Positions 1 to 64,000 of a DNA stretch of 64,000 nucleotides are shown in pieces (the stretch's first letter is position 1; each line of letters begins with the position of its first letter). The DNA is from Mayamaea pseudoterrestris (taxonomy: Eukaryota). The notes beneath the pieces were generated by a model. The model worked only from the letters and a program-made list of their open reading frames with translations, was not told the origin of the DNA and made no database searches. The stretch is taken from assembly GCA_027923505.1 (NCBI GenBank), contig BROI01000024.1, positions 310,001-374,000 of the forward strand, in the 5' to 3' direction. The position numbers were made by a program, and so were the translations under genes.

Positions 1-673
1 AGTCGTAACCGCCATAGTCCTTTTGCTTGACCTTGTGGAGCTTGATGCGAACTTCGTCCGACTTGATGATCAGCTTGCACTGCTCGGGGTCAATATCCTT
101 CTCCAGATTGTCTTTATACAAGCGATAAGACTTGCCGTTGAGGTCGTTGACAATCAAGTCAAAGGACGACTTGGTATAGTGGCATTGAACATTCTCCTTT
201 GGAATCTTGCCGACTCCAGCCAGAGGCACGTAAACTGTGACGAACGGAGCATTGTAGCCGCCGGCGTCAAAGGAGAAGCGATCAATGGAGGTGTACTGCT
301 TGGATCCAGCCGCAGAGGCATCGACGGATGCATTCACTGGTGTCATGGTGATGGGCCGCGGAGGAGATATTGGTGCAGCAGAAGTCGCAGGCTGCTTTTT
401 CGACGGTGAACTTTGCGGACTAGCCGATGGACTCTCCGGCTCCTTCATGTGCGCATTCTTCTCCATGCGCTTCAAGGCTTCCGACTCGCGACGAAGCTTC
501 TTCGCAAGGGCTTGAAGATGAAGACGAGCCGTCGGACGGTCCATGCTTTCGAGTGCCTTTTCAATGGCCAAGGCGTCGAGCAAACGTTCCTGGCTCGGAA
601 GATCCTGATCCTCCTCGACCTCGTCATCGGCGACGGAGTCAGTATCCATTTCGACTTCTTCGACAGACACCAT
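1..673 (-). CDS. CACYBP: Calcyclin-binding protein / Siah-interacting protein-like (CS domain), 3' end outside window
   Basis: Manual minus-strand translation from ATG at 673 stays open to the window edge: MVSVEEVEMD...YTSIDRFSFDAGGYNAPFVTVYVPLAGVGKIPKENVQCHYTKSSFDLIVNDLNGKSYRLYKDNLEKDIDPEQCKLIIKSDEVRIKLHK, a CacyBP-type CS domain. Absent from the ORF track because there is no stop in the window. Confidence 0.75.
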   Translation of the reverse strand, partial: MVSVEEVEMDTDSVADDEVEEDQDLPSQERLLDALAIEKALESMDRPTARLHLQALAKKLRRESEALKRMEKNAHMKEPESPSASPQSSPSKKQPATSAAPISPPRPITMTPVNASVDASAAGSKQYTSIDRFSFDAGGYNAPFVTVYVPLAGVGKIPKENVQCHYTKSSFDLIVNDLNGKSYRLYKDNLEKDIDPEQCKLIIKSDEVRIKLHKVKQKDYGGYD

Positions 674-893
674 TGTGTTTAGTTTCTTTTTTGAAGATGA
701 TCGTAAGAAATGTAGCTGTCCCTTGCAATGGGAAGTTGTGCGTGTTGCTTGCGAACTGGTGGTGGATCTTTGCGATGCGCGCGACGGCGCGCCATCCGCG
801 ACACGTGGAACATGAGCGACTCTTGGAGTACCAATCAGACACGAAGCGCGACTCGACGCGGTCATTTTCTTTGTGGGCGATGACACTTTCACC

Positions 894-1428
894 ATGAGGA
901 TCACCAGCCGTCGGAACTTGTGCTTGCTTCTATGCATAACTATTACTATATCGGCGACTGCTCGTGAACATGTAGAGACAACGGTAAGCCAAAATTCGGA
1001 GCTGGGAAATGGCATTTTGCCTTACATAACTGTTTCAAAACATACGTCACGGCTGACTGACAAAGTTCACAACATTTCGTTCATCACTATCGCCAACTTA
1101 TTACTGTTTTCTTTCAATACAGCGACAAGAAATCTTAGCTGGTCGCAAGAAGCGAATTGAGCAGCTCGAGACCATACTCAATGATGCCAAACAACGCCTC
1201 GACGATCACAAAACCGGCAAGCGATTATTGGAAGAATTGGAAACACTCAAGCTTGAAAAGAAGATTGAAATATTCCAACGCAAACTGGAGCAAATGCAAA
1301 GGGTTCCAGATGATTTGGAGATTGAGAGACTACTGAATCGAGAGAGAATTCGAAACGAACGAGTCGATGACAGAAGGAAACGTGAGGATCCTAGCTACTA
1401 TCGAGCCGAGATGGAAGATGAGTTATAA
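894..1428 (+). CDS. Small secreted/ER-luminal coiled-coil protein, 2 exons (894-983, 1123-1428)
   Basis: Signal-peptide-like MRITSRRNLCLLLCITITISATA; GTAAGC...TACAG intron 984-1122 joins in frame to ORF 1228-1428; C-terminus EDEL resembles a KDEL/DDEL ER-retention signal. Confidence 0.7.
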
Positions 1429-1493
1429 CATACTTGAAAGTGGGTACTTGCGTGTTCCTACGTTCAAAGCAATGACATAAGAAAGAATAAGAG

Positions 1494-2776
1494 TTATTTT
1501 CCTAGTAATCGCGAGCGTCGCTCCGAGTCGGATTCCATCAGCATCTTCACCGTATCGTAGGCTGTAAAGCTGATTGAGAATGCAATGGGACCCTTCATCC
1601 AGTTCATGGAAACGCCCTTGAAAAAGCCTCGCACTCCTTGCTCTTGGTACAAGTCTTTTATTATCTTGCCAACCGAAGGTGGCTTCATTAAATCTCGTGC
1701 ATGCGCTTCACCCAGTGAACTCAACGCAGTATCATTGCCTACCAAACCAAAGGTTTGCATCCGCCGTCGAACAACCTCCATGGGATATGTACTTGTTTGT
1801 GCAAATAAACCAGCGAATGCTCCGCATTGCATTCGCTCAATCGTTGTCAGTTCGCGTCCCGTTAGCATTTGTATCTGTTAATGATAAAGAAATAACGTTA
1901 CATCATACATCTTTTCGCTGCGACCACGCACTTAACTGAAGCGTATACACTCACCTCTCGCTTGGCTTGCTCATTGAGCGAAAACGCGATTCCCGAGTAC
2001 GGCAATATACCCAAAACAGTCGGCGAAATCCCCCGAAACAACCCCCTCCACCCAAACAAGACATACGTTTGCCGTAACACACCAACAAACCCCAAGTTGC
2101 GCACATGCTTGTGCTTCCGCCGCACCGCCAGCTGCGCCCGCGTCAAGTCGAGCGGATACGTGCACACGACGCTCGTCGTGCCCGCCACCATGCCGGCCAC
2201 TAGACTTTCCAGCGGCGTCAAGCCGCCCTTGAACAACACGTGGCCGTTGCGCTCCACCATGCCCGACTTATTCGTCGTCACGCCGAGTGACTCGTGTTTG
2301 CGCAAAAAGTGCGACTTGACGCGGTCAAAGGTCATGAACTGAATGCCAGCGTAGGGAAAGACGCGAATCATGGTGGCGAGATTGCCCTTCCACAGTGCCG
2401 TGACGCCTTCGTCGCGCACAATATTGCGGACAACGCTTGGAACGCTCCATAGATGAAACTTGACGGATGATATTTGATAAAGAATTTTGATGCGATCAAA
2501 GGGAGCTACGACTGACTTGGCCAGCATGCCCGATAAACCGCCGGCAATCATGTTGCGAAGTTCCTTGGGCAAGTGGTCGACGGGAATGGGCATGGTTGGT
2601 CGAGTCACCACTGGATGAAAGGCTCGTTCGTAGTTATTGTCGTCAGTGCTGTACGGTGCTTTTGTTACTATAAAGTCGTCCTTCTCGGCAAGTGATGTTA
2701 AATCATCTGGATCCTCCAGTGCCTGCGGCATGGATGTTCGTCTCTGAACGACAACGGTTGATGGAGGACGACTCAT
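1494..2776 (-). CDS. Mitochondrial carrier family protein (CoA-transporter/SLC25A42-like), 2 exons; intron 1875-1954
   Basis: Three Px[DE]xx[KR] signature motifs (PFDRIK, PLDLTR, PMEVVR) plus LWKGNLATMIRVFPYAGIQF; GT-AG intron joins the two ORF-track fragments in frame. Confidence 0.9.
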
Positions 2777-3108
2777 GGTGATTGAGATTTTGTCACAAGT
2801 AACAGCGACTCACCCCTGACTGCTAGTCAGTCGCAAGCTACTCGAGACCTAGAGACGATTACAGAAAGTTGCTAACCGTTTATTAGAGCAACTCGATCAT
2901 CATGGTGGGTTCGTCGTCGCCGTCGAGCGAGGATGACGCAACGCATCCATTCGGCGAACTTGAGTACCGATGCGAATGGATTGAGTCTCGCTACGATGCC
3001 TTTCATCGTGACATCATCGATCCATCGCGAGATGACGACCATCGAAAGGATCACCTTCAAGACTGCTCTCCCATACACCCTGCTGTTTACTCTACCTTCT
3101 TTATAATA

Positions 3109-3621
3109 ATGAAAATTCACGTTGCACTCATCAGTTCAGCACTAGCTGCATCAGTATCGGCCTTTGCGCCGCAACTACTACAGCAGCAGCAACACTTGGC
3201 CGCATCATCATCAACGCGCCTTTACATGTTTGGAGGCGCCGGCGCCGGCGTTCCGTCGGAGGACGACCCCGAGGAGCAGCAAGCCATGGCGGCGGCCGCC
3301 AAGCAAATGGGAATTCCGCTCGACGAGTACAAGCTTGGCATGCGGGCGCGCAACAAGCTCATGGCGCAGCTTGACTCGGCGCGGTGCCAAACGGGTGACG
3401 CGGGGACTGTGGCGATTGAGCGAGACGCGCATAATCCGCCCAAGCATTTGGAAGTGACCGTTACGGAAGCTGGAAAGGCACTGGGAGCGGAGCAAGTGGC
3501 AAAGAAGCTAGTGGTGGCTCTCAAGGATGCGGCTGCCGCGTCGAAAAAGAAGCGGGCCGAGGCGCAACAAGACATGATGAAGTTTATCAGTGATGAAATG
3601 AAAGCGGCTGGTAAAGCTTAA
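3109..3621 (+). CDS. Plastid-targeted YbaB/EbfC (STIC2)-like protein
   Basis: MKIHVALISSALAASVSAFAP bipartite presequence; C-terminal GTVAIERDAHNPPKHLEVTVTE...GAEQVAKKLVVALKDAAAASK resembles the YbaB pattern (recognised by eye). Confidence 0.55.
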   Translation: MKIHVALISSALAASVSAFAPQLLQQQQHLAASSSTRLYMFGGAGAGVPSEDDPEEQQAMAAAAKQMGIPLDEYKLGMRARNKLMAQLDSARCQTGDAGTVAIERDAHNPPKHLEVTVTEAGKALGAEQVAKKLVVALKDAAAASKKKRAEAQQDMMKFISDEMKAAGKA

Positions 3622-3795
3622 ATTAGAGGAATTGCATTGTACAATGACAGCGTAAACGATTGTGATCGGATGTTTGTTAGAAGATTCTGAGCTACTTAGT
3701 TTTAACAAAACAATTAGACTTGTATAGGATACGACACACGACGAATGATAAGTGACACGTCATTTATTATATTACAACAAACCATAGTTTAATGT

Positions 3796-5025
3796 TTACG
3801 AGTTAAACCAGTAAGAGATGAGCACGTAGCCAATGATCATCATGTAAAAGCCAGCGTTGGAATTGCCTTTGCTGTCGCCTCCCTTGAGTTGCTGGACGGC
3901 TTGGGCAATGTTCGTGCCATTGTGCTGCAGTCGTTCCTGCAACTCCCGCAGCTTACCCGTTGGAGTCGCCCGAACAGGTCCACCAGTGACTCCGTCCGAG
4001 ACGAGTCGACCGTTGGGTCCAGGAGCACCGCCGCCTCCATGAACTTGGATCGTATTGACACCAATCTGGACCTCCCGAAGGACGAGTAGCACATCCTTGT
4101 TCTGCTCCTGCAATGCCAAAAGTAGCATTCTCGTTTGTGCATCCAAATCGACATACAAATATGCGCCTAGCGAACGACATCCATTCATAAAGGCAGGAAA
4201 GAGCGAATGCAACAGCCAGACAACTTCATGTTCCGTCATGGTAGGGAACAACCAGGTTGGAAGAGGATTCGATTGTGAAGTCATGAGCGCCACCTCGACT
4301 ACCAACATGCCCATGAGTCCAGTCAATATCCAGTTTCGTGCTTCTCCACTCTTCTTTCCCAAGGTGAGCAAAAATGCCATCATTCCGTAGGAAACATAGT
4401 AAATTGCAGTCTCCAACAGAAACTGTGTTTCGTCGTATCGCTTGTTACTCTTGATGCCTTCCTTTCCAAACTTGTTGTAGACTTCTCGTAGCTCCAAATC
4501 CATAATGACATCGTACGCTTGCTTAATGGTGTTGAATTGTTCGGTAGCGTCAGGACTGGGATTCTTGTCGGGATGCAGCTCGAGACTTAGTTTCTTGTAG
4601 GCTCGCTTGATATCCAAGGGGCTCGACGTTCTTGTGACGTCCAGCATGGCGTAGTAATTTGGACCCCGGTCCTTCATTTCGAGACCTAAAGTTGAAAAGA
4701 ATGCATCAGGTTAGCTAGAAGGCGGGTGACGGACGAACACAAATTGAAGATACACGTGGAGCGACTCGACCATGCCAAAGAACATTCAAAATGGGACCAA
4801 ACAGCAAATTACAGCCCTACTATTTCACGCAGCCAGCAAACACATACCAGTCTTGATCGCTGCTATACCCGCTAGAAAGGCTATTGCGTATATAATACTC
4901 TTTTTTCGTTCGAACCGACCAGGTCGAAGAATCCATGCCACGACGGGATGAATGATAAAGGCGTAGAAGAAGAAGCCCATGAGCCCCGACAAGTCATCGC
5001 CCGAGTCATGAGAAGAGTCGCTCAT
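3796..5025 (-). CDS. Membrane-anchored DnaJ (Hsp40) protein, 2 exons; intron 4686-4847
   Basis: J-domain NYYAMLDV...IKRAYKKLSLELHPDKN with HPD; hydrophobic segments on both sides; GTATGT...TTTAG intron links ORF 4825-5025 to ORF 3796-4677. Confidence 0.85.
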
Positions 5026-5329
5026 GGTGCTATTCTATGTGTAATGCAGAATGGGACACAACAACAGAGGTGATGGACTCGCAAGACTTCGACGATGATG
5101 GAGTGATGGCGCGCGAGTGTGCAGCGCCGCGCCGACGTTTCGTGGAGAGAGCTCTGTCCCGCCTACGGTTTCAGTCACGAGGGTGAGGCTGATGACACCG
5201 ATGCGACTTTTCTCTTGATGGCTGCCATCCAGCCATCGCGACAATCAGCTCATCTTCTACTCCCGCAGATCCTGCTCCAGTACATACTTACATTAGAAGC
5301 ATTGATCACAAATAAACACCTTAGATCTA

Positions 5330-7348
5330 ATGGTCAAAAGAAGCGGCAAGCAGAAAGTTACTCAGCAGCGTGGCATAGCTGGAATGACGCTGATGCTACT
5401 TTTTGCCCGGCCCATGACGGCATTCATTCAACATGGCCGATTGGCGACTCGCATACGACCTATCATTCAAAGTGTACCAAGAATAATGCATATGAGTACA
5501 TCATCGACCGATCAGGACGAGCTACAAGAAAAGGTTCGACTAAAAGGAGACGAAATACGACAACTCAAAGCGGACGGCATTGACAAGACAGCACTCGCAC
5601 CCCATGTCGCGGAACTGGTATCTTTAAAGGCGCAGCTACCACAAGATCCAGCAACGATAACGAAAGAGTCTTCGGCTGCACCAAAGAAGGAACAACAAAA
5701 GCAAAGCAAAAAGCAATCTCCAGCTGCCAAAACAGCAGCACCAGATGTTGAATTGACAACGTCGGAACTTCGAGCCAATCGACTCGCCAAGGTGGAAGCC
5801 ATGCGACAAGCTGGCATAAAACCGTTTGAATATTCCTATCAAACGACCCACACGGCAATGCAGCTAGCGACAGATTATGACGGCAAATTGGGACCTGGCG
5901 AGGAAGACACTGAAATGGTCGGAGACGTTTCAGTGGCAGGACGAATCATGACGCGACGAGTCTTTGGAAAGTTGGCCTTTTTCACCGTTCAAGATGAATC
6001 TGGAATCATGCAGATTCAGTTTGACAAGAATCGTTTGGGTGATGCCTTTCAGGTAAGTCTCATGTACAAGCGAGCTGCTTGTGGTGATAGGCATGTCACC
6101 CACCCACACACCTGACACTTCTTCATTCCGGTTATGCAGCAACTCAAAGACTGGACAGACGGCGGCGACATCATTGGAGCAAAAGGCACCATACGGAGGA
6201 CTGACAAAGGAGAGCTTACCGTTTACGCAAAAGAATGGAAAATGCTTACCAAGTCGATCCTTCCTCTACCCGACAAGTATCATGGTTTGACGGACATTAC
6301 CAAGCGGTATCGCTCGCGTCACGTTGACTTGATCGTAAATCCTGGCGTACGAGACGTGTTTCGAAAGCGAGCGTTGATGACATCCAAACCTCGCCGTATC
6401 TTGGACGACAAGGGCTTTTTGGAGATTGAAACGCCAGTGCTACACACTCAAAGTGGCGGTGCCGAGGCCAAACCGTTTGAAACGTACCATAACTCTATGG
6501 ACATGGATTTAACGTTACGCATCGCCACGGAGCTACATTTGAAGCGCCTCATTGTCGGCGGATTTGACAAAGTTTACGAGCTTGGACGGATCTTTCGCAA
6601 CGAAGGCATATCTACGAGACACAATCCAGAGTTTACTTCGGTGGAACTATACCAGGCATACGCGGACTATAACGACATGATGGATTTGACGGAAGAGCTT
6701 GTCTGTGAGATTGCAAAGGATGTTTGCGGAGGGCTTGTTTTGCCGTACGCTGAACATACGATTAGCTTGGAACGGCCATGGCGTCGGGTTACCATGTACG
6801 ATATTGTCAAGGAAGAAATTCCGGGCTTTGATTTCGAGTCGCTAGACGCCCAAGATCCGGAGTCTTTGGTATTGGCCAAGGATGCTGCTGCGAAAGCTGG
6901 CGTACCCAACGTCGCGGCGCTGAATTCGATTGGAGAAGTTGTCAACACTTGCTTCGAGGAACTGTGCGAGGCCAAGCTGATTCAACCCACATTTGTCATT
7001 GACTATCCAGTGGAAGTAAGTCCTCTAGCGAAACCGCATCGAACAAAGCCGGGTCTCGTCGAGCGTTTCGAGCTGTTCGCGGTAGGCCGCGAGCACGCCA
7101 ACTCGTTCAGCGAATTGACGGATCCAGTGGATCAGCGGGTACGGTTTGAGGCACAGGCGGCCAAGAAAGCAGCAGGAGACGACGAGGCATGTGACGTGGA
7201 TGAAGACTTTCTGTTGGCGCTGGAGCAAGGAATGCCGCCGACGGGTGGTTTGGGAATTGGCATTGACCGCTTGGTGATGCTTCTCACAAACTCGCCTTCG
7301 ATACGAGATGTAATTGCATTCCCTCTGCTAAAGCCAGATGCAAACTAG
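5330..7348 (+). CDS. lysS: Class II lysyl-tRNA synthetase, organellar (bacterial type) with N-terminal WHEP-like domain; intron 6053-6139
   Basis: [18 protein letters not shown]-fold, [51 protein letters not shown]; in-frame splice CAG|gtaagt...gcag|CAA. Confidence 0.95.
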
Positions 7349-7553
7349 TTTCAAAGTTGTTTAAAACATAAGCATAATGTTATATTTATGTTTTTGCTCC
7401 GGTAGGTCCGCCGCCATGCCGCGAACTTGACCACCGTGCTGTTGGCACGCGTCACTCTCCGCCTTGGTCATGGCGACCGCTGCAGTGAAGGACGTTGCAT
7501 GAACAGGACATGCGCTCGGGAAAAGGAACGAGAACTTATCGTCCGTTGTTGAA

Positions 7554-8309
7554 CTAGAGCATTTCGCTCGGACTATCGAAAAGCTTGACATAATCCTCCG
7601 CCATGGCCATCCCGCTGTCGACAAACAGCTTGTCAACCGTCGCGCTCATGATGACTTTTGTCGCCGGCGAGTCGAGATCGTAGGGATATCGATTGAGCTC
7701 CTTGCTGGCGCTTGGAGAGAGGAGTACGTCGCCATGGTCCATTGCAAAGACGCTGGTCAAGCAGACTGGTAGTGGGCCGTCATTGTGCAATGAATTAGCG
7801 ACAAGTTCGGAACACTTGACGGCAGAGGAACGAATTGAAGACGGACAGTAAACGCTGCGCAACGACGACCTGGGCGTAGCAGGAGGGGTCGTTTGAGTAC
7901 TAGAAGATGGATTAGGTGTAATGATCACTGCATTGTCTTGTGCGGCAAGGTCAATGCTCCCGTCGACCGTGTCGTTGCAATCGGAAAGGTTGAACTCGAC
8001 ACTGAACCCTTCCGAACCTATATCATCTTCTACTTCATTTCCATGGGTCTCATCAAAGTTGAACATGGGCAAGTCTTGGAGAAACTGATCAAATCCTGAA
8101 TCATTGTCGTTAGAATGACTGCTGGAGTAAAAGATCTTGGTCGTCGGCATTGCCGAGAATGTGCCATCGGACAGCGAAGACAAGTCGCTTTCGGAAGAGT
8201 TTTCTCGATTCATGCGAGACGCCTTCCAATTCATGATGGACCTTGTAAAGACGTAAAAGAAGGCAGGCAGTACTAAGTATTGAGGAAGCACGAAGCGGCG
8301 CTTTGCCAT
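7554..8309 (-). CDS. Hypothetical protein with N-terminal hydrophobic segment
   Basis: Long ORF; likely start MAKRRFVLPQYLVLPAFFYVF at 8309; acidic/Ser-rich; no family recognised. Confidence 0.55.
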   Translation of the reverse strand: MAKRRFVLPQYLVLPAFFYVFTRSIMNWKASRMNRENSSESDLSSLSDGTFSAMPTTKIFYSSSHSNDNDSGFDQFLQDLPMFNFDETHGNEVEDDIGSEGFSVEFNLSDCNDTVDGSIDLAAQDNAVIITPNPSSSTQTTPPATPRSSLRSVYCPSSIRSSAVKCSELVANSLHNDGPLPVCLTSVFAMDHGDVLLSPSASKELNRYPYDLDSPATKVIMSATVDKLFVDSGMAMAEDYVKLFDSPSEML

Positions 8310-8499
8310 GGTCGTCGAGAAAAATGACGCTGCGCGATCTTCCCATGTGCGCCGGCCGAGCTCAACACACTGCGACACGTGGATTGCGCGCGCCGCGAAC
8401 CATTCGACCATGGCCGTCAAAAGGCGCTTCGCACAGAACGAAGAGCTAAACTACTCTCTACGACTATAGCAAACAGGCAACTCATTACACAACTGCAAC

Positions 8500-9507
8500 A
8501 TGCCGCAAGACTTTGCAGAGGACGACCGATTCGATGGCTTGTATTTGAACGTTGCGAATCAGACGCGCGGCATTGATCCCTTGCTCGACACGGTGTTTTC
8601 CTTTCTTCGTCGCAAGACGGACTTTTTCGCTGGCCCTCCTGGATCGGAGAATGGGACGGAGGTTGCAATCCAGAAAGTGCAGGAAGTTTGTCGAAAGCAT
8701 GCAACGCTGTATCAGCAGAGTCAGCAAAAGACAAAGAAGAAGCCAAAGGTTAACGCTGCAAAGAAGGCTGCTGGAAAGAAGGCTGAGAATGCTGCCGATA
8801 TTATTGAAATGAATGCTACAGGCGGATTCGACGTTTCTGCTGCTGAAACATTCAAGTCTCATGCACCGGCTGCAACAGAGACGTCGCCGGAGAAGCCAAA
8901 GGAGACTGCTTCTGCTGCGCCGACATCTACCAAAGACGCAACCGGCCCCGACGATGACGCAAGCAAGGACAAGGATGATCCAGGCCCGCCGCCGATTGGA
9001 AACGGCGGCACTGTAGAAGGCAAGTACGTTTGGACGCAGACGCTGTCGGAAGTGACAGTGACTGTTCCAGTTCCAGATGGTACGCGAGGAAAGGATTTGA
9101 ACGTTGTCATTGCCAAGAAGCACCTCAAGGTTGGTCTTCGCACGCAACCTGACTCGTTTATTGTGAATGAGCCGTTGACAAAGCCTATCATTATTGACGA
9201 CTCGTTCTGGACCGTGGAAGACGGCAATCGACTGGTGATTAACTTGCAAAAGGTGAATCAAATGGAGTGGTGGGACAGCGTGTGCGAATCGGATCCAAAG
9301 ATTAACGTGCGCGCCGTGCAGCCCGAGAACTCGTCACTGTCGGATTTGGATGGCGAGACTCGCAAGACGGTGGAAAAAATGATGTACGATCAGCGACAAA
9401 AGGCGCTGGGAAAGCCGACGAGCGACGAGGCGTCCAAGTATGAGGCACTTGAAAAGTTTAAGCGAGAACACCCAGAGCTTGACTTTTCGAATGCCAAGAT
9501 TTCGTAA
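8500..9507 (+). CDS. NUDC: Nuclear migration protein NudC (BOBBER-like)
   Basis: LLDTVFSFLRRKTDFF N-terminal motif; GNGG...YVWTQTLSEV CS domain; PENSSLSDLDGETRKTVEKMMYDQRQKALGKPTSDE...HPELDFSNAKI C-terminus. Confidence 0.95.
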   Translation: MPQDFAEDDRFDGLYLNVANQTRGIDPLLDTVFSFLRRKTDFFAGPPGSENGTEVAIQKVQEVCRKHATLYQQSQQKTKKKPKVNAAKKAAGKKAENAADIIEMNATGGFDVSAAETFKSHAPAATETSPEKPKETASAAPTSTKDATGPDDDASKDKDDPGPPPIGNGGTVEGKYVWTQTLSEVTVTVPVPDGTRGKDLNVVIAKKHLKVGLRTQPDSFIVNEPLTKPIIIDDSFWTVEDGNRLVINLQKVNQMEWWDSVCESDPKINVRAVQPENSSLSDLDGETRKTVEKMMYDQRQKALGKPTSDEASKYEALEKFKREHPELDFSNAKIS

Positions 9508-9691
9508 GCATGGTACAGTTGCAACTGACTACCTATGACTATCTGATTATTATCGTTAGCTGTTAGTTCTATCGTTGTTATTGAAAGGTAGTCTGGCCGC
9601 TTATTGCGACAAGTCATGTGCGCAGTTTGCTGCACATGCATTAGCAATCCACAAGCAAAATGAAACTCATGGCATCATTTTACTTGATCGC

Positions 9692-10498
9692 CTAGTCTCT
9701 CCGACCGCGACGCCCCTTCTTGTTCGTCATGAGATCCCAAACGTTTGGAATGTCAACGTCCTGCTTTTTCGTCTTTATCGGCGTTGGATCAAGCTCACCC
9801 TTGGCAACTCCATACGCTACCCGAGACCCTAGCAGCAAGAGCCCCATGCCACAGACGCCAAAGAATCCCGATGACAAGCTAATTAGTCCCATGACAACGT
9901 TGCGAAACACGGAAGCGACGCGCTGCACAAAGTAAACGTTTGTTTCCACTGGATGCGTCGCAAACACTTCGGCTAGATAGGAAGTCAACAGCCATAGTCC
10001 TCCAGCAGCAACTAATGCAAAGAAAGCTCCACTGATCGCCACGACTGGATTGACTCCATTCAAGTCCTTGGCCTCGTCAATCGACGCTTGCCGCTCCTCA
10101 TCCGTCTTGGTGGATGCAAAACTATTGAGTCCCATCTTTTCTCCAATGCTTGATTTGCTTCCGTATAGTTCCTTTCGCTTCATTTCTTCCAGTTCCGCCT
10201 GGAGTCGTTCGTTGACGGTTCGTGTGGCGGCCATGCCTGTTTGTTGTGGATCATTTGATGGATCGGAGTCCTGCTGTTTGACGACGGAAGCTAGAGGTCC
10301 GAGGATTTCATCGTCAGCGCTGTTGTCATCAATAGACTTTGCATTTAATTGAATGTGAGTGCGTTGCATGACATGCATAGTTGGTATTGCTCGTCGTCGT
10401 TGCGAAATCAGTATGACAGAAGGTGAAAAGGTGTCACCCATCGTTGGCAGCAGTGCGAGCACAAGTGGAACAAACGAGGTTCTTGATAGATGGCTCAT
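9692..10498 (-). CDS. Plastid-targeted DUF3082-like membrane protein
   Basis: Signal peptide followed by TF; C-terminal AISGAFFALVAAGGLWLLT...VQRVASVFRNVVMGLISLSSGFFGVCGMGLLLL pattern typical of DUF3082. Confidence 0.7.
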   Translation of the reverse strand: MSHLSRTSFVPLVLALLPTMGDTFSPSVILISQRRRAIPTMHVMQRTHIQLNAKSIDDNSADDEILGPLASVVKQQDSDPSNDPQQTGMAATRTVNERLQAELEEMKRKELYGSKSSIGEKMGLNSFASTKTDEERQASIDEAKDLNGVNPVVAISGAFFALVAAGGLWLLTSYLAEVFATHPVETNVYFVQRVASVFRNVVMGLISLSSGFFGVCGMGLLLLGSRVAYGVAKGELDPTPIKTKKQDVDIPNVWDLMTNKKGRRGRRD

Positions 10499-10844
10499 CG
10501 CTTTTCAGTCTAATTACACAAGAATGTCTCACTCCCGATATGTCATTCGACTGGCGTCGTTCTGTACGATATTGTTCAAGCAGTAGGTACTTCTTGTAGA
10601 ATGTGGTCATGGTGAACGAATGGCGCGACAAACATTTGTGTACCGTTACGATTGAATGACGTTTCTTAAGTGGCGCGCTCGTCCGTCCGGCGTCCGCAAG
10701 GATCGCGACAACCACGAGACCCACCTCATTGGCGACTTTAACTTGGTCACGCGATGCTCCGACGAGCAATAGTCCATCGAACATCCGACTCATCATCGCG
10801 CGCTGCAACTCCATCCAAACCCGCGCATTCACCAAGAGACGCGC

Positions 10845-13174
10845 ATGCTCAGTAGAAGTCTACTTGGCTGGACTTTTCTATTTGCACCTCTCCGTCTGTC
10901 AACACTGACTAATCGAGTTTTTGCACTTCGCCCATCAACCACCCACAAAAGTCGATCCCACTTTTCGACGACGACCAGCAGCACCTTGCAATCACATCAG
11001 CAAACTTTCTCGACTACTACTACCTCTTCCATCAGCATGTCGAGCCGAATCGAACAAGCCTTTACGGCTGCCAAGGAGCGCAACGAAGCTGCCTTTATTG
11101 CCTTTATCACTGCTGGATACCCGTCGGCCAAAGGTGAGTTGCTTATGGCAAACAGCGTGACAGAATCTGGAGAAAATTTGGCTCACGTACGATTGTTATA
11201 ACATTTCAAATGACAGACACTCCTGCCATTCTCATGGCCATGCAGGAGGGCGGCGCCTCGGTCATTGAGCTTGGCATTCCCTACACGGATCCCCAAGCCG
11301 ATGGCGCCACCATTCAGCACACCAACCAAGTCGCCATCAAGGGAGGAACTTCGGAAATTCCGCAATGCTTGAGCATGGTCACCAAGGCTCGTGACATGGG
11401 ACTGACAGTTCCGGTGGTACTCATGGGTTACTACAATCCGTTTCTGCAGTATGGAATTGACAAGCTGTGTCAAGACACCAAGTCGGCTGGCGCCGATGGC
11501 TACATTGTCGTAGATCTGCCACCGGAGGAAGGCATTGAGCTAAACAAGGCGTGTCTTAAGCATGGACTGTCCAACGTTCCACTCGTGGCTCCCACGAGCA
11601 GTGACTCCCGCATCGAGTCGCTGGCGAACATGGCGTCCACCTTTTTGTACTGCGTCTCCGTGACGGGTGTGACGGGTGCGCGCGACTCGCTGCCGGCGGA
11701 TTTGGAGGAGTTTATTGCGCGGGTGCGTTCCAAGACGGAACTTCCACTGGCGGTTGGTTTTGGTGTATCGAACCCAGACATGGTGCAGGGTATTTCCAAC
11801 TTGGCGGATGGTGTTGTGGTTGGAAGTGCCATATTAAAGGCCATGGACAAGCTTGGCGATGACGCCACGACGGAGGAGCGAGCCGGCATCATTCGCGAAA
11901 TTGTTGCGCATTTGAAATCGGGATGCAACCAAACGAATCCAACGAATCAGGCGACAAAGATGATGCAAGTACCAGCTGAATGGTCAGATGCCGCTAAGCC
12001 GAGTCACTTTGGTAACTTTGGCGGGCAATACATTCCAGAGACACTTTCGGTTGCTTTTGAAGAAATTGAAAAGGCGTACAATGAAATCAAGGATGATCCA
12101 GCGTTTTTGGCCGAGCTTGACGTGTATCGCCGCGACTTTGTCGGCGGACCGACACCGCTCCACAAGGCCGATCGTTTGACCGAATACGCTGGAGGTGCCA
12201 CTATCTGGTTGAAGCGCGAGGATTTGGCGCACACGGGAGCTCACAAGATCAACAACGCAGTTGGTCAGGCACTACTTGCCAAGCGACTAGGAAAGCCTCG
12301 CATCATTGCCGAGACTGGAGCTGGACAACATGGTGTCGCGACAGCGACCATTTGCGCCAAGTTGGGTTTGGAATGCATTGTATACATGGGCGCCGTCGAT
12401 TGCGAGCGACAAAAGCTAAATGTATTTAGAATGAACACTCTTGGGGCCAAGGTTGTGCCGGTGCAGGATGGACAAAAGACGCTCAAGGACGCTATTAACG
12501 AGGCCATGCGCGACTGGGTGACCAATGTGCGAGACACGCACTACTTGATTGGATCTGCTGTTGGTCCACACCCGTTCCCGACAATTGTCCGCGATTTCCA
12601 AAGCATCATGGGTAAAGAAATTAAGTGGCAAATGCAGGAAAAGGCTGGCAAGCTGCCAGATGCTGTTGTCGCCTGCGTTGGCGGAGGATCTAATGCGATT
12701 GGAGCATTCCATCCGTTTGTGAATGATCCTGAAGTAGCCTTGTACGGTTGCGAGGCTGCAGGTCACGGTATTGAAGTGGATGAGCAACATTGTGCGACAT
12801 TGAGCAAAGGGACACCAGGTGTCTTGCAAGGTGCTTTGACTTACGTCATTCAGCAAAAATCAGGCCAAACATTGAATACGCATTCCATCTCTGCTGGTCT
12901 CGATTACCCTGGTGTAGGTCCTGAGCATGCGTTCTTGAAGGACAGCGGCAGGGCTAAGTACGTCCCTGTTACCGACGACGAAGCGTTGGAAGGATTTAAG
13001 ATGATGTGCAAATACGAAGGAATCATTCCTGCGCTCGAAACCAGTCATGCGATTTACTACGCCATTAAGCTGGCCAAGGAACTCGGCCCAGGCAAGGACC
13101 TTGTGATCAACATGAGTGGCCGGGGCGACAAGGACATGCCCCAGGTTGCTCGCATCATGGGCGTTGAAGTTTAA
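10845..13174 (+). CDS. trpAB: Fused tryptophan synthase alpha-beta, with N-terminal presequence; intron 11134-11216
   Basis: Alpha motifs [27 protein letters not shown]; beta motifs [47 protein letters not shown] in one frame. Confidence 0.97.
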
Positions 13175-13197
13175 AGACTGTTACTTTTCTTGTCATA

Positions 13198-14865
13198 CTA
13201 AGTAGTTAAGCATGGACTATCAGATTTTTTAAATAGTATCGATTCGTAATTAGTGCATATTGAACCATGAAGTTGCATCAAATAAGTCTGCATGCTTTCG
13301 GCCCGTGGTGACAGCTGAGCTAGAAGGACGGCTTCCATATCGTAGTAGAGCTCGTGACTGACATTGGCAACGGCATTTGTGAAACGTCCCGCCCTGCCGG
13401 CAAGGTCTCCCGCTGCGGCGACATCGGCGGCGTCTGCTCGAGAGTCCCTGGGACTGCCAACTCTCATGGACCTGCAGCGGGAATGTTGGCTTCTGCGGAT
13501 TTGCACTGACGCTGACCGGATTGGAGCTGGACGATTAGACTTGCGAGTGTAGGCGTCAACCTGAGCCTTGACAAAAGCCTTTAAGCGACCTAGAGCTGGG
13601 CGGCTCGGCTGATCATGCGATTTGTTGCACTTGAGATTGGCGCACTTGCCCTTGATAAAGTAATTGAGGCAAAGAGGAATCTTGTCCCCATTTCTCAAAA
13701 CAGTAGGGCAGTGAACATAACATTTCGGGGAAAAGATTTCGCGAAACGGAGCCGGAAGCTTCAAGTCATCGCTGACGCGCTTCGAATAAACCTTCTTTCG
13801 GCGAACTACCGTCTTCTGCCGCTTATTGCTCGAATGACTCGCTACGTCAATGCTCATCTGCTCGTGAGCCCGTTTCTTGTCGTTGGCAGCTTGCATGCGA
13901 CGAGATGGAAGGTGATCCATCATGCATTGGGAATGAAGGTAAGACTTGTGCGAGTTCGAGTATAAACCATCTACAATCACTTGGAGCTGGTCGAGCATTG
14001 ATATATCGCGTTGGGTGATTTTACGGCAATCTTCCATATGTGCGTTGATGACCGCGTCAACAGCGTTGCACAAGTTGGCTAAATAGTCCACATCCTGAGA
14101 CAAACCGGCCGCAATCATTGACTCTTGTTCCATGATTGCTTTCTTGAAAGCGCGCAATCGACTGCCCACCAAAGATGTCACGCGGTCGTTTTTCGCGACA
14201 TTTGCAAAGATGTCAAACAGAATGGCGTATCGGTCTAAGCCAGTGCCAAATTCTTCCAGCGTGTCCGGGAAGTGATACTCGAGTGTATGCATTTCCTTTA
14301 CATAATCAGTATCATAGTTGTTGCACATCTCCAAGTACATGTTTTCCAAGCAAATGCTGCGATGTTTCGGCACCTTCATGAAAAGCATAAGCGAAACATG
14401 AAGGTTCGAAACGCGAATGGGAGGAATTGCCATTTGGTTGACGAGCAATGTCGAGAGACCTCTGCAAGCGAAGAACACAGGATCATGGCTCTCGAACACC
14501 TGGTCAAGGTAGTATGCGGCTTCAAGTTTCGTATCGCCATAAAAGCGACAATGAAAGTCATTTGGTTGTGCTGGTGTGACTCCCAACGAATTGGTGGCGA
14601 GCCGAAGCATCATGGTTTGATTGAAGGGAAGTAGCTCGTAGAAACCAGTCGAGGTGAAAAGTTGCAGCAGAGCAACGAGCCCTTTTTCATGGCGTCCCTC
14701 CTGCTGAAGAAACAGATCCATAGTCGAGCGGAACTGCTGCAAAAGGTTTGCCTTGGTCATTCCGTCAGCAACAAGGGTCTGGTTCTTGCTGTTCGCGGTG
14801 GTCGACGATGCGTCCTGCTCGTTCGATCCTGGATTAATAGAGTAAATATTGTCTGGCAAAGGCAT
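13198..14865 (-). CDS. Hypothetical protein with CCCH-type zinc finger, resembling YR-retrotransposon Gag (ORF1)
   Basis: Uninterrupted ORF (likely start MPLPDNIY at 14865) with CLNYFIKGKCANLKCNKSH; motif and upstream helical block resemble by eye ORF1 of the element at 48039-50192. Confidence 0.6.
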   Translation of the reverse strand: MPLPDNIYSINPGSNEQDASSTTANSKNQTLVADGMTKANLLQQFRSTMDLFLQQEGRHEKGLVALLQLFTSTGFYELLPFNQTMMLRLATNSLGVTPAQPNDFHCRFYGDTKLEAAYYLDQVFESHDPVFFACRGLSTLLVNQMAIPPIRVSNLHVSLMLFMKVPKHRSICLENMYLEMCNNYDTDYVKEMHTLEYHFPDTLEEFGTGLDRYAILFDIFANVAKNDRVTSLVGSRLRAFKKAIMEQESMIAAGLSQDVDYLANLCNAVDAVINAHMEDCRKITQRDISMLDQLQVIVDGLYSNSHKSYLHSQCMMDHLPSRRMQAANDKKRAHEQMSIDVASHSSNKRQKTVVRRKKVYSKRVSDDLKLPAPFREIFSPKCYVHCPTVLRNGDKIPLCLNYFIKGKCANLKCNKSHDQPSRPALGRLKAFVKAQVDAYTRKSNRPAPIRSASVQIRRSQHSRCRSMRVGSPRDSRADAADVAAAGDLAGRAGRFTNAVANVSHELYYDMEAVLLAQLSPRAESMQTYLMQLHGSICTNYESILFKKSDSPCLTT

Positions 14866-15173
14866 GTTATCAAACGTTGAGCAAATGACTGTCTTGCAGG
14901 AGTTTTTCGGCGAAATAATGAGAGAGGAGCCGGGATGTTGGTCATTACGCAATTGTTCCGTCGGGCATCGATCTTCTCGTCTTGGATGCGAACAAGTCGA
15001 GGAACGATCACACGAACGGAGTACCGCTACGACGACTACCGGCCGGCGCGGCATCCGCGCCAGCATCGCTACTCGAAACCCAAGCGTTTCGCTGCTGCAG
15101 CATGAAAGCAAAATGGCGCTAAAAACCGCTTGGCGCCAAACTTGAGCTTGTCGCTGAATCTTCCTTTCTTCTC

Positions 15174-16431
15174 ATGAATCCTTCCAATCAGATACCACCA
15201 GAAGCAGCGTCTGCTGCGGCAGTGTCGCTGCATGTTATTCAAAATGAAATTTTGCGAGAGGAGCCTCTCCTGGAAGCTGGCGCTGCAGAGACCGAGCCTG
15301 CAGCAGCTGCACCTGCCGTTTTGGAAACGCGTAAAATCCGCAAGGCGTCGTCGCGCAAACCCATCGTCTTGGTCGATTCGCAGGGGCAGGAAAAGACGTA
15401 CGGAAGCGCTCTTGGAGCGCTGACGCGCAAGTTTGTGGATATCATTCAAGTGAGTCTATTATTGGGGCCATGAGGTTAAACACGAACGCCTCATGATATA
15501 TATGTCCGACGCTCACCCTTTCCATGCAATCTTTATTAAAGTCGTCACAAAGCGGATCAATCGACATGAATGAAACTGCAGCCTTTCTTCAAGTTCCCAA
15601 ACGACGCATATATGACATTACAAACGTTTTGGAAGGTGTCGGGGTGAGTTCAGCGAAAGAAACAGATTTATGCCGATGGACATCATCGAATCTGACAGTC
15701 TATTGCCTATTGCTCACCTTTTCTTCTCTAACGTGATGTTTCAGATTCTAGAAAAACGAAGCAAGAACACAGTGGCATGGAAGGGATCAGAAGCCATTTT
15801 GGGGTCAGCCCTCGACGTAGACGTCAAGGAGCAGCTTGATACGCTTCGTCGCGATATAAATGCATATGCCAACGAGGAGGAATTGCTCGACCAATGGATG
15901 GCGCAGCTGTCCAAGAGTAATTCGACTCCAGCGTCAATGAGCTGCAGCGATGTTATTGAAGCATTCTTTCATCAAGCTGGAATGCAACCAGCGAACAAGG
16001 AAGACTTGGTCGACGAACTGAGCCGACCGCGGCAGTCGTTGCTGGCGATTCATGGTCCTCACGAGTGCTTGGTGCAGATCCCATCACCAGAATACGAAGG
16101 CCAATGTAACCGGCAGCTCTTTGTTGGAACCATGGATGCGATTGACAAGTTTGACGGCAATGAAGGTTCGTTGACTGGCAAGAAGCGCAAGCTTTCCTAC
16201 GAGCGATTGATGAGTTCCAAAACAGCGTCGCGATCCGATAATCATGTCAGCGTCTTTGTGTTATCAACATATTTTGACGACAAGGAGCAAAAGGTCATGT
16301 TTTCGGATCTCAAGGCTTTATCGAACGATGAAGCAAAGCAGGAGCGAAGTACCAGCTGGGATCTGGCCGAGACGCTGGCCAACGACGAAGGCGTTTCTGA
16401 CTTTATTGTTGCAGAAGAAGAAGCTGTCTGA
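15174..16431 (+). CDS. E2F: E2F-family transcription factor, 3 exons (introns 15450-15541, 15644-15744)
   Basis: SALGALTRKFVDIIQ...[42 protein letters not shown] winged-helix motif reassembled across canonical GT-AG introns. Confidence 0.93.
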
Positions 16432-16551
16432 TTTTTATGATTATTTGTTTGTAATTACATAGTTACATGTCGAGCTTTGTGATACTGTAGTGTTTCGTGT
16501 CGGTTTGCGATCGACAACACTCAGTCTCGTCTCCAAAATGCGTTTGATGTC

Positions 16552-16791
16552 TCAAATTTCAACTCGACTAGCTGGCGATCGAGACACTGCTCGCATGACA
16601 ACTACTAGCACTCCCAGGGCAGCGACTCCAACGCCAATGGCCGAGGCTTGCCGCTTCATGCGCGTCGGCCATGATTCATGGCTGCTCCGATAGAGGCTGA
16701 GCTCGTCCTCGTTCACCTTGACTCCCACGTAGCATCCAGCGGCAAAGACAATTACGTGAGATGCAATCATTCCCCTGACAAGGTTCGTCAT
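16552..16791 (-). CDS. Small two-TM hypothetical protein
   Basis: ORF from MTNLVRG with two hydrophobic segments; fills the gap between neighbouring genes. Confidence 0.45.
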   Translation of the reverse strand: MTNLVRGMIASHVIVFAAGCYVGVKVNEDELSLYRSSHESWPTRMKRQASAIGVGVAALGVLVVVMRAVSRSPASRVEI

Positions 16792-17052
16792 GATTGCTGC
16801 TACCGGTACAGTGCTTTCTTTTATAATTATGAGGAAGAGGGATAACGACGAGTGAATTTGGGTGTTCGCCATTGCTGGATGCTGCAGGTCCGATCGGTAC
16901 TGGTTGCGACAGATAGACGTTTTCAAAACTCGCAACATGAGGTCGAGATGGCGCGCCAACTAACATAACGCGAGATTCCGATCGAATCATCGAACCTTTG
17001 CTAGTGCTTTCAGATCCGTCTGTTTACCTCTAGCAAGCAGTGATTACCAGTA

Positions 17053-18258
17053 ATGCAGGAACCAAATGGCAATATCCGATTCCCCAGTCCAAATCTCACA
17101 GTCGCAGCGCTCCGGCGCGCCTCTCCGAGTCAGCACCTTCCAGTCACTCGGACTCTGCGTATTACTGAAGCGGAACTCTCGTCACGCGAAGTGACTCCAC
17201 TTCGCGTCACTCTCGAAGACTTGACCATGCGACCACGATCCAATCCAAGGTCAAGGACGCCCATGCGATACGAGAGTCCATTGAATCACAGCGAGTTTCG
17301 TCGAGAGTCGCTTGGAGCCGAAGATGAAGCGAGGCAATCGCCGCCTCAGCGCATTACCATTCGGCCATTGGCCGGTGCAGCAGTCGGAACGACGAATAGA
17401 GTAAGATCAAAATTTATTTGGACGATGAGTTATGGAGGGTGCGTATATATTGATCGGTTCTCTCACTTGCACCTTCATTTCGTTACACAGATCCGCGAGG
17501 ATCGCCCCGTGACACCCAAATCACGAAAGCAAGGTCCTTCCCATCGCAAGATGCGCCGATGGAACAATGATCACTTCAACAGCCTTGCCAGTGAGATTGC
17601 ATCGTCCTCGCGTGGCGTTGCCAATGTATTGCTCAAGGCTCAGGGAGACGCTCATTTGTACAAAAACTTTGTCGACTTTAAAGACAAGGAATCTCAAGCT
17701 TTTAACATGTTAATGACGGACGCTAGATTTGAGAGTCTACGTGACAGGTTTTTGGATGGTGAAATGCCAATGGTGGATGTGCCTCGTTCGTCCAAGTCTC
17801 TGGAAAGTACCAACGAGTTGAGCGCGAGAATTATGATCGATCGGATTGATCCACGATTGAAGCGAGTCGTATTCAGAGCGGGATCAAACTCGCAACCTGC
17901 CTTGCTTGTTATGAAGCGACTGGAAAAGTTTGTTGTGCGTGTATTTGCGGGTGCTTTGTCGTTGGAGGATGACCGCTTGGCTGACCTGCTGTTAGCGCCA
18001 CCTTCCGTTCACGAGCTTGAATCTTCGCGTTATAGATGCCAGTTCTTGTTTCACGCTGAACTCCCCTCAGGAGGCTTTCATCGACTCTTGCTGCAAGCTA
18101 TTTGCCAGTTCCATGGTCTTCAAGTCGTCTCGAAAACGATGGATGTTCGTATCGGAAGTGAAAGTCAGGCCATAGCGTTGACAGTGACTGGTTTAATTGC
18201 TTTGGAAGATAAGTTTCTTCTGTGCGATGAGTTTGGCGCAGATGATTGCAGTGTCTAG
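17053..18258 (+). CDS. R3H-domain protein (R3HDM4-like); probable in-frame intron 17401-17490
   Basis: HRKMRRWNND R3H-associated motif and GFHRLLLQAICQFHGLQVVSKT R3H-like motif; the 90-nt GTAAGA...ACAG segment carries a CTCAC branch-like motif. Confidence 0.65.
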   Translation: MQEPNGNIRFPSPNLTVAALRRASPSQHLPVTRTLRITEAELSSREVTPLRVTLEDLTMRPRSNPRSRTPMRYESPLNHSEFRRESLGAEDEARQSPPQRITIRPLAGAAVGTTNRVRSKFIWTMSYGGCVYIDRFSHLHLHFVTQIREDRPVTPKSRKQGPSHRKMRRWNNDHFNSLASEIASSSRGVANVLLKAQGDAHLYKNFVDFKDKESQAFNMLMTDARFESLRDRFLDGEMPMVDVPRSSKSLESTNELSARIMIDRIDPRLKRVVFRAGSNSQPALLVMKRLEKFVVRVFAGALSLEDDRLADLLLAPPSVHELESSRYRCQFLFHAELPSGGFHRLLLQAICQFHGLQVVSKTMDVRIGSESQAIALTVTGLIALEDKFLLCDEFGADDCSV

Positions 18259-18392
18259 CGTATTGGTGCAGCAATTGGAGACGCTCGATTAAACGATATT
18301 TCAAGAATTACTGTTAAAATACGTTAAATAAACACATCAAAGCATTCGCGTCAACGCCAAAAACAGACTCAACAGCGCCCATATAATTTAAA

Positions 18393-20331
18393 CTATGCGG
18401 TTCCGTTCTCATCAGCCAGTTTGGCTTGATTCATTGCTCTCCACTGTAGTGTCGCGTCACCAATCTGCTGCGCAATCTTGCGGGCGGCACTTGGTGCCCC
18501 TTTGGCATGCGCCGCTCGACTCAACATTTCTCGCTTGTCGTCGTCTGTCAGCCACATGCAAACCTCCTCGGCAATGCCCAAGGGATCAGAATCTTGGCAG
18601 TAGGCGCCAAAACCAGCCTCCACAACGTAGTCGACGTTTCCCTCCTCTTGGCCAGGCAAGTAGGAGGTGAGCATGATTGGCAGCGACAGTGCAGCAGCTT
18701 CTGCAATCGTTCCTGGTCCCGCTTTCGACACCAACACATCCGCAGCAACCATATACTCGGCAATGTTTTCTAGAAAGCCCAAACTGACAACATGTACCTT
18801 GCCATAATCGACTGAATTTTGGGACATGGGTGATTGAACAGCATCCGAGTCGGACAGTATCGAATTAACTTCAATGACGTTGCTATCTGGCGATTGATCG
18901 CCCTTGGTTTCTTCTACTGGGGCAGACATGAAATGCTGGCTGTCCGGAAGTGGTGCCATCATGGCAGTTTTGAGGCTTCCGCGGCTAAGCATTCGCCGAA
19001 GGTTCGTGACAGTGCTTCCACTATTGATACATCCAGGCGTCAACATGGAGCTTCCGCAGGCATTGTCGACTGCAAATATCTGTGAAAGGTTGCTGCTGCG
19101 TTCCTTGGCGGCCATCCAGCGCTTATACACGGAACGCCACTCCTTGTGTTCCAATTCATTCTTGAGCTTTTCGTTACGTCCACAAATCACCATGACCAAA
19201 GCATCAATTCCTTGCGAGACAAGTTCACAATACAAAGCATCCACAATACGTTCCAGTGACCCTACTCCTTCGCCACCTCCCATGACTAGAATCGTCCTCC
19301 GATCATCATACGGCAGTTCCAACTCGCGGCGAACCTTGCGCTGATACTCCATTCCCTCCAGACTCATGCGATCACCCAAACCTTCCGCCTGCACTGCAAA
19401 GTCATGTCGAATCGGCAAGCCACTCAACACTAGCTTTTCCTGCGGCACCCTTCCTCGAATCATGGCCAACTCCTGCACCTGCTCACTGCCTACAAACATT
19501 TTCTCCACTCCATTCGCAAACCACAGACAGTGCGCCGACCCCAGATCCGTCACCACTGTAAACATGGGCAAGTGTACACCCGTCTCCTTGCTAATCTTGT
19601 GGCACGACAGCACCGGCACGTTGCACATGAGCGGATGCACGCTCACCACAACGTCGGGATTATACTGCTGGATGGATCGTCGGACGGCGCGCTCGCACAT
19701 TAACTTCAAGTGGGCGTCGGCAATCATTTCAAAGGCGCGCGAGTTGGAGACCGAGTAGACGAGCTTCCACTGCGTGGGATGAGTGGACAAGTGCTTGTAG
19801 TAGCTCACGAGTGAATTGTAGGGAGGGACGCAGTCCTTTTCGACAATGTCGAGCAAGTTGTAGGTTGATCCGGGATATAGTAGTTGGAACTGCTTGCCGA
19901 GTGACTCGGCGCTGGCGCGGTGTCCGCCGCCAGTGTCGGAGGATAGAAAGAGAACATTTAAGGCATTGGGATTATTCTCCAGTGCTTGTTCTGTGGCAGC
20001 GTCGCTGCCATTGGTGATGGGTGTCGGTGACGGAGCAGTCTGCTCAAGATACAATGTGATCGGAATGCACAATGACATGGTTTAGTAATTGCGATTTCGT
20101 GATCATGAATTGTATCAATGAACGTAATGACAAAGAGGCGATTCGAATCGCGCAGATGACAGCAGATTCGGATCAACCTGTATCATTATTCACACGTCTC
20201 GCTTGCTGCTCTCCACTGCAGTTATTACGACTTACCTCTTGTTGACTATCATCTTCCATCTTGACTGGAGCCTCATGTTCAGCCATGACTGTAGCCTTTT
20301 TCAATCCGAGTAGAGCCTTGATTCCCGCCAT
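18393..20331 (-). CDS. MGD: Monogalactosyldiacylglycerol synthase (GT28); first intron approx. 20040-20235
   Basis: LFLSSDTGGGHRASAESL, PDVVVSVHPL, TVVTDLG, GLPIR, MGGGEGVG, KAGPGTIAEA, PGQEEGNV motifs; upstream exon 20331-20236 ends in GAG|gtaagt. Confidence 0.93.
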
Positions 20332-20859
20332 GGTCGAAAGGAAAAACGGCAGCCAGCGCGTATGTTGTGCATCGGTCGTTTGGTCGAGGCGTTTCCGCGA
20401 GGCAAATGAACGACGTGGCTGGCGCGGAGGGGCTTATCTTGAAGTTTAACGGCAACCGAATCCAATGCCGTTTCTCGAGCGATTCGTGATTACTGTGTGT
20501 CCGAGGTTTATCCTCGCTAGTACTGAGGTATGGAGTTTTTTTTGGTTAAATCCGGGTCTTTTCCGGGTTTTGATAAAAAAAGTCCTTAAATAAATGCCGT
20601 CGGGGCTTAAGTAAAAAAAATATCCCTGCTCAAAGTCTACAGCAAGGTTTAAATCGTCATACAGAAAAGTACTATCGTGCACGGAAAAGACATAAATCTA
20701 TGTTAGTACTTATTAGGGGTACTTTTAATTAAGCCCACACAATGTTACACACTGTTTTTATTTATGGCCTGTTTTGTAGATACCTTTTTTACTTATGTAT
20801 TATGACCCTTACGTACGTCAAGCCGTAAAAATGAACTCGCACTGGTTTTAAAGCACGAC

Positions 20860-21400
20860 GCTCCTTTGGCAATGTGCAAACGGTTCGTATGCAACTTGGA
20901 TGGCCCAATGACAGCATTCAACACTTATTCCATCCTTTAATATGCAAGCGGCAACGGTTCCTGATGTCTATAATGGTTATATGATTGGCGCTGGCTTTTG
21001 AAACGAATTTGCTGAAGCATTACAGTGAGGGACTGCCCCTTTGGCAATGTGCAAATTGCAAATGGTTTGCCTGCAACTAGGAAGGCCCAATAACAGCAAT
21101 CAACACGTGTTCCATCCTTTATTACACATGCGGCAACGGTTCTGACGTCTATAGTGGTGTATGTGGTCGGCGCTGGCTTCTGAAACAAATTTGCTGCAAC
21201 ATTCAGTGGGGGACTGCCACTTTTGCATTTGTGTAAACGGTTCGCCTGCAACCATGATGGCTCCATAACAACAATCAATACCCTTCCAACCTTTAGTATA
21301 CGAGCGGCAACGGATCCTGCCACTTCTTGCAGTTTATATGGCTGGCTTTTTTTAAGGTGAATTTGCTGAAGCATGCAATGGGGGACTGCTCCAATTGCAA
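20860..21400. repeat. Degenerate tandem repeat family B, ~3 copies of ~175-182 bp
   Basis: GCGGCAACGG recurs at 20948, 21130 and 21304; GGGACTGC and ATTTGCTG motifs recur at the same spacing. Confidence 0.85.
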
Positions 21401-21589
21401 AAACCAATAAACACTTGCAACCAATTTGGCTTAACTGTATACAACCTTTTATAAATAAAGAAAAAATAGCATTCATACAATGATGTTATATTTATTGGTG
21501 CTGGTTTAGTAGTAAAAAGGCTAATCCTCTCCGATTAAGGCATCTGCATCTGTTTCCTTCCACCAACCAGCCAATGCCATTGTACCAGC

Positions 21590-24500
21590 TACATCCTGGT
21601 AGCGCACCTTAAACAAGGATGTTAGCACCACTCTGGCTGGAATGGGCATTCACATGGCTCAAGGGATGGACATTTGAAAGGCATGGCTTGCAGCTGCTGG
21701 CTGACACTGGTGACAAGTTATCACTAAGCACATGCCTGTCTACTGAGTCACCAGCCAGTCAACTTATCCTGTAGCGCACCTTAGACAAGGATGCTAGCAC
21801 CATTTGGCTTGATTTGAGCATACATATGGCTCAAGGGATGGGCTTTTGAAAGGCATGGCTTATTGCAGCTGGTGGCTGATACTGGTGACAAGTTATCACC
21901 AATCACATGCCATTCTACTGAGTCACCAGCCTGTCCTCTTCTCCTGTAGAACACCTGTAATAAAGATGTTAGCACAATTCTGGCTTGATTTGGGCACACA
22001 TGTGGCTCAAGGGTTAGGCATTTGAAAGGCATGGCAGCTGCTGGCTGAGACTGGTGACAAGTTATCACCAATCACATTCCAGTCTACTGAGACACCAGTC
22101 AGTCCCCTTATCCCATAACGCACCTTACATGGATGTTAGCACCATTCTGGCTTGAATTGGTCATTCACATGTCTCAAGGGATGGGCATTTGCAAGGCATG
22201 GCTTGCAGCTGCTGGCTGAGAACTGGTGACAATTTATTACCAATCACATTGCAGTCTACTGAGACACCAGACAGTCCTCTTATCCTGTAGCGCTCCTAAC
22301 ATAAGGATGTTTAGACCATTTTGGCTTGAAATGGGCATTCACATGGCTCAAGGGATGGGCATTTGAATGGCATGGCTTGCAGCTGCTGGCTGAGACTGGT
22401 GACAAGTTATCACCAATCACATTGCAGTCTACTGATACACCAGCCAGTCAACTTATCCTGTAGCGCACCTTAGACAAGGATGTTAGCACCATTCTGGCTT
22501 AAATGGGCATTCACATGGCTCAAGGGAAGGGCATTTGAAAGGCATGGCAGCTGCTGGCTGAGACTGATGACATGTTATCACCAATCACAATGCAGCATAC
22601 TGAGACACCAGCCAGTCCTCCTATTCTGTAGCGCTTCCTTTATTATGGATGTAAGCATAATTTTGGCTTGATTTAGACATACACATGGCTCAAGGGATGG
22701 GCATCTGAAAGGCATGGCAGCTGCTGGCTGAGACTGTGGACAAGCCAATCACATTGCAGTCTACTGAGACACCAGACAGTCCATTTATCCTGTAGCACAC
22801 CTTCAAAAATGATGTCAGTACATTTCTGGCTTGATTTGGGCATACATGTGGCTCAAGGGATGGGCAGTTGAAAGGCATGGCTGGCAGCTGGTGGCTGTGA
22901 CCGGTGACAAGTTATCACCCATCACAATGCAGTCTTCTGAGACACCAGCCAGTCAACTTATCCTGAAGCGCACCTGACATAAGGATGTATGCACCATTCT
23001 GGCTTGAATTGGGCATTCACATGGCTCAAGGGATGGGCATTTGAATGGCATGGCTTGCAGCTGCTTGCTGAGACTGGTGATGAGTTACCACCAATCACAT
23101 TGCAGTCTACTGAAACACCAGCCAGTCAACTAATCCTTTTGCGCACCTTAGACATGGATGTATGCACCACTCTGGTTTGAGATGGGCATTCGCATTGCTC
23201 AAGGAATGGGCATTTGAAAGGCATGGCTTGCAGCCGCTTGCTGGGACTGGTGACAATTTATCACCAATCACATTGCAGCCTACTGAGACACCAGTCAGTC
23301 CTCCTATCCTGTAGCGCACCTTAAACAAGGATGTTAGCACCATTCTGGCTTGAATTGGGCATTCACATGGCTAAAGGGATGGGCATTTGAAAGGCATGGC
23401 TTGCAGCTGCTGGCTAAGACTGGTGACAAGTTATCAACATTCACATTGCAGTCTACTGAAACACCAGCCAGTCAACTTATCCTGTAGCACACCTAAGACA
23501 AGGATGTAAACACCATTCTGTCTTGAAATGGTCATTCACATGGCTCAAGGGAAGGGCATTTGAAAGGCATGGTAGCTGCTGGCTGAGACTGGTGTCAACT
23601 TATCACCCAATCACAATGCAGTCTACTGTTGCACTCATTAAACAAGAATGTTAGCACCATTCTGGCTTGAATTAGTCATTCAAATGGCTCAAGGGATGGA
23701 CATTTGAAAGGCATGGCTTGCAGCCGCTTGCTAAAACTGGTGACAAGTTATCACCAATCACATTGCAGTCTACTGAGACACCAGTCGGTCCTCTTATCCT
23801 GTAGCGCTCCATAATTAAGGATGTCAGTACTATTCTGGCTTGATTTGGGCATACATGTGGCTCAAGGGATGGGCAGTTGAAAGGCATGGCTGGCAGCTGC
23901 TGGCTGAGACTGTGGACAAGGTATCACCCATCACATTGCAGTCTACTGAGACACCAGCTAGTCCTCTTATCCTGTAGCGCACCTGACATAAGGATGTATA
24001 CACCATTTTAGCTTAAAATGGGCATTGAAATGGCTCAAGGGATGGGCATTCGAATGGCATGGCTTGCAGCTGCTGGCTGAGACTGGTGACGAGTTATCAC
24101 CAATCACATTGCAGTCTACTGATACACCAGCCAGTCAACTTATCCTTTAGCGCAACTTAGACAAGGATGTAAGCACCATTTTAAATTGAGATGGGCATTT
24201 GCATGGCTCAAGGGATGGGCATTTGAAAGGCAATGCTTGCAGCCGCTTGCTGAGACTGGTGACGAGTTATCACCAATTACATTGCAGTCTACTGAAACAC
24301 CAGCCAGTCAACTTAACCTATAGCGCACCTTAAACAAGGATGTATGTACCACTCTTAATTGAGATGGGCATTTGCATGGCTCAAGGGATGGGCATTTGAA
24401 AGACATGGCTTGCAGCCACTTGCAGAGACTGGTGACAAATTATCATCCAATCACATTGCAGTCTACTGAGACACCAGTCAGTCCTCTTATCCTGTAGCGC

Positions 24501-25030
24501 ACCTTAAACAAGGATGTTAGCACCATTCTGGCTTGAATTGGGCATTCACATGGCTCAAGGGATGGGCATTTGATTGGCATGGCTTGCAGCCGCTTGCTGA
24601 GACTGGTGACAAGATATCACCAATCACATTGCAGTCTACTGAGACACCACTCAGTCCTCTTATCCTGTAGCGCACCTTAAACAAGGATGTTAGCACCATT
24701 CTGGCTTGAAATGGTCATTCACATGGCTCAAGGGATGGGCATTTGAAAGGCATGGCTTGCAGCCGCTGGCTGAGACTGGTGACAAGTTATCACCAATCAC
24801 ATTGCAGTCTACTGAGACACCAGTCAGTCCTTTTATCCTGTAGCGCACCTTAAACAAGGATGTTAGCACCATTCTATCTTGATTTGGGCATTCACATGGC
24901 TCAAGGGATGGCCATTTGAAAGGCATGGCTTGCAGCTGCTGGCTAAGACTGGTGACAAGTTATCACCAATCACATTGCAGTCTACTGAGACACCAGCCAG
25001 TCCTCTTATCCTGTTGCGCACCTTAAATAA
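21590..25030. repeat. Satellite-like tandem array, ~20 copies of a 173-bp monomer
   Basis: CACCATTCT starts at 24521, 24694 and 24867 (exact 173-bp period); the GGCTCAAGGG-like core recurs about 20 times from ~21657 to ~24898; one truncated unit near 23630. Confidence 0.97.
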
Positions 25031-25608
25031 GGTATAAGGTCAAAATTGTCCCTAATTTTGCTACAAGGACAGCTGCCTGTGGTGGTTGTGTACTCAGTAG
25101 CTGCATACAATGCCATGGCATGGGTGATGGGCACTGCAGCTAACAGAGGTGTTCCTGCAAGCCTACTCATGCAGTCGTGGGTCTTGTACATTGTTGCTGC
25201 CTGACACATCCTTGACAATGGCTGCTGCTGATATCTGGAGATTGAATGAAGGCTTCTGCAAGCCCACTGGCTCATAGGATAGCTAATGCAGGATTTACCA
25301 ATCCTCACAAAGAAACGCCATTGTCCTCGTCTGTACACAAAACAGTATAGATATCATTTTTCACTAATACAGTAAAAACATAGTACGTATTCGATGTAAC
25401 TTGAACCTATAAACCGAGCCCCCTGAACTGAATCGTTCCGCTACTCAACAAGTTAAGATCCGTTTTTTCTTCCAATTTTCTTCCAACCCCCAAATAATGT
25501 TCGATGAACAAGCAGCACAATTACCAATGTCTCAAAGTCTTTGTGTGTGTGTATGATAATAAAAAGTACAAATAGACTTCTTTGTTATTCAACACAAACA
25601 CTATTTTT

Positions 25609-27096
25609 CTAAAACGCGACCGTGTCGGCGTTTGAATCTACGCCACTGTAGCTTCTGTCTAGCCCCTTGACGACGTATTCCTGGCATTCAAAAGTTCGCC
25701 CCCGCTCATCCACCTCAAAGGACTCGAACAACTCAATGTCATGATCCGTCGTGTGGCTTGCATTTAACCGGCTGCCATGGTAACGTGACTTTTCTGGCGT
25801 CGTTTGTGGCGAATACGCTGGAACAGACAACCCATCATCGTTAAACGAGTCATCCTGAAAGGTTTCATCGCTAAGTCGCACATTGTCGACGGAAACGTTC
25901 AAGGTTCGCTGGGTCGACATGATTTTGATGCGGTCCACCAAGCTTTCGGACGGTTTGCGGCGCTTTTGACGCTGGCGGCGGACAATGACGCCGGCAGCGG
26001 TTCCCGCGAGGGCAACGACGGCCATGGATAAAAAGATGACGCCTGTTGGCTTTCGGTCGCCGGTGGTACTATTGCTTGTTTCAGTGTTTGACGTTACCAC
26101 ATCGTCGTCAGATTCTTGGGCAGCTACCTTATCGGGTGCATAGATAACAGCATCGATCAACTCCACAGCGGTCAAGTTCCGGAATACACTTGGCATTGCG
26201 TCAATGGCGTCAAGAATTAAGGCATCTTCGTATTTAGATGGCCCATCATACGTCAACCGCAGCACTGAATATACTTGGTAGCAAGCAAGCGTATCATTAT
26301 CACCAATGTCAGAGTTGCTTCCACTGCAAGGCTCTTCCGTCAAGGATGGAACATATAGCTTTATTTCATCAATCTGAAGAGGACATTCGGAGGAGTTTGT
26401 GACGGTTGTGTTAATGCTAGCGTCAGTGAATCCTCCCAGCTGGCGTTCCAAGCGAGTTCCAACGACTCCATGGATTTTGCTGCCAATGCGCATGGCGGCG
26501 CTTTCATTACTCGCAATGATCTCATATGTCACTTCGAGCCATGATTCAATTGACTGTGAGCTAGAGCAGTTGAAAGTAGCGGCATTGTCGGTTGCAGTGA
26601 CGTTTTCCATGGCATCGTCACCGTCAAGAATCAATGCTCCCTGATCGGCCTGATCGTCATCGTCATTCTGATCAGGTACAACTTCTTCCGTGTCCTCAAC
26701 ATCCGATGGTGTCTCATCCTTATTCTTGTCATCGTCTCCCGCATCATCGTCATCAACTTCTTCAGCTCTGGTCCTGTCTTCTCTTAGCTCTTTGGTGGGC
26801 GATACTGTCGGGGAGTCTGTCCTCTTCACATCGTTTGCCACTGCATCCTTGTTGTCATTTCCTTGTTCTGGTGGGGCAACGTCTTTTTCGTTCCTGTCAG
26901 TCGTCTCTTCTGGCGCAGCATCCTCCTTGTCGCTTCCTGGACCTTGCAGTCGCCTCTTCACTGCAGCACCTTGGATGCTTGATGGACGAACTTGCCAAGT
27001 GTTGTTGGCTTGTCGGATGCCTGATCCGGCCCGAGCGATTGGTGCCAATGCGGAAATAGATATCAGGAGTGATAATAAGTTGTTGATAGACTTCAT
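25609..27096 (-). CDS. Type I membrane protein: signal peptide, RRL motif, acidic linker, Cys-containing ectodomain, single TM, cytosolic tail
   Basis: MKSINNLLSLLISISALAPIARA; KRRLQG; TM GVIFLSMAVVALAGTAAGVIV followed by RRQRQKRRK; ends DTVAF. Confidence 0.8.
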   Translation of the reverse strand: MKSINNLLSLLISISALAPIARAGSGIRQANNTWQVRPSSIQGAAVKRRLQGPGSDKEDAAPEETTDRNEKDVAPPEQGNDNKDAVANDVKRTDSPTVSPTKELREDRTRAEEVDDDDAGDDDKNKDETPSDVEDTEEVVPDQNDDDDQADQGALILDGDDAMENVTATDNAATFNCSSSQSIESWLEVTYEIIASNESAAMRIGSKIHGVVGTRLERQLGGFTDASINTTVTNSSECPLQIDEIKLYVPSLTEEPCSGSNSDIGDNDTLACYQVYSVLRLTYDGPSKYEDALILDAIDAMPSVFRNLTAVELIDAVIYAPDKVAAQESDDDVVTSNTETSNSTTGDRKPTGVIFLSMAVVALAGTAAGVIVRRQRQKRRKPSESLVDRIKIMSTQRTLNVSVDNVRLSDETFQDDSFNDDGLSVPAYSPQTTPEKSRYHGSRLNASHTTDHDIELFESFEVDERGRTFECQEYVVKGLDRSYSGVDSNADTVAF

Positions 27097-27428
27097 TTGC
27101 TTATATCTTGGTGCTGATGCTTGGATCTGGGCTAGCGAAATGCCAATTGGACTGCTGTCAAGAACGTGAAGGACGATTAAAATGAATTGCGATCGGCTTT
27201 TTCGAAATGCCGATCTTCACGGGCGCGCGCCTATGAACGGAAAGATTCGAGTCGTATCGGTACCGTAACACTTTAGCTACCTACAGTACGTCGTATCGAA
27301 GTCGTACGGTACAGTTCGGGAGTTACTTGAACCTTAGAGAAAAGATGGTCTAAGTCGGTCTCTATATTGCTGACTACCAACAAGTATAGTTGACATTACG
27401 TATGTTCATACTATTCAGTTTTTTGAGC

Positions 27429-29423
27429 CTACAGATCAACCGTGTCATCGCAGTCAAAGAGTGACCTCGACCGGCTAAAGTACAAGGACGGACTCGAACT
27501 TGACCGCGAAACATCGTGAGTCGTGTCGCTGACATACATGGAATTTTGGTCGACCCGCGAAACCTCTGTGGGACTAGTTCGAGACCGCTGCAAAAGCTTC
27601 TTGTCCGAGTTGTTGTAGAACTTGGCGTTGCGCTCCCGGTCATCCACTGCGTCCATTGTTTCCACGTGCACGCGAGTAATTCGACCCGCTGGAGTCATGA
27701 TCACATCGTACAAGACCGAGTGATCCGCATAATCACTCTCGTTGGCGAGAATGGGTGATCCTTGGACAGAAAAGGACCGAACGCTGGCATCGTGCGATGA
27801 AGTAGGCGACGATGGAGGAGATTCAAACTTGTTGAGTGGCATTGCTTTTTGCGACAAAATTCGAAGAGACTCGGTTTGTGGTGGACCGCGCTGCGGTGGA
27901 GGGTTGGTGTAGCGCTCGTGAATAGATTTACCCGTTGCCAGGATGGTAGCTTGACTGGAGTAAGCATGGCTGTAGTCATCGTCGCTGACACCCGACGATT
28001 CGTCATCCATCTTGTTTGCACAGTGAAAGAACGCGCTATCGAAAGACTGATTGTCTCCGGCCGTACTTTCCGTATCCTTTGGGGATAGCCGCTGAGTGTC
28101 CTTGCTCGGGGCTTGCTCGACGTCCGGCGTCATGTTCAGTTGACGCGTCTTGCCTCGATCCTGACGCTTCTTGATGAAGAAAATGATCAACAGAATCACC
28201 GTCAATATAATCGCTAGCAAGAAGCATGTGACAAAAATTCGGGCAGCCTTGCTCATGGATGTTCTTCCTGGCTTGCCTTGGTTGTCGTTGAGAGTCGAGT
28301 CATCATTGCCAGTGCTATTACCATCGCTTTCTCCGTCAGCCTTGCCGCCGCCTGTAGTCGCGTCATCAATAGGTGGTTCATCCCGTCCGGAATTTTCAGT
28401 CTTACCATCCGTCGCTCCGCCAGAATCTGCCTGTGACTTGCCACCTGCATCGGATGTCTGTCCTTCCGTGTCCTTCTTTGGACTGTTCGTAGTCTCGCCT
28501 CCCTTGCTCGCATCGTCTTCCGCTTTGCCGCCAGTGTTATCATCATCAGTCTTCTTGCCGCCTGCGCCTGCGTTATCATCATCATTCTTCTTGCCGCCGG
28601 CATCGTCGCCAACTTCATTTTTCATATTTCCCGCTTCGCTTAGCGGAACAAGTGTTGCATTAAGGAATTCAATCTCGTTCGAGCCCGACATGGTGGAAAA
28701 GGCAGTTGGAAACAAATCCAGCGCCGTTTGGAGCATTTGCTCCATCTCGTCCCTCGGCCCAGTGTAGTCTAGCATCAAGCCAGCCGCCATGCGAAAGCAA
28801 CTATCCGAAGAAGAGGTTTGAGACTCAAGCGTACAAGATTCAGTTTGCAGATTTGGCTGTTCGTAGTCAATGTTTTGTACGCTAGCCTTGGTGCAGTCAA
28901 TGCCATCCGTCACCAAGTCACTTGCAAACACTTTTTGCACCGTCTTCTCCACATAGTCGCCTACTTTGCTGGCGTCGTCTTCATCCGACGCTCCAACTTT
29001 GAAGCTATATTCGAGTGACAGAGTCATTGAGACGCAGGGGACTGCATCGTTGACAGTAGATGGTGCCGCCGCATCAGGTGGAGTATCCGATGGCGATGCT
29101 GCTACATCGGTTACAGACGGACCACTGCTTGAGTCATCTGGAGCTGACAGCGTTCCAACATTCATATCTCCGTGTGATGAATCTGCAGTGTTTGCATCTC
29201 CAGCGCCAGTCTCAGACGGAGTAGGTGCGCCAAATTGCGGTCCTGCTGGACCTTTTCTTTTCTTGTCGTCCTGCTTCATCACTCGAGTTGCTGCAGCTGG
29301 ATCGCGACGAAGAAAATGGTGCGGATCCGCTCCAACAAGTCGGCGTCCATGTTTGACTGCAAATACTGTCTCCAGAGAAGAGACAAGCAGTAGCAACGCG
29401 AGTAACGTCGTTTGATTCCTCAT
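27429..29423 (-). CDS. Type I membrane protein, probable tandem paralog of 25609-27096
   Basis: Likely start MRNQTTLLALLLLVSSLETVFA; GRRLVG; PNLQTESC...CFRMAAGLMLDYTGP parallels PSLTEEPC...CYQVYSVLRLTYDGP of the neighbour; TM then KKRQ; ends DTVDL. Confidence 0.8.
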   Translation of the reverse strand: MRNQTTLLALLLLVSSLETVFAVKHGRRLVGADPHHFLRRDPAAATRVMKQDDKKRKGPAGPQFGAPTPSETGAGDANTADSSHGDMNVGTLSAPDDSSSGPSVTDVAASPSDTPPDAAAPSTVNDAVPCVSMTLSLEYSFKVGASDEDDASKVGDYVEKTVQKVFASDLVTDGIDCTKASVQNIDYEQPNLQTESCTLESQTSSSDSCFRMAAGLMLDYTGPRDEMEQMLQTALDLFPTAFSTMSGSNEIEFLNATLVPLSEAGNMKNEVGDDAGGKKNDDDNAGAGGKKTDDDNTGGKAEDDASKGGETTNSPKKDTEGQTSDAGGKSQADSGGATDGKTENSGRDEPPIDDATTGGGKADGESDGNSTGNDDSTLNDNQGKPGRTSMSKAARIFVTCFLLAIILTVILLIIFFIKKRQDRGKTRQLNMTPDVEQAPSKDTQRLSPKDTESTAGDNQSFDSAFFHCANKMDDESSGVSDDDYSHAYSSQATILATGKSIHERYTNPPPQRGPPQTESLRILSQKAMPLNKFESPPSSPTSSHDASVRSFSVQGSPILANESDYADHSVLYDVIMTPAGRITRVHVETMDAVDDRERNAKFYNNSDKKLLQRSRTSPTEVSRVDQNSMYVSDTTHDVSRSSSSPSLYFSRSRSLFDCDDTVDL

Positions 29424-29675
29424 GGTGACAAGCAGGTTTGGTTTTTGAATGGCATTGGACGTTTCTTGCGCGAACCGGCCGGCGCGTAGTGCACGCGTCC
29501 TACCGTTTTTGACAAGTACCGAAGCGACACGGAACATTCCTGCGACGACGTCACCAATGCGCGCATCATTCGGACCGTTCGTTCCTTCATTTCCACCAAA
29601 CAAGGACAAGCTCGAAGCAAGACGAACATACAGCTTTGTTGTAGCAGCATTGCTCTCAATTACTAGTATTTCAAA

Positions 29676-30958
29676 ATGTTGACAATATACTCGAGACCCT
29701 CGTCAATGTCGCGTGAGAATAAATTGACGGACGTTTTACTAGGAGCGTCCGGAGCCTTTGTTGCTTCCGTCCTGGCGGTGCAAGTCTTGACGGAAGCCGA
29801 TCCGTGGGGGAAATGCTTGCGATTCTGGCGTCAACTGGGAGCTCATGTACGTTACAAGGAGTATATGAAAATATAGTGATAAAGAGTTTGCTATTGCGAT
29901 GATTTGCAGAGTCAGTGACGTCTCATGACTCTCCTCTCCATTTCATGTAGGAAAAGCAACTGACTTCATCGCACTCCGTGAATGACGGAATAGACGAATA
30001 CAGCAAACTCCACAACCAAGGCACCGCCAAGGATCGTACAACAAACTACCAAGCCTTGGTGAATGCCTACTACGATTTAGCGACACTCTTTTACGAGTGG
30101 GGTTGGGGCGCTTCCTTTCATTTTTCCTTTCAGTTTCGCGAGGAATCCTTCGCCGAGTCGATTCGTCGGCACGAGCACGTACTGGCGGCGCAACTCGTCG
30201 ACTGCTACGGTCCCTCAAAACACGTTTTGGACGTTGGCTGCGGCATTGGAGGTCCCATGCGCAACATTTCCAAGTTTCTCGGCGGCTGCCGCGTGACGGG
30301 CATTACCCTCAACCAGTACCAGGTGAATCGCGGCAATGAGCTCAACGCGCAGGATCCACACTGCGCTTCGACATGCAAGTCCGTTCAAGGAGATTTTATG
30401 AAACTGCCCTTTGATACAGACTCGCTGGACGGTGCCTACGCGATTGAAGCCACGTGCCATGCACCGGATCGCGTCAAGTGCTACCAGGAAATGCTGCGCG
30501 TCGTCAAGCCAGGAGCCACGGTTGCCATTTACGAGTGGTGCATGACCGAGTCCTACAATGCTTCCAGCACGAAACATCAGCAACTAAAAAAGGATATTGA
30601 GCAAGGCAATGGCTTGCCTGATATAATTGACACCAAGGCGTGTCTGCAAGCCATGAAAGACGCTGGTTTTGACATTGTTTCGGAAGCAGACTTGGCCTTG
30701 ACCAAGCACGTGCAACCATGGGAAACGCCATTGATGCCGTCATGGAACATTTTTTCGCAACGCTTCCAGTTCAACTGGTTGGGAGGACATATTACGAACG
30801 CGGCCATTCACTTGCTGGAGATTGTTCGCATTGCGCCCAAGGGAACCGTCAAGACGCAAAAGGTGCTGCAGACGGGTGGATTCGCTTTGAGGGATGCCGC
30901 GCAGGAGGGAATCTTTACGACCATGTATCTGATGGTGGGACGCAAGCCAGTGGCGTGA
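29676..30958 (+). CDS. SMT: Sterol C24-methyltransferase; intron 29847-29950
   Basis: YYDLATLFYEWGWGASFHF, VLDVGCGIGGPMR, YAIEATCHAP, IEQGNGLP motifs; N-terminal membrane anchor in exon 1. Confidence 0.95.
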
Positions 30959-31223
30959 GCGAAATGAACGTGACGGTTGGTGGGGTGAGTGTTAGGCTTT
31001 CGTTGATTCTCAACGACATGTATGAGCAAGGGATTTGGGTGTGTTGTCGTTTCCGTACATTATTAACTACATTACAGTATAGTTTGTGCACGCTTGTATC
31101 ACAGCAAAGAGTTTTTGACAACTACCGAAGCGACATGGATCGGAATGGAGTCCACGAACATCCATGCGGTGATGCCATCTTGGCGTCTCGTCCATTCATG
31201 TCACTCTGCAAGCAAGGTAGCAA

Positions 31224-31925
31224 ATGAAACAAGCCGATGAAACAGTAATGAAGACCAACGACGCTCTAGACTTGAAGACAACAGCAATAATCTTGGAGGA
31301 ACCTTCCGTTATGATTGAGGATCACGAAGAATTTCCCCACCTTGGCTTGGCACCATCTGCCAAGGAGATTGCAGATTCTGGATGGGTCAATCTTGCTCGC
31401 TCCTTCGTGCTTCCAATGAACACGAAATTATTACGGCACTGCGCATCATCGCCAGACATGCGGAGAGTACTTCCCATGCTGCGAGAGGTACATGATGATA
31501 ATGACGATGAAGCCGCGGAAGTTGATGGCGGCTGCGGCGACGAAAGCTTCACCCTAATTTCAACCGAGGAAGCAGATGCAGGTTTGAATGGATCGCGGAT
31601 TAGCTTTCGGGACGCCATATTGATTAAGGCGCGCAATAAAGACGAGAGTGATGGCGATGAAGCATTGTCTCCGTCGCGTCCTCGCATTCGTCCGGCCAAG
31701 TACATTGTCGTGCAGCAAAGCATGACGAGATGTAGCAGAAGCACGGGCGATTTGCAATCGATGGATTCAGAAGTCATGGGTGAAACAGATGCCATGGACT
31801 ATTATCATCGAAAGGCGCTTGGAGCTAAGGGTCGTGTCAGTGGATTGCGTATGCGGCCCGATGAAATGAAGCGAAAAGAAATGACGCTGAACAAAAAGAA
31901 CTTGCAACGGGCCAGTCAAGCATGA
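31224..31925 (+). CDS. Hypothetical protein
   Basis: 233-aa ORF with basic C-terminal block (LRMRPDEMKRKEM); no family recognised. Confidence 0.65.
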   Translation: MKQADETVMKTNDALDLKTTAIILEEPSVMIEDHEEFPHLGLAPSAKEIADSGWVNLARSFVLPMNTKLLRHCASSPDMRRVLPMLREVHDDNDDEAAEVDGGCGDESFTLISTEEADAGLNGSRISFRDAILIKARNKDESDGDEALSPSRPRIRPAKYIVVQQSMTRCSRSTGDLQSMDSEVMGETDAMDYYHRKALGAKGRVSGLRMRPDEMKRKEMTLNKKNLQRASQA

Positions 31926-32262
31926 TGATATCTTTAGAGTCGATTAGAGTAGTTAATTGTGTATGCAATATTAAAAAGGTTTCTGTGATCTTTGGTGATG
32001 TTTTGCATTTAGCATGAAAGGGTTTTGTGGGATCGGCAAGCTGCCTTGGGCGCAGTACTACCGGTATTACTGAGCTTGATTGTTAGTAACCTATAATGGA
32101 GCTTGTGCCCAAAACTACGTAAAAGATTGAACCGCCAAAAGCCATTATATAGTACTCTAATACGGATATAGCATGAGATGCCGCGATGTAAGAAGCCGTG
32201 CGAAAGAAATTGTAACATGCATCTTGTAGTCATCTATTTTAGCCTGAACTATCTACTCTTCA

Positions 32263-34540
32263 CTATCTTACGGATTCTGCATCGCAAAGTGACTCGTGCA
32301 GATTTGAATGATAAGGCATGGCAACAATGGATCCATTCCGGCCCATCACCACTTGGCGCTTGTTGCCCCGCATCCTCCTCCGCAAAACGGCCATCGCCAA
32401 AAAGACGAACGTGCAAACAGATGCCGCAAATCCAATCGCCACGTGCTGCTGCGATGTACCTTGTTGCGACAAGGCCGTCACGGTGGTTGGCTCTCGACTC
32501 TGCGCTGCCGCTGCCGACGTTGAGTAGGTCACACTCGAAGTTGAAGCAAATGGATTTGCCGCTGGCAGAGCGGCCAACTCCGTCGTAAGCTCGGTCACCA
32601 TGGGCTGCTGAAAGGCCACTTGGAGAAGCGAGTCCAAGTCAATTGTTACTGGAAGCGCACTTGGGTCCGAGTCGTTTGTGAATACAGCCGTTGCTTGATA
32701 AGCGATGCGTGCTGGATTAGCGGTACAGCCAAATGATTCAACGTTAAAAGTATCAAGACTAACAAATGGATTTGTTGCAAAGAAATCTGTAAACGCAGTC
32801 TGGAGGTACGTTCTGGTAATTTCAGCTGCTGCATCGCAATCCTCTGCTGATGGGCTGCCAGTGACTCCTTCGTACGTTGCAGAAAAAGGTGTGGCGTCCA
32901 CAGATGAACCGCCTGGGCCTGGAGTTGTTATTGTGGTTGGACCTGCTGCGGGTGTCTCTGAAGCTTGTGGTGGCGTTGAGGCAACCGGGGAAGCTTGCGG
33001 CGCCTCGCTGGCTGTGCCTGAAGTTGGCGCAGAGGTCGTCACTGTAGGTTGTACCACGGGTGACGTTACCGGAGGCACGCTAATCATACTTGTGCTTGGC
33101 GCCGATGTGGTTACTACTGGCGATGCAACTGGCGTAAGGCCAGCGGTCGGTGCTGTTGTCTCAAAAACGGGCTGCTGCAGAATCGGTGCCACTGATGGCA
33201 CTTCGGTATTTGCCGTTGGTGCAGGAGGGTTTGTCACTGGAGAGGCTACAGGTGCTTCGATGGCGGTTGGAGCTGTTGTCGAGAATATAGGTGACTGCAG
33301 TATTGGCGCCACTGATGGCGCTTGAGCACTGGCAGTTGGAGCTGTTGTAGAGAAGATGGGTGATTGCAGTATTGGGGCCACTGGCGCTTGAGCATTTGAT
33401 GTCGGTGCTTGCGAAAACACTGGAGACGCCACTGGCGTGCTGATTGTCGGGACGGCAGGCGCGGTGGACGGCGCCTTTGCTGTTGGCGTCGATGGCAATA
33501 TCTGCGATGTGGGTGCTGCAGTATTAGGCGCCGACGAAGGCATAGCAATTTTTCCTTTTGCAACCTTGCTGGTGGTTGGGCTTGGCGGTATGGAAGTGCA
33601 CTCCGCTTTCGATCCTTTTATTTTCTTTGGACCTGCTCCAATACAGCCCTTGATAAGTTTACTCTGCTTCTTGGAGTCAACTGAACTAGTAGATGAAGGT
33701 GCTGTACCAACAGGCGTGGCTCTCAGTGAGTAAACTACATAAATAACTGATGTTGTCTTGATCATTCGATGACGTACCTGGTGACAGGGTAGGATAGGTA
33801 GCAGCTTTGCTCTTACTTTTCTTGCTTGGACCTCCTTCGCAATTCATTGAAGGAAATCCCTTTTTGCTGTAATCGCCTGAGCATGTAGGTGCTGATCGCG
33901 AAAAAGGTCCTCACACGGTAAGTCTCACTAGTCCAGATGATGAAAAATTCGAATTCGATATGATAGGGACGTACCTTGTGAAAGACTCGGAGCTTGTGTA
34001 ACAGGCATAAGTACACTGCCTCCTTTGGAAACCTTGGAGCTGTAGACTGATGATGGGGCTGTGCGCGTAGCGAAGCGAGGCGAGCAAATTGATGAGTGAG
34101 CATGCAAACATGCAAACAGTAGAAGATGCCCGCACCTATCGGTCTATCCAACACCACACGTACCTGGCGATATAGTTGGAAACCAACCCTTTGAATGTTT
34201 CGCTTTTTTGCTCTTTTTCGATTGATTTATTGTACTCGGGGCTGCAAGGCAGAAGACTTATTTGTCAGAACTTTGATGCTGTGAAAGTCGGCAGAGGAAA
34301 CACGGAACGCAGCGTCAATGACGAGAACAAAGACGTACCTGGTGATATAGACGGCATTGGTATTTCCCCCCTTGAACCAAAGTTCTTGGATGAAGCTCCC
34401 TGCTTTGAAGCATCCTTTTTCTTGGTGTGCTCAAAGATATTCTGTAACAGCCGCGATCGCGCTATAGTCGACCTTGCTGCGTCAACGTGCACGGTTCCCA
34501 CTAAGAGCAATATCCAAACCCAGCACTGTCGATTCCTCAT
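32263..34540 (-). CDS. Five-exon secreted/membrane protein: signal peptide, RLL, Lys-rich KxxK modules, Pro/Thr/Ser mucin-like stalk, globular domain, single TM
   Basis: Exons 34540-34339, 34241-34164, 34058-33975, 33891-33778, 33701-32263 splice in frame; all four donors are AG|GTACGT and all acceptors CAG|C, all phase 1. Confidence 0.85.
33110..33450 (-). repeat. Coding tandem repeats (~20-23 aa, e.g. PTASAQAPSVAPILQSPIFSTTA)
   Basis: APxVAPILQxPxFxTTAPT and PVASPV units recur in the ORF translation. Confidence 0.75.
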
Positions 34541-35250
34541 GCTCATTTTTATTTTATTCAACATCCAATGTCTCTCTTGGGTTGCCATTGTCGCTCCTTT
34601 CTGGGGTGCTCGATGTTGCTTGTTTGTTGCAAAGTGTGAAACGGACGATGTTGGCCCAATTTTTGAAATAGCCGTTGAATTTCTAGCTGGCGTCAACCGG
34701 GACTCACAATTTCGGTCGCGGAATCCAACTCGTTTTTTGTACCGCGAACGCCATGGCGATTCCATTTGCTTGGTCAACTTTCATTTCATCAGCTCTTTGC
34801 CACTCATTCCCACATGCAATGGACTAATCTGGGCGGGCGAGGGGGGTTTAGGTGCTGAGTGGTAGTGACAAGATTCACATACATGAATACCGATGACCGA
34901 CAAGCAACGCTGTCGGACTGAAAAGTTTGGCGTCGAAACAGTTGTAAGTATATTATATCGAGCACATGGAACAAGATGATGTAATGAATAATCAAAGCGA
35001 CGGGTTGACATTATATCATATAACTTCGAGTGACGCCCATTCGTTAATCAGCCGCATCTAAGCGTGATTTTGGTCCGAGCTTTTGTCGCATGCCTAAACG
35101 ACAATGATAATAAATACTGCAACTGGGTCTTATTCACATTATATTCCATGGCAATAGTGATTTTATCTTATCTTTCTATCGAAATTATTATGCAAAAATC
35201 AGAGCCATGCAACCCTGAGCTCATGTCAACACAGAACCAACGTCATTGAT

Positions 35251-36657
35251 TTAAGTAAAACCAAGGTGAGTGCCGTAGACAAAGATGCTTGCCAACATGA
35301 ACAGCCATCCTCGATTAGCTTCACTCTCCATGGCAATCTTGATACCCGTCACCTCTTCCGTCGCCGGTGTCTTGCCTCCGATGTGCTTCGTCTTGAACTT
35401 ACAATACGCCATGGCAACGCTGCCCGCGAGCAGGACAATTCCAACGGCGCAAGCACCAAGATTGATCCATGGCAAACCCGAAAAGAAAATCGCCAATGTA
35501 CTGTATGAAACCAACTTGGTCTGCCACGAGCAATTCTTGGTGCCCGTCAAAACCCTATAGGCCAGAACAGTGCCCAGCAAGCACCAAACGGAATGGACGG
35601 CGTAGCAAGGCGTGCTAGTGACGCCTCCAAACACGGCCGCGCCCCAACCATACACACTCCACCATGCTGGTATGACCATGCTCACGGTGAAGGACTTTGC
35701 TTGCTCGTAAACAAAAGTCGGGCCGCTCGCCATCAATAGTTGATGCATGAAAGAATACCAAGTGTCGGTAGTCGCAGCCGCAACAACCTCTTCGGTGACA
35801 GGAGCCGAAGAAAGTGAAGGCATGTATGTCTTCAATACTTGATGCACAGAAGAATACCAGGTGCGATAAGTCGCAGCCGCAACAACCTCTTTGGTAACAG
35901 GAGCCGAAGAAAGCCAAGGCAAGTACTGCTTCAAGTACCCGAAAAGCAATCCTTCCTTGCACTGGTTGGACAAGTAACCGTTAAAACCATGCAAGGCTCC
36001 CTCCGCATTGAATCCATTATTTCCGCGATACATTCCAATCACGACGCGAGTAAGCATCTGAACACCAATCATGACGACCAACTGATCAGCAATTCCCTCA
36101 AACGTTTTGGCTCGTGCCTCTTTAATTTTGTCAAGCCAATCCTTGTCTTCGCGCGCAGCCTGCGCCTGCTCCTTGTGGCGACGCTCGGCGTCGACGCGAT
36201 TTTGAGCGCATTGGCGCTCCATGGATTGCATGCGACGGACTTCCTGAAACTCGGAAAACATTAGATGCTGCCGCGACTGGTGGCTGTCATGGACGGCGGT
36301 GAAAATCGCGTCGGCTGACACTTGCAAACCCACGCTGGCGAGTTTTTGTTGGAACATGTCCGTCTGGTCAATGACAATATGCATGTCGGCCAGGGCGTCC
36401 TGGCGAGTGTAGTTGTCTCGCGCCAATTGACCAAGAGTCGCCGGCGTGACGACTTGAATGCGGTTGCCGGTCAGTGTACGAGGCGGCGGCGTGTGATGCG
36501 CGACCGGGAGGTCGTCGGCATCGAACGAAACAACATTGACTAGTCCATTTCCGTGGCAATGGTCATTCTCGGCGATGGAATGAGTCTGATACTTTGAAGG
36601 AGTCGTGAAACTCGAGTTGTTGTTGTTGCTTGGAGCTTCGTTCATGCTGTTGTTCAT
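35251..36657 (-). CDS. Hypothetical multi-pass membrane protein with coiled-coil and a 33-aa internal duplication
   Basis: Long ORF (likely start MNNSMNE at 36657), hydrophobic C-terminus, duplicated LSSAPVTxEVVAAAT..TWYS..HQ. Confidence 0.65.
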   Translation of the reverse strand: MNNSMNEAPSNNNNSSFTTPSKYQTHSIAENDHCHGNGLVNVVSFDADDLPVAHHTPPPRTLTGNRIQVVTPATLGQLARDNYTRQDALADMHIVIDQTDMFQQKLASVGLQVSADAIFTAVHDSHQSRQHLMFSEFQEVRRMQSMERQCAQNRVDAERRHKEQAQAAREDKDWLDKIKEARAKTFEGIADQLVVMIGVQMLTRVVIGMYRGNNGFNAEGALHGFNGYLSNQCKEGLLFGYLKQYLPWLSSAPVTKEVVAAATYRTWYSSVHQVLKTYMPSLSSAPVTEEVVAAATTDTWYSFMHQLLMASGPTFVYEQAKSFTVSMVIPAWWSVYGWGAAVFGGVTSTPCYAVHSVWCLLGTVLAYRVLTGTKNCSWQTKLVSYSTLAIFFSGLPWINLGACAVGIVLLAGSVAMAYCKFKTKHIGGKTPATEEVTGIKIAMESEANRGWLFMLASIFVYGTHLGFT

Positions 36658-37480
36658 GTTTATGTCTTGAATCTTTCTCTTAAATGCCTTGCTTGCTTGT
36701 GTGACCTTGCTGGCTTGCTTGACTTGTCGTAGCGTGAAGATAGTCGCAGCGAACGTCCTTGATAACGTCGAATGCGATTGAATGCCTGTCTTTGTGAGGC
36801 TTGCGTTCGCGTGTTTTGTGTCGTCTCGAAGCATCCCACGCTGAACGGATTGATGGAAACGGACCGGTCGAATCGTGTCACGATCACGCAAACGAGTCAA
36901 GCAAAGGTGCGGGATCATAATACATCATCGCCAATGACCGTTCCAAGGCTTTGGTTCATGTGCATGCCTCCATGGTGATGATTTACAAAATAATTAGGTC
37001 CCTCTTGTTTTACGTTATTGCTGCGCGCGATGCAATATGAAATCATGAGATTGCTCATCAAGACGGTAGAAATCTCGGTGCGTTATACTTTCTCGGCTCG
37101 AGGCGGCATTTGATATGAAGCTCTACTGGTAATCGAAACCAGTATGAGTTTGCTGGACATGTTAAATGTGCTTTGATAGAGGGACGGCCTTGCCTCTCTT
37201 TACAGAACTGACCTCCATGGTGATGTCGAAGGCTCGTCGTCATTCGCGTCACATTTTCGTGAGAGGGTCATCGTGAAAACTGGAGCAAAAACAGCTGACA
37301 CGTCATGAATAAATGTCAAGAGTCATTGCAGCGTCGCCGAAACGATCGCTCCAACCATAACCGCCGAGCCTCCACTGCTGCAAGTCTATCTGCACTTGAC
37401 AAGCTATCATCATACCTCTTGTGTACGCTTGTCTTGGATTGTTACATTAGCCAATCGGTTCATTCAAAGATTATCTAATT

Positions 37481-40400
37481 ATGCAGCCAGCAAACGATGC
37501 ATTCTATTTCCCTCCAGTCGCGGAACCGCAGCAGCCAGCAATCAGCGAGCAGCAGCATACAAGTATTGCACCAGACGTTGACGACGACGACACCTTGGCG
37601 GCGCAACTGAGCGAGATTCTCTTTGGAGGAGCCTCCGGAGAGGAAGAGGTGGAGGCACCAATGTCGGGCGCCTTTGTGAATGCCATGGGCTCCTTTGCCG
37701 TTGGCAGCGCGACACCATCCTTTGATGCCGATTGGAATCCAGCGGCGCCCTTGGAGTTTCCGCCAAAGCATACGCAGCAATCTACTGCACCGAATACAAT
37801 GTCCAGTCAGACGACTACAGCTCCTGCGAAAGCATCAACGGCTCATTTTCTTGTATTATGCTCGGGCATGTCACTCAAGCGAGAGAGCGTTGCCAACCAG
37901 GAAATGGCATACACCATACTCGACGGCTTGAATCTTCCTTACGACAAGCTGGATGGAGCAGAACCAGTCAACAAGGACAGGCGGAACGAACTCTTTGACA
38001 TTTCGGGTATCCGCGGCCAGTATCCGCAATTCTTTATCGTGCATCAAGGCGTCACGACATATTTTGGCGACTGGGAATACTTTCAATATGCAAACGATGA
38101 AGGCATTCTTGGGAGCTCGCTCATGCAAATGCAAGATACATCAAGTCAAGATGCATCTACATCGTCCTCGCTTCCTCCAGGTCGATCCCCGGACTTGGAC
38201 GCGCTAGACCCGGTTCCTCCTTTGTCCCCAAAGATGGAAGGGGGCGACAGCACTGGAGACGATGGTGCCTTTGGAGCTGTTCGTCGCAACTCAAAGGTCA
38301 ACATTCTAGGAATGCATCAAACAAGTAGCGGCACTGCCGCCAAGGAACAGTCGCCGCCCCGCGTGTCAAAGATTGTTGCTCCAAAAATGTACATGAACAA
38401 GCGTGACGGACGAATGAACAATTTTGTTGGTCATCAGTCGGCATCAAGCTTGTCAGTTCCCAGCGACGTTGCGCATCAGGCGCGAAATGATCTGAATCGC
38501 AATTTTGCTGGTCATCAGTCGGCGTCAAGCTTATCTGTACCCAGATTCTTTGCAAATAAGGCTGAATTGCAAAGCAAAGGAGATTATGCGCCATCGCCTA
38601 CGAGGCAAATGTCGAGAAAGTCCGCTCCGTCGTCGTTCAGCAAGAGCGAGTCTGCGTTAGCCTACAAACCAGTAACCATTCCGCAGAAAGAGTATACTCA
38701 AGAGTCTTTGGCAGATTTTGGGACTGGTGAAAATAGTGAAGCTGATAGAAGGCCACCAGTTCCTCGACGACCTTCCAAGCTATCGATCCCTGATGTGTTT
38801 GGAGGTAACGCTTCAAGTTCCAGCTTGACTGGACCGAAACAGCAACCTCGTCGTTGGTCGAAGAAAGTTTCTGCTCCCGATACGTTAGGCGGTCAAGATT
38901 CGCAGGGATCATTGGACTTGACCATGTTGGAAAAGTCTGACCATGCCCCGAAATCACCGCATCGCGGATCTAGGAGCAATTCCATAACAGGCAAAAGTGC
39001 TCAAAATGCGGAGATTGCATCTGGTGTCGCTAAAGTGGAGGCAGAGAAAGCTGTAGATCAGGAATCGCCTCGTCGTGCTTCGGGAAGACTCTTCGTTCCG
39101 GCAACGTTTCGCCAAAGAGCAGAGGTGCAAGCGAATCCGGGCTGCGAAAACAACGACGTCCCTGTGGTGGAAGAAACTGAGCGTGATACTCCGTATTCAG
39201 GCTCGCCACGACGGGACTCCAGGAGGCCTAGCATGTCTAGCAGTTTCGGCTCACAAATGAAAAACGACGACTCGGCAGCCGAAATGATTGCAAGCTGTAG
39301 TGCAAGCTGTAGCAGCATTGATGTGCAATCCTTTCGGGGAGTTGATAATGTTGCAAAACATGGCTCGCCGCGTCGTTCTTCATCTAAGCTAGTTATTCCG
39401 AACACCTTTGGCGGAGCTGCTGCTTCTGTGCATGGAAAAAAGGCGGCCCCACGACGCTCGTCGAAAAAGCTGGTCATTCCTGCGACTTTTGCTGCTGCGC
39501 ATGATCCAAAACAACCCGGTGGACCACCACCCAAGCCGCCAAATCACGTTTCGCCTCGCCGGTTATCAAAGAATATTATACTTCCGGAAGCCTTTCCGAA
39601 AAGTTCGTCTTCTGAATCAAAAGCATCTCCTGACGAAGAGGTCATACCGCCTGCTTCTATTGCGACAAGCGAGATGTCTGATCTGTCACTTGCCTCCGAT
39701 GTTACAGGACTTGAGCAAGATACACCTGCTGTTTCGTCAAAGCCACTTGCAAGGCATGAACGCAGACCTAGCAAATTAAATATTCCGGGCATCTTTGGCA
39801 GCAGTGCGTCGAGTGGAATGGACCATTTGAGACTGCCAGACACTAAAAGTCTGCAGCAGAAAGATGCACCAGCGATGTCATCCATACCATTTGCGAAGCA
39901 TGTACACAGACCCAGCAATTTAGATACATCAGGAATAGGTGGTGATGGTGGTGCAATAAATGGAGTGGATGCTACGGCAACGTTTGATACAATAAGCTCG
40001 GAACAGGATGCAATCGAAGTGTCACTTACATCACCTGTTAAACATGAACGCAGGCCCAGCGAGCTGGCTAGGTCATCAAACCAGATGTATGTTTTGCCAA
40101 CAGCTGACATGAATGGTTCTGAACGAAACAGTCCAGTGGCCAGGTCGAGTTTGTTTGGAAAGCCAGAGCGCGGACCAAGGAAATTGGTTATTCCCGGAGC
40201 TTTCGGTGGGAGCGCATCAAGCGCAATGGATGCATCATCAGTGTCATCCGCCAACCTCGAGCATGAAGTGCCCGCGCCAGCGGCGTCGAAGCCAGTTGCG
40301 AAGCACGAGCGTCGACCAAGCAAGTTGTCCATCTCTGGACCAATGGGCGGTAGTATCTTTAGCGAAAATGAGTTATTACCTCCACAAGATGCGACTACCC

Positions 40401-40891
40401 TGGAAGAAGAGGATACGTCAGCCGCCGTGATTGCGCAACCACTCATAAGGCACGAGCGTAGGCCCAGCAAACTAGCCATTCCTGGAGTCTTTGGCGGAAG
40501 TGCTTCCAGTGGTATGGATGTCATGACAGGTTCCTCTCGTAGTATTACTTCGCCTTCAAAGGCGAGAAAGTACATTCCTGCTACAGTTGGCAATGCTGCC
40601 AAGCATGCCGACTCGCCACCTCCGCCGCCTCCCTTACTTCCAGATCAACCTGCTGTGCCCGGTAAGGCAGTTGTAACTTTATCCGCCAAAACCAACGATG
40701 ATTTACCGTCAGACGAAGAGGAGATCGAAAGGGCGACTACGGTCGAACATGCTGATACTGAACCTGACGCCAACCCCATAATGCCGGTCGCTGGGCCATC
40801 GCCCGGGCCCAGAAAGAAACTAGTCATTCCCGGAGCCTTTGCCAAGTCGACCGAGCCGCCAAGAAAGTTTGGTGGAGGCGTTGGTTGGTAA
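37481..40891 (+). CDS. Large low-complexity protein with SH3BGR/glutaredoxin-like domain and repeated RRPSKLxIPxxF motifs
   Basis: 1136-aa ORF; NQEMAYTILDGLNLPYDKLDGAEPVNKDRRNELFDISGIRGQYPQFF resembles the SH3BGR thioredoxin fold. Confidence 0.75.
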   Translation: MQPANDAFYFPPVAEPQQPAISEQQHTSIAPDVDDDDTLAAQLSEILFGGASGEEEVEAPMSGAFVNAMGSFAVGSATPSFDADWNPAAPLEFPPKHTQQSTAPNTMSSQTTTAPAKASTAHFLVLCSGMSLKRESVANQEMAYTILDGLNLPYDKLDGAEPVNKDRRNELFDISGIRGQYPQFFIVHQGVTTYFGDWEYFQYANDEGILGSSLMQMQDTSSQDASTSSSLPPGRSPDLDALDPVPPLSPKMEGGDSTGDDGAFGAVRRNSKVNILGMHQTSSGTAAKEQSPPRVSKIVAPKMYMNKRDGRMNNFVGHQSASSLSVPSDVAHQARNDLNRNFAGHQSASSLSVPRFFANKAELQSKGDYAPSPTRQMSRKSAPSSFSKSESALAYKPVTIPQKEYTQESLADFGTGENSEADRRPPVPRRPSKLSIPDVFGGNASSSSLTGPKQQPRRWSKKVSAPDTLGGQDSQGSLDLTMLEKSDHAPKSPHRGSRSNSITGKSAQNAEIASGVAKVEAEKAVDQESPRRASGRLFVPATFRQRAEVQANPGCENNDVPVVEETERDTPYSGSPRRDSRRPSMSSSFGSQMKNDDSAAEMIASCSASCSSIDVQSFRGVDNVAKHGSPRRSSSKLVIPNTFGGAAASVHGKKAAPRRSSKKLVIPATFAAAHDPKQPGGPPPKPPNHVSPRRLSKNIILPEAFPKSSSSESKASPDEEVIPPASIATSEMSDLSLASDVTGLEQDTPAVSSKPLARHERRPSKLNIPGIFGSSASSGMDHLRLPDTKSLQQKDAPAMSSIPFAKHVHRPSNLDTSGIGGDGGAINGVDATATFDTISSEQDAIEVSLTSPVKHERRPSELARSSNQMYVLPTADMNGSERNSPVARSSLFGKPERGPRKLVIPGAFGGSASSAMDASSVSSANLEHEVPAPAASKPVAKHERRPSKLSISGPMGGSIFSENELLPPQDATTLEEEDTSAAVIAQPLIRHERRPSKLAIPGVFGGSASSGMDVMTGSSRSITSPSKARKYIPATVGNAAKHADSPPPPPPLLPDQPAVPGKAVVTLSAKTNDDLPSDEEEIERATTVEHADTEPDANPIMPVAGPSPGPRKKLVIPGAFAKSTEPPRKFGGGVGW

Positions 40892-41170
40892 GTGTGCTTG
40901 CTTGCTTTTTATATAAGGCGTATGACCATCGACACGTTGTTACGGCGGCCCCTGAGCCGGGTGGTCGACGACGAATCTGCCGCGCCAAAAAATGAGGACG
41001 AGCGAGAGTAAATTAAAAGATTTGTAATAGTTACATTGAATGTAAAGTTGATATTTCTTATCTATCTCTCATTTATTGTTAATACTACGATTTATTGGGT
41101 ACAGTATGGTAGAAGAAGATGCTTTGCAGCGTACACCGACAGTGAAGCTGCCATTAGATAAATTTATCAT

Positions 41171-42388
41171 TCAAAACCCAGGTGGCGTGCCGGCAGAGTA
41201 TTTGACAATGCCCAAAACTTTATATCGTTCACCCATTTCTTCCGGCGACGCCAACCGCACCATGGCTTGATACAAGTCTTCGGCTTCATCTTCCGTCGTC
41301 TTGTCATCCTCGATAGCATTCAAAACTCGCTCTTGCATACCCATGGCCATGAGAAAGTCACCCTGCGTCACTGGCCCGTACGCGCGAACTGTATTTTGGT
41401 CATCACCTGCTGTTTCGCTCGTCGTCACTGTTCCATTCCTTTGTTTCCTGCTATTATTCACGGCATGTTTCAAAGCAGCAAAATCAACGTCAGCGGTTAT
41501 ATCTACCAGTCCTGGTTGCGACAAGAAACCAAGCTGCTCGTGTCGTGAAAACGCGCGCAACGAGTCGGCGCTTCCAGATTGTCCATAGTCTATGAACAAA
41601 GCCGCTCCTCCCCCCGCACTCTGCTCCAAATATCGTGACAAGTCTTGCACCATGAGAATGCCTTCCGGATTGACTTCCATGACGCTGCCAACAGGAATGT
41701 TTTCCGAGTCATTGGTTAAATATCCATGTTCGTCCACGTCCAGCAAGGTTTGTAAAGCTGGGGTCACTTCGGGCGCCAGTACAAGCACCAAGCGAGGCTT
41801 TGGCTCGGTCACAGCTTGGTTGGATGTCGCATTCTTGTCAATTACACTAGTGGATGAGGCGTTTAAATATATTGCAACGTCTTGATCCTGGTCGTCACTA
41901 GGCAAACTGACAAGACGCTCCCTCCAGTAGCCTTCCGGAGTCTTTTCAAAGCTATAGACGGGCAACGCATCCAGGAATTCTTGTCCAATGCAGTAGGTTG
42001 CCATTGGCCCATCTTTCGAAACGTCATAATGTTTCGCCATCCATTGTTCAAACGCAGTGAAAGTGGCATGCCAGTGCACCGAGATTGTGTGCGTTGGCGT
42101 TGGAGTTGAATCAGCATCGTTCCCAACAACAACAGATGCCACACGCTCGCCACTTGCATCATCATCATTGTCATGAAACTCGTACACTTTTCCACTTTCC
42201 TCACCAAGCTCCTGTAGACGCTCCTTTTGCATGTTCCGCAGCCTTTGGCTCGACGTTTCCACAAAGTGAATGTGTTTGCAGCCAGCGTCAAAGTCTGGAA
42301 CGGCCGACTGAAATCGCACCAAATCGCGCATCAAGGTTCCCTTGCCGGGTCCGCACTCGAGCCACTGCCAGGCAAGTATATTATTATG

Positions 42389-42430
<42 letters not shown>

Positions 42431-43384
42431 TGTAGTGCCGTCAATATTGTCATGATGCGCCGCAGTCGCTGTCGCCGTCGCCGCTGACCTTGCCTGCGCC
42501 TGCAAATGCTGCGTCGCGAACCAAACGCCCAAGCATTCGCCAAAGACTTGCGACACTTCCGGGGCCGTGACAAAGTCGCCGCCAATAATGGTAATGGCGT
42601 CAGTGGCAGAAACTGCTGCTGTAGCATTCTTGTCGAGTGTATCATGATTGTCGTAATCATCATTGTCACTATCAAAGTCTTCTCTGTCAGCTGCTGCAAA
42701 ATGACTCGTGGCGTTGATATAGTAGCCATGCTCGGGATGCGTCAAGCACAGTCGCATATAGTCGGCCGTACTCATGGGCCTGCCTAAAACGCTGAGCAGC
42801 GGCAGTATCACGTGCGTCCAGAGCGGCGTGGGCGGTTCATACGACGCTGCGACAAGACTCGACGACAATGACAATGCTGATCCGCCATGAGTATGCGGGT
42901 CATACAAGTCAATCGCATGTGATGACGCCATGAACACGGAGGACGAATTGTTAGTACTCGTCGCGCTTGTCCATGCGTGTCGCGAAAGGTTGGTCCGGGG
43001 CAGCAGCAGCAGAGGATGAAGTTGCTGTTTCAATGGCTGCAATCGAGAAGGAGTAGCAGTTACGAATTCCTTGTTTGTATTAGTTTCGTCAGTCTTACTT
43101 TCACTCGTTTCATGCTTGCCACTCTCATGGTTGGCTCGCTTTTGACGCGACGTTGTTCCAAAGAAATGATGGTGAAAAAATGACGAAAGAAATGGCGGCG
43201 CAGCAGGTATTCGACGTCGTTGCTCCTGCCAGAAGCTGCTCCTTTTATGAAGCAGATTCAGTCGATTCATTCTATACATTGAAACTGTCTCTGTGTAGGA
43301 ACTCCTCGCGCAAGGATTGCCATGGTTGTCATGAGATGAACGAGTGTCGTACCGGTTTGGGTAACCGGTACGACGTAAGGTCAT
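41171..43384 (-). CDS. NDUFAF7: NDUFAF7/MidA SAM-dependent arginine methyltransferase (start may be 43279)
   Basis: MSTADYMRLCLTHPEHGYY, GDFVTAPEVSQVFGE, LECGPGKGTLM, QEFLDALP, IDYG, PGLVDITADVDF, MGERYKV motifs. Confidence 0.92.
42390..42428. repeat. (CTG)13 microsatellite encoding poly-Ser in NDUFAF7
   Basis: 13 uninterrupted CTG units. Confidence 0.9.
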
Positions 43385-43423
43385 TTTTGGGTCACGCGAG
43401 TTGTTGCTCAACAAGAGAAGTCG

Positions 43424-43541
43424 CGGGTTTCCCCGTCTTAGCCACTACTTCCAGCTACAGGGTTTTAAGGATGGCACACAGCTGGGTGGAGAGTAAGGCA
43501 TTTTACTTAATTTGCCTCCTCGCCGCCCCAAGGCGTGCGCC
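43424..43541 (-). repeat. Split direct repeat B2 (element 3' terminus)
   Basis: CGGGTTTCCCCG...GGCGTGCGCC, appears identical to 43852-43969. Confidence 0.95.
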
Positions 43542-43559
43542 GAGGGACGGGAGGGTGGG

Positions 43560-43851
43560 TGCACTTAATTCTATCTTCTTTCCTTGTCAAAAGCAGCACT
43601 CGAGGCAGCTCTCTAAAGGAATCAAAGGACAAGCGACTGTAGCAACAACAACAGGAGGGGCTGCTTGGAAGGAGCTTGCCTTCTTCAAAAGAATGGCTCC
43701 GAGCAGGGCGAAGGAGGATCAAAGGATGCTCTTCAACACGCTCAGGGGCTTATCTGCAACCACGCAGCTTTCAAAGCCGTATGGTGTCGCCACGCTGGCG
43801 ACTGTAACATATAGTGTAGTCTTTTCCTTCCGCTTTCAGCTGCGGCAAAGA
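43560..43851 (-). repeat. Split direct repeat A2
   Basis: TGCACTTAATT...GCGGCAAAGA, appears identical to 50200-50491. Confidence 0.95.
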
Positions 43852-43969
43852 CGGGTTTCCCCGTCTTAGCCACTACTTCCAGCTACAGGGTTTTAAGGAT
43901 GGCACACAGCTGGGTGGAGAGTAAGGCATTTTACTTAATTTGCCTCCTCGCCGCCCCAAGGCGTGCGCC
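43852..43969 (-). repeat. Split direct repeat B1
   Basis: Directly abuts A2; appears identical to B2. Confidence 0.95.
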
Positions 43970-44055
43970 TCCTTGCCACCCACTTTTCATCTTGGAGGAC
44001 AAAGGACACCCAAAGAGACGGGTGGGAAACGAGCGAAGCGAGTGTGGTGGGTAGG

Positions 44056-45204
44056 TTAGATGGGCTGCTGCGGGACAAAGGTGCCAGGGACCAGATTGTA
44101 GGTGCCACCTTGGACCATGCGAGCAGCGTAGCCGGTGGTGTGAGCAGCAGTGCCATGCAGGTAGCGTAGCATTGCGTCAGAACGCCAGCGGCCCATCAAT
44201 TTTATAATATTGTCATCGCAGCCGCCATTGAGGAGAGCCATAGCACCACCAGCGCGCAGGGAGCGAGCCTCAATGTCGGAGGGGTCTAAGCCCAGGGTAG
44301 GACCAAGTGCAATGACAGCATTGCGAAGGGTGCGCGTAATCTCCCCATTCTTGACGCCAAGAGGACGATTAGCACACCAGTAGGTTGCAAGCGGTGTGTG
44401 GGCAGTAGCACCATGCTCACGCAAATAAAGAATGCGCCGAGCAGCAGCAAGCACCGGACAGCAATGGAACAAGCCAGTGCGGCCTTGGCTAATGACTTCA
44501 CCGCGGACACCATTTTTCTGATTATCAAATGTGAACGACACCTGGGAAGCCGCCAACAAATCTGCAGCTGGTGCAGCAAAGAGATCAAGACGGCGGGAAC
44601 CCAGACAGAGTTGGACTGCACCTAGGCGTAGTGGTGGGGTGTTGCCACCGTGGGTGCCAGTGTACTCACCAGGGCGCATCAAGAAGAAGAAACCCAGGGT
44701 GATGATGTCGGCAAAGGTTTGCAGGGCAGGTGAGCCTGGTCCAGAATAGGCTTGGGCCAGGATGTGTTGCACAATGGTGACCGGAATTGGTTTGACGCGA
44801 GTAGGGGCTGGATCTTCGCGGTGCCAGCATTTAAATTGTTGCTGCAGCCGGTAGTCAATTTTGCCACAGGAATCTTGTCGAATGTCGTGGGACCCCATGC
44901 GGGCGAACGTCTGGCCCACCGCACGGATGGCGTCCGCCACTGTTGCAGCGCGGACGGGTTGACCGCTGGCGGAGAGTCGGCCATCGCGGTAACGGGTTGC
45001 CCAGACTTGGAGAGTTGGGACTGGGTCATCCAAGGTTTTGAGGAAAGGGTCGAGATGGTGTTCAAGACAGAAGTCACACCATGAGGCCCAATGCTTGTCC
45101 GCGGAGGCGGCTCTTGAAGGAACGACTCCGGCACGGATCTGGTCTTGGACAGTGCGGTAATCATGGTAGAAAGCATCTCGGGTCGTGGTTGGTACAGTTG
45201 CCAA
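44056..45204 (-). CDS. Tyrosine recombinase (ORF3) of the retrotransposon; overlaps the pol 3' end in the -1 frame
   Basis: WASWCDFC core-binding region, FFFLMRPGEY (Arg I), QKNG (Lys), ARSLRAGGA (Arg II), MGRWRSDAMLRYLH (Trp, catalytic Tyr). Begins with TTG; the true start is unknown. Confidence 0.93.
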   Translation of the reverse strand: MATVPTTTRDAFYHDYRTVQDQIRAGVVPSRAASADKHWASWCDFCLEHHLDPFLKTLDDPVPTLQVWATRYRDGRLSASGQPVRAATVADAIRAVGQTFARMGSHDIRQDSCGKIDYRLQQQFKCWHREDPAPTRVKPIPVTIVQHILAQAYSGPGSPALQTFADIITLGFFFLMRPGEYTGTHGGNTPPLRLGAVQLCLGSRRLDLFAAPAADLLAASQVSFTFDNQKNGVRGEVISQGRTGLFHCCPVLAAARRILYLREHGATAHTPLATYWCANRPLGVKNGEITRTLRNAVIALGPTLGLDPSDIEARSLRAGGAMALLNGGCDDNIIKLMGRWRSDAMLRYLHGTAAHTTGYAARMVQGGTYNLVPGTFVPQQPI

Positions 45205-48038
45205 GGTAGAGGCTGTGGGTAATGAGTGTTAAAGTAGGTGAGTAATTCAGAGTCAGACAAATGCCACAAACGGGAGGCCTTGTCCGCCATTTCATTCACT
45301 GGACCAGGAATGTAATCATGGAGTGGAACATAGCGATGTGTGCGTTGATGCAAGGACTGGCATCTGAGTAGGTATGCTGCTGGGCCAGTGGAGGTAGTGG
45401 AGCCCTTGCGCTGCCAAGCGACAGCTGGAGTGTTGTCGTGGGAGGTGTGAATGGTGCGCTCACGGATGTCAAAATTGTGTGCCAAAACATCATGATGGAG
45501 AACCGTCCCAAACAATTCCAAATCACTATTGGTAATAGTGCCATGTGGGTTGTCAAAACTCACCAAGTCCGCCTCAATGTGAGGAGGGAACCTGGCACGC
45601 CACAAGATTGGTTGTAGGGCATTGGTGGGCATGGAGACAAAGGCCACGGCCCCAGCGCCACGACCAGATGCATCAGTAGTGCCCACAATAGCCGGGTCAT
45701 CAGGAATCAATTCAGCAATGCGTGTTGGTCGTGTCTCTAGACCAGCCGCAATCCATCGAAAATCTTCCAGAAAGTCATGCACTGCCTGGGTCAACCGCAA
45801 ACGACCAGAGTGACCATCAGGATGGCGAAAGGCCTCTTGCAAGGAACTGAACAGACCACGGCTGCCAGGAATGGCCAAGGACATGGAGCGCAGCTCGCCC
45901 AAGAACTTGTGCCACTGCTTGGTGGCAATGCGGCGCCGAGTAGGAGGGATACTAGCTAGGATCTCACGTAGGCGTTCCAGGCGATGGGCTGGCAATGCAA
46001 CAGTCATGGCAACGGTATCAACCAACCAACCCAGGACTTGCTTGCGAGTGGTCCAAGCACCATCTCCTTTGAGTAACTTCTTGACAGACACTGGTTCTTG
46101 ACGAGCAGGTAAGTCAGTGGGCTCCAGTGGGCGTAGAACTTGGTCAAATGTGTGCAGGAGAACACGTTGCAACCTTAGCAGCCGATCCGGATTGCCTTGG
46201 GCTAAAGCAATCAAGTCATCCACATACAAGTCATTGTATGCAACAGGACGCTGGAGGATATCAGAGCGCTGGCGTGGAGCAGGAAGAGGCGCCACACTAG
46301 GATCATTGATGGGCGTATCCTCCACAGTCACAACAGGTGGGACAGAGCCGTGTGCGGGCACACTTCCAGGCAGGGGTGTTGGAGTGGTGGTAGCTGGTAA
46401 GGTTTGAGCTTGTAACTCCAGACGGTGAGGCGGTGGTGACTTGGCACCACACTGGAAGGCTTGATTGGCTAAGTCACAAATGGTCTCTGTCACTGCACAG
46501 AAATAGGGTGGAGAATGAATCCAACCCATAGGCAGTGTGAGTGGAAAAGCAATCAGAGGCTCCTCACCAGCACACTGAGGAAACAAGACACCAAGCTTGG
46601 GGATATCTCCAGGCAGCAAACGCACACGGTAAAATCCATCAGCAATATCCAACTTGGACATGTGGACGGGCCCATAGCGGGGGTTGGCTCGAGCAATGCG
46701 TTGCAGCAAACGATAAAAAGTGCGGCCAAACTGCATGGACTCCAGTGGCGCAACTGCAGCAGTGTCATCATTGACCCCAAAGTAGCTGTAGTCAGAGATG
46801 GTCCGAGGTCGCCGGTCTCGCTGAGGCACAACACCAAGAGGACTGAGTCGGAGTTGTTCCATTCCAAGGACCTGTGAGGCTGGTAGGACGGTCCAGTGGC
46901 CTTTCTTGATCATGTCAGTGAACTCCTCCCGCAGAAAAGCAGTGTGTTCAAAGGCAGACTTGTGAGGGCCCCTCTTGAGCGCCATTTGCTTTTGTGCTAG
47001 TGTCCAAGGCTTTTTCTGCATAATGGCTGGTGCGCCACGTGCATCCAATTGGTGTAGCAAATGTGCAGCTGGATGATCCAGATCCTTGACGCTGGGCTGT
47101 AAGTCAGAGGCGCCGCGGCTGGCCTCCACAAAAGCACGCCAATCCGGAGACAAAGCAAGACGTGCAGATGCCTCCTGAACCAGCTGCCCCAATTCATCAT
47201 CAAGTAGTTGCAAGGATGAGGTGTTGGTGTGTGTAGGCAACTTGGATGTAGAAAGACTGCCAGGCAAAGTGTAAGGAGGTGCAGATGCCTTTGGGGAGAC
47301 CAGGTCATGTGCCTTTGGCTGAGAGGCCCAGTGTGGAGCCCAGCCAGTTGCCATGGCAGGTAACTGTGCAGGTGCAGCAGTGGCTTCCATTGAGAGTGGA
47401 GCAGCCTTGCTGAATGCCAAGTGTGGTGCCATGGTAGGAGCAGCCTTGCTGGCAACCAAGTGTGGAGCCATGGCTTGGTGTGACACCACAACTGGGGAGG
47501 CGCCAGTACATGGGACTGGAGCAGCCACTGGAGAGGCATCAGCGGTGTGAAGGCCTGGAGAAGCCACATCCTCAGGTGCGACGGCGACAGACGATTCAAG
47601 GGGGCCTGGAGAAGCCACAGCCTGGTGTGTAGGTGTGACGGCAACAGATGGATTGGTGCTAGGAGCCAAGGTTGGACGACACTCAGGGTGGACAACTTGA
47701 CGACTTGCTTGGAGTTGACTTGCTTGGACTTGGACCAGGGACGCAGTGGGACCGGGGACAGAGGCCAATTTGATTACATTCCTGGCAGCAGTAGGCAAGA
47801 GACGTGGTGTGGGCAGTAACAATGGTTCTTTCTGCACAACATGCACGCCAGCTTGCTTACCAAGTTCAGGAGATAGGACAGGTGACACAGTAGATTTAAA
47901 ACGTTTACTACTGGGCGACTTAATTACTGGAACTACTTCTTCATTTTCGACAACTGGACCTGCGACTCTGGATGGTGGAACAGCAGAGGTTGCAGGCGTC
48001 AGCGGATTATAACATATAGGGATCCGCCCGCCGGACCG
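44679..48038 (-). CDS. Reverse transcriptase + RNase H (ORF2/pol), open from the codon right after the gag UGA
   Basis: LSPLGVVPQ...RTISDYS, KLDIADGFYRV, LPMGWIHSPPYF, YVDD; RNase H TDAS, NSDLEL, HDN, ADKASR. The 50 codons 48038-47889 contain no stop and no ATG. Confidence 0.95.
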   Translation of the reverse strand, partial: RSGGRIPICYNPLTPATSAVPPSRVAGPVVENEEVVPVIKSPSSKRFKSTVSPVLSPELGKQAGVHVVQKEPLLLPTPRLLPTAARNVIKLASVPGPTASLVQVQASQLQASRQVVHPECRPTLAPSTNPSVAVTPTHQAVASPGPLESSVAVAPEDVASPGLHTADASPVAAPVPCTGASPVVVSHQAMAPHLVASKAAPTMAPHLAFSKAAPLSMEATAAPAQLPAMATGWAPHWASQPKAHDLVSPKASAPPYTLPGSLSTSKLPTHTNTSSLQLLDDELGQLVQEASARLALSPDWRAFVEASRGASDLQPSVKDLDHPAAHLLHQLDARGAPAIMQKKPWTLAQKQMALKRGPHKSAFEHTAFLREEFTDMIKKGHWTVLPASQVLGMEQLRLSPLGVVPQRDRRPRTISDYSYFGVNDDTAAVAPLESMQFGRTFYRLLQRIARANPRYGPVHMSKLDIADGFYRVRLLPGDIPKLGVLFPQCAGEEPLIAFPLTLPMGWIHSPPYFCAVTETICDLANQAFQCGAKSPPPHRLELQAQTLPATTTPTPLPGSVPAHGSVPPVVTVEDTPINDPSVAPLPAPRQRSDILQRPVAYNDLYVDDLIALAQGNPDRLLRLQRVLLHTFDQVLRPLEPTDLPARQEPVSVKKLLKGDGAWTTRKQVLGWLVDTVAMTVALPAHRLERLREILASIPPTRRRIATKQWHKFLGELRSMSLAIPGSRGLFSSLQEAFRHPDGHSGRLRLTQAVHDFLEDFRWIAAGLETRPTRIAELIPDDPAIVGTTDASGRGAGAVAFVSMPTNALQPILWRARFPPHIEADLVSFDNPHGTITNSDLELFGTVLHHDVLAHNFDIRERTIHTSHDNTPAVAWQRKGSTTSTGPAAYLLRCQSLHQRTHRYVPLHDYIPGPVNEMADKASRLWHLSDSELLTYFNTHYPQPLPWQLYQPRPEMLSTMITALSKTRSVPESFLQEPPPRTSIGPHGVTSVLNTISTLSSKPWMTQSQLSKSGQPVTAMADSPPAVNPSALQQWRTPSVRWARRSPAWGPTTFDKIPVAKLTTGCSNNLNAGTAKIQPLLASNQFRSPLCNTSWPKPILDQAHLPCKPLPTSSPWVSSS

Positions 48039-50192
48039 TCAATTGCGGGGCTCAAGATGCTCCAATGCCCAAGCCAACAAGGCATCATCAGCTGCCTGAC
48101 TATGCTTGATGTGGTCGGCTTTGCGCTTGCACAACGAGTCACATTTGCCACGCAAATGATAAGCCATGCAGGGAGCAGTAGCGAGTCCTGGGATGCTATC
48201 CTTGGTGGGCCAACTCTTGTCCTCGGGATTCTTCCTCATCAAGCGGAGTTGGCGCTTGTCCTTCTGGAAGGCTTCAAAGGCTGGGTTGTAATCCAGGTTG
48301 ATGACCACCGCATTCGCCTTGGTAGAAGGACTGTTGCCGCTTGCACCCGTCAAAGTAGAAGCCGCGGTGGTATGAGTGCCTTTGCTGTTGACACTGCTAC
48401 CAACCTTGATGGATCCTGGGATGTCGGCTGCCTTGTTGAGTTGCTTGCTTAGTTGAGTGCAATACTTGGCAGGCAAAGGAGGCAGGACAGAGAGATTGCC
48501 AATTTCCAAGTCCTCCATGACACTGGCCAGATCCGGGACGGCCTTGTAGGTGGGAGAAGTCTCCATAGTCTTGAACCAACGGTGGAAGCGGACTTGGACT
48601 GCTCGCAGCATGAGGGAGGGTCCCTGCTCACCAAGGCTAGCCAAGGCGTGCTGATAGGTAGGAATGTTGGCTTCAAATGTCTTGGTCCAATGCTCCAACG
48701 TGCAGACAAGCTCATGATCTTCCCCAAAGTACTGTGTGAGGAGGATTAGGTAGGCCCGGCACATGCGTGCTGCCAGGAAGTAGTTGGTTGGCAGCACCAC
48801 TTTGGAAGTAACAGCCTGGAGTTCCTTAGTATCTTGGTAGGTGATTGCATGACCGCCACTTAGGATGTCGTCATGCGCCTGCGCCGCTTGGAGGACTTCA
48901 GCTGACATGTTTGAGCCTTGGAGAACAGTCAGATTGGGTGGTACCATCATGAAGACATTGATGCCTCCACTAAAATCATCCTTGTCGGCGCCTGCAAAGT
49001 CTCCATCTTGAAGCCGTCGGCTAATGTGCGGCGTCACAATAGGAGCATAGTCTTGGTTACCCGCTGCCACCGCACCCTCAACTAGATGGTCTTGCACTAC
49101 CTTGCGCTTGTCCTTGTCAGCCGTGGCGGCGAGGAGGTGGTGCAGTTCGGGATAGCCACTTGGTGAAGCAATGCGTAGCATGATGCTAGTGCGCCGTAAT
49201 TGTGTCGCAGTTAAAATGTCGGAGACTTTCTTGGGTGCCTTGGCTGCGCCCGGCGCGAGCCTCTTCACGGGCTCGGCCTCGGCTGCATCCTTAGCTTGGC
49301 GCTCCAAAAGGTTGACCAAAGCACTTTGATTTGGATCGGGTTGGGCGAACAAGTCCGGCAAGAGGCGCCGCAAGTTGGTCGAGGTGAACCGGGCCACATC
49401 GGCATCCCAGCTCGGAGCGGCTCGTGCAATTCCTGGAATAGTAGGCACTCCATCAGCGGCTCGGCAAGTAACCAATAGCTTTAGCCAAGTGCAAAGGTTG
49501 GTCAAGACATGTTCCAGCCCCGCATCAATAATAGCCGGCGCCAAACGGTCGAAGAATTCGCGCCGCGTAAAACCCTGCCCAATCACCAGCGGTGCGAACC
49601 GCACGGGCAAGGCCTGAACCATCCGCGCACGACCTTGGACAATGGTCGCATCGTCTTCGTCAACCGGCTGCAATGGAGGCAAATACTCAGTGCCAGCAGG
49701 CAAGCCTTGCAATCGCTCCATTGTTTGTGCCAATGTTGCTGGCACATTTGTGAAGTGCCCGTTCAATGGACTGAGATGAAAATCTGCCACCGTCAGTTCG
49801 ACGAGGCCTGCCGTGCCTTGGAAAACCTCCGTACCAAAACCGATGACTCGATTGTCCCAGCGGTTGGTGCGACCTGCAACGGCAAGGTACCGCTGGGCCC
49901 CGACAATGGCGTGAATGCAACCATGCATAGGCTGGTCGGCCTCGACCAAGGCAGCAACAAGAATGGGAGCGGTCTCCAAGGGCGTGTCGACCAAACCTTT
50001 AAAGCAATCAGCTGCAGTTAAAGGAGGATCGGCAGTGCGAGTGAGACCGTTCAAACCATTGTATTCACCGTTCAAAGGATCATTACTTGCCTGACTGTAA
50101 CGGGCAAGGAAGGTGACCGTAGGGAGAGTGGCCCCGGCAAAAGGAATGGCGGCGGCTGCGGCAGCGGCGTCGGCTCCATTGACGGCGGCCAT
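48039..50192 (-). CDS. Gag-like ORF1 with C-terminal CCCH-type zinc finger
   Basis: ATG at 50192 just inside repeat A1; 717 aa; CMAYHLRGKCDSLCKRKADH near the C-terminus; position upstream of RT. Confidence 0.85.
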   Translation of the reverse strand: MAAVNGADAAAAAAAIPFAGATLPTVTFLARYSQASNDPLNGEYNGLNGLTRTADPPLTAADCFKGLVDTPLETAPILVAALVEADQPMHGCIHAIVGAQRYLAVAGRTNRWDNRVIGFGTEVFQGTAGLVELTVADFHLSPLNGHFTNVPATLAQTMERLQGLPAGTEYLPPLQPVDEDDATIVQGRARMVQALPVRFAPLVIGQGFTRREFFDRLAPAIIDAGLEHVLTNLCTWLKLLVTCRAADGVPTIPGIARAAPSWDADVARFTSTNLRRLLPDLFAQPDPNQSALVNLLERQAKDAAEAEPVKRLAPGAAKAPKKVSDILTATQLRRTSIMLRIASPSGYPELHHLLAATADKDKRKVVQDHLVEGAVAAGNQDYAPIVTPHISRRLQDGDFAGADKDDFSGGINVFMMVPPNLTVLQGSNMSAEVLQAAQAHDDILSGGHAITYQDTKELQAVTSKVVLPTNYFLAARMCRAYLILLTQYFGEDHELVCTLEHWTKTFEANIPTYQHALASLGEQGPSLMLRAVQVRFHRWFKTMETSPTYKAVPDLASVMEDLEIGNLSVLPPLPAKYCTQLSKQLNKAADIPGSIKVGSSVNSKGTHTTAASTLTGASGNSPSTKANAVVINLDYNPAFEAFQKDKRQLRLMRKNPEDKSWPTKDSIPGLATAPCMAYHLRGKCDSLCKRKADHIKHSQAADDALLAWALEHLEPRN

Positions 50193-50199
50193 GGAGGAA

Positions 50200-50491
50200 T
50201 GCACTTAATTCTATCTTCTTTCCTTGTCAAAAGCAGCACTCGAGGCAGCTCTCTAAAGGAATCAAAGGACAAGCGACTGTAGCAACAACAACAGGAGGGG
50301 CTGCTTGGAAGGAGCTTGCCTTCTTCAAAAGAATGGCTCCGAGCAGGGCGAAGGAGGATCAAAGGATGCTCTTCAACACGCTCAGGGGCTTATCTGCAAC
50401 CACGCAGCTTTCAAAGCCGTATGGTGTCGCCACGCTGGCGACTGTAACATATAGTGTAGTCTTTTCCTTCCGCTTTCAGCTGCGGCAAAGA
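50200..50491 (-). repeat. Split direct repeat A1 (element 5' terminus)
   Basis: Appears identical to 43560-43851. Confidence 0.95.
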
Positions 50492-50581
50492 GACGGAAAA
50501 GCCCGTCACCACACCGAATTCTGTAAACCAAAGTCGTCCTCTCTCTCTCGCTCCACAATCAGCAATAGTCAAGCCAACATC

Positions 50582-51691
50582 ATGGTCCGACGTTTAGCAG
50601 AGAATGGGCATGTGAAGCGCTCCATCAAAATTCCCGATGTATTTTTGGCGAATGACGCCAAGCCGATTCGAAGCATGGCTTCGCCACATACGCCGGTCCT
50701 TCCCTACTTGGCCATGGCGGAATTCGCCAAGCAGCGGGAGCATGACATTAGAGAAAGCATGGCGCAGCGTCAGGCAAAGGAAAGTGCAAAAGTTGCTGTG
50801 CAGGAGGCTACCAATGATGGAACAATGGATAAGTTGCACAATAATGAGCAGCTGGAGTCAACATGCACGACTGCTCTTTTGCAAGCACCAGAATCAATTA
50901 ATTCACAGCCGATCAATGTGAACGAATCAAATGATCATCAGGAAGAGGAACCAAATCACTTTACTGCACGGCGTTACCAATCAAAGCCAATTCCTTGGTC
51001 GGATCGCAAGGGCACGTCGGCTCCTCGACCCGACGAAACGCAGGCATTTGCAGTCCAGCAGGGTAGATACACTGCCGCAGACGAAGTTGCTTCTTTGACG
51101 ACGCCAGTGGCACCTGCTGTTACGGAAAGCCCTCTGCGACCTGCCCCTGGTGAAGTCTACATTAATGAGCAAGGTCGAAGGGTACGACTTGTGAAGAAGG
51201 TTCAACCTCGACAAACGAATGAAGCCGCCAAGACTTTTGATGGCACACCCACCAAGCCAAGAAAGGCCAAAAGCAATTCACCACCTCGGCAAGGAGGAGC
51301 TCCAAACTCTCCTAGCAAATCCAAGGGTAACAATTCGAATCCAAGTAATAGCACTGGCCCCAACAAGAAGAAGCGGCGCAAAAAGCCCCGGACATACACT
51401 GACCCCAACGTAATGGACTATCCAACCAGCATTGGCATTCCATCCGACTTGGAGGAGCGAAGCGTTCAGTCCGAGCTCAACATGTTGAGTCTGGGTGACT
51501 TGACGCCCATGGAGATGGCCAAAATGGATCCGCCACTGACGCCGCCATGCACGCCGGATAGCAAGGACTCGACAACCTCACGGACCATGTCGTTTTCGAC
51601 GCGCACGGCCGGACGAAACTTGTTTGGTAGTAGAATGGGCGAAGAAGCTGAAGCAACTGATGCTGTGAATTGTAATTGTGTCATTATGTGA
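50582..51691 (+). CDS. Low-complexity protein with C-terminal CaaX prenylation motif
   Basis: ATG in ACATCATGG context; ends NCNCVIM*. The upstream in-frame ATG at 50333 lies inside the TE repeat. Confidence 0.7.
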   Translation: MVRRLAENGHVKRSIKIPDVFLANDAKPIRSMASPHTPVLPYLAMAEFAKQREHDIRESMAQRQAKESAKVAVQEATNDGTMDKLHNNEQLESTCTTALLQAPESINSQPINVNESNDHQEEEPNHFTARRYQSKPIPWSDRKGTSAPRPDETQAFAVQQGRYTAADEVASLTTPVAPAVTESPLRPAPGEVYINEQGRRVRLVKKVQPRQTNEAAKTFDGTPTKPRKAKSNSPPRQGGAPNSPSKSKGNNSNPSNSTGPNKKKRRKKPRTYTDPNVMDYPTSIGIPSDLEERSVQSELNMLSLGDLTPMEMAKMDPPLTPPCTPDSKDSTTSRTMSFSTRTAGRNLFGSRMGEEAEATDAVNCNCVIM

Positions 51692-52040
51692 TGACGATGC
51701 AACAGGGAGTTGATGGAGGCCATCGCTGCGAGCAGCAATTGCAATTTTTGAAGCTTCGAATTAGTGTCGTTAATGAAATTGTTGTTGCTATAAGCTAGTC
51801 AGTATATGAACACCTACGCAACTGCGCTCTGTACGTAACGTAACATCCAAGTCGTATAATGGAGAAAGTTTGCGTTAAAACTCTCTAGCAATATTCTACT
51901 ATCAATGAATACATATTAGAGCAAAAAACATGAACTGTTGAGTATCGACGCGCCGTAGCAACTGGTAACGTTAATGAGGTAACGTGTTACTAGTTCAAAG
52001 TCATTTGCTAACCAATTCCTGCTTGATCCCTTTGTGCTGG

Positions 52041-53897
52041 CTACCTCAGAAAGACTGTGTATCGCTCTTCGCCCCACAACTGCTCGTCTGTTCCAAGCCA
52101 TTGGTTGGCGTCAACAATGACTTCTGCACCATCATTCTCTTCCTGATCGAGCGGCATGTTGTATTTCGCACGATCCACGTCATCCTTGACAGCAGCAATG
52201 CAGATGTTTTCAATTTGACGACTGACCAGCCTGTGATCCAAAGGTTTCGGTAATAAATCCAAAAGTCGCTCCTTGGGCGCTGCATAATTTGGCAAACCCT
52301 TGCCTACCGTGACAATTATAGGTGGCTCGAAGGAAGGGTCAACCGGCAGTGGTATTCGATCAATGCAAACCCTACCACCTCGTCCGATTCTTGGTCTGTT
52401 ACGGAATCGCGTACTTTGCTCTAAATGCGAATCGACGTATGTTGCAACGTTGGGTACAGAGTCACACCAACTCGTCTTGTACGACTCTCTCGTCGACAAT
52501 GGCTGTAAAAAGTTGGGCGCAGGCTCTCCAAAGTTACGACCAGCAACATTTAAGGCGGCGCTTGCGTCTTGTCCTTCGACTGCATTTTGTCGATTCCCAA
52601 TCGCACCAACCCGACCTTGTCCATTACCAGATGTGTCAAACCCACGGCCTGCTGCTCCAGTACTCCTGCACCGCTTATTTTTTCGCCCGTGCAAGTCAAT
52701 CAATGCCGACTCTTCCAGCTCACGCTTGACTGCGGCTCGACTACTAGTCGTCCGTCGCGGTCGGCCCGATGTATCCACCACATTCGACAAACGCTGCCGA
52801 AACAAGTCAATCCGCAGCTGACACTGCGTCCGCTGAAGCTCCTCCCGCCGCTTGACGAGCCGCAGCACGGTCCGCAGCGATTCAAAGTCGTTGCGCAGCT
52901 GCTGCAACTTTTCAAAGGCTGCAAAATCGTTTTGCCGCTTTTTGCGGAGTCGATACTTTTCCTTTTCACGTGGACGAAAGACTAAATGGGGGTTGGTGTC
53001 TTCCGTCGATGTGACGGGCCAGTAGTTGCGCAGCAGTGGGCGCTTGAGTTTGGAGCGCTTCTGCACCCAGTAGTGGTAAACGTCCTGCATCACCGTGCGG
53101 CTCGTGACGGGCGTAGAAACAGAGGCTCCAGGTAGATGATTGCGCAAGACTGGCGTGGGAAACAGTTCCGTCAGTTGAGGTATTCTTTCGAGAATGAACT
53201 GTTCCGCCTGCTGCATAGTAACAATTGATTCAAAGCCAGTCTTCTTCTCGAGGACATCAAGCATTGTTTCGAATAGTGTGATTGATAGTTGCGGAGGTCT
53301 ATATATTGGTTCCAAGGATGCGAGAAAACTAAGGTCAGACATATCCTTGTCCTTTTGCTCGTCTTCCATCGCTCCATTGTTAGCTTCATCTACTACAAGG
53401 TCTACAGCTCCTCCAAACTTTGTGTTGCTCTCCAGCCATTCTTCATCCTCCAAATCAGCAACGTAGTCGAGTCGCGCCATGAATTCGTCCGACGTGACTC
53501 GATGGTAGCGCACGTAGGAGCGAGGCAGCTCATAGTTGGCCGGAACGTCGCGATGGTACGTGTCATTCACTGTCAAGTGCGGCACTGGAATTTCCAGTTT
53601 TGGTCGAGGAACAACCAGTGGAGTCTGGAACATAAAATAAAATGATGATGCAGACACTTAGTGAGCAATGCGAATATCCGATTGCCTGCAAGAGCTCACA
53701 ATAACATATTTTTCACTCACAGCCGTCGAAATGGCATCGCCCAGGTCTTGCACGGAAACGGTCCGAACGGAACCATTGACTTCAAAGTGCAAAATGTCGT
53801 CGACGGTGCGAACGACGGCAATCTTTTTATAGACGTTGAGAGCAGACGGTGCGACTATCGTGGCTGTCGACATGCTGCTACTCTTTGTGGCTGTCAT
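52041..53897 (-). CDS. EPC: Enhancer of polycomb-like (EPC/Epl1, NuA4 subunit); intron 53625-53699
   Basis: IPVP, YVRY, DYVADLEDEEWL, FETMLDVLEK, VYHYWVQKRSKLKRPLL, DTNPHLVFRPREKE, VKRRE, RPRIGRGGRVCIDR motifs. Confidence 0.88.
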
Positions 53898-54171
53898 ACT
53901 ATATGAATTGATGTGTAACAAATAATAAAGACGGAATGTAAATTGCAATTTGCAAGTTGTCTCGTATGTCGTGTTTCGCTGTGGGTGATCGCTCGTCATG
54001 GTGGCGTCGACTTTCGCCGATTTGATTGGCTACGTGAGTACCGCTACGATAACTATTGCGCGCAGGCGCGGCAGACGATGATCCGTTTTCGAATTACCCT
54101 CATCACAAACGTATCAGAAGATATCACAGCCAAGCATCAGCCATCGGCATAATACACCAACATCTTTTACA

Positions 54172-55404
54172 ATGAATGAAGCTCAGCAGAATCATGATCC
54201 AAGCATCCATACAGATCTTCCCGAGATACCTGCTCCTTTGCTGAGCGCCAAGAACGACGCGACAACTGACAAACAGCATCATGAACAACATTTTCTTGAC
54301 GAAACACTCGCAAAGCGCGAACGCAAAATCCGACGCGACGCCGTCCACAATGCCATTTTGCTCGCACCCGTCAACTTTGTCGCGGCCCTGGTCGTTTTTA
54401 TCATGCACATTGTGTCGCTCGAAATGTTAGTGAGCGTGGTGCTGACAGTCACATTGACAATCTACTTGTTTCAACGAATCAGCGACAGTCCCGAGTCACT
54501 CGATGGCAGCATTATGGACTTTGTGCTCTTGTCGTTCGCCGTCATTATTCCTCTCTCCAATACGGTTCAAATGGCCTTTCGGAGACGCGAGCAAGCCCTT
54601 TCTCTCATGGCGAGCTTTCGAGCCACGGAGGTGGAAATATTCCTATCGCACGCATCCTGGGATTGGAACCAAGTGCCAGGCAATTCACATGAAAGCGGTC
54701 GGACGAAGTCAACCGTCGACTGGGCGGAGCATGCGAGTGGCATTTTGGATGAGCTCTTGGCGATTGCCAACGAAATGGCGCGATATTTGACGCTCCCATC
54801 ATCAACAAGGGCACGACACAAGTCCTTGTCGTTCTTTGTCGCGGAAGCACGAAACACCCAAGCCGTGGCGGACGAGCTGCACAAGTCGGTGGTCAAGCGC
54901 ATGGCGATTGTGGCCGACTATTGCGAAATACTCAAGCGCGAAGGCATTCCTGGAAACGAGGCTGCTCGCATTCGACAGTGGGAACGATTCTTGCTCGACT
55001 ACATTGAAAAGCTGCGCATGCTCAAAATGTATCGCACGCCGCAAGCGTTGCGAAGCTTTGGTCGCTTGTTTTCCTTGTTGTTGCCAGCGTTTTACTGTCC
55101 CTTTTTCGCAGAAATGTCATACAAGCTGAATTCGTTGCCGTTTGGTATCGCCTTTGCCGTCATTGCATCCGTGGCGTTGACAGGTCTCTTTGAGACTGTC
55201 AGTCAGTTTGAAGATCCGTTTGCGGCGGAAGCTAGCGTTTTGGACGGCATTCATGTGCACGAGGAACTTGTGGGAAACCTCACGCCGCAGTTACTCATGC
55301 TCATGGACAAGTACTTTTCTACTGCTGCGGCCAGTGTTCGTCTCGATGAATTACAACTAGACGCTGGTCCGCCCAGGACTGGCGTGCGGTTTCTCGGAGA
55401 GTAA
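54172..55404 (+). CDS. Bestrophin-like (UPF0187-related) membrane protein
   Basis: TM segments, AFRRREQAL, KMYRTPQALR and QFEDPF motifs. Confidence 0.6.
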   Translation: MNEAQQNHDPSIHTDLPEIPAPLLSAKNDATTDKQHHEQHFLDETLAKRERKIRRDAVHNAILLAPVNFVAALVVFIMHIVSLEMLVSVVLTVTLTIYLFQRISDSPESLDGSIMDFVLLSFAVIIPLSNTVQMAFRRREQALSLMASFRATEVEIFLSHASWDWNQVPGNSHESGRTKSTVDWAEHASGILDELLAIANEMARYLTLPSSTRARHKSLSFFVAEARNTQAVADELHKSVVKRMAIVADYCEILKREGIPGNEAARIRQWERFLLDYIEKLRMLKMYRTPQALRSFGRLFSLLLPAFYCPFFAEMSYKLNSLPFGIAFAVIASVALTGLFETVSQFEDPFAAEASVLDGIHVHEELVGNLTPQLLMLMDKYFSTAAASVRLDELQLDAGPPRTGVRFLGE

Positions 55405-55484
55405 TTAAATATCACGATTCTGTATATAATATTAGATAGTGCATATGTTCAACTCTGTATTGCTTACACTGTACTCGTTCAATC

Positions 55485-56855
55485 CTATATATCGCCATGA
55501 ACGCGCACACGATACACGCAGGTGTAAGCGTCGTTTCCGTAATTATCCAAAATTTCAAACTTGACACCCGCAAAAGTCCCCGCCAATGCATCCGTAGGAT
55601 TCGGCGCCGCGCACGTACTCGCTTCCACCGCGCACGAGCCATCCTCTTGGTTGACTAAGAAAGTTTGCACACCACCCGCAGTGACATTATAGTTGAAGGA
55701 TGCAATGAGCGATGGCTTTGCTGGATCGAATCCGAGTCCATCGCATCCACGTTCACATGCTGGCAGCCCATACACTTTAATTTTCCGTGGAGCGCTTCCA
55801 TACGTCACCTTGTTTTCGTCCGCCGCCTGTGCGAGCAACTGTAATGGTGCGTGTTCCATGGATATGGCATTGATCCTGACGGGGTGTGCGAGTCGAATGA
55901 CGACGGACCCAAAGGTTCCAGCCATGGGCCAGCAGGATCCTGGCAGTACGCTCGGATTGAGAATGGTTTCGGGAGGAGCAACGCTCGTGCCTCGCGTCCA
56001 ACCAAGCGCATGAGCCATCGAGCTGTGTACAGAAAACGACCAGTCTTTCCAGTTGCGTGACAGCAAGTACTTCTCCCAGTCTTGCGGCATTAGTCGCTCC
56101 AAAAGAGGACTCGCCAGCGAAATACTCTTTTTGGTAGGCGCCTCATACGTTGGACTCGTGTATTGATGCACAATCGTGCCGTCGGAAGCATGATCGTACA
56201 TGCCAATGCCGTCGCGCGAAAACGTGACCAACCGTTGCAAAACGGCCGACGCTGCCTCGTCGGGACGAAGACAAGCAGCATCTTGCGCTACATGGATCGT
56301 TTCCTCCTGCTGCGCGGCAGATACAATGGTAGAGGCATTCTCCTGCGCCGCATTGGTGGCGGCCAATATTTGCGCCGTGCACCACTCCTGCAAGAGTTGT
56401 TCGCTGGCGGCAAGAATGGTTTGCGGATCAAGCATTTCCTCGACAAGCTCCTTTTGCTCATTCGTCATTTTCAAAACGACTGCTTCATTTTGCAATGCTT
56501 GAAACGTTGCCACATTGTCTCGTCGCTCCACTTCAGATGAAACAATGGAGTCGAGTTTGTGTGACAACGCTTGGAGCGCTGCAGCGTTTTGCCTGCGAAT
56601 CATGATTTCAACGTCACGCTGAGTATCTGCGATCGTATTTAAATCATTATTCATTGCGTCCATTTGATTAAATAGTTCTTGTGATTCTTGCATCGTTGAA
56701 TACATTGCATTGTAGGCATGTTCGTATTGTTGCTGCGTTTGCGAAACATCGAGAAATCCAAGGTCGACTGCTTGCAAATCGGCTGACTCATATAAAAGGC
56801 ATTGCAGCAGTAAAGTTATTGATAAAAGCCTTGATTGTAAGGACGGCATGGTCAA
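55485..56855 (-). CDS. SUN-domain protein
   Basis: N-terminal hydrophobic segment, coiled-coil, PGSCWPMAG, SMEH, SAPRKIKVYG, NYGNDAYTCVYRVRVHG. Confidence 0.92.
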   Translation of the reverse strand: MTMPSLQSRLLSITLLLQCLLYESADLQAVDLGFLDVSQTQQQYEHAYNAMYSTMQESQELFNQMDAMNNDLNTIADTQRDVEIMIRRQNAAALQALSHKLDSIVSSEVERRDNVATFQALQNEAVVLKMTNEQKELVEEMLDPQTILAASEQLLQEWCTAQILAATNAAQENASTIVSAAQQEETIHVAQDAACLRPDEAASAVLQRLVTFSRDGIGMYDHASDGTIVHQYTSPTYEAPTKKSISLASPLLERLMPQDWEKYLLSRNWKDWSFSVHSSMAHALGWTRGTSVAPPETILNPSVLPGSCWPMAGTFGSVVIRLAHPVRINAISMEHAPLQLLAQAADENKVTYGSAPRKIKVYGLPACERGCDGLGFDPAKPSLIASFNYNVTAGGVQTFLVNQEDGSCAVEASTCAAPNPTDALAGTFAGVKFEILDNYGNDAYTCVYRVRVHGDI

Positions 56856-57045
56856 TTAACGTATTTTGACGAGACAATGGTTGAGAATGAGCGGCAGTGC
56901 GCCATGGTGAAGATCGCGCCATTGGATCGAGTGGAGCGATGCAAAACCACTGCGACTTGAATGAAACGAGCGCTGCGATTCACCATGAGAAACCCGCGCC
57001 GCTGAATCTTTCAAACGTTTGCTTTCCATCAATAGCAGCAGCAAC

Positions 57046-57504
57046 ATGAGTAAACTAGCAGCACCAGCAGCAGCAAAAGCAAGCAGTACGCTTCCAAAGA
57101 AGGAGTCGATTTTGGAACTATCCAAACTGCAGGATCAACTCGTCCGCGTCAAGTGCATTGGTGGTCGCGAGCTGCTGGGAATTTTGCGCGGCTACGATGA
57201 GCTTGTCAATCTCGTATTGGACGAATGCGACGAGTTTCTGAGAGGTAAATGATGCTATTCATGGATTTAGTTAGTGTCGTGAGCAAGGAGCCTCGCTAGC
57301 TACCTTAATCACGTCTCTCTTCGCAACCTCACCCCGTATTTACTACTTCTTTTTTTTGCAGACGAATCGCACCAAGTCACCGATCAAAAGCGAAGATTAG
57401 GACTCGTCGTCATTCGAGGAACGCAAGTTTCAGTCGTGGCGCCAAATGATGGCGTGGAAGAGATTGCGAATCCGTTTGTAGCGGCAGCAGAGGATGATGA
57501 ATGA
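57046..57504 (+). CDS. LSM7: U6 snRNA-associated Sm-like protein LSm7; intron 57245-57361
   Basis: KKESILELSK...VRVKCIGGRELLGILRGYDELVNLVLDEC, then RRLGLVVIRGTQVSVVAP..GVEEIANPF. Confidence 0.93.
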
Positions 57505-57607
57505 GGCTTTGAAATAGTAGATAGTTCAAGTCTATAGTCTATATACCTTCTAAGTGTTATCGTTTATCCTGATATAAGTTTCTGCGAGCAAAGAATGACT
57601 GGCATTC

Positions 57608-59855
57608 TCAATGGGCAAGCAGTTTTTCGACTCGAATCGAGTAGCCTTGTCCAATGTTTAGCTCGTGCGATTCGCCAAACTCATTCTCGTGCAACAGCCT
57701 CCAGCCGTTCCTTGCCTCCGATCCGTGAGAATGCAGCTCCATGTCATTTTCCATCAATCGCCACTTGTCCATGATCCACTCCGGAATTGTGTCATTCGAT
57801 TTAATAGTCGTCGTCGACAAGCTTCGCCGGTTACCAAAGGGTGAACTCGTTTCCGGAGGAAGCGTGGCAGACCCAGGCACTGTTCCATATAGCTGCGCGA
57901 GAAACTCAAAGTTGGTGACATCGGGCTGCATATTGACGCTTGGATTGTTGGTGTAGTCCATGCAATTGCCTGTAATTTCATGTACGAGAGCAATCCATAG
58001 TTAGTCCAAACTCAAATTGTCGTTACATCTCAACAAATCTATGGCAAGAGATGACGTACCAAGATCAGCATTGTAAAAGTTTTCGTCAGAATGTGGCAAA
58101 CCAAATCCTGCAAAGTGTCAATCAAATACGGCAATGGTGAGACAAGGCGACCGTGCGCGGCGCCAAACAATGACACTTTAAAACCATGCAACAACACTCA
58201 CCATGGCCAACTTCGTGACACATTGTATATGTCTTTTGGTCGTCATCCGTTCCTTTCAGATAGTACTCATTCATACGCGCCGCGCTGGCAAAAATGTATC
58301 CATCCATCAACAACACCTTGTTAATGCCCTTCCATCTCGTGTCACCATAGTCGCCGTTGCACACTTTGAGTTTGTAGTTGAGCGGCGTGCACGAAAAGTC
58401 ATAGTCCGTCGCCGATGTCGACAGCGTCAAGGCATCCGGCGTGCCCTGATCCCACTGATCCACCGCGTGATAGAAAAAGTCGTACCAACTCTCCTCCGTC
58501 GCGCGCACCACTTCGAGCGCCAATCCACTGCCGTCGGATCGCCATCGGTTCGCCTGGTTGGGATTCTGCGCGGTAAAGGGATCCTCCTTCTTAAAGTCTT
58601 CGGGTGACGGAAAAAACTTGTTGCCACCCTTGTTGCCAAGGAAATACCACAATATACCAGCTGCCACTGCCGAAAGCTGTCGTGCGAGAAGATAAGCATG
58701 AGAAAATATAATGTGCGGCACACAACTAAACTATCACGCAACACATTACGTTCAGTCCACACACACATTACATTCACTCCAAATAATACGCACCAGAAAC
58801 GTTGGCACAATGAGACTCAGTACGCGCTTGCACGAGCACGTGCGAGGCGGTTCCGCTGATGCATGTCGCTGCTGCTGCTGACGCTGATTAACGCGCTGCT
58901 GCTCCGCCTTGGCCAACTCGCGCGCCAAGTGCTCATCCAGCAGCTCCTGCTCCAATTGGCGCGCTAAATCATAGTCCGTCTTGTTTTGTTCCGTCGCTGA
59001 CGTTTCCGAGTTGCTTCGACTCGTCAGCGGCGTGGACGAACGTTTCGATTGTTGCTTCAAACGGCGGGCAACATCCTCCTCATCCATGGCGCGCTGCAGC
59101 TCGCGGGCGAGTGCAACGTCGGCGTTCAAATCAATGGGTTTGCTACTATTGCTGCGACTATTCGACGGTTCGTTCGTATTTGCAACTCTGGCGCTGCGAA
59201 AGAGTGATTGCTCGAGGCGTTTCGAGTATTCTTCGTCCGTTTGCACGTTGCTACTAGGCGGCTTGTTTGTCGCATGCGATTGCTCATTTCCACGCCGCGC
59301 AGCGTTCGACGGCGACCTTCGCAACGCTCGCTCCTCCTCGCGAAAGGTTTTCTCCAAGCGTCGGGCAAACTCCTCGTCCGTTTCAGCCGGCGTTTGCATG
59401 AGTGGTTTGTGGTTGCTAATTCGTTGCTGCTGCTGCTGCGGCATGGGTTCAGCATTTGCTGCTGCTAAAGTTAGTGGTGGCGGTCGCTCGCGCAGACTTT
59501 TTACCTTGGTGGACCTTGCAATCGTTGCCGTGGGTATTGACGCGGCAGCTTGGGTCGTCGTCGCCGGCATGTTTTGGCGCACGCTGCTACTGGTCCTTCG
59601 CGCCGACGTTCCGTGCACCATCGTATTGCTGCTGCTATTGTGGCGCGACACTGCTCGTCGCGTCGGCTGCTCGGAAACGGGCATGCCTGGAACAAGTATA
59701 TTGTTATCGCTACTACTTCGTCGTGGTCTCGCATTAGAATGACTCGGTGCGCGCTGCGCATGTCGCTGCGAGCTATACTCTCGGGAAAACTCCTCCTGCA
59801 ATGCACGAGCCAGCGCTTCGTCATCGAGCTGCTGGTCCAAGTCTTCGACGCGCAT
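57608..59855 (-). CDS. Type II membrane metzincin-like metallopeptidase with N-terminal DExLAR repeats; introns 58677-58793, 58108-58201, 57970-58059
   Basis: Spliced product gives CHEVGHGFGLPH (HExxHxxGxxH) and CMDY Met-turn; TM VLSLIVPTFLLSAVAAGILWYFL spans intron 1. Confidence 0.8.
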
Positions 59856-60224
59856 ATTGTTGTTGTCAAGTATTGTAGATTGTATAGTATAGTTTAGGTG
59901 ACTCTCTCTCGTTATATAACGGTCGCTGATAGTAGTAAGGCAACTGGCACATTCGGAAGGGCGCGATTTGCGGCCCTGTTTCTCCATCTCGCGCTCCAAA
60001 CGACTCGCTGGTCATGTGGGGGAAGCGAAACGAACGCCCGCGAGTTGACAGGCTGGCGCGCGTGTTTTTAGGAACAGTCAAGTAACGTTGCGACATGCGC
60101 ACCATGACGCGGAAGATGCTTTTCACCATGACGACGACCGCGCACCATTTCGAGACTTCGCCAAGGTCTCCTATAACTACTCTCAGCAGCATTCGACATT
60201 TTATTCATCTCTATCGACTATAAC

Positions 60225-61253
60225 ATGTTCCAGCGAGAAGGCCTCACTCTCCTTCCAACGCAGCAGCCGCTGAATGCTGCTGCGGCGACGACGACGACGA
60301 CGACGACGACTGTCACTCCAACGCCGCCAAAAGCCTCCTTCTCGGAAACGGCCCTCCAGTGGATCCAACGCACCAAGCGAAGACGATTCATTTCCGGCGA
60401 AATCAATGATCCAGATGCCGCCGCCTGGGCCTTTTTTAGTAGGAAAGAGACGGGGATTTCCTTTGTCAATGCGGCGTTGCATGCGAAACAACAAGGAGCA
60501 GAATCTGTTTTAACAGCTAATGAAGGCACCTTCTCAAATAATATGCATGCGACTGCAGCATCCAACGCATTCATCTTTGACCAACTGCCCGTGATTGAGA
60601 TTCGAGGCAGTTGCGCCGCGACGTGGACCTTGCTGACGCTGGCGGCTCGCTTTGTCGTGGACACGAGGCCCTCGCGGTTTATATCAGCAGCAGCAGCAGC
60701 GGCGGCTATTAGCGCGAACAAACATGAGAAACTTCCCCAAGTCATATTCATGGACTCGACCTACGAATATTCGATTGCGCAACTAACAAATGTTGTGAGA
60801 TCGACGCTGCTAAAGCAGCAGACACATCAAAGCGTGGAGGAGGAGCAGTTGGCGCACGATTTACGCGAGTGTTTGTCGCGCATTCACCTTGCATCCTTGA
60901 CGGAATCGTACGAAGCCGTGGCGCTCCTGGAACTGTTTCGAACAGCGCTTGCGCCGAGTCAGTTCAATCATCCAACGCTGGTACTATGGGACGGTTTTTT
61001 GGATACCATTAACAACCAGCCGAGCCGGATGGATGTGGTGCGGCAAACGTCGCGGCTGCTGCGTGACTGTTCCGTAGTCTTTGCGTCAGCCTCGCGGCTC
61101 AGTCGCAGCCAACATGACTGGGACAAGTATGTGACGCATCGGATGAAACTGGATCGCAATCCGTCCGAGGAGGGACACGAGTATTTGGCGAGTGTGCATG
61201 ATGGTAGTATCAAGATTCCGTTTTCAGTGTCCTTGGCAGGGATACTTTCATAA
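60225..61253 (+). CDS. Divergent RAD51 paralog (XRCC2-like)
   Basis: TGISFVNAAL, VIEIRG, VIFMDS, CLSRIHL, LVLWDG follow RecA-fold order; Walker A degenerate. Confidence 0.55.
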   Translation: MFQREGLTLLPTQQPLNAAAATTTTTTTTVTPTPPKASFSETALQWIQRTKRRRFISGEINDPDAAAWAFFSRKETGISFVNAALHAKQQGAESVLTANEGTFSNNMHATAASNAFIFDQLPVIEIRGSCAATWTLLTLAARFVVDTRPSRFISAAAAAAAISANKHEKLPQVIFMDSTYEYSIAQLTNVVRSTLLKQQTHQSVEEEQLAHDLRECLSRIHLASLTESYEAVALLELFRTALAPSQFNHPTLVLWDGFLDTINNQPSRMDVVRQTSRLLRDCSVVFASASRLSRSQHDWDKYVTHRMKLDRNPSEEGHEYLASVHDGSIKIPFSVSLAGILS

Positions 61254-61386
61254 TGCTTACAGTCAATGATGAGACGAAAAAAGTTTAGTTTCAGCAGTTG
61301 GCTCTACCTTATATTGTTCAGAAAGTACTACAAGAGGTAAAAGTGTTTATTAAAATGGTTGCTAAAGTGTACACGGCAATGCCATT

Positions 61387-63276
61387 TTACATCATGCCGC
61401 CCATTCCACCCATACCTCCCATGCCTGGTGGCATTCCACCGCCGCCTCCTTCCACCTTCTTGTCGACAATCATTGACTCTGACGTAGTGAGAAGTCCGGC
61501 AACTGATGCAGCATCCAGCAGACCAGTTCGTGGAACCTTTGTTGGATCAATAATACCAGACTTGATCATGTCGACGTACTCGCCCTTTTGTGCGTCAAAT
61601 CCCCAGTTGACATCGACACCATCCTTGATGAGCTCACCAACAATGACAGCTCCTTCCTCGCCAGCATTCATGGCAATAGTGGAAAGTGGTGCTCTCAGTG
61701 CGCGTTGGATAATTTGAACGCCAATTCGTTGATCCATGTTAATGGCACTCTCCGCAATGGCGTCAAGCTTGGTGGAGCAGTACAGCAAGGCCTTGCCACC
61801 TCCCGGCACGATGCCTTCCTCAACGGCCGCACGGGTAGCGTTCAAGGCATCAACGACGCGGTCCTTCTTCTCCTGCACCTCAATTTCAGACGCGCCACCA
61901 ACCTTGATGACGGCAACTCCGCCCGACAACTTAGCGAGGCGTTCCTGCAACTTTTCACGCTCATAGTCGGACTTGGTCGTTTCGATCGAGTTTCGGATCA
62001 ACTCGCATCGCTCCTCCATGCCAGCCTTGTCACCGAGACCATCTTGGATAATGGTATCATTCTTGGAAATGGAAGCCTTCTTGGATCGACCCAAGTGTTC
62101 CGGCCGGACTTCCTCCAGCTTGAGGCCAATGTCTTCCGAAATGACAGTTCCGCCAGTCAAAAGGGCAATATCCTGCATGGTCGCCTTGCGGTTGTCTCCA
62201 AAGCCAGGCGCCTTGACGGCGCAAACCTTGATTCCGGCGCGAAGCTTGTTCACGACAAGAGTTGCAAGCGCCTCACTCTCAACATCCTCGGCAATAATCA
62301 GCAAGGATGACTGCGACTTGATGACGGACTCGAGCAAAGGGACTAGTTGCTGCAGGTTGCTAACCTTCTTTTCAACCAACAAAATCAAAGGATTCTCAAG
62401 CTCGCAAGTTTGCGTCTTGGCATCCGTGATAAAGTAGGGGCTAATGTAACCACGGTCAAACTTCATACCCTCGACAACGTTAAGCTCATTTTCAATCGTC
62501 TTGCCGTCTTCAACCGTAATGACGCCTTCCTTGCCAACCTTTTCCATGGCATCGGCAATCAAGTTTCCAATCTCCGAGTCCGAGTTTGCCGAAATGGTTC
62601 CAACCTGCGACACTTCCTCCTTTGACGAAATGGGTCGACTAATTTCACCAAGAGTCTTGACGACACTATCCACTGCCAGCTGAATACCCCGACGCAAGTC
62701 TTGCGGATTCAGTCCAGCCGCCACCGCCTTGCATCCCTCCGAGTAAATGGCCCGCGCCAAGACAGTCGCCGTCGTGGTGCCATCTCCCGCTAAATCGTTC
62801 GTTTTGGAAGCAACACTCTTGATGAGTTGGGCGCCCATGTCCTCAAAGGGATCCTCAAAGTCAATCGACTTGGCCACAGTCACGCCGTCCTTGGTAATCT
62901 TGGGAGGTCCGTAGGGTTGCTGGATAATGGCGTTGCGGCCCTTGGGTCCAAGAGTTACCTGGAATAGTGGAGCAAATGATAACGTTACGTGAGAGACTCA
63001 TTCGTTGTTCTTTCGCGGCGACTGCATGTTCGATTGTTCTGCGCAAAAGACTGCCAATCGCCCTAATACAGTCATCTTCATTAGTTCAACCATATTACTA
63101 TACAAACATTTTCTTGTACATACCTGCACGGCATCCGCCAGCGTGTTGACTCCGGCCAGCATGGCGTTGCGTCCGTCGACGCCAAACTTGATTTCCTTGG
63201 CGAATCCGCGGGAAACGACGCGCGTGCTGCGGGCAGCCACGCGGGCTCCCGTCTTGTGTAGTGCAGAAAGCATCAT
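61387..63276 (-). CDS. HSP60: Mitochondrial chaperonin Hsp60; intron 62959-63123
   Basis: Mitochondrial presequence, [32 protein letters not shown]-repeat tail. Confidence 0.97.
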
Positions 63277-63446
63277 GTTTATAATATAACGAATGAGTTA
63301 ATAAGTTACGGAAGAACGCGAAATGTACTCGAGTCAAGTCTGCTGGTTTGAAAGAACTTGTGTGTGATGAGCGAAAAACCAAAAGCGACGCGCTTGGTTG
63401 GTCGTCGAACGCTTTCACGTGGAAGCAGGTGGCGAAAGAGCCTGAC

Positions 63447-63456
63447 ATGACGTCAT
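63447..63456. promoter_or_regulatory. Palindromic ATGACGTCAT (bZIP/aureochrome-type box) in the Hsp60-Lhc divergent promoter
   Basis: Perfect 10-bp palindrome ~155 bp upstream of the Lhc ATG; CACGTG nearby at ~63416. Function inferred only. Confidence 0.3.
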
Positions 63457-63609
63457 CGAATGAGACAGCGTCGCAGCGGTGAAGAAATCGAGTCACGCGT
63501 CATGCTCGTGTCACGCGCAAACTTGAATCCGCGATCTTTCCGTTTTCTTCAAAAAGCAAACCTTGACACTTGGCTTGCTCGGGCTTCTTACAATATCTGC
63601 TGCAACATC

Positions 63610-64000
63610 ATGATGAAGTCTGCCATTCTCTTCACGGTCTTATCATCGGCTGCTGCCTTTGCGCCGGTGCAAACCTCCAGCGCCAAGTCGACGTTGGAAG
63701 CGTACGTTTCTTCATTCTTGTCGATGTTGCATCTTCGTTCGTATCAATGTTCCAATGACAGTCGATTCTCACATGTCTTTCGTCGCTCACTCCAATTCGC
63801 AGAGGCAAGGCTGACCTTCAAGTCATTGCGGAAAAAGCGAATCCATTGGTCAAGTTTTATGATCCGCTCTCGCTTGCGGACGCTGACTTTTGGGGCTTTG
63901 GCAATGAAGCAACGGTGCGTGTGAATTTAGGTTATCTTCAACACGGACATGCGCGTAGAGTAAATTATAGGAATAGCTAACAAACTCCATATTTACATAT
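63610..64000 (+). CDS. Light-harvesting complex (fucoxanthin-chlorophyll binding) protein, 5' part; introns 63702-63802 and from 63915
   Basis: MMKSAILFTVLSSAAAFAP presequence; spliced GKADLQVIAEKANPLVKFYDPLSLADADFWGFGNEAT contains the LHC F(Y)DPL motif. Confidence 0.8.

What the first reader, a model, noticed from the sequence alone, without database searches (positions are those of the whole stretch)
13198..14865. Solitary gag-like gene among housekeeping genes: candidate domesticated YR-retrotransposon Gag
Seen: CPT..IPLCLNYFIKGKCANLKCNKSHDQPSRPALGRLKAF parallels WPT..APCMAYHLRGKCDSLCKRKADHIKHSQAADDALLAW of the element's ORF1. Upstream, YVKEMHTLEYHFPDTLEEFGTGLDRYAILFDIF...LANLCNAVDAVINAHM parallels DTKELQAVTSKVVLPTNYFLAARMCRAYLILLTQYF...SLMLRAVQVRFHRWF in the same order. 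No RT, YR or terminal repeats flank it. It is CpG-rich like host genes and packed tightly between TrpAB and E2F. Inference: an exapted Gag, analogous to Arc/PEG10 but from the DIRS order, or a restriction factor against such elements.
Basis: inference. Interest (0 to 1): 0.7.

Follow-up and report, generated by a model that had tools for sequence, protein, structure and literature searches.

The report
Truncated retrotransposon-like gene, two divergent versions
Between two housekeeping genes of a diatom sits a stand-alone, shortened relative of the first gene of a recombinase-type jumping gene, apparently kept by the host in two very different versions, as might be expected of a defence against such elements, though its origin and job are not proven.

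Summary
The frame at 14865-13198 (-) is real. It matches the C-terminal 60% of a family of 671-741-aa diatom and environmental proteins (5 relatives, E 4e-37 to 7e-13, 25-29% identity). Their N-terminal 270-340 aa are missing here. The link to ORF1 of the window's Ngaro-type element is moderate. The zinc-finger domain matches (E 3e-4), and both proteins share 2 of 3 top ESM-Atlas clusters. The relatives' gene neighbourhoods could not be fetched. No RT, YR or terminal repeats flank the gene, and its CpG level is host-like. New: all four runs carry 29 extra bases near codon 461, so the window's last ~95 codons are probably an assembly error. Two spliced runs cover the gene. Two haplotype contigs differ strongly inside it (15 of 30 bases in two sampled ends, in frame, no stop). 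Best reading: a host-kept, truncated ORF1 that binds RNA or ORF1 and restrains YR retrotransposons, like yeast DRT2 (0.33). Co-option of a DIRS ORF1 is already known (LAP2alpha, ZNF451); I found no stand-alone or diatom case.

The parts
13546..14865 (-). Coding core, aa 1-440: homologue of the C-terminal 60% of the P0005-P0010 family; the family's N-terminal 270-340 aa are absent
   Evidence: phmmer aa 38-447, E 4e-37 to 7e-13; tblastn of the relatives hits only 14748-13525, nothing upstream; codon usage coding-like in this frame only
13873..14664 (-). All-helical core domain, aa 68-331 (family motifs GF..L, LRLAT..P, FP, FD, D..A...N..D, LPS)
   Evidence: AlphaFold2 pLDDT 76.7, pTM 0.80 from 7 sequences; alignment
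13537..13788 (-). Zinc-finger domain, aa 360-443: beta-hairpin, CCCH finger, closing helix
   Evidence: block pLDDT 74-89 over aa 361-440; hhalign to the element ORF1 end, E 0.0003
13615..13671 (-). C399-x8-C408-x4-C413-x3-H417; all four ligands invariant in the family
   Evidence: Pfam zf-CCCH_12 only below cut-off
14535..14613 (-). aa 85-111, conserved motif block laid by both haplotype contigs; the window changes here from matching one haplotype to matching the other
   Evidence: tables 5, 8
14614..14875 (-). aa 1-84 and start region: replaced by 317 other letters (window 262) in one haplotype contig
   Evidence: tables 5, 7, 8
   Evidence: tables 5, 7, 8
14194..14226 (-). aa 214-224 (FD motif): short stretch on which both haplotype contigs end, inferred to be shared
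   Evidence: table 8; arithmetic
13445..13483 (-). Site where all four runs carry 29 more bases than the window (frameshift near aa 461-474)
   Evidence: tables 4, 8
13320..13322 (-). TAG that ends the frame of the +29 form (at most 524 aa)
13198..13444 (-). Window's tail (aa 475-555), probably not real protein; overlaps the likely TrpAB 3' UTR
14866..15173 (.). 308-bp head-to-head spacer with E2F; candidate shared promoter (inferred)
   Evidence: both haplotype contigs match 14876-14983 with few differences
11210..13174 (+). Neighbour: fused tryptophan synthase alpha-beta (main exon)
15174..16431 (+). Neighbour: E2F, with introns (first one 15450-15541)
43424..50491 (-). Comparison element, not part of the gene: Ngaro-type YR retrotransposon, A1(50200-50491)-ORF1(48039-50192)-RT/RH(44679-47471)-YR(44056-44898)-B1(43852-43969)-A2(43560-43851)-B2(43424-43541)
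   Evidence: 292-nt and 118-nt repeats, each 100% identical; RVT_1 and Phage_integrase weak; layout as in PMC8547959

Best explanation
The gene is a host-kept, 5'-truncated ORF1 of a tyrosine-recombinase (Ngaro/DIRS-order) retrotransposon lineage and works as a restriction factor against such elements. Step 1, origin (likely; inferred from homology): an element of the P0005-like family left the 3' 60% of its ORF1 between TrpAB and E2F and lost RT, YR and repeats. Step 2, expression (cover shown; promoter inferred): it is transcribed from the 308-bp spacer that it shares head-to-head with E2F. Step 3, retention (partly shown): selection kept the frame, the helical core and the CCCH finger while most other residues changed fast. 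Step 4, mechanism (inferred only): the finger binds element RNA and the core joins ORF1 assemblies; lacking the N-terminal half, it spoils the ribonucleoprotein or particle, as Ty1' Gag-derived DRT2 does in yeast. Step 5 (inferred): two very different versions persist because each covers different ORF1 families.
For: Family homology E 4e-37 to 7e-13 over about 400 aa. 21 of 30 family-invariant columns are kept at 22-29% overall identity, including all four zinc ligands. Family versus element ORF1: hhalign E 0.016 and 0.0017 over 285 collinear columns; scores 28.1 and 36.4 exceed 49 of 49 column shuffles each. An HMM of the six relatives ranks the element ORF1 first after the gene itself among 160 six-frame window ORFs plus 2 added proteins (E 0.007, about 150 aa). 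ESM Atlas: the same 340-aa/89-member and 267-aa/211-member clusters are ranks 1 and 3 for both proteins (0.94/0.92 and 0.96/0.96). No RT, YR or repeats nearby; host-like CpG. Contigs of two runs with GT..AG joints cover most of 13272-14613, and their loose ends show both versions. The two versions are in register and stop-free in both sampled 30-base ends (15 of 30 bases; 4 and 3 of 10 residues identical; read by hand), and one replaced stretch differs by +6 bases. By contrast, 19 of 19 listed TrpAB differences are synonymous. With point changes alone, an open 460-codon frame survives in 281, 38 and 7 of 2000 runs at 5, 10 and 14% change per lineage. A young Ngaro-type element is in the window.
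Against: Outside the finger, similarity to the element ORF1 is not above shuffles: core 13.6 (A1) and 17.6 (A3) against maxima 19.1 and 18.4, n=70; N-terminal halves 14.4 against maximum 20.6, n=100; global test 1.7 against maxima 9.0 and 10.1, n=49 each. The Atlas recognition value for the gene (1655) is below the level at which a high score is strong. No relative was shown next to RT or YR. No orthologue of the same layout appeared among 1.84 billion representatives, so synteny and dN/dS are untested. The closest full-length relative is only 29% identical, whereas Drt2 and Ty1' Gag share considerable identity (PMC10951436, section 9); poisoning by co-assembly is therefore less plausible. The gene keeps fewer invariant columns than most relatives (24-26 of 35-37, against 30). 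The version evidence is 60 bases taken at alignment breaks, and the second version's frame was not seen whole. Its 5' part differs by 55 bases, so it may be frameshifted. An E2F intron stretch and an intergenic stretch are also replaced between haplotypes, so part of the divergence is regional age. Contigs give no strand.
Confidence: 0.33

Rival explanations
1. Same origin from a YR-element ORF1, but co-opted as an RNA- or chromatin-binding host protein with a job unrelated to defence, perhaps co-regulated with E2F (works like LAP2alpha or ZNF451-L2a).
For: Kept finger and core. Head-to-head position with E2F. Low identity to any full-length ORF1-like protein. Precedent of DIRS1 ORF1 co-option under purifying selection (PMC4495291, passages).
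Against: No orthologue found. Strong amino-acid divergence between versions while TrpAB differences are all synonymous is unusual for a settled housekeeping role.
Confidence: 0.2
2. A decaying relic of an old insertion. It is transcribed by leak from the E2F promoter or TrpAB read-through, and its frame is open by luck or by selection that ended recently.
For: 5'-truncated; no orthologue. Fewer invariant columns kept than most relatives. Out-of-frame length differences at the 5' end (55 bases) and near codon 461. At 3-5% change per lineage the frame survives in 573 and 281 of 2000 simulations. Non-coding stretches nearby are also strongly diverged.
Against: Local synonymous divergence looks higher: 11 and 15 differences over 82 synonymous sites in one TrpAB stretch. 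The sampled ends are gap-free and stop-free at 50% base identity, and the blocks shared by both haplotype contigs coincide with family motifs. CpG is not depleted, unlike in the element and the tandem array.
Confidence: 0.22
3. The 700-aa family is a diatom host family of CCCH proteins that shares only the finger (or a very old ancestor) with YR-element ORF1; this gene is a truncated, fast-evolving paralogue.
For: No signal beyond the finger. Different finger spacing. The three named relatives are single-member clusters annotated as genes. The best PDB sequence hits of the profile are cellular CCCH fingers, all insignificant (E 0.46-2.2).
Against: Shared top Atlas clusters with a positionally proven ORF1. 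Same length class and C-terminal linker-finger-helix layout. Paralogues only 22-35% identical to each other and one (P0009) garbled in mid-sequence, as expected of element families. The HMM match extends about 110 aa upstream of the finger.
Confidence: 0.2

Closest known systems
LAP2alpha domain of TMPO/LAP2alpha and ZNF451-L2a, from ORF1 of a DIRS1-like element (PMC4495291; abstract and passages seen)
   Same: Host use of ORF1 ('gag') of a DIRS-order YR retrotransposon; single coding exon; no RT or YR kept.
   Different: There an exon fused into existing mammalian genes, shown by clear similarity to element copies and dN/dS 0.16-0.38. Here a stand-alone gene in a diatom, of a CCCH-ending ORF1 type, with no Pfam LAP2alpha match and with origin and selection only partly shown.
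DRT2 of Saccharomyces cerevisiae, restriction factor from Ty1' GAG (PMC10951436; abstract, outline and section 9 seen)
   Same: Truncated C-terminal part of a retrotransposon structural gene, left without pol, transcribed, with variable alleles.
   Different: DRT2 is an LTR/copia capsid C-terminal domain with considerable identity to its target and was shown to restrict 22- to 30-fold. This gene is 29% identical to its closest full-length relative, keeps a zinc finger, and is untested.
ORF1 of Ngaro retrotransposons, e.g. Cafeteria burkhardae (PMC8547959; passages seen) and the element at 43424-50491
   Same: Probable homology of the C-terminal part; CCCH-like finger at the end.
   Different: No split direct repeats, RT/RH or YR; N-terminal half missing; host-like CpG. 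In Cafeteria, ORF1 appears to steer the integration site, so 'capsid' is not the only possible role.
Domesticated VIPER gene of trypanosomatids (PMC5146736; part 1 of 3 of the text seen)
   Same: Stand-alone host gene from a YR retrotransposon, no element remnants around it.
   Different: Derived from ORF3 (RT/RH), and syntenic in several species.
Arc, PEG10 and other Metaviridae Gag-derived genes (recalled; PEG10 seen in search listings only)
   Same: Retrotransposon structural gene kept by the host.
   Different: These carry the retroviral-type capsid fold. DIRS-order ORF1 has no clear homology to it (PMC4495291).

Membership tests
Complete Ngaro/DIRS-order retrotransposon (the gene's own locus) | RT/RNase H and tyrosine recombinase frames beside ORF1 | tested here: not met
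   tblastn with the element's RT and YR finds nothing else in the window; neighbours are TrpAB and E2F
Complete Ngaro/DIRS-order retrotransposon (the gene's own locus) | Split direct or inverted terminal repeats | tested here: not met
   (20 of 25 direct families and 5 inverted pairs shown)
YR-retrotransposon ORF1 protein family | Homology to a positionally proven ORF1 beyond the finger | tested here: inconclusive
   whole-profile scores above 49 of 49 shuffles and shared Atlas clusters; no signal without the finger
YR-retrotransposon ORF1 protein family | C-terminal Cys/His finger like that of the element's ORF1 | tested here: met
   hhalign E 0.0003; four ligands invariant; spacing differs
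YR-retrotransposon ORF1 protein family | Full-length relatives lie first in RT/YR elements | not testable with these tools
   no genome held; scans returned no locus; could not be run with the alignment
Domesticated (exapted) TE gene | Stand-alone, with an intact frame and transcription | tested here: met
   cover in two spliced runs, strand unknown; tail uncertain
Domesticated (exapted) TE gene | Purifying selection (dN/dS below 1) | tested here: inconclusive
   indirect only: invariant columns, frame-survival simulation, 60 bases of the other versions
Domesticated (exapted) TE gene | Syntenic orthologues in related species | tested here: inconclusive
   no same-layout homologue among 6 hits; no related genomes searchable
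Retroviral-type Gag-derived genes (Arc, PEG10, Fv1, DRT2) | Capsid (CA) fold | tested here: inconclusive
   fold searches of both models; see Tried and rejected
Gag-derived restriction factor | Lowers mobility of the cognate element and associates with its particles | not testable with these tools
   needs a retromobility assay
Cellular CCCH proteins (Pfam zf-CCCH families) | Pfam CCCH match at the curated cut-off | tested here: not met
   7.6 bits against cut-off 27; 3 of 6 relatives match zf-CCCH_12 weakly, best E 0.0029

The most novel reading that the evidence does not exclude
A diatom restriction factor built from the ORF1 of Ngaro-type retrotransposons, driven by a cell-cycle (E2F) promoter and kept as an ancient balanced polymorphism. 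Its two alleles are about 50% identical in variable stretches, share only the family motifs, and each targets different YR-element families. It would mark an undescribed helical ORF1 domain as the assembly module of these elements.
Probability: 0.17. Interest if true: 0.78.

Novelty: new variant of a known kind. Interest (0 to 1): 0.47.

Why it matters
What ORF1 of YR retrotransposons does is an open question; it is called Gag by position only. A host-kept half of ORF1 that inhibits these elements would show which part assembles and binds RNA, and would give a testable handle on DIRS-order replication. It would also extend Gag-derived restriction (DRT2, Fv1) to another retrotransposon order and to diatoms. 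Two very divergent versions at one locus between conserved genes are worth phasing whatever the origin. If it is a relic or an ordinary paralogue, the value shrinks to a gene-model correction and an unannotated stramenopile protein family.

Tried and rejected
Pairwise BLASTP with the element ORF1: nothing. Word-index homologue searches: only the gene itself, 2 relatives of the element ORF1, and only P0005 for the family profile; each scored just 8000 candidates of near length.

Neighbourhoods of relatives. Metagenome scans with P0010 and alignment A3 gave 49 and 110 pattern matches, none confirmed. Viral scans with A3 and the RT gave 172 and 8, none confirmed. A prokaryote-genome scan with the RT gave 77, none confirmed. 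No whole genome is held. A search of the 2 supplementary files of PMC9724779 held as text, for the neighbours of two named relatives, gave 0 hits; supplements not held may bear on this.

Folds. The full model gave no Foldseek match at E<=0.001 in PDB or BFVD; VIA-align matched only its low-confidence tail helix (best Z 6.5). The core model gave best Z 4.6 (rmsd 3.9, 107 aligned, a designed helical repeat) among 48,161 chains, and no BFVD match. No capsid was listed among the top 50 rows; this neither excludes one nor shows a new fold. The finger domain was not folded alone, and the element ORF1 was not folded.

Complex prediction of the gene's aa 68-443 with P0005 aa 300-690: no answer (score 0.00, alignments not used).

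Runs. No RNA holder is listed on record; I treat X4 and X5 as RNA-like only because of their GT..AG joints. X4 and X5 give no cover in the bin 14819-15019 and next to none in 15623-15823, which is no proof of anything. In X1 and X2 only one contig is laid over 13081-14193, at about half the depth inferred for the short shared stretch (13.1 against 28; 71.8 against 134). I read this as a hint that the other haplotype is under 90% alike there too, but depth is no copy number and filters drop records. I laid 4 of the 5 holders, at 90% likeness, once.

Rejected: the 622-aa start at 15066 for both versions (they differ by 55-56 bases between there and the core, not a multiple of 3); the window's tail as real protein; remnants of the family's N-terminal half upstream. 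A link to LAP2alpha's known tie with Rb/E2F (recalled) is treated as coincidence.

Print. Searches showed no stand-alone domesticated YR ORF1 and no diatom case in the rows listed (at most 20 each; subscription journals are missing). PMC3783388, PMC5633606, PMC3266345, PMC3670739, PMC9004415 and PMC6681497 were seen as passages only and gave no such case. Earlier-findings look-ups by sequence, by words and near the locus were empty.

Full report
Setting. The window is from a pennate diatom by gene content; the named relatives found are from Mayamaea pseudoterrestris. No whole genome is held. The finding is a single-exon frame on the minus strand, 14865-13198 (555 aa). It lies tail-to-tail with a fused TrpA-TrpB gene and head-to-head with E2F, 308 bp from its ATG. 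About 30 kb away lies a Ngaro-type retrotransposon (43424-50491). Its repeats follow the A1-ORFs-B1-A2-B2 layout with 292- and 118-nt copies, each 100% identical, as described for Cafeteria Ngaros (PMC8547959, passages). Its ORF1 (P0002) is therefore an ORF1 by position.

What the protein is related to. phmmer over 1.84 billion representatives gave 6 hits: the gene itself and five proteins of 671-741 aa (E 4e-37 to 7e-13, 25-29% identity over aa 38-447). Three are named M. pseudoterrestris hypothetical proteins and two are environmental; a sixth (P0010) came as a cluster member. The gene matches only their C-terminal 60%, and tblastn finds no trace of their first 270-340 aa upstream, so it is 5'-truncated. 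The relatives end 5-25 aa after the helix that follows the finger. The gene keeps 21 of the 30 columns invariant in the five relatives, including C399, C408, C413 and H417. In leave-one-out counts it keeps 24-26 of 35-37 where a relative keeps 30, and 36 of 48 where P0009 keeps 30. AlphaFold2 gives a compact all-helical core (aa 68-331, pTM 0.80) and a separate hairpin-finger-helix domain (aa 361-440, block pLDDT 74-89). Fold-library results are under Tried and rejected.

Is the family a retrotransposon ORF1? An HMM built from the six relatives alone ranks the element ORF1 first after the gene itself among 160 window ORFs plus two added proteins (E 0.007). The ESM Atlas returns the same two unnamed, mostly oomycete-labelled clusters at ranks 1 and 3 for both proteins (clusters matched by length, size and taxa). 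Against: the signal is carried by the finger domain (E 0.0003). With it removed, neither the core nor the N-terminal halves nor a global alignment exceeds shuffles; the element-side profile is only 1-3 sequences deep, so these tests are weak. BLASTP finds nothing, and the Atlas recognition value of the gene is low (1655). The direct test, gene neighbourhoods of the relatives, could not be run. I put the ORF1 origin at 0.75-0.8.

Is it kept by the host? It has no RT, YR or terminal repeats. CpG o/e is 1.08, within the range of 11 host ORFs (0.91-1.25) and unlike the element (0.54-0.75) or the tandem array (0.14). Codon usage is coding-like in frame. Four public runs were laid as contigs. X4 and X5 skip two GT..AG introns of the neighbours and X1 and X2 do not, so I read X4 and X5 as RNA-like. 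Their contigs cover 13272-13742 and 13791-14320 (X4), and 13300-13660, 13747-14010 and 14070-14613 (X5). Strand and level cannot be told.

Correction of the gene model. All 4 of 4 runs, from two studies, have 29 more bases at about 13445-13483 in a contig that otherwise equals the window over 13051-14223. This shifts the frame near codon 461 and puts the stop at 13320-13322 or earlier. The window's aa 475-555 have non-coding-like codon usage and are probably an assembly error.

Two divergent versions. In both X1 and X2, two contigs (792 and 842 nt) span 14197-14983. One matches the window at 14535-14983 and is replaced over 14227-14534 by a stretch 6 bases longer. The other matches at 14197-14613 and is replaced over 14614-14875 (317 letters for 262). 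Both match the upstream spacer, so they are alleles or copies of a duplicated block, and the window looks like a mosaic of the two. The 30-base loose ends seen in X4 and X5 lie in register with the window at 15 of 30 bases each (chance 0.003 at 25%). By hand they translate without stops, with 4 and 3 of 10 residues identical. The blocks laid by both contigs, aa 85-111 and 214-224, are family motifs. Of the 182 differences found, 40 were listed; I classed the 31 in coding exons and dropped 9 non-coding ones. TrpAB gave 19 of 19 synonymous and E2F 9 of 12. One TrpAB stretch has 11 and 15 differences over 82 synonymous sites, so the haplotypes are old here. An E2F intron stretch and an intergenic stretch are also replaced. 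At 10-14% neutral change per lineage the frame would stay open in 38 and 7 of 2000 simulations, at 3-5% in 573 and 281. The pattern fits a functional, fast-changing gene, but it rests on 60 bases taken at alignment breaks, and the 55-base difference at the 5' end could mean that one version is broken.

Mechanism. Shown: truncated family member, intact finger, stand-alone position, cover in spliced runs, two divergent versions. Inferred: element origin, promoter sharing with E2F, RNA binding by the CCCH finger (general knowledge of CCCH fingers), and interference with ORF1 assemblies. The closest working model is yeast DRT2, a truncated Ty1' Gag with variable alleles that cut retromobility 22- to 30-fold (PMC10951436, abstract and section 9). 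The low identity to any full-length relative (29%) weakens simple co-assembly. I give restriction 0.33, another host job 0.20, decay 0.22 and a non-element host family 0.20.

Known versus new. Co-option of a DIRS-order ORF1 is in print: the LAP2alpha domains of mammalian TMPO and ZNF451 come from ORF1 of a DIRS1-like element, and that paper notes that ORF1 has no clear homology to retroviral Gag (PMC4495291, passages; found through PMC5753468, passages). A VIPER RT/RH gene is domesticated in trypanosomatids (PMC5146736, first third). In the searches named under Tried and rejected I saw no stand-alone ORF1 gene, no Ngaro-type case and no diatom case. It is thus a candidate new variant of a known kind. 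It is not a member of the element class, since RT, YR and repeats are absent, and it is not shown to be an Arc/PEG10-like capsid gene. Two earlier AI notes report other YR-element ends in this genome; I did not check them. Verdict: observation partly confirmed, interpretation partly supported, interest 0.47.

Noticed in passing
window 21593-25032: Tandem array of 173 bp, 20.1 copies, 82% matches, CpG o/e 0.14, next to 2.5 copies of a 182-bp unit at 20875-21319; looks like a methylated satellite inside a gene-dense region.
   Followed up: partly
window 43424-50491 (-): Apparently intact, young Ngaro-type YR retrotransposon with 100% identical split direct repeats, an 18-bp C-rich spacer between A2 and B2, and an extra 190-aa frame (46997-47569) overlapping the start of the RT frame.
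   Followed up: partly
window 50333-51691 (+) and 43180-43869 (+): The A repeat holds an outward-reading frame; from the 5' copy it runs on into host DNA as a 452-aa ORF, a possible element-host fusion or the remains of the interrupted gene.
   Followed up: no
window 15649-15743 and 16800-16908: An E2F intron stretch and an intergenic stretch are replaced in one haplotype contig of X1 and X2; coding neighbours differ mostly at synonymous sites, so the two haplotypes here are old.
   Followed up: partly
window 14866-15171 (-): The gene's frame stays open upstream across the whole spacer (657 codons stop to stop; ATG at 15066), with coding-like codon score in 15066-14866.
   Followed up: partly
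P0009 aa about 325-385; P0003: P0009 loses the family pattern in mid-sequence, as if the gene model crosses a frameshift; P0003 lacks about 250 aa of the middle of the element ORF1.
   Followed up: no
ESM Atlas clusters (340 aa/89 members; 267 aa/211; 418 aa/105; 222 aa/59): Large unnamed clusters labelled oomycete or diatom, without Pfam, resemble the element ORF1 and/or this gene: probably an unannotated stramenopile YR-ORF1 superfamily.
   Followed up: no
window 11131-11215: The TrpA-TrpB fusion has a 5' intron (83 nt, GT..AG), so its start lies upstream of the ORF listed at 11210.
   Followed up: no

Follow-up and report, generated by a model that had tools for sequence, protein, structure and literature searches.

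The element and its reading frames

The window analysed here is a 64-kb stretch of DNA from Mayamaea pseudoterrestris. On its minus strand, from 50491 to 43424, lies a young tyrosine-recombinase (YR) retrotransposon of the Ngaro type, 7068 nt in length, in which the coding regions and the split direct repeats follow the order A1-[gag, RT/RH, YR]-B1-A2-B2. The features referred to throughout are listed below:

50200..50491, minus strand: split direct repeat A1 (5'), 292 nt, 100% identical to 43560-43851
48042..50192, minus strand: gag-like ORF of 717 codons counted from its first ATG (50192), Cys/His motif near the C terminus
48039..48041, minus strand: gag stop UGA, the proposed readthrough site and sole stop in 1842 codons
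48033..48038, minus strand: 6-nt spacer CGGUCC between stop and hairpin, of fixed length in relatives
47995..48032, minus strand: 38-nt two-part stem-loop (outer GGCG/CGCC, 2-nt 3' bulge, inner GGCGGAU/AUCCGCU, apical UAUA/UAUA)
47199..48038, minus strand: Pro/Ala/Ser-rich post-stop linker, 280 codons open in the gag frame, the first 189 without ATG
44679..47198, minus strand: RT/RNase H part of pol with a YVDD motif, stop at 44679-44681
44056..45204, minus strand: tyrosine recombinase ORF, shifted to the -1 frame with respect to pol and overlapping the pol 3' end
43852..43969, minus strand: split direct repeat B1, 118 nt, 100% identical to 43424-43541
43560..43851, minus strand: split direct repeat A2, 292 nt, 100% identical to A1
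43424..43541, minus strand: split direct repeat B2, 118 nt, last (3') part of the 7068-nt element

A2 and B2 are separated by 18 nt. The copy is considered young because its repeats are 100% identical, and it is the only one within the 64-kb window. A second copy, 99.4% identical and differing by 11 synonymous and 5 non-synonymous changes, retains both the TGA and the hairpin. Contigs of four sequencing runs were also compared (X8 lacking cover at the junction), and the gag stop was unchanged in the near-identical copies of X1, X6 and X7, of which the X1 copy carries a 1-nt deletion in gag. A diverged X1 fragment over 48035-48073 showed five differences. Two more intact loci, obtained from a separate collection, have an identical layout. 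None of these elements carries a protease. The methyltransferase domain that separates Ngaro from DIRS1/PAT-like elements had no Pfam match, which is weak evidence because the true RT and YR also scored below the Pfam threshold. No relatives of the element were found in a scan of viral contigs. According to the accessible part of its description, the Ngaro element of the stramenopile Cafeteria burkhardae has the arrangement A1-[ORFs]-B1A2B2, encodes a gag-like protein, RT/RNase H and YR, and measures 6-7 kb (PMC8547959); our element resembles it in split repeats, ORF order and length, a likeness of description rather than of sequence, and that part of the text states nothing on the passage from ORF1 to ORF2.

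The Cys/His motif of gag gave a weak zf-CCCH match in Pfam (E = 0.058). A search among 1.84 billion representatives identified 467 gag relatives at E<=0.001, and the gag relative P0002, also from M. pseudoterrestris, ends at the same terminal residue. In the protein atlas, gag falls into unnamed clusters only, one of them with a single Bacillariophyta record. The RT/RNase H region has 316 relatives at E<=0.001; RVT_1 of Pfam was sub-threshold in the window (E = 0.035) and reached E = 6e-6 in the relative P0022, while an RT profile matched HIV-1 RT with E = 0.0027. A TDAS motif is taken by us as that of a putative RNase H. By sequence, the recombinase had a Pfam match of E = 0.17 only, and its profile found no match among PDB sequences. 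Its structure model (pLDDT 77.7), however, matched Cre recombinase in Foldseek with E = 2.9e-6, and the fold matches, 37 at E<=0.001, include Cre, XerA/H and Tn1549 Int. Arg, Arg, Trp and Tyr-region columns are invariant in an alignment of 24 recombinase sequences. By its modelled fold, the product of the ORF is a tyrosine recombinase rather than a DDE integrase. Its -1 frame relation to pol is the same in relatives, and it lacks an early ATG of its own, which implies some unusual expression step in this element family.

Translation of 50204-44679 in one frame yields 1842 positions with a single internal stop, the TGA at 48041-48039 (-), which is preceded by GAG CCC CGC AAT. Past this stop the frame stays open for 1119 codons through RT/RNase H. 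The 50 codons from 48038 to 47889 contain neither a stop nor an ATG, and the first in-frame ATG lies 189 codons past the gag stop, at which the gene caller starts its pol model (P0004, 930 aa). These results agree with the sequence-only reading, which had placed the gag stop in frame with RT/RH, had described the 50 codons as open and ATG-free, and had put the first pol ATG about 190 codons downstream. The 717-aa Gag and ~1837-aa fusion that it had proposed were likewise confirmed in length by translation (717+1+1119 = 1837 residues), the fusion itself being a prediction.

The hairpin GGCG-G-GCGGAU...AUCCGC-UGA-CGCC (48032-47995) begins 6 nt past the stop and pairs GGCG with CGCC and GCGGAU with AUCCGC, as had been noticed from the sequence. 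The isolated 38-mer folds at -14.1 kcal/mol with z = -1.84, and 10 of 200 shuffles were as good; in a 111-nt context the fold was no better than shuffles (z = -0.44), and unconstrained folding of the 96 nt after the stop preferred a different pairing. On its own copy, the window hairpin is barely above chance, and the case for it rests on the relatives.

Conservation of the stop, spacer and hairpin in relatives

A total of 53 non-redundant junctions with approximately 45-60% pol identity were collected from metagenome contigs; these come from environmental samples and may or may not be active, and because of shared descent they are only partly independent. Altogether, 540 metagenome matches were confirmed by tblastn. 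Gag and pol share the same frame in all 22 loci where a gag match precedes pol. A long same-frame ORF before the first in-frame stop upstream of RT was present in 53 of 57 non-redundant evaluable junctions; among these 53 upstream ORFs, 29 are closed and comprise at least 600 codons, 21 extend to the edge of the contig, and the remaining 3 are shorter. At the homologous position there is a stop codon in 53/53 junctions (TGA 42, TAG 10, TAA 1), and the type of stop has switched at least six times on an RT tree of 46 rows, with a stop always kept. No stop occurs among the other ~700 gag codons of the 29 closed ORFs. Among the best 150 of the 467 gag relatives, no fused gag-pol was found, the longest protein being at most 768 aa, and all 127 that aligned to the gag end stop no more than 27 aa from it; a search with gag among longer proteins also gave no match, which we rate as weak evidence. 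The sequence-only reading had regarded a sense codon at the stop, or a different gag/pol frame in relatives, as evidence against its proposal; neither was found, and the conservation of frame, stop and covarying stem pairs that it had called for was observed.

The nucleotides that flank the stop are far less constrained. Only codon -1 is biased (GAA 17 and GCC 15 of 53), with no other conserved motif upstream of the stop, and the base that follows it is G in 21, A in 15, C in 10 and T in 7 of the junctions. CGG follows the stop in two of 53. A type II UGA-CGG context as the signal of the family was rejected on this count. The earlier proposal of readthrough with a 3' stem-loop is therefore divided in its outcome: the stem-loop component is strongly supported by comparison of the relatives, and the UGA-CGG component is not.

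The linker between the stop and RT ranges from 3 to 350 codons in the relatives and is in frame throughout. In the 39 relatives with linkers of at least 50 codons, frames 0, +1 and +2 contain 0, 187 and 264 stops, respectively. A codon-position test on three usable pairs of close relatives revealed no third-position excess (21/15/15). Apart from its openness, the linker protein sequence shows no sign of selection in these three pairs.

The spacing of the hairpin is fixed. GGC is located exactly at +7..+9 in 48/53 junctions, as compared with 1.7% of in-phase codons in the remainder of the same loci, and in these 48 it pairs with a downstream GCC to close a two-part stem-loop; the two-part architecture of the window was found in 51/53 relatives. 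The third base of the +7..+9 codon is C in 49/53, indicating a constraint on the RNA and not on glycine alone. A helix opens at +6..+8 in 22/53 junctions versus 1213/10,785 control windows (p = 1.8e-8), and hairpins at the junction GGC have a higher stability per nucleotide than those at 635 control GGC codons (p = 7.6e-12). When arms were swapped between junctions (51 junctions, 41 distinct 5' arms), the energy changed from -11.1 kcal/mol for native arms to -6.4 kcal/mol, and none of 20,000 permutations attained the native energy.

Between lineages the inner stem varies in sequence with its pairing kept, and the fourth outer pair occurs as G-C in 17, U-A in 8, C-G in 6 and A-U in 3 junctions. 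When 10 relatives were aligned with MAFFT without fitting, 91% of the cells were paired versus 27-56% with the partner slid; the same alignment contains compensatory changes in 5/10 pairs, and 0/500 shuffles reached its score. A covariance model built from 10 relatives, with the window excluded, gave one match in the 64-kb window, at 47989-48041(-) with E = 0.0029; this model (R1) finds its seed subgroup and the window only, not the other hairpin subgroups. RNAalifold applied to a 27-sequence MAFFT alignment recovered the outer GGC/GCC helix only, because the inner helices lie in different registers. A MAFFT alignment of the inner hairpins alone had ends that were not flush and was left unused. 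A pseudoknot between the loop and the downstream 45 nt was sought in one geometry in 29 compact hairpins: native pairs gave -7.32 and swapped pairs -7.44 kcal/mol, with 6136 of 10,000 permutations as good as native. The conserved signal, as defined by these sequence comparisons, is a 6-nt spacer followed by a two-part hairpin closed by GGC...GCC.

Probable programmed readthrough and its alternatives

We consider it probable that programmed stop-codon readthrough yields a Gag-RT/RH fusion in this element. Most ribosomes would halt at the gag UGA and release the 717-aa Gag, and in a minority a near-cognate tRNA would decode the UGA and translation would continue in the same frame to give the ~1837-aa Gag-linker-RT/RNase H protein. 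This bypass would be stimulated by the RNA stem-loop, the first base pair of which lies exactly 6 nt past the stop. When the stop occupies the A site, the base of the helix would sit at the mRNA entry channel, an arrangement shared with known stimulators of readthrough and frameshifting. The features of structure-stimulated readthrough, namely a shared frame with a single stop, retention of that stop including its switches, and a covarying 3' structure at a fixed spacing, were all found at these junctions. From them we infer readthrough by the ribosome itself and entry of RT into Gag particles by way of the fusion; the residue inserted at the stop would be expected, by analogy with yeast, to be Trp, Cys or Arg.

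Pol could instead be produced separately, by initiation within the RNA, from an internal promoter or from a subgenomic RNA, with the hairpin serving in packaging, dimerisation, priming or RNA stability; this is unlikely in our estimation, and is the most probable of the alternatives. In 30/53 junctions an in-frame ATG lies between the stop and the region of RT homology, so that separate initiation is possible there, and the window has the ATG at which the 930-aa caller model begins; the lack of codon-position bias in the linker also fits this explanation. In Tca2 of Candida albicans, the gag-UGA-pol junction has a predicted pseudoknot, showed no readthrough in a yeast reporter and had a minor promoter, according to the accessible part of that study (PMC2194720). 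Separate production of pol imposes no frame constraint, yet gag and pol share their frame in 22/22 and 53/57 cases across linkers of 3 to 350 codons, and 23/53 junctions lack any ATG ahead of the conserved region. In addition, the distance from hairpin to stop is exact to one nucleotide in 48/53, a precision that a packaging or promoter element would not need.

Avoidance of the stop at the RNA level, by splicing or editing, or termination followed by reinitiation, appears quite improbable. The recombinase ORF, also without an early ATG, does point to an unusual expression step in the family, and a pyrimidine-CAG at about 45220 is a candidate splice site for its expression. Upstream of the gag stop, however, there is no GU donor or other conserved motif beyond the bias at codon -1; an AG precedes the 3' GCC in some junctions, not in all, and is absent in the window. 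No joint at the stop was seen in any contig of the four sequencing runs, X8 being without cover at the junction, and an ATG directly after the stop, as would suit reinitiation, occurs in 2/53 only.

There is very little to be said for decoding of the UGA as selenocysteine or as a reassigned sense codon of the host. A stem-loop close behind a UGA does resemble selenocysteine recoding elements; in 11/53 relatives, however, TAG or TAA stands at the same place with the same hairpin, and neither a SECIS nor any other Rfam match was found at the junction (one chance-level sRNA match elsewhere had E = 0.89). Selenocysteine was rejected on these grounds, and reassignment of the code was rejected since TGA appears once in 1842 codons and is hence no general sense codon. 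A simple nonsense mutation or dead copy with a functionless stop can be dismissed almost entirely, for although decayed copies do exist (extra gag stops in L069, L072 and L078; the deletion in X1), it is contradicted by the comparative data, in which the stop is universal at its homologous place, absent from the remainder of gag and bypassed by no fused relative in the best 150 of 467, and by the perfect repeats of a young copy.

Relation to known recoding systems and significance

Readthrough of the gag stop is textbook knowledge in the case of gammaretroviruses, and a few examples exist among LTR retrotransposons. In MuLV, the gag-pol signal consists of UAG, an 8-nt spacer and a pseudoknot. 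Programmed readthrough in the present element would resemble it in that gag and pol occupy one frame with one stop between them and structured RNA at a fixed short distance downstream, and a low ratio of Gag-Pol to Gag would be the expected outcome. Unlike MuLV, the junctions here have mostly UGA, a 6-nt spacer, a two-part stem-loop without indications of a pseudoknot, and no protease, and the carrier is a YR retrotransposon of diatom-type hosts. For alphaviruses, coltiviruses and plant viruses, Firth et al. in 2011 reportedly described UGA readthrough that involves an extended 3' stem-loop, and a 2026 review is said to treat the readthrough elements of animal viruses. With that type our family shares a UGA and a stem-loop that starts a few nucleotides beyond it, and the window itself has UGA-CGG; in contrast to it, CGG or even C is seldom found after the stop (2/53 and 10/53), the closing GGC/GCC and the 6-nt spacer being conserved instead. 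The 6-nt spacer and hairpin have more in common with structure-stimulated readthrough of the MuLV kind than with short-context signals. In SEPN1, the selenocysteine redefinition element is a stem-loop located 6 nt after UGA. It has the same spacing as our signal and likewise promotes decoding of a stop, but the TAG and TAA variants show that the signal described here is not selenocysteine-specific.

To our knowledge, the production of RT relative to Gag is essentially uncharacterised in tyrosine-recombinase retrotransposons, and we know of no recoding signal defined for diatoms. Among retrotransposons of another retroelement order, the fission-yeast elements Tj1, Tosmo and Tcry1 have a strictly conserved GAA-TGA-CT at the gag stop, as given in the accessible part of the report (10.1101/2022.12.06.519325); GAA precedes the stop in 17/53 of our junctions. 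These elements and Tca2 resemble ours in the single in-frame TGA between gag and pol, as far as the same parts of the two reports go. They differ in being Ty1/copia and Ty3/gypsy elements with protease and integrase, and no covarying hairpin is reported for them in those parts (PMC2194720, 10.1101/2022.12.06.519325). Readthrough in YR retrotransposons had no mention in the open-access literature searched, a scope short of two key reviews, and its being undescribed for the DIRS/Ngaro class agrees with that literature.

On balance, and from the comparison of junctions, we lean towards the broader view that a large, old Ngaro-type clade in diatoms and related protists sets its ratio of Gag to Gag-RT by programmed readthrough. 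The stimulator would be a previously undescribed one, composed of the stop, 6 nt and a GGC...GCC two-part stem-loop whose inner helix is free in sequence and has grown to ~100 nt in one clade. Readthrough may be paired with a second non-standard step, that by which the recombinase is expressed from the -1 frame.

The junctions represent an unusually clean natural mutagenesis set: more than 50 have diverged from one another, spacing and closing helix are invariant in them, and the inner helix has been rewritten repeatedly yet remains paired. Testable predictions follow from this set for mutants that disrupt or restore the stem and for changes of the spacer, and the signal is a compact candidate readthrough cassette for diatom genetics. 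Gene callers at present split gag from pol and begin pol at a downstream ATG, as with the 930-aa model in the window, and stop-N6-GGC...GCC offers a signature by which these elements could be correctly annotated. If the proposed readthrough is true, the DIRS order and stramenopile hosts would each gain their first documented recoding signal.

The element and its gag-pol junction in the window

The element lies on the minus strand at 50491-43424 (7068 nt) and has a split-direct-repeat layout, A1-[ORFs]-B1-A2-B2, which the relevant passages of the Cafeteria eLife paper describe for Ngaro elements (PMC8547959). The window holds this one copy and no second. Its repeats, third ORF and surroundings are as follows:

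50491-50200, repeat of 292 nt, 100% identical to 43851-43560
43969-43852, repeat of 118 nt, 100% identical to 43541-43424
45204-44056, minus strand, third ORF, in the -1 frame relative to pol and overlapping the end of pol
41171-43414, minus strand, flanking ORF, Methyltransf_28
52041-53657, flanking ORF, EPL1
50333-51691, plus strand, unannotated ORF of 452 codons that starts within repeat A1

The Methyltransf_28 and EPL1 ORFs look like host genes; the former begins 10 nt away from position 43424, where the element has its 3′ end.

Translation of 50204-44679 in a single frame gave 1842 positions with one stop, the gag TGA at 48041-48039 (minus strand), which is therefore in frame with pol. 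Counted from its first ATG (50192), gag encodes 717 aa. The 1119 codons 3′ of the stop carry the YVDD motif of RT and the TDAS motif of RNase H; RVT_1 matches were sub-threshold (E = 0.035 in the window pol, 6e-6 in the protein relative P0022), and a profile search matched HIV-1 RT at E = 0.0027. On the minus strand the junction reads GAG CCC CGC AAT TGA CGG TCC GGC GGG CGG ATC CCT ATA TGT and continues TAT AAT CCG CTG ACG CCT, and 189 codons after the stop are devoid of an in-frame ATG. The first in-frame pol ATGs fall inside a 39-nt tandem duplication of the post-stop linker (47398-47473, 86% identical), which codes for MAPHLVASKAAPT / MAPHLAFSKAAP. At the end of gag, a Cys-X8-Cys-X3-Cys-X5-His motif (48066-48125, minus strand; CMAYHLRGKCDSLCKRKADH) is likely a nucleic-acid-binding knuckle; the same sequence occurs in a Mayamaea relative, and the motif gave a weak zf-CCCH match (E = 0.058).

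A sequence-only reading had proposed that UGA-CGG and a stem-loop drive readthrough from gag into RT/RNase H. All of its sequence statements were correct, and the hairpin it named, 48032-47995, folds as predicted (-14.1 kcal/mol). This value was equalled by 10 of 200 shuffles (z = -1.84), the 111 nt context fold was not special (z = -0.44), and the 96 nt 3′ of the stop, when folded without constraint, favoured a different pairing. Taken by itself, the window copy is no proof of anything. Near-identical copies are so similar that they add little. The version in contigs of the public run X1 is 99.4% identical over 46500-49276 (18 differences); the 16 differences listed comprise 11 synonymous and five non-synonymous changes, and four of the latter lie in the linker. 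The TGA and hairpin are unchanged in all such copies; short contigs from two other organisms also cover the junction. The X1 copy has a 1-nt deletion in gag at window position 49248, which reflects an assembly error or a genuine frameshift of this copy.

By sequence the third ORF matched Pfam Phage_integrase at E = 0.17 only. Its AlphaFold model (24 homologues, pLDDT 77.7) was matched by Foldseek to Cre recombinase and other tyrosine recombinases at E = 2.9e-6, with 37 matches at E<=0.001. At the homologous place in the window and in the related metagenome loci L001-L078, this ORF invariably uses the -1 frame and shares about 330-660 nt with the 3′ end of pol. Its first ATG in the window is at about residue 100, yet the N-terminal residues are conserved. 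The ORF opens just 5′ of a conserved pol [F/Y]-P-Q, whose codons form a pyrimidine run plus CAG and might thus serve as a splice acceptor. There is no conserved slippery heptamer where the ORF opens, and a recurring CCCTTTC about 180-220 nt within the ORF codes for a conserved D-P-F. The recombinase may be expressed from a spliced subgenomic RNA or by frameshifting.

Frame, stop and linker in related elements

An exhaustive HMMER search with gag across 1.84 billion representatives identified 467 relatives. Among the best 150 of these, none is fused to pol and the longest has at most 768 aa; the alignment reached the last 22 gag residues in 127 of them, all of which end within 27 residues of the alignment end (106 within 12). 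One relative from the diatom Mayamaea pseudoterrestris (65% identity) ends in LEHLEPRS at the same place as LEHLEPRN of the window gag. A gag search among longer proteins found no fusion, which is weak evidence. For pol, 316 relatives were found at 45-60% identity, and most of them come from environmental contigs 4-7 kb long.

Metagenome contigs were scanned with a 65-sequence pol alignment; 540 relatives were confirmed and 78 loci returned. Gag and pol share a frame in all 22 loci in which tblastn placed gag upstream of pol, as the sequence-only reading had found in the window. Junctions were defined by walking upstream in frame from the RT match to the first stop, which yielded 67 including the window, or 57 non-redundant, 53 of them fitting the gag-stop-pol arrangement. 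Of the four exceptions, L053 has decayed: its TGA and hairpin persist and its frames are broken. The other three belong to a related lineage (RT 44-47% identical) with no detectable gag, in which the pol ORF possesses an ATG of its own and an N-terminal extension of 365-621 codons:

L056:4748-8179 (= L057), L061:202-4314 and L064:76-3144, pol loci of the gag-less lineage

Every fitting junction has a long same-frame ORF ahead of the stop: 29 are closed and of at least 600 codons, 21 reach the contig end, and the remaining three, which carry an additional stop within gag, are shorter. At the junction itself the stop codon is TGA in 42, TAG in 10 and TAA in one. On an RT-region FastTree of 46 of the 53 rows (seven were left out, the first 450 residues being short or containing a stop), the stop type switches at least six times and the stop is never lost. 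Between the stop and the RT homology lie 3 to 350 codons, without a change of frame in any junction. In the 39 linkers of at least 50 codons, the two alternative frames contain 187 and 264 stops, and only two of these linkers are stop-free in either alternative frame. Linker changes in three usable close pairs were distributed 21/15/15 by codon position, with no third-position excess; the linker is marked as presumably translated only by being open and by changing length in frame.

Gag and pol each occur twice in L007, as do pol and recombinase in L047 and L051, head to tail at a spacing of 5.8-6.5 kb. These doublings are either tandem arrays or assembled circular junctions, as is reported for this retrotransposon class. 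Nine short contigs with the element, L079-L087, are filed under bacterial MAGs (Lamprobacter, Marinobacter, Janthinobacterium, Nitrospira and others), most simply through binning contamination by algal DNA.

A two-helix structure 3′ of the stop

As a signal of the family, UGA-CGG did not hold: CGG follows the stop in two of 53 junctions only, and the next base is unconserved (G 21, A 15, C 10, T 7). The last gag codon is biased (GAA 17, GCC 15). Counting from the first base after the stop, GGC occupies +7..+9 in 48 of 53 junctions versus 1942 of 114,548 in-phase codons (1.7%) of the same loci, and the third base of this codon is C in 49. The GGC pairs with a downstream GCC to form an outer helix of 3-4 bp (fourth pair G-C 17, U-A 8, C-G 6, A-U 3, G-U 1), which encloses a second helix, mostly of 3-10 bp (1-2 bp in four junctions), with a lineage-dependent sequence. 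Between the two is an asymmetric bulge with 0-1 nt on the 5′ side (2 in one junction) and 1-4 nt on the 3′ side; the full hairpin measures 29-104 nt. Of the 53 junctions, 51 accommodate this architecture; the exceptions are L038, with CGCC...GGCG, and L067, which is different. Long hairpins (at least 59 nt on the tree) all belong to one well-supported clade of 21 rows, in which expansion of the hairpin from about 35 nt to 59-104 nt has left the GGCG...CGCC base in place, followed by ACC(CC):

L026-L048, L052, L058, L059, L063 and L072, junctions with long hairpins

When the 96 nt 3′ of the stop were folded without constraint, 22 of 53 junctions had a helix opening at +6..+8, versus 1213 of 10,785 phase-matched control windows from the same loci (binomial p = 1.8e-8), and the stability of junction windows had a median percentile of 0.205 (Wilcoxon p = 6e-6). 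An identical constrained hairpin search at 635 other in-phase GGC codons gave a median energy per nt of -0.263 versus -0.372 at junctions, with 18 of 48 junctions under the control 5% quantile (Mann-Whitney p = 7.6e-12). The predicted stem covaries: swapping 3′ arms among 51 junctions (41 distinct 5′ arms) weakened the pairing, with a mean duplex energy of -6.4 kcal/mol instead of -11.1, and the native value was reached in 0 of 20,000 permutations, the 3′ arm having been located by an energy criterion whose bias is addressed by the GGC-codon control.

An unfitted MAFFT alignment of 10 relatives had 91% of cells paired versus 27-56% with the partner slid, compensatory changes in five of 10 pairs, and a covariation score reached by 0 of 500 shuffles. 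At the fourth outer pair, 27 sequences showed C-G 5, U-A 5, A-U 3, G-C 1 and two wobble types; 11 were unpaired, since their outer helix has only 3 bp. A covariance model of the same 10 relatives, window excluded, found a single full-length match in the 64-kb window, 47989-48041 on the minus strand (25.4 bits, E = 0.0029), and every match with E < 0.01 across 534 kb of loci was at a gag-pol junction. As a small independent test, two intact loci were taken from another collection, on contigs binned in bacterial MAGs and evidently eukaryotic carry-over. Their gag ORFs, of 704 and 701 codons, lead through TGA-N6-GGCG...CGCC into pol in one frame, and the inner helix has another sequence again. 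Pairing of the loop with the 45 nt downstream, compared with swapped controls, gave no sign of a pseudoknot, and no Rfam family matched the junction.

Proposed readthrough at the gag stop

Programmed readthrough of the gag stop is the probable reading of these comparisons. A single frame and a stop kept through changes of type form the pattern that comparative genomics expects of it, together with the lack of fused or other-frame relatives, a spacing fixed to the single nucleotide and a covarying RNA helix. Known stimulators of readthrough and of -1 frameshifting are placed in the same way: with a stop in the A site, a 6-nt spacer brings the base of the helix to the entry channel for mRNA. The proposal that a 3′ stem-loop helps readthrough gained from the frame, stop and covariation of the relatives; its CGG context is not shared by the family. 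The main rival is that pol is initiated separately, for which an in-frame ATG between stop and RT homology is available in 30 of 53 junctions; we consider this unlikely, because it leaves both the conserved frame and the fixed stop-hairpin spacing unexplained. Against readthrough, no known leaky short context is conserved. Caution also comes from Tca2, in which a UGA with a predicted structure is reported to have failed in a reporter (PMC2194720).

The one passage on a 'stop codon' located in the Cafeteria paper concerns fragmented virophage ORFs and not the Ngaro gag-pol junction (PMC8547959). Look-ups in studies on VIPER/TATE, fungal DIRS/Ngaro and Xenopus elements and in a DIRS1-like overview gave no description of readthrough. 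Full-text literature searches returned no description of readthrough in tyrosine-recombinase retrotransposons, within the text they cover, and a passing earlier remark is possible. In-frame gag stops are known from gammaretroviruses and some LTR retrotransposons; in fission-yeast elements, a conserved GAA-TGA-CT is described in the section concerned of 10.1101/2022.12.06.519325. The strategy would be a familiar one, but in a class and a host group without prior description, and with a stimulatory structure of its own kind.
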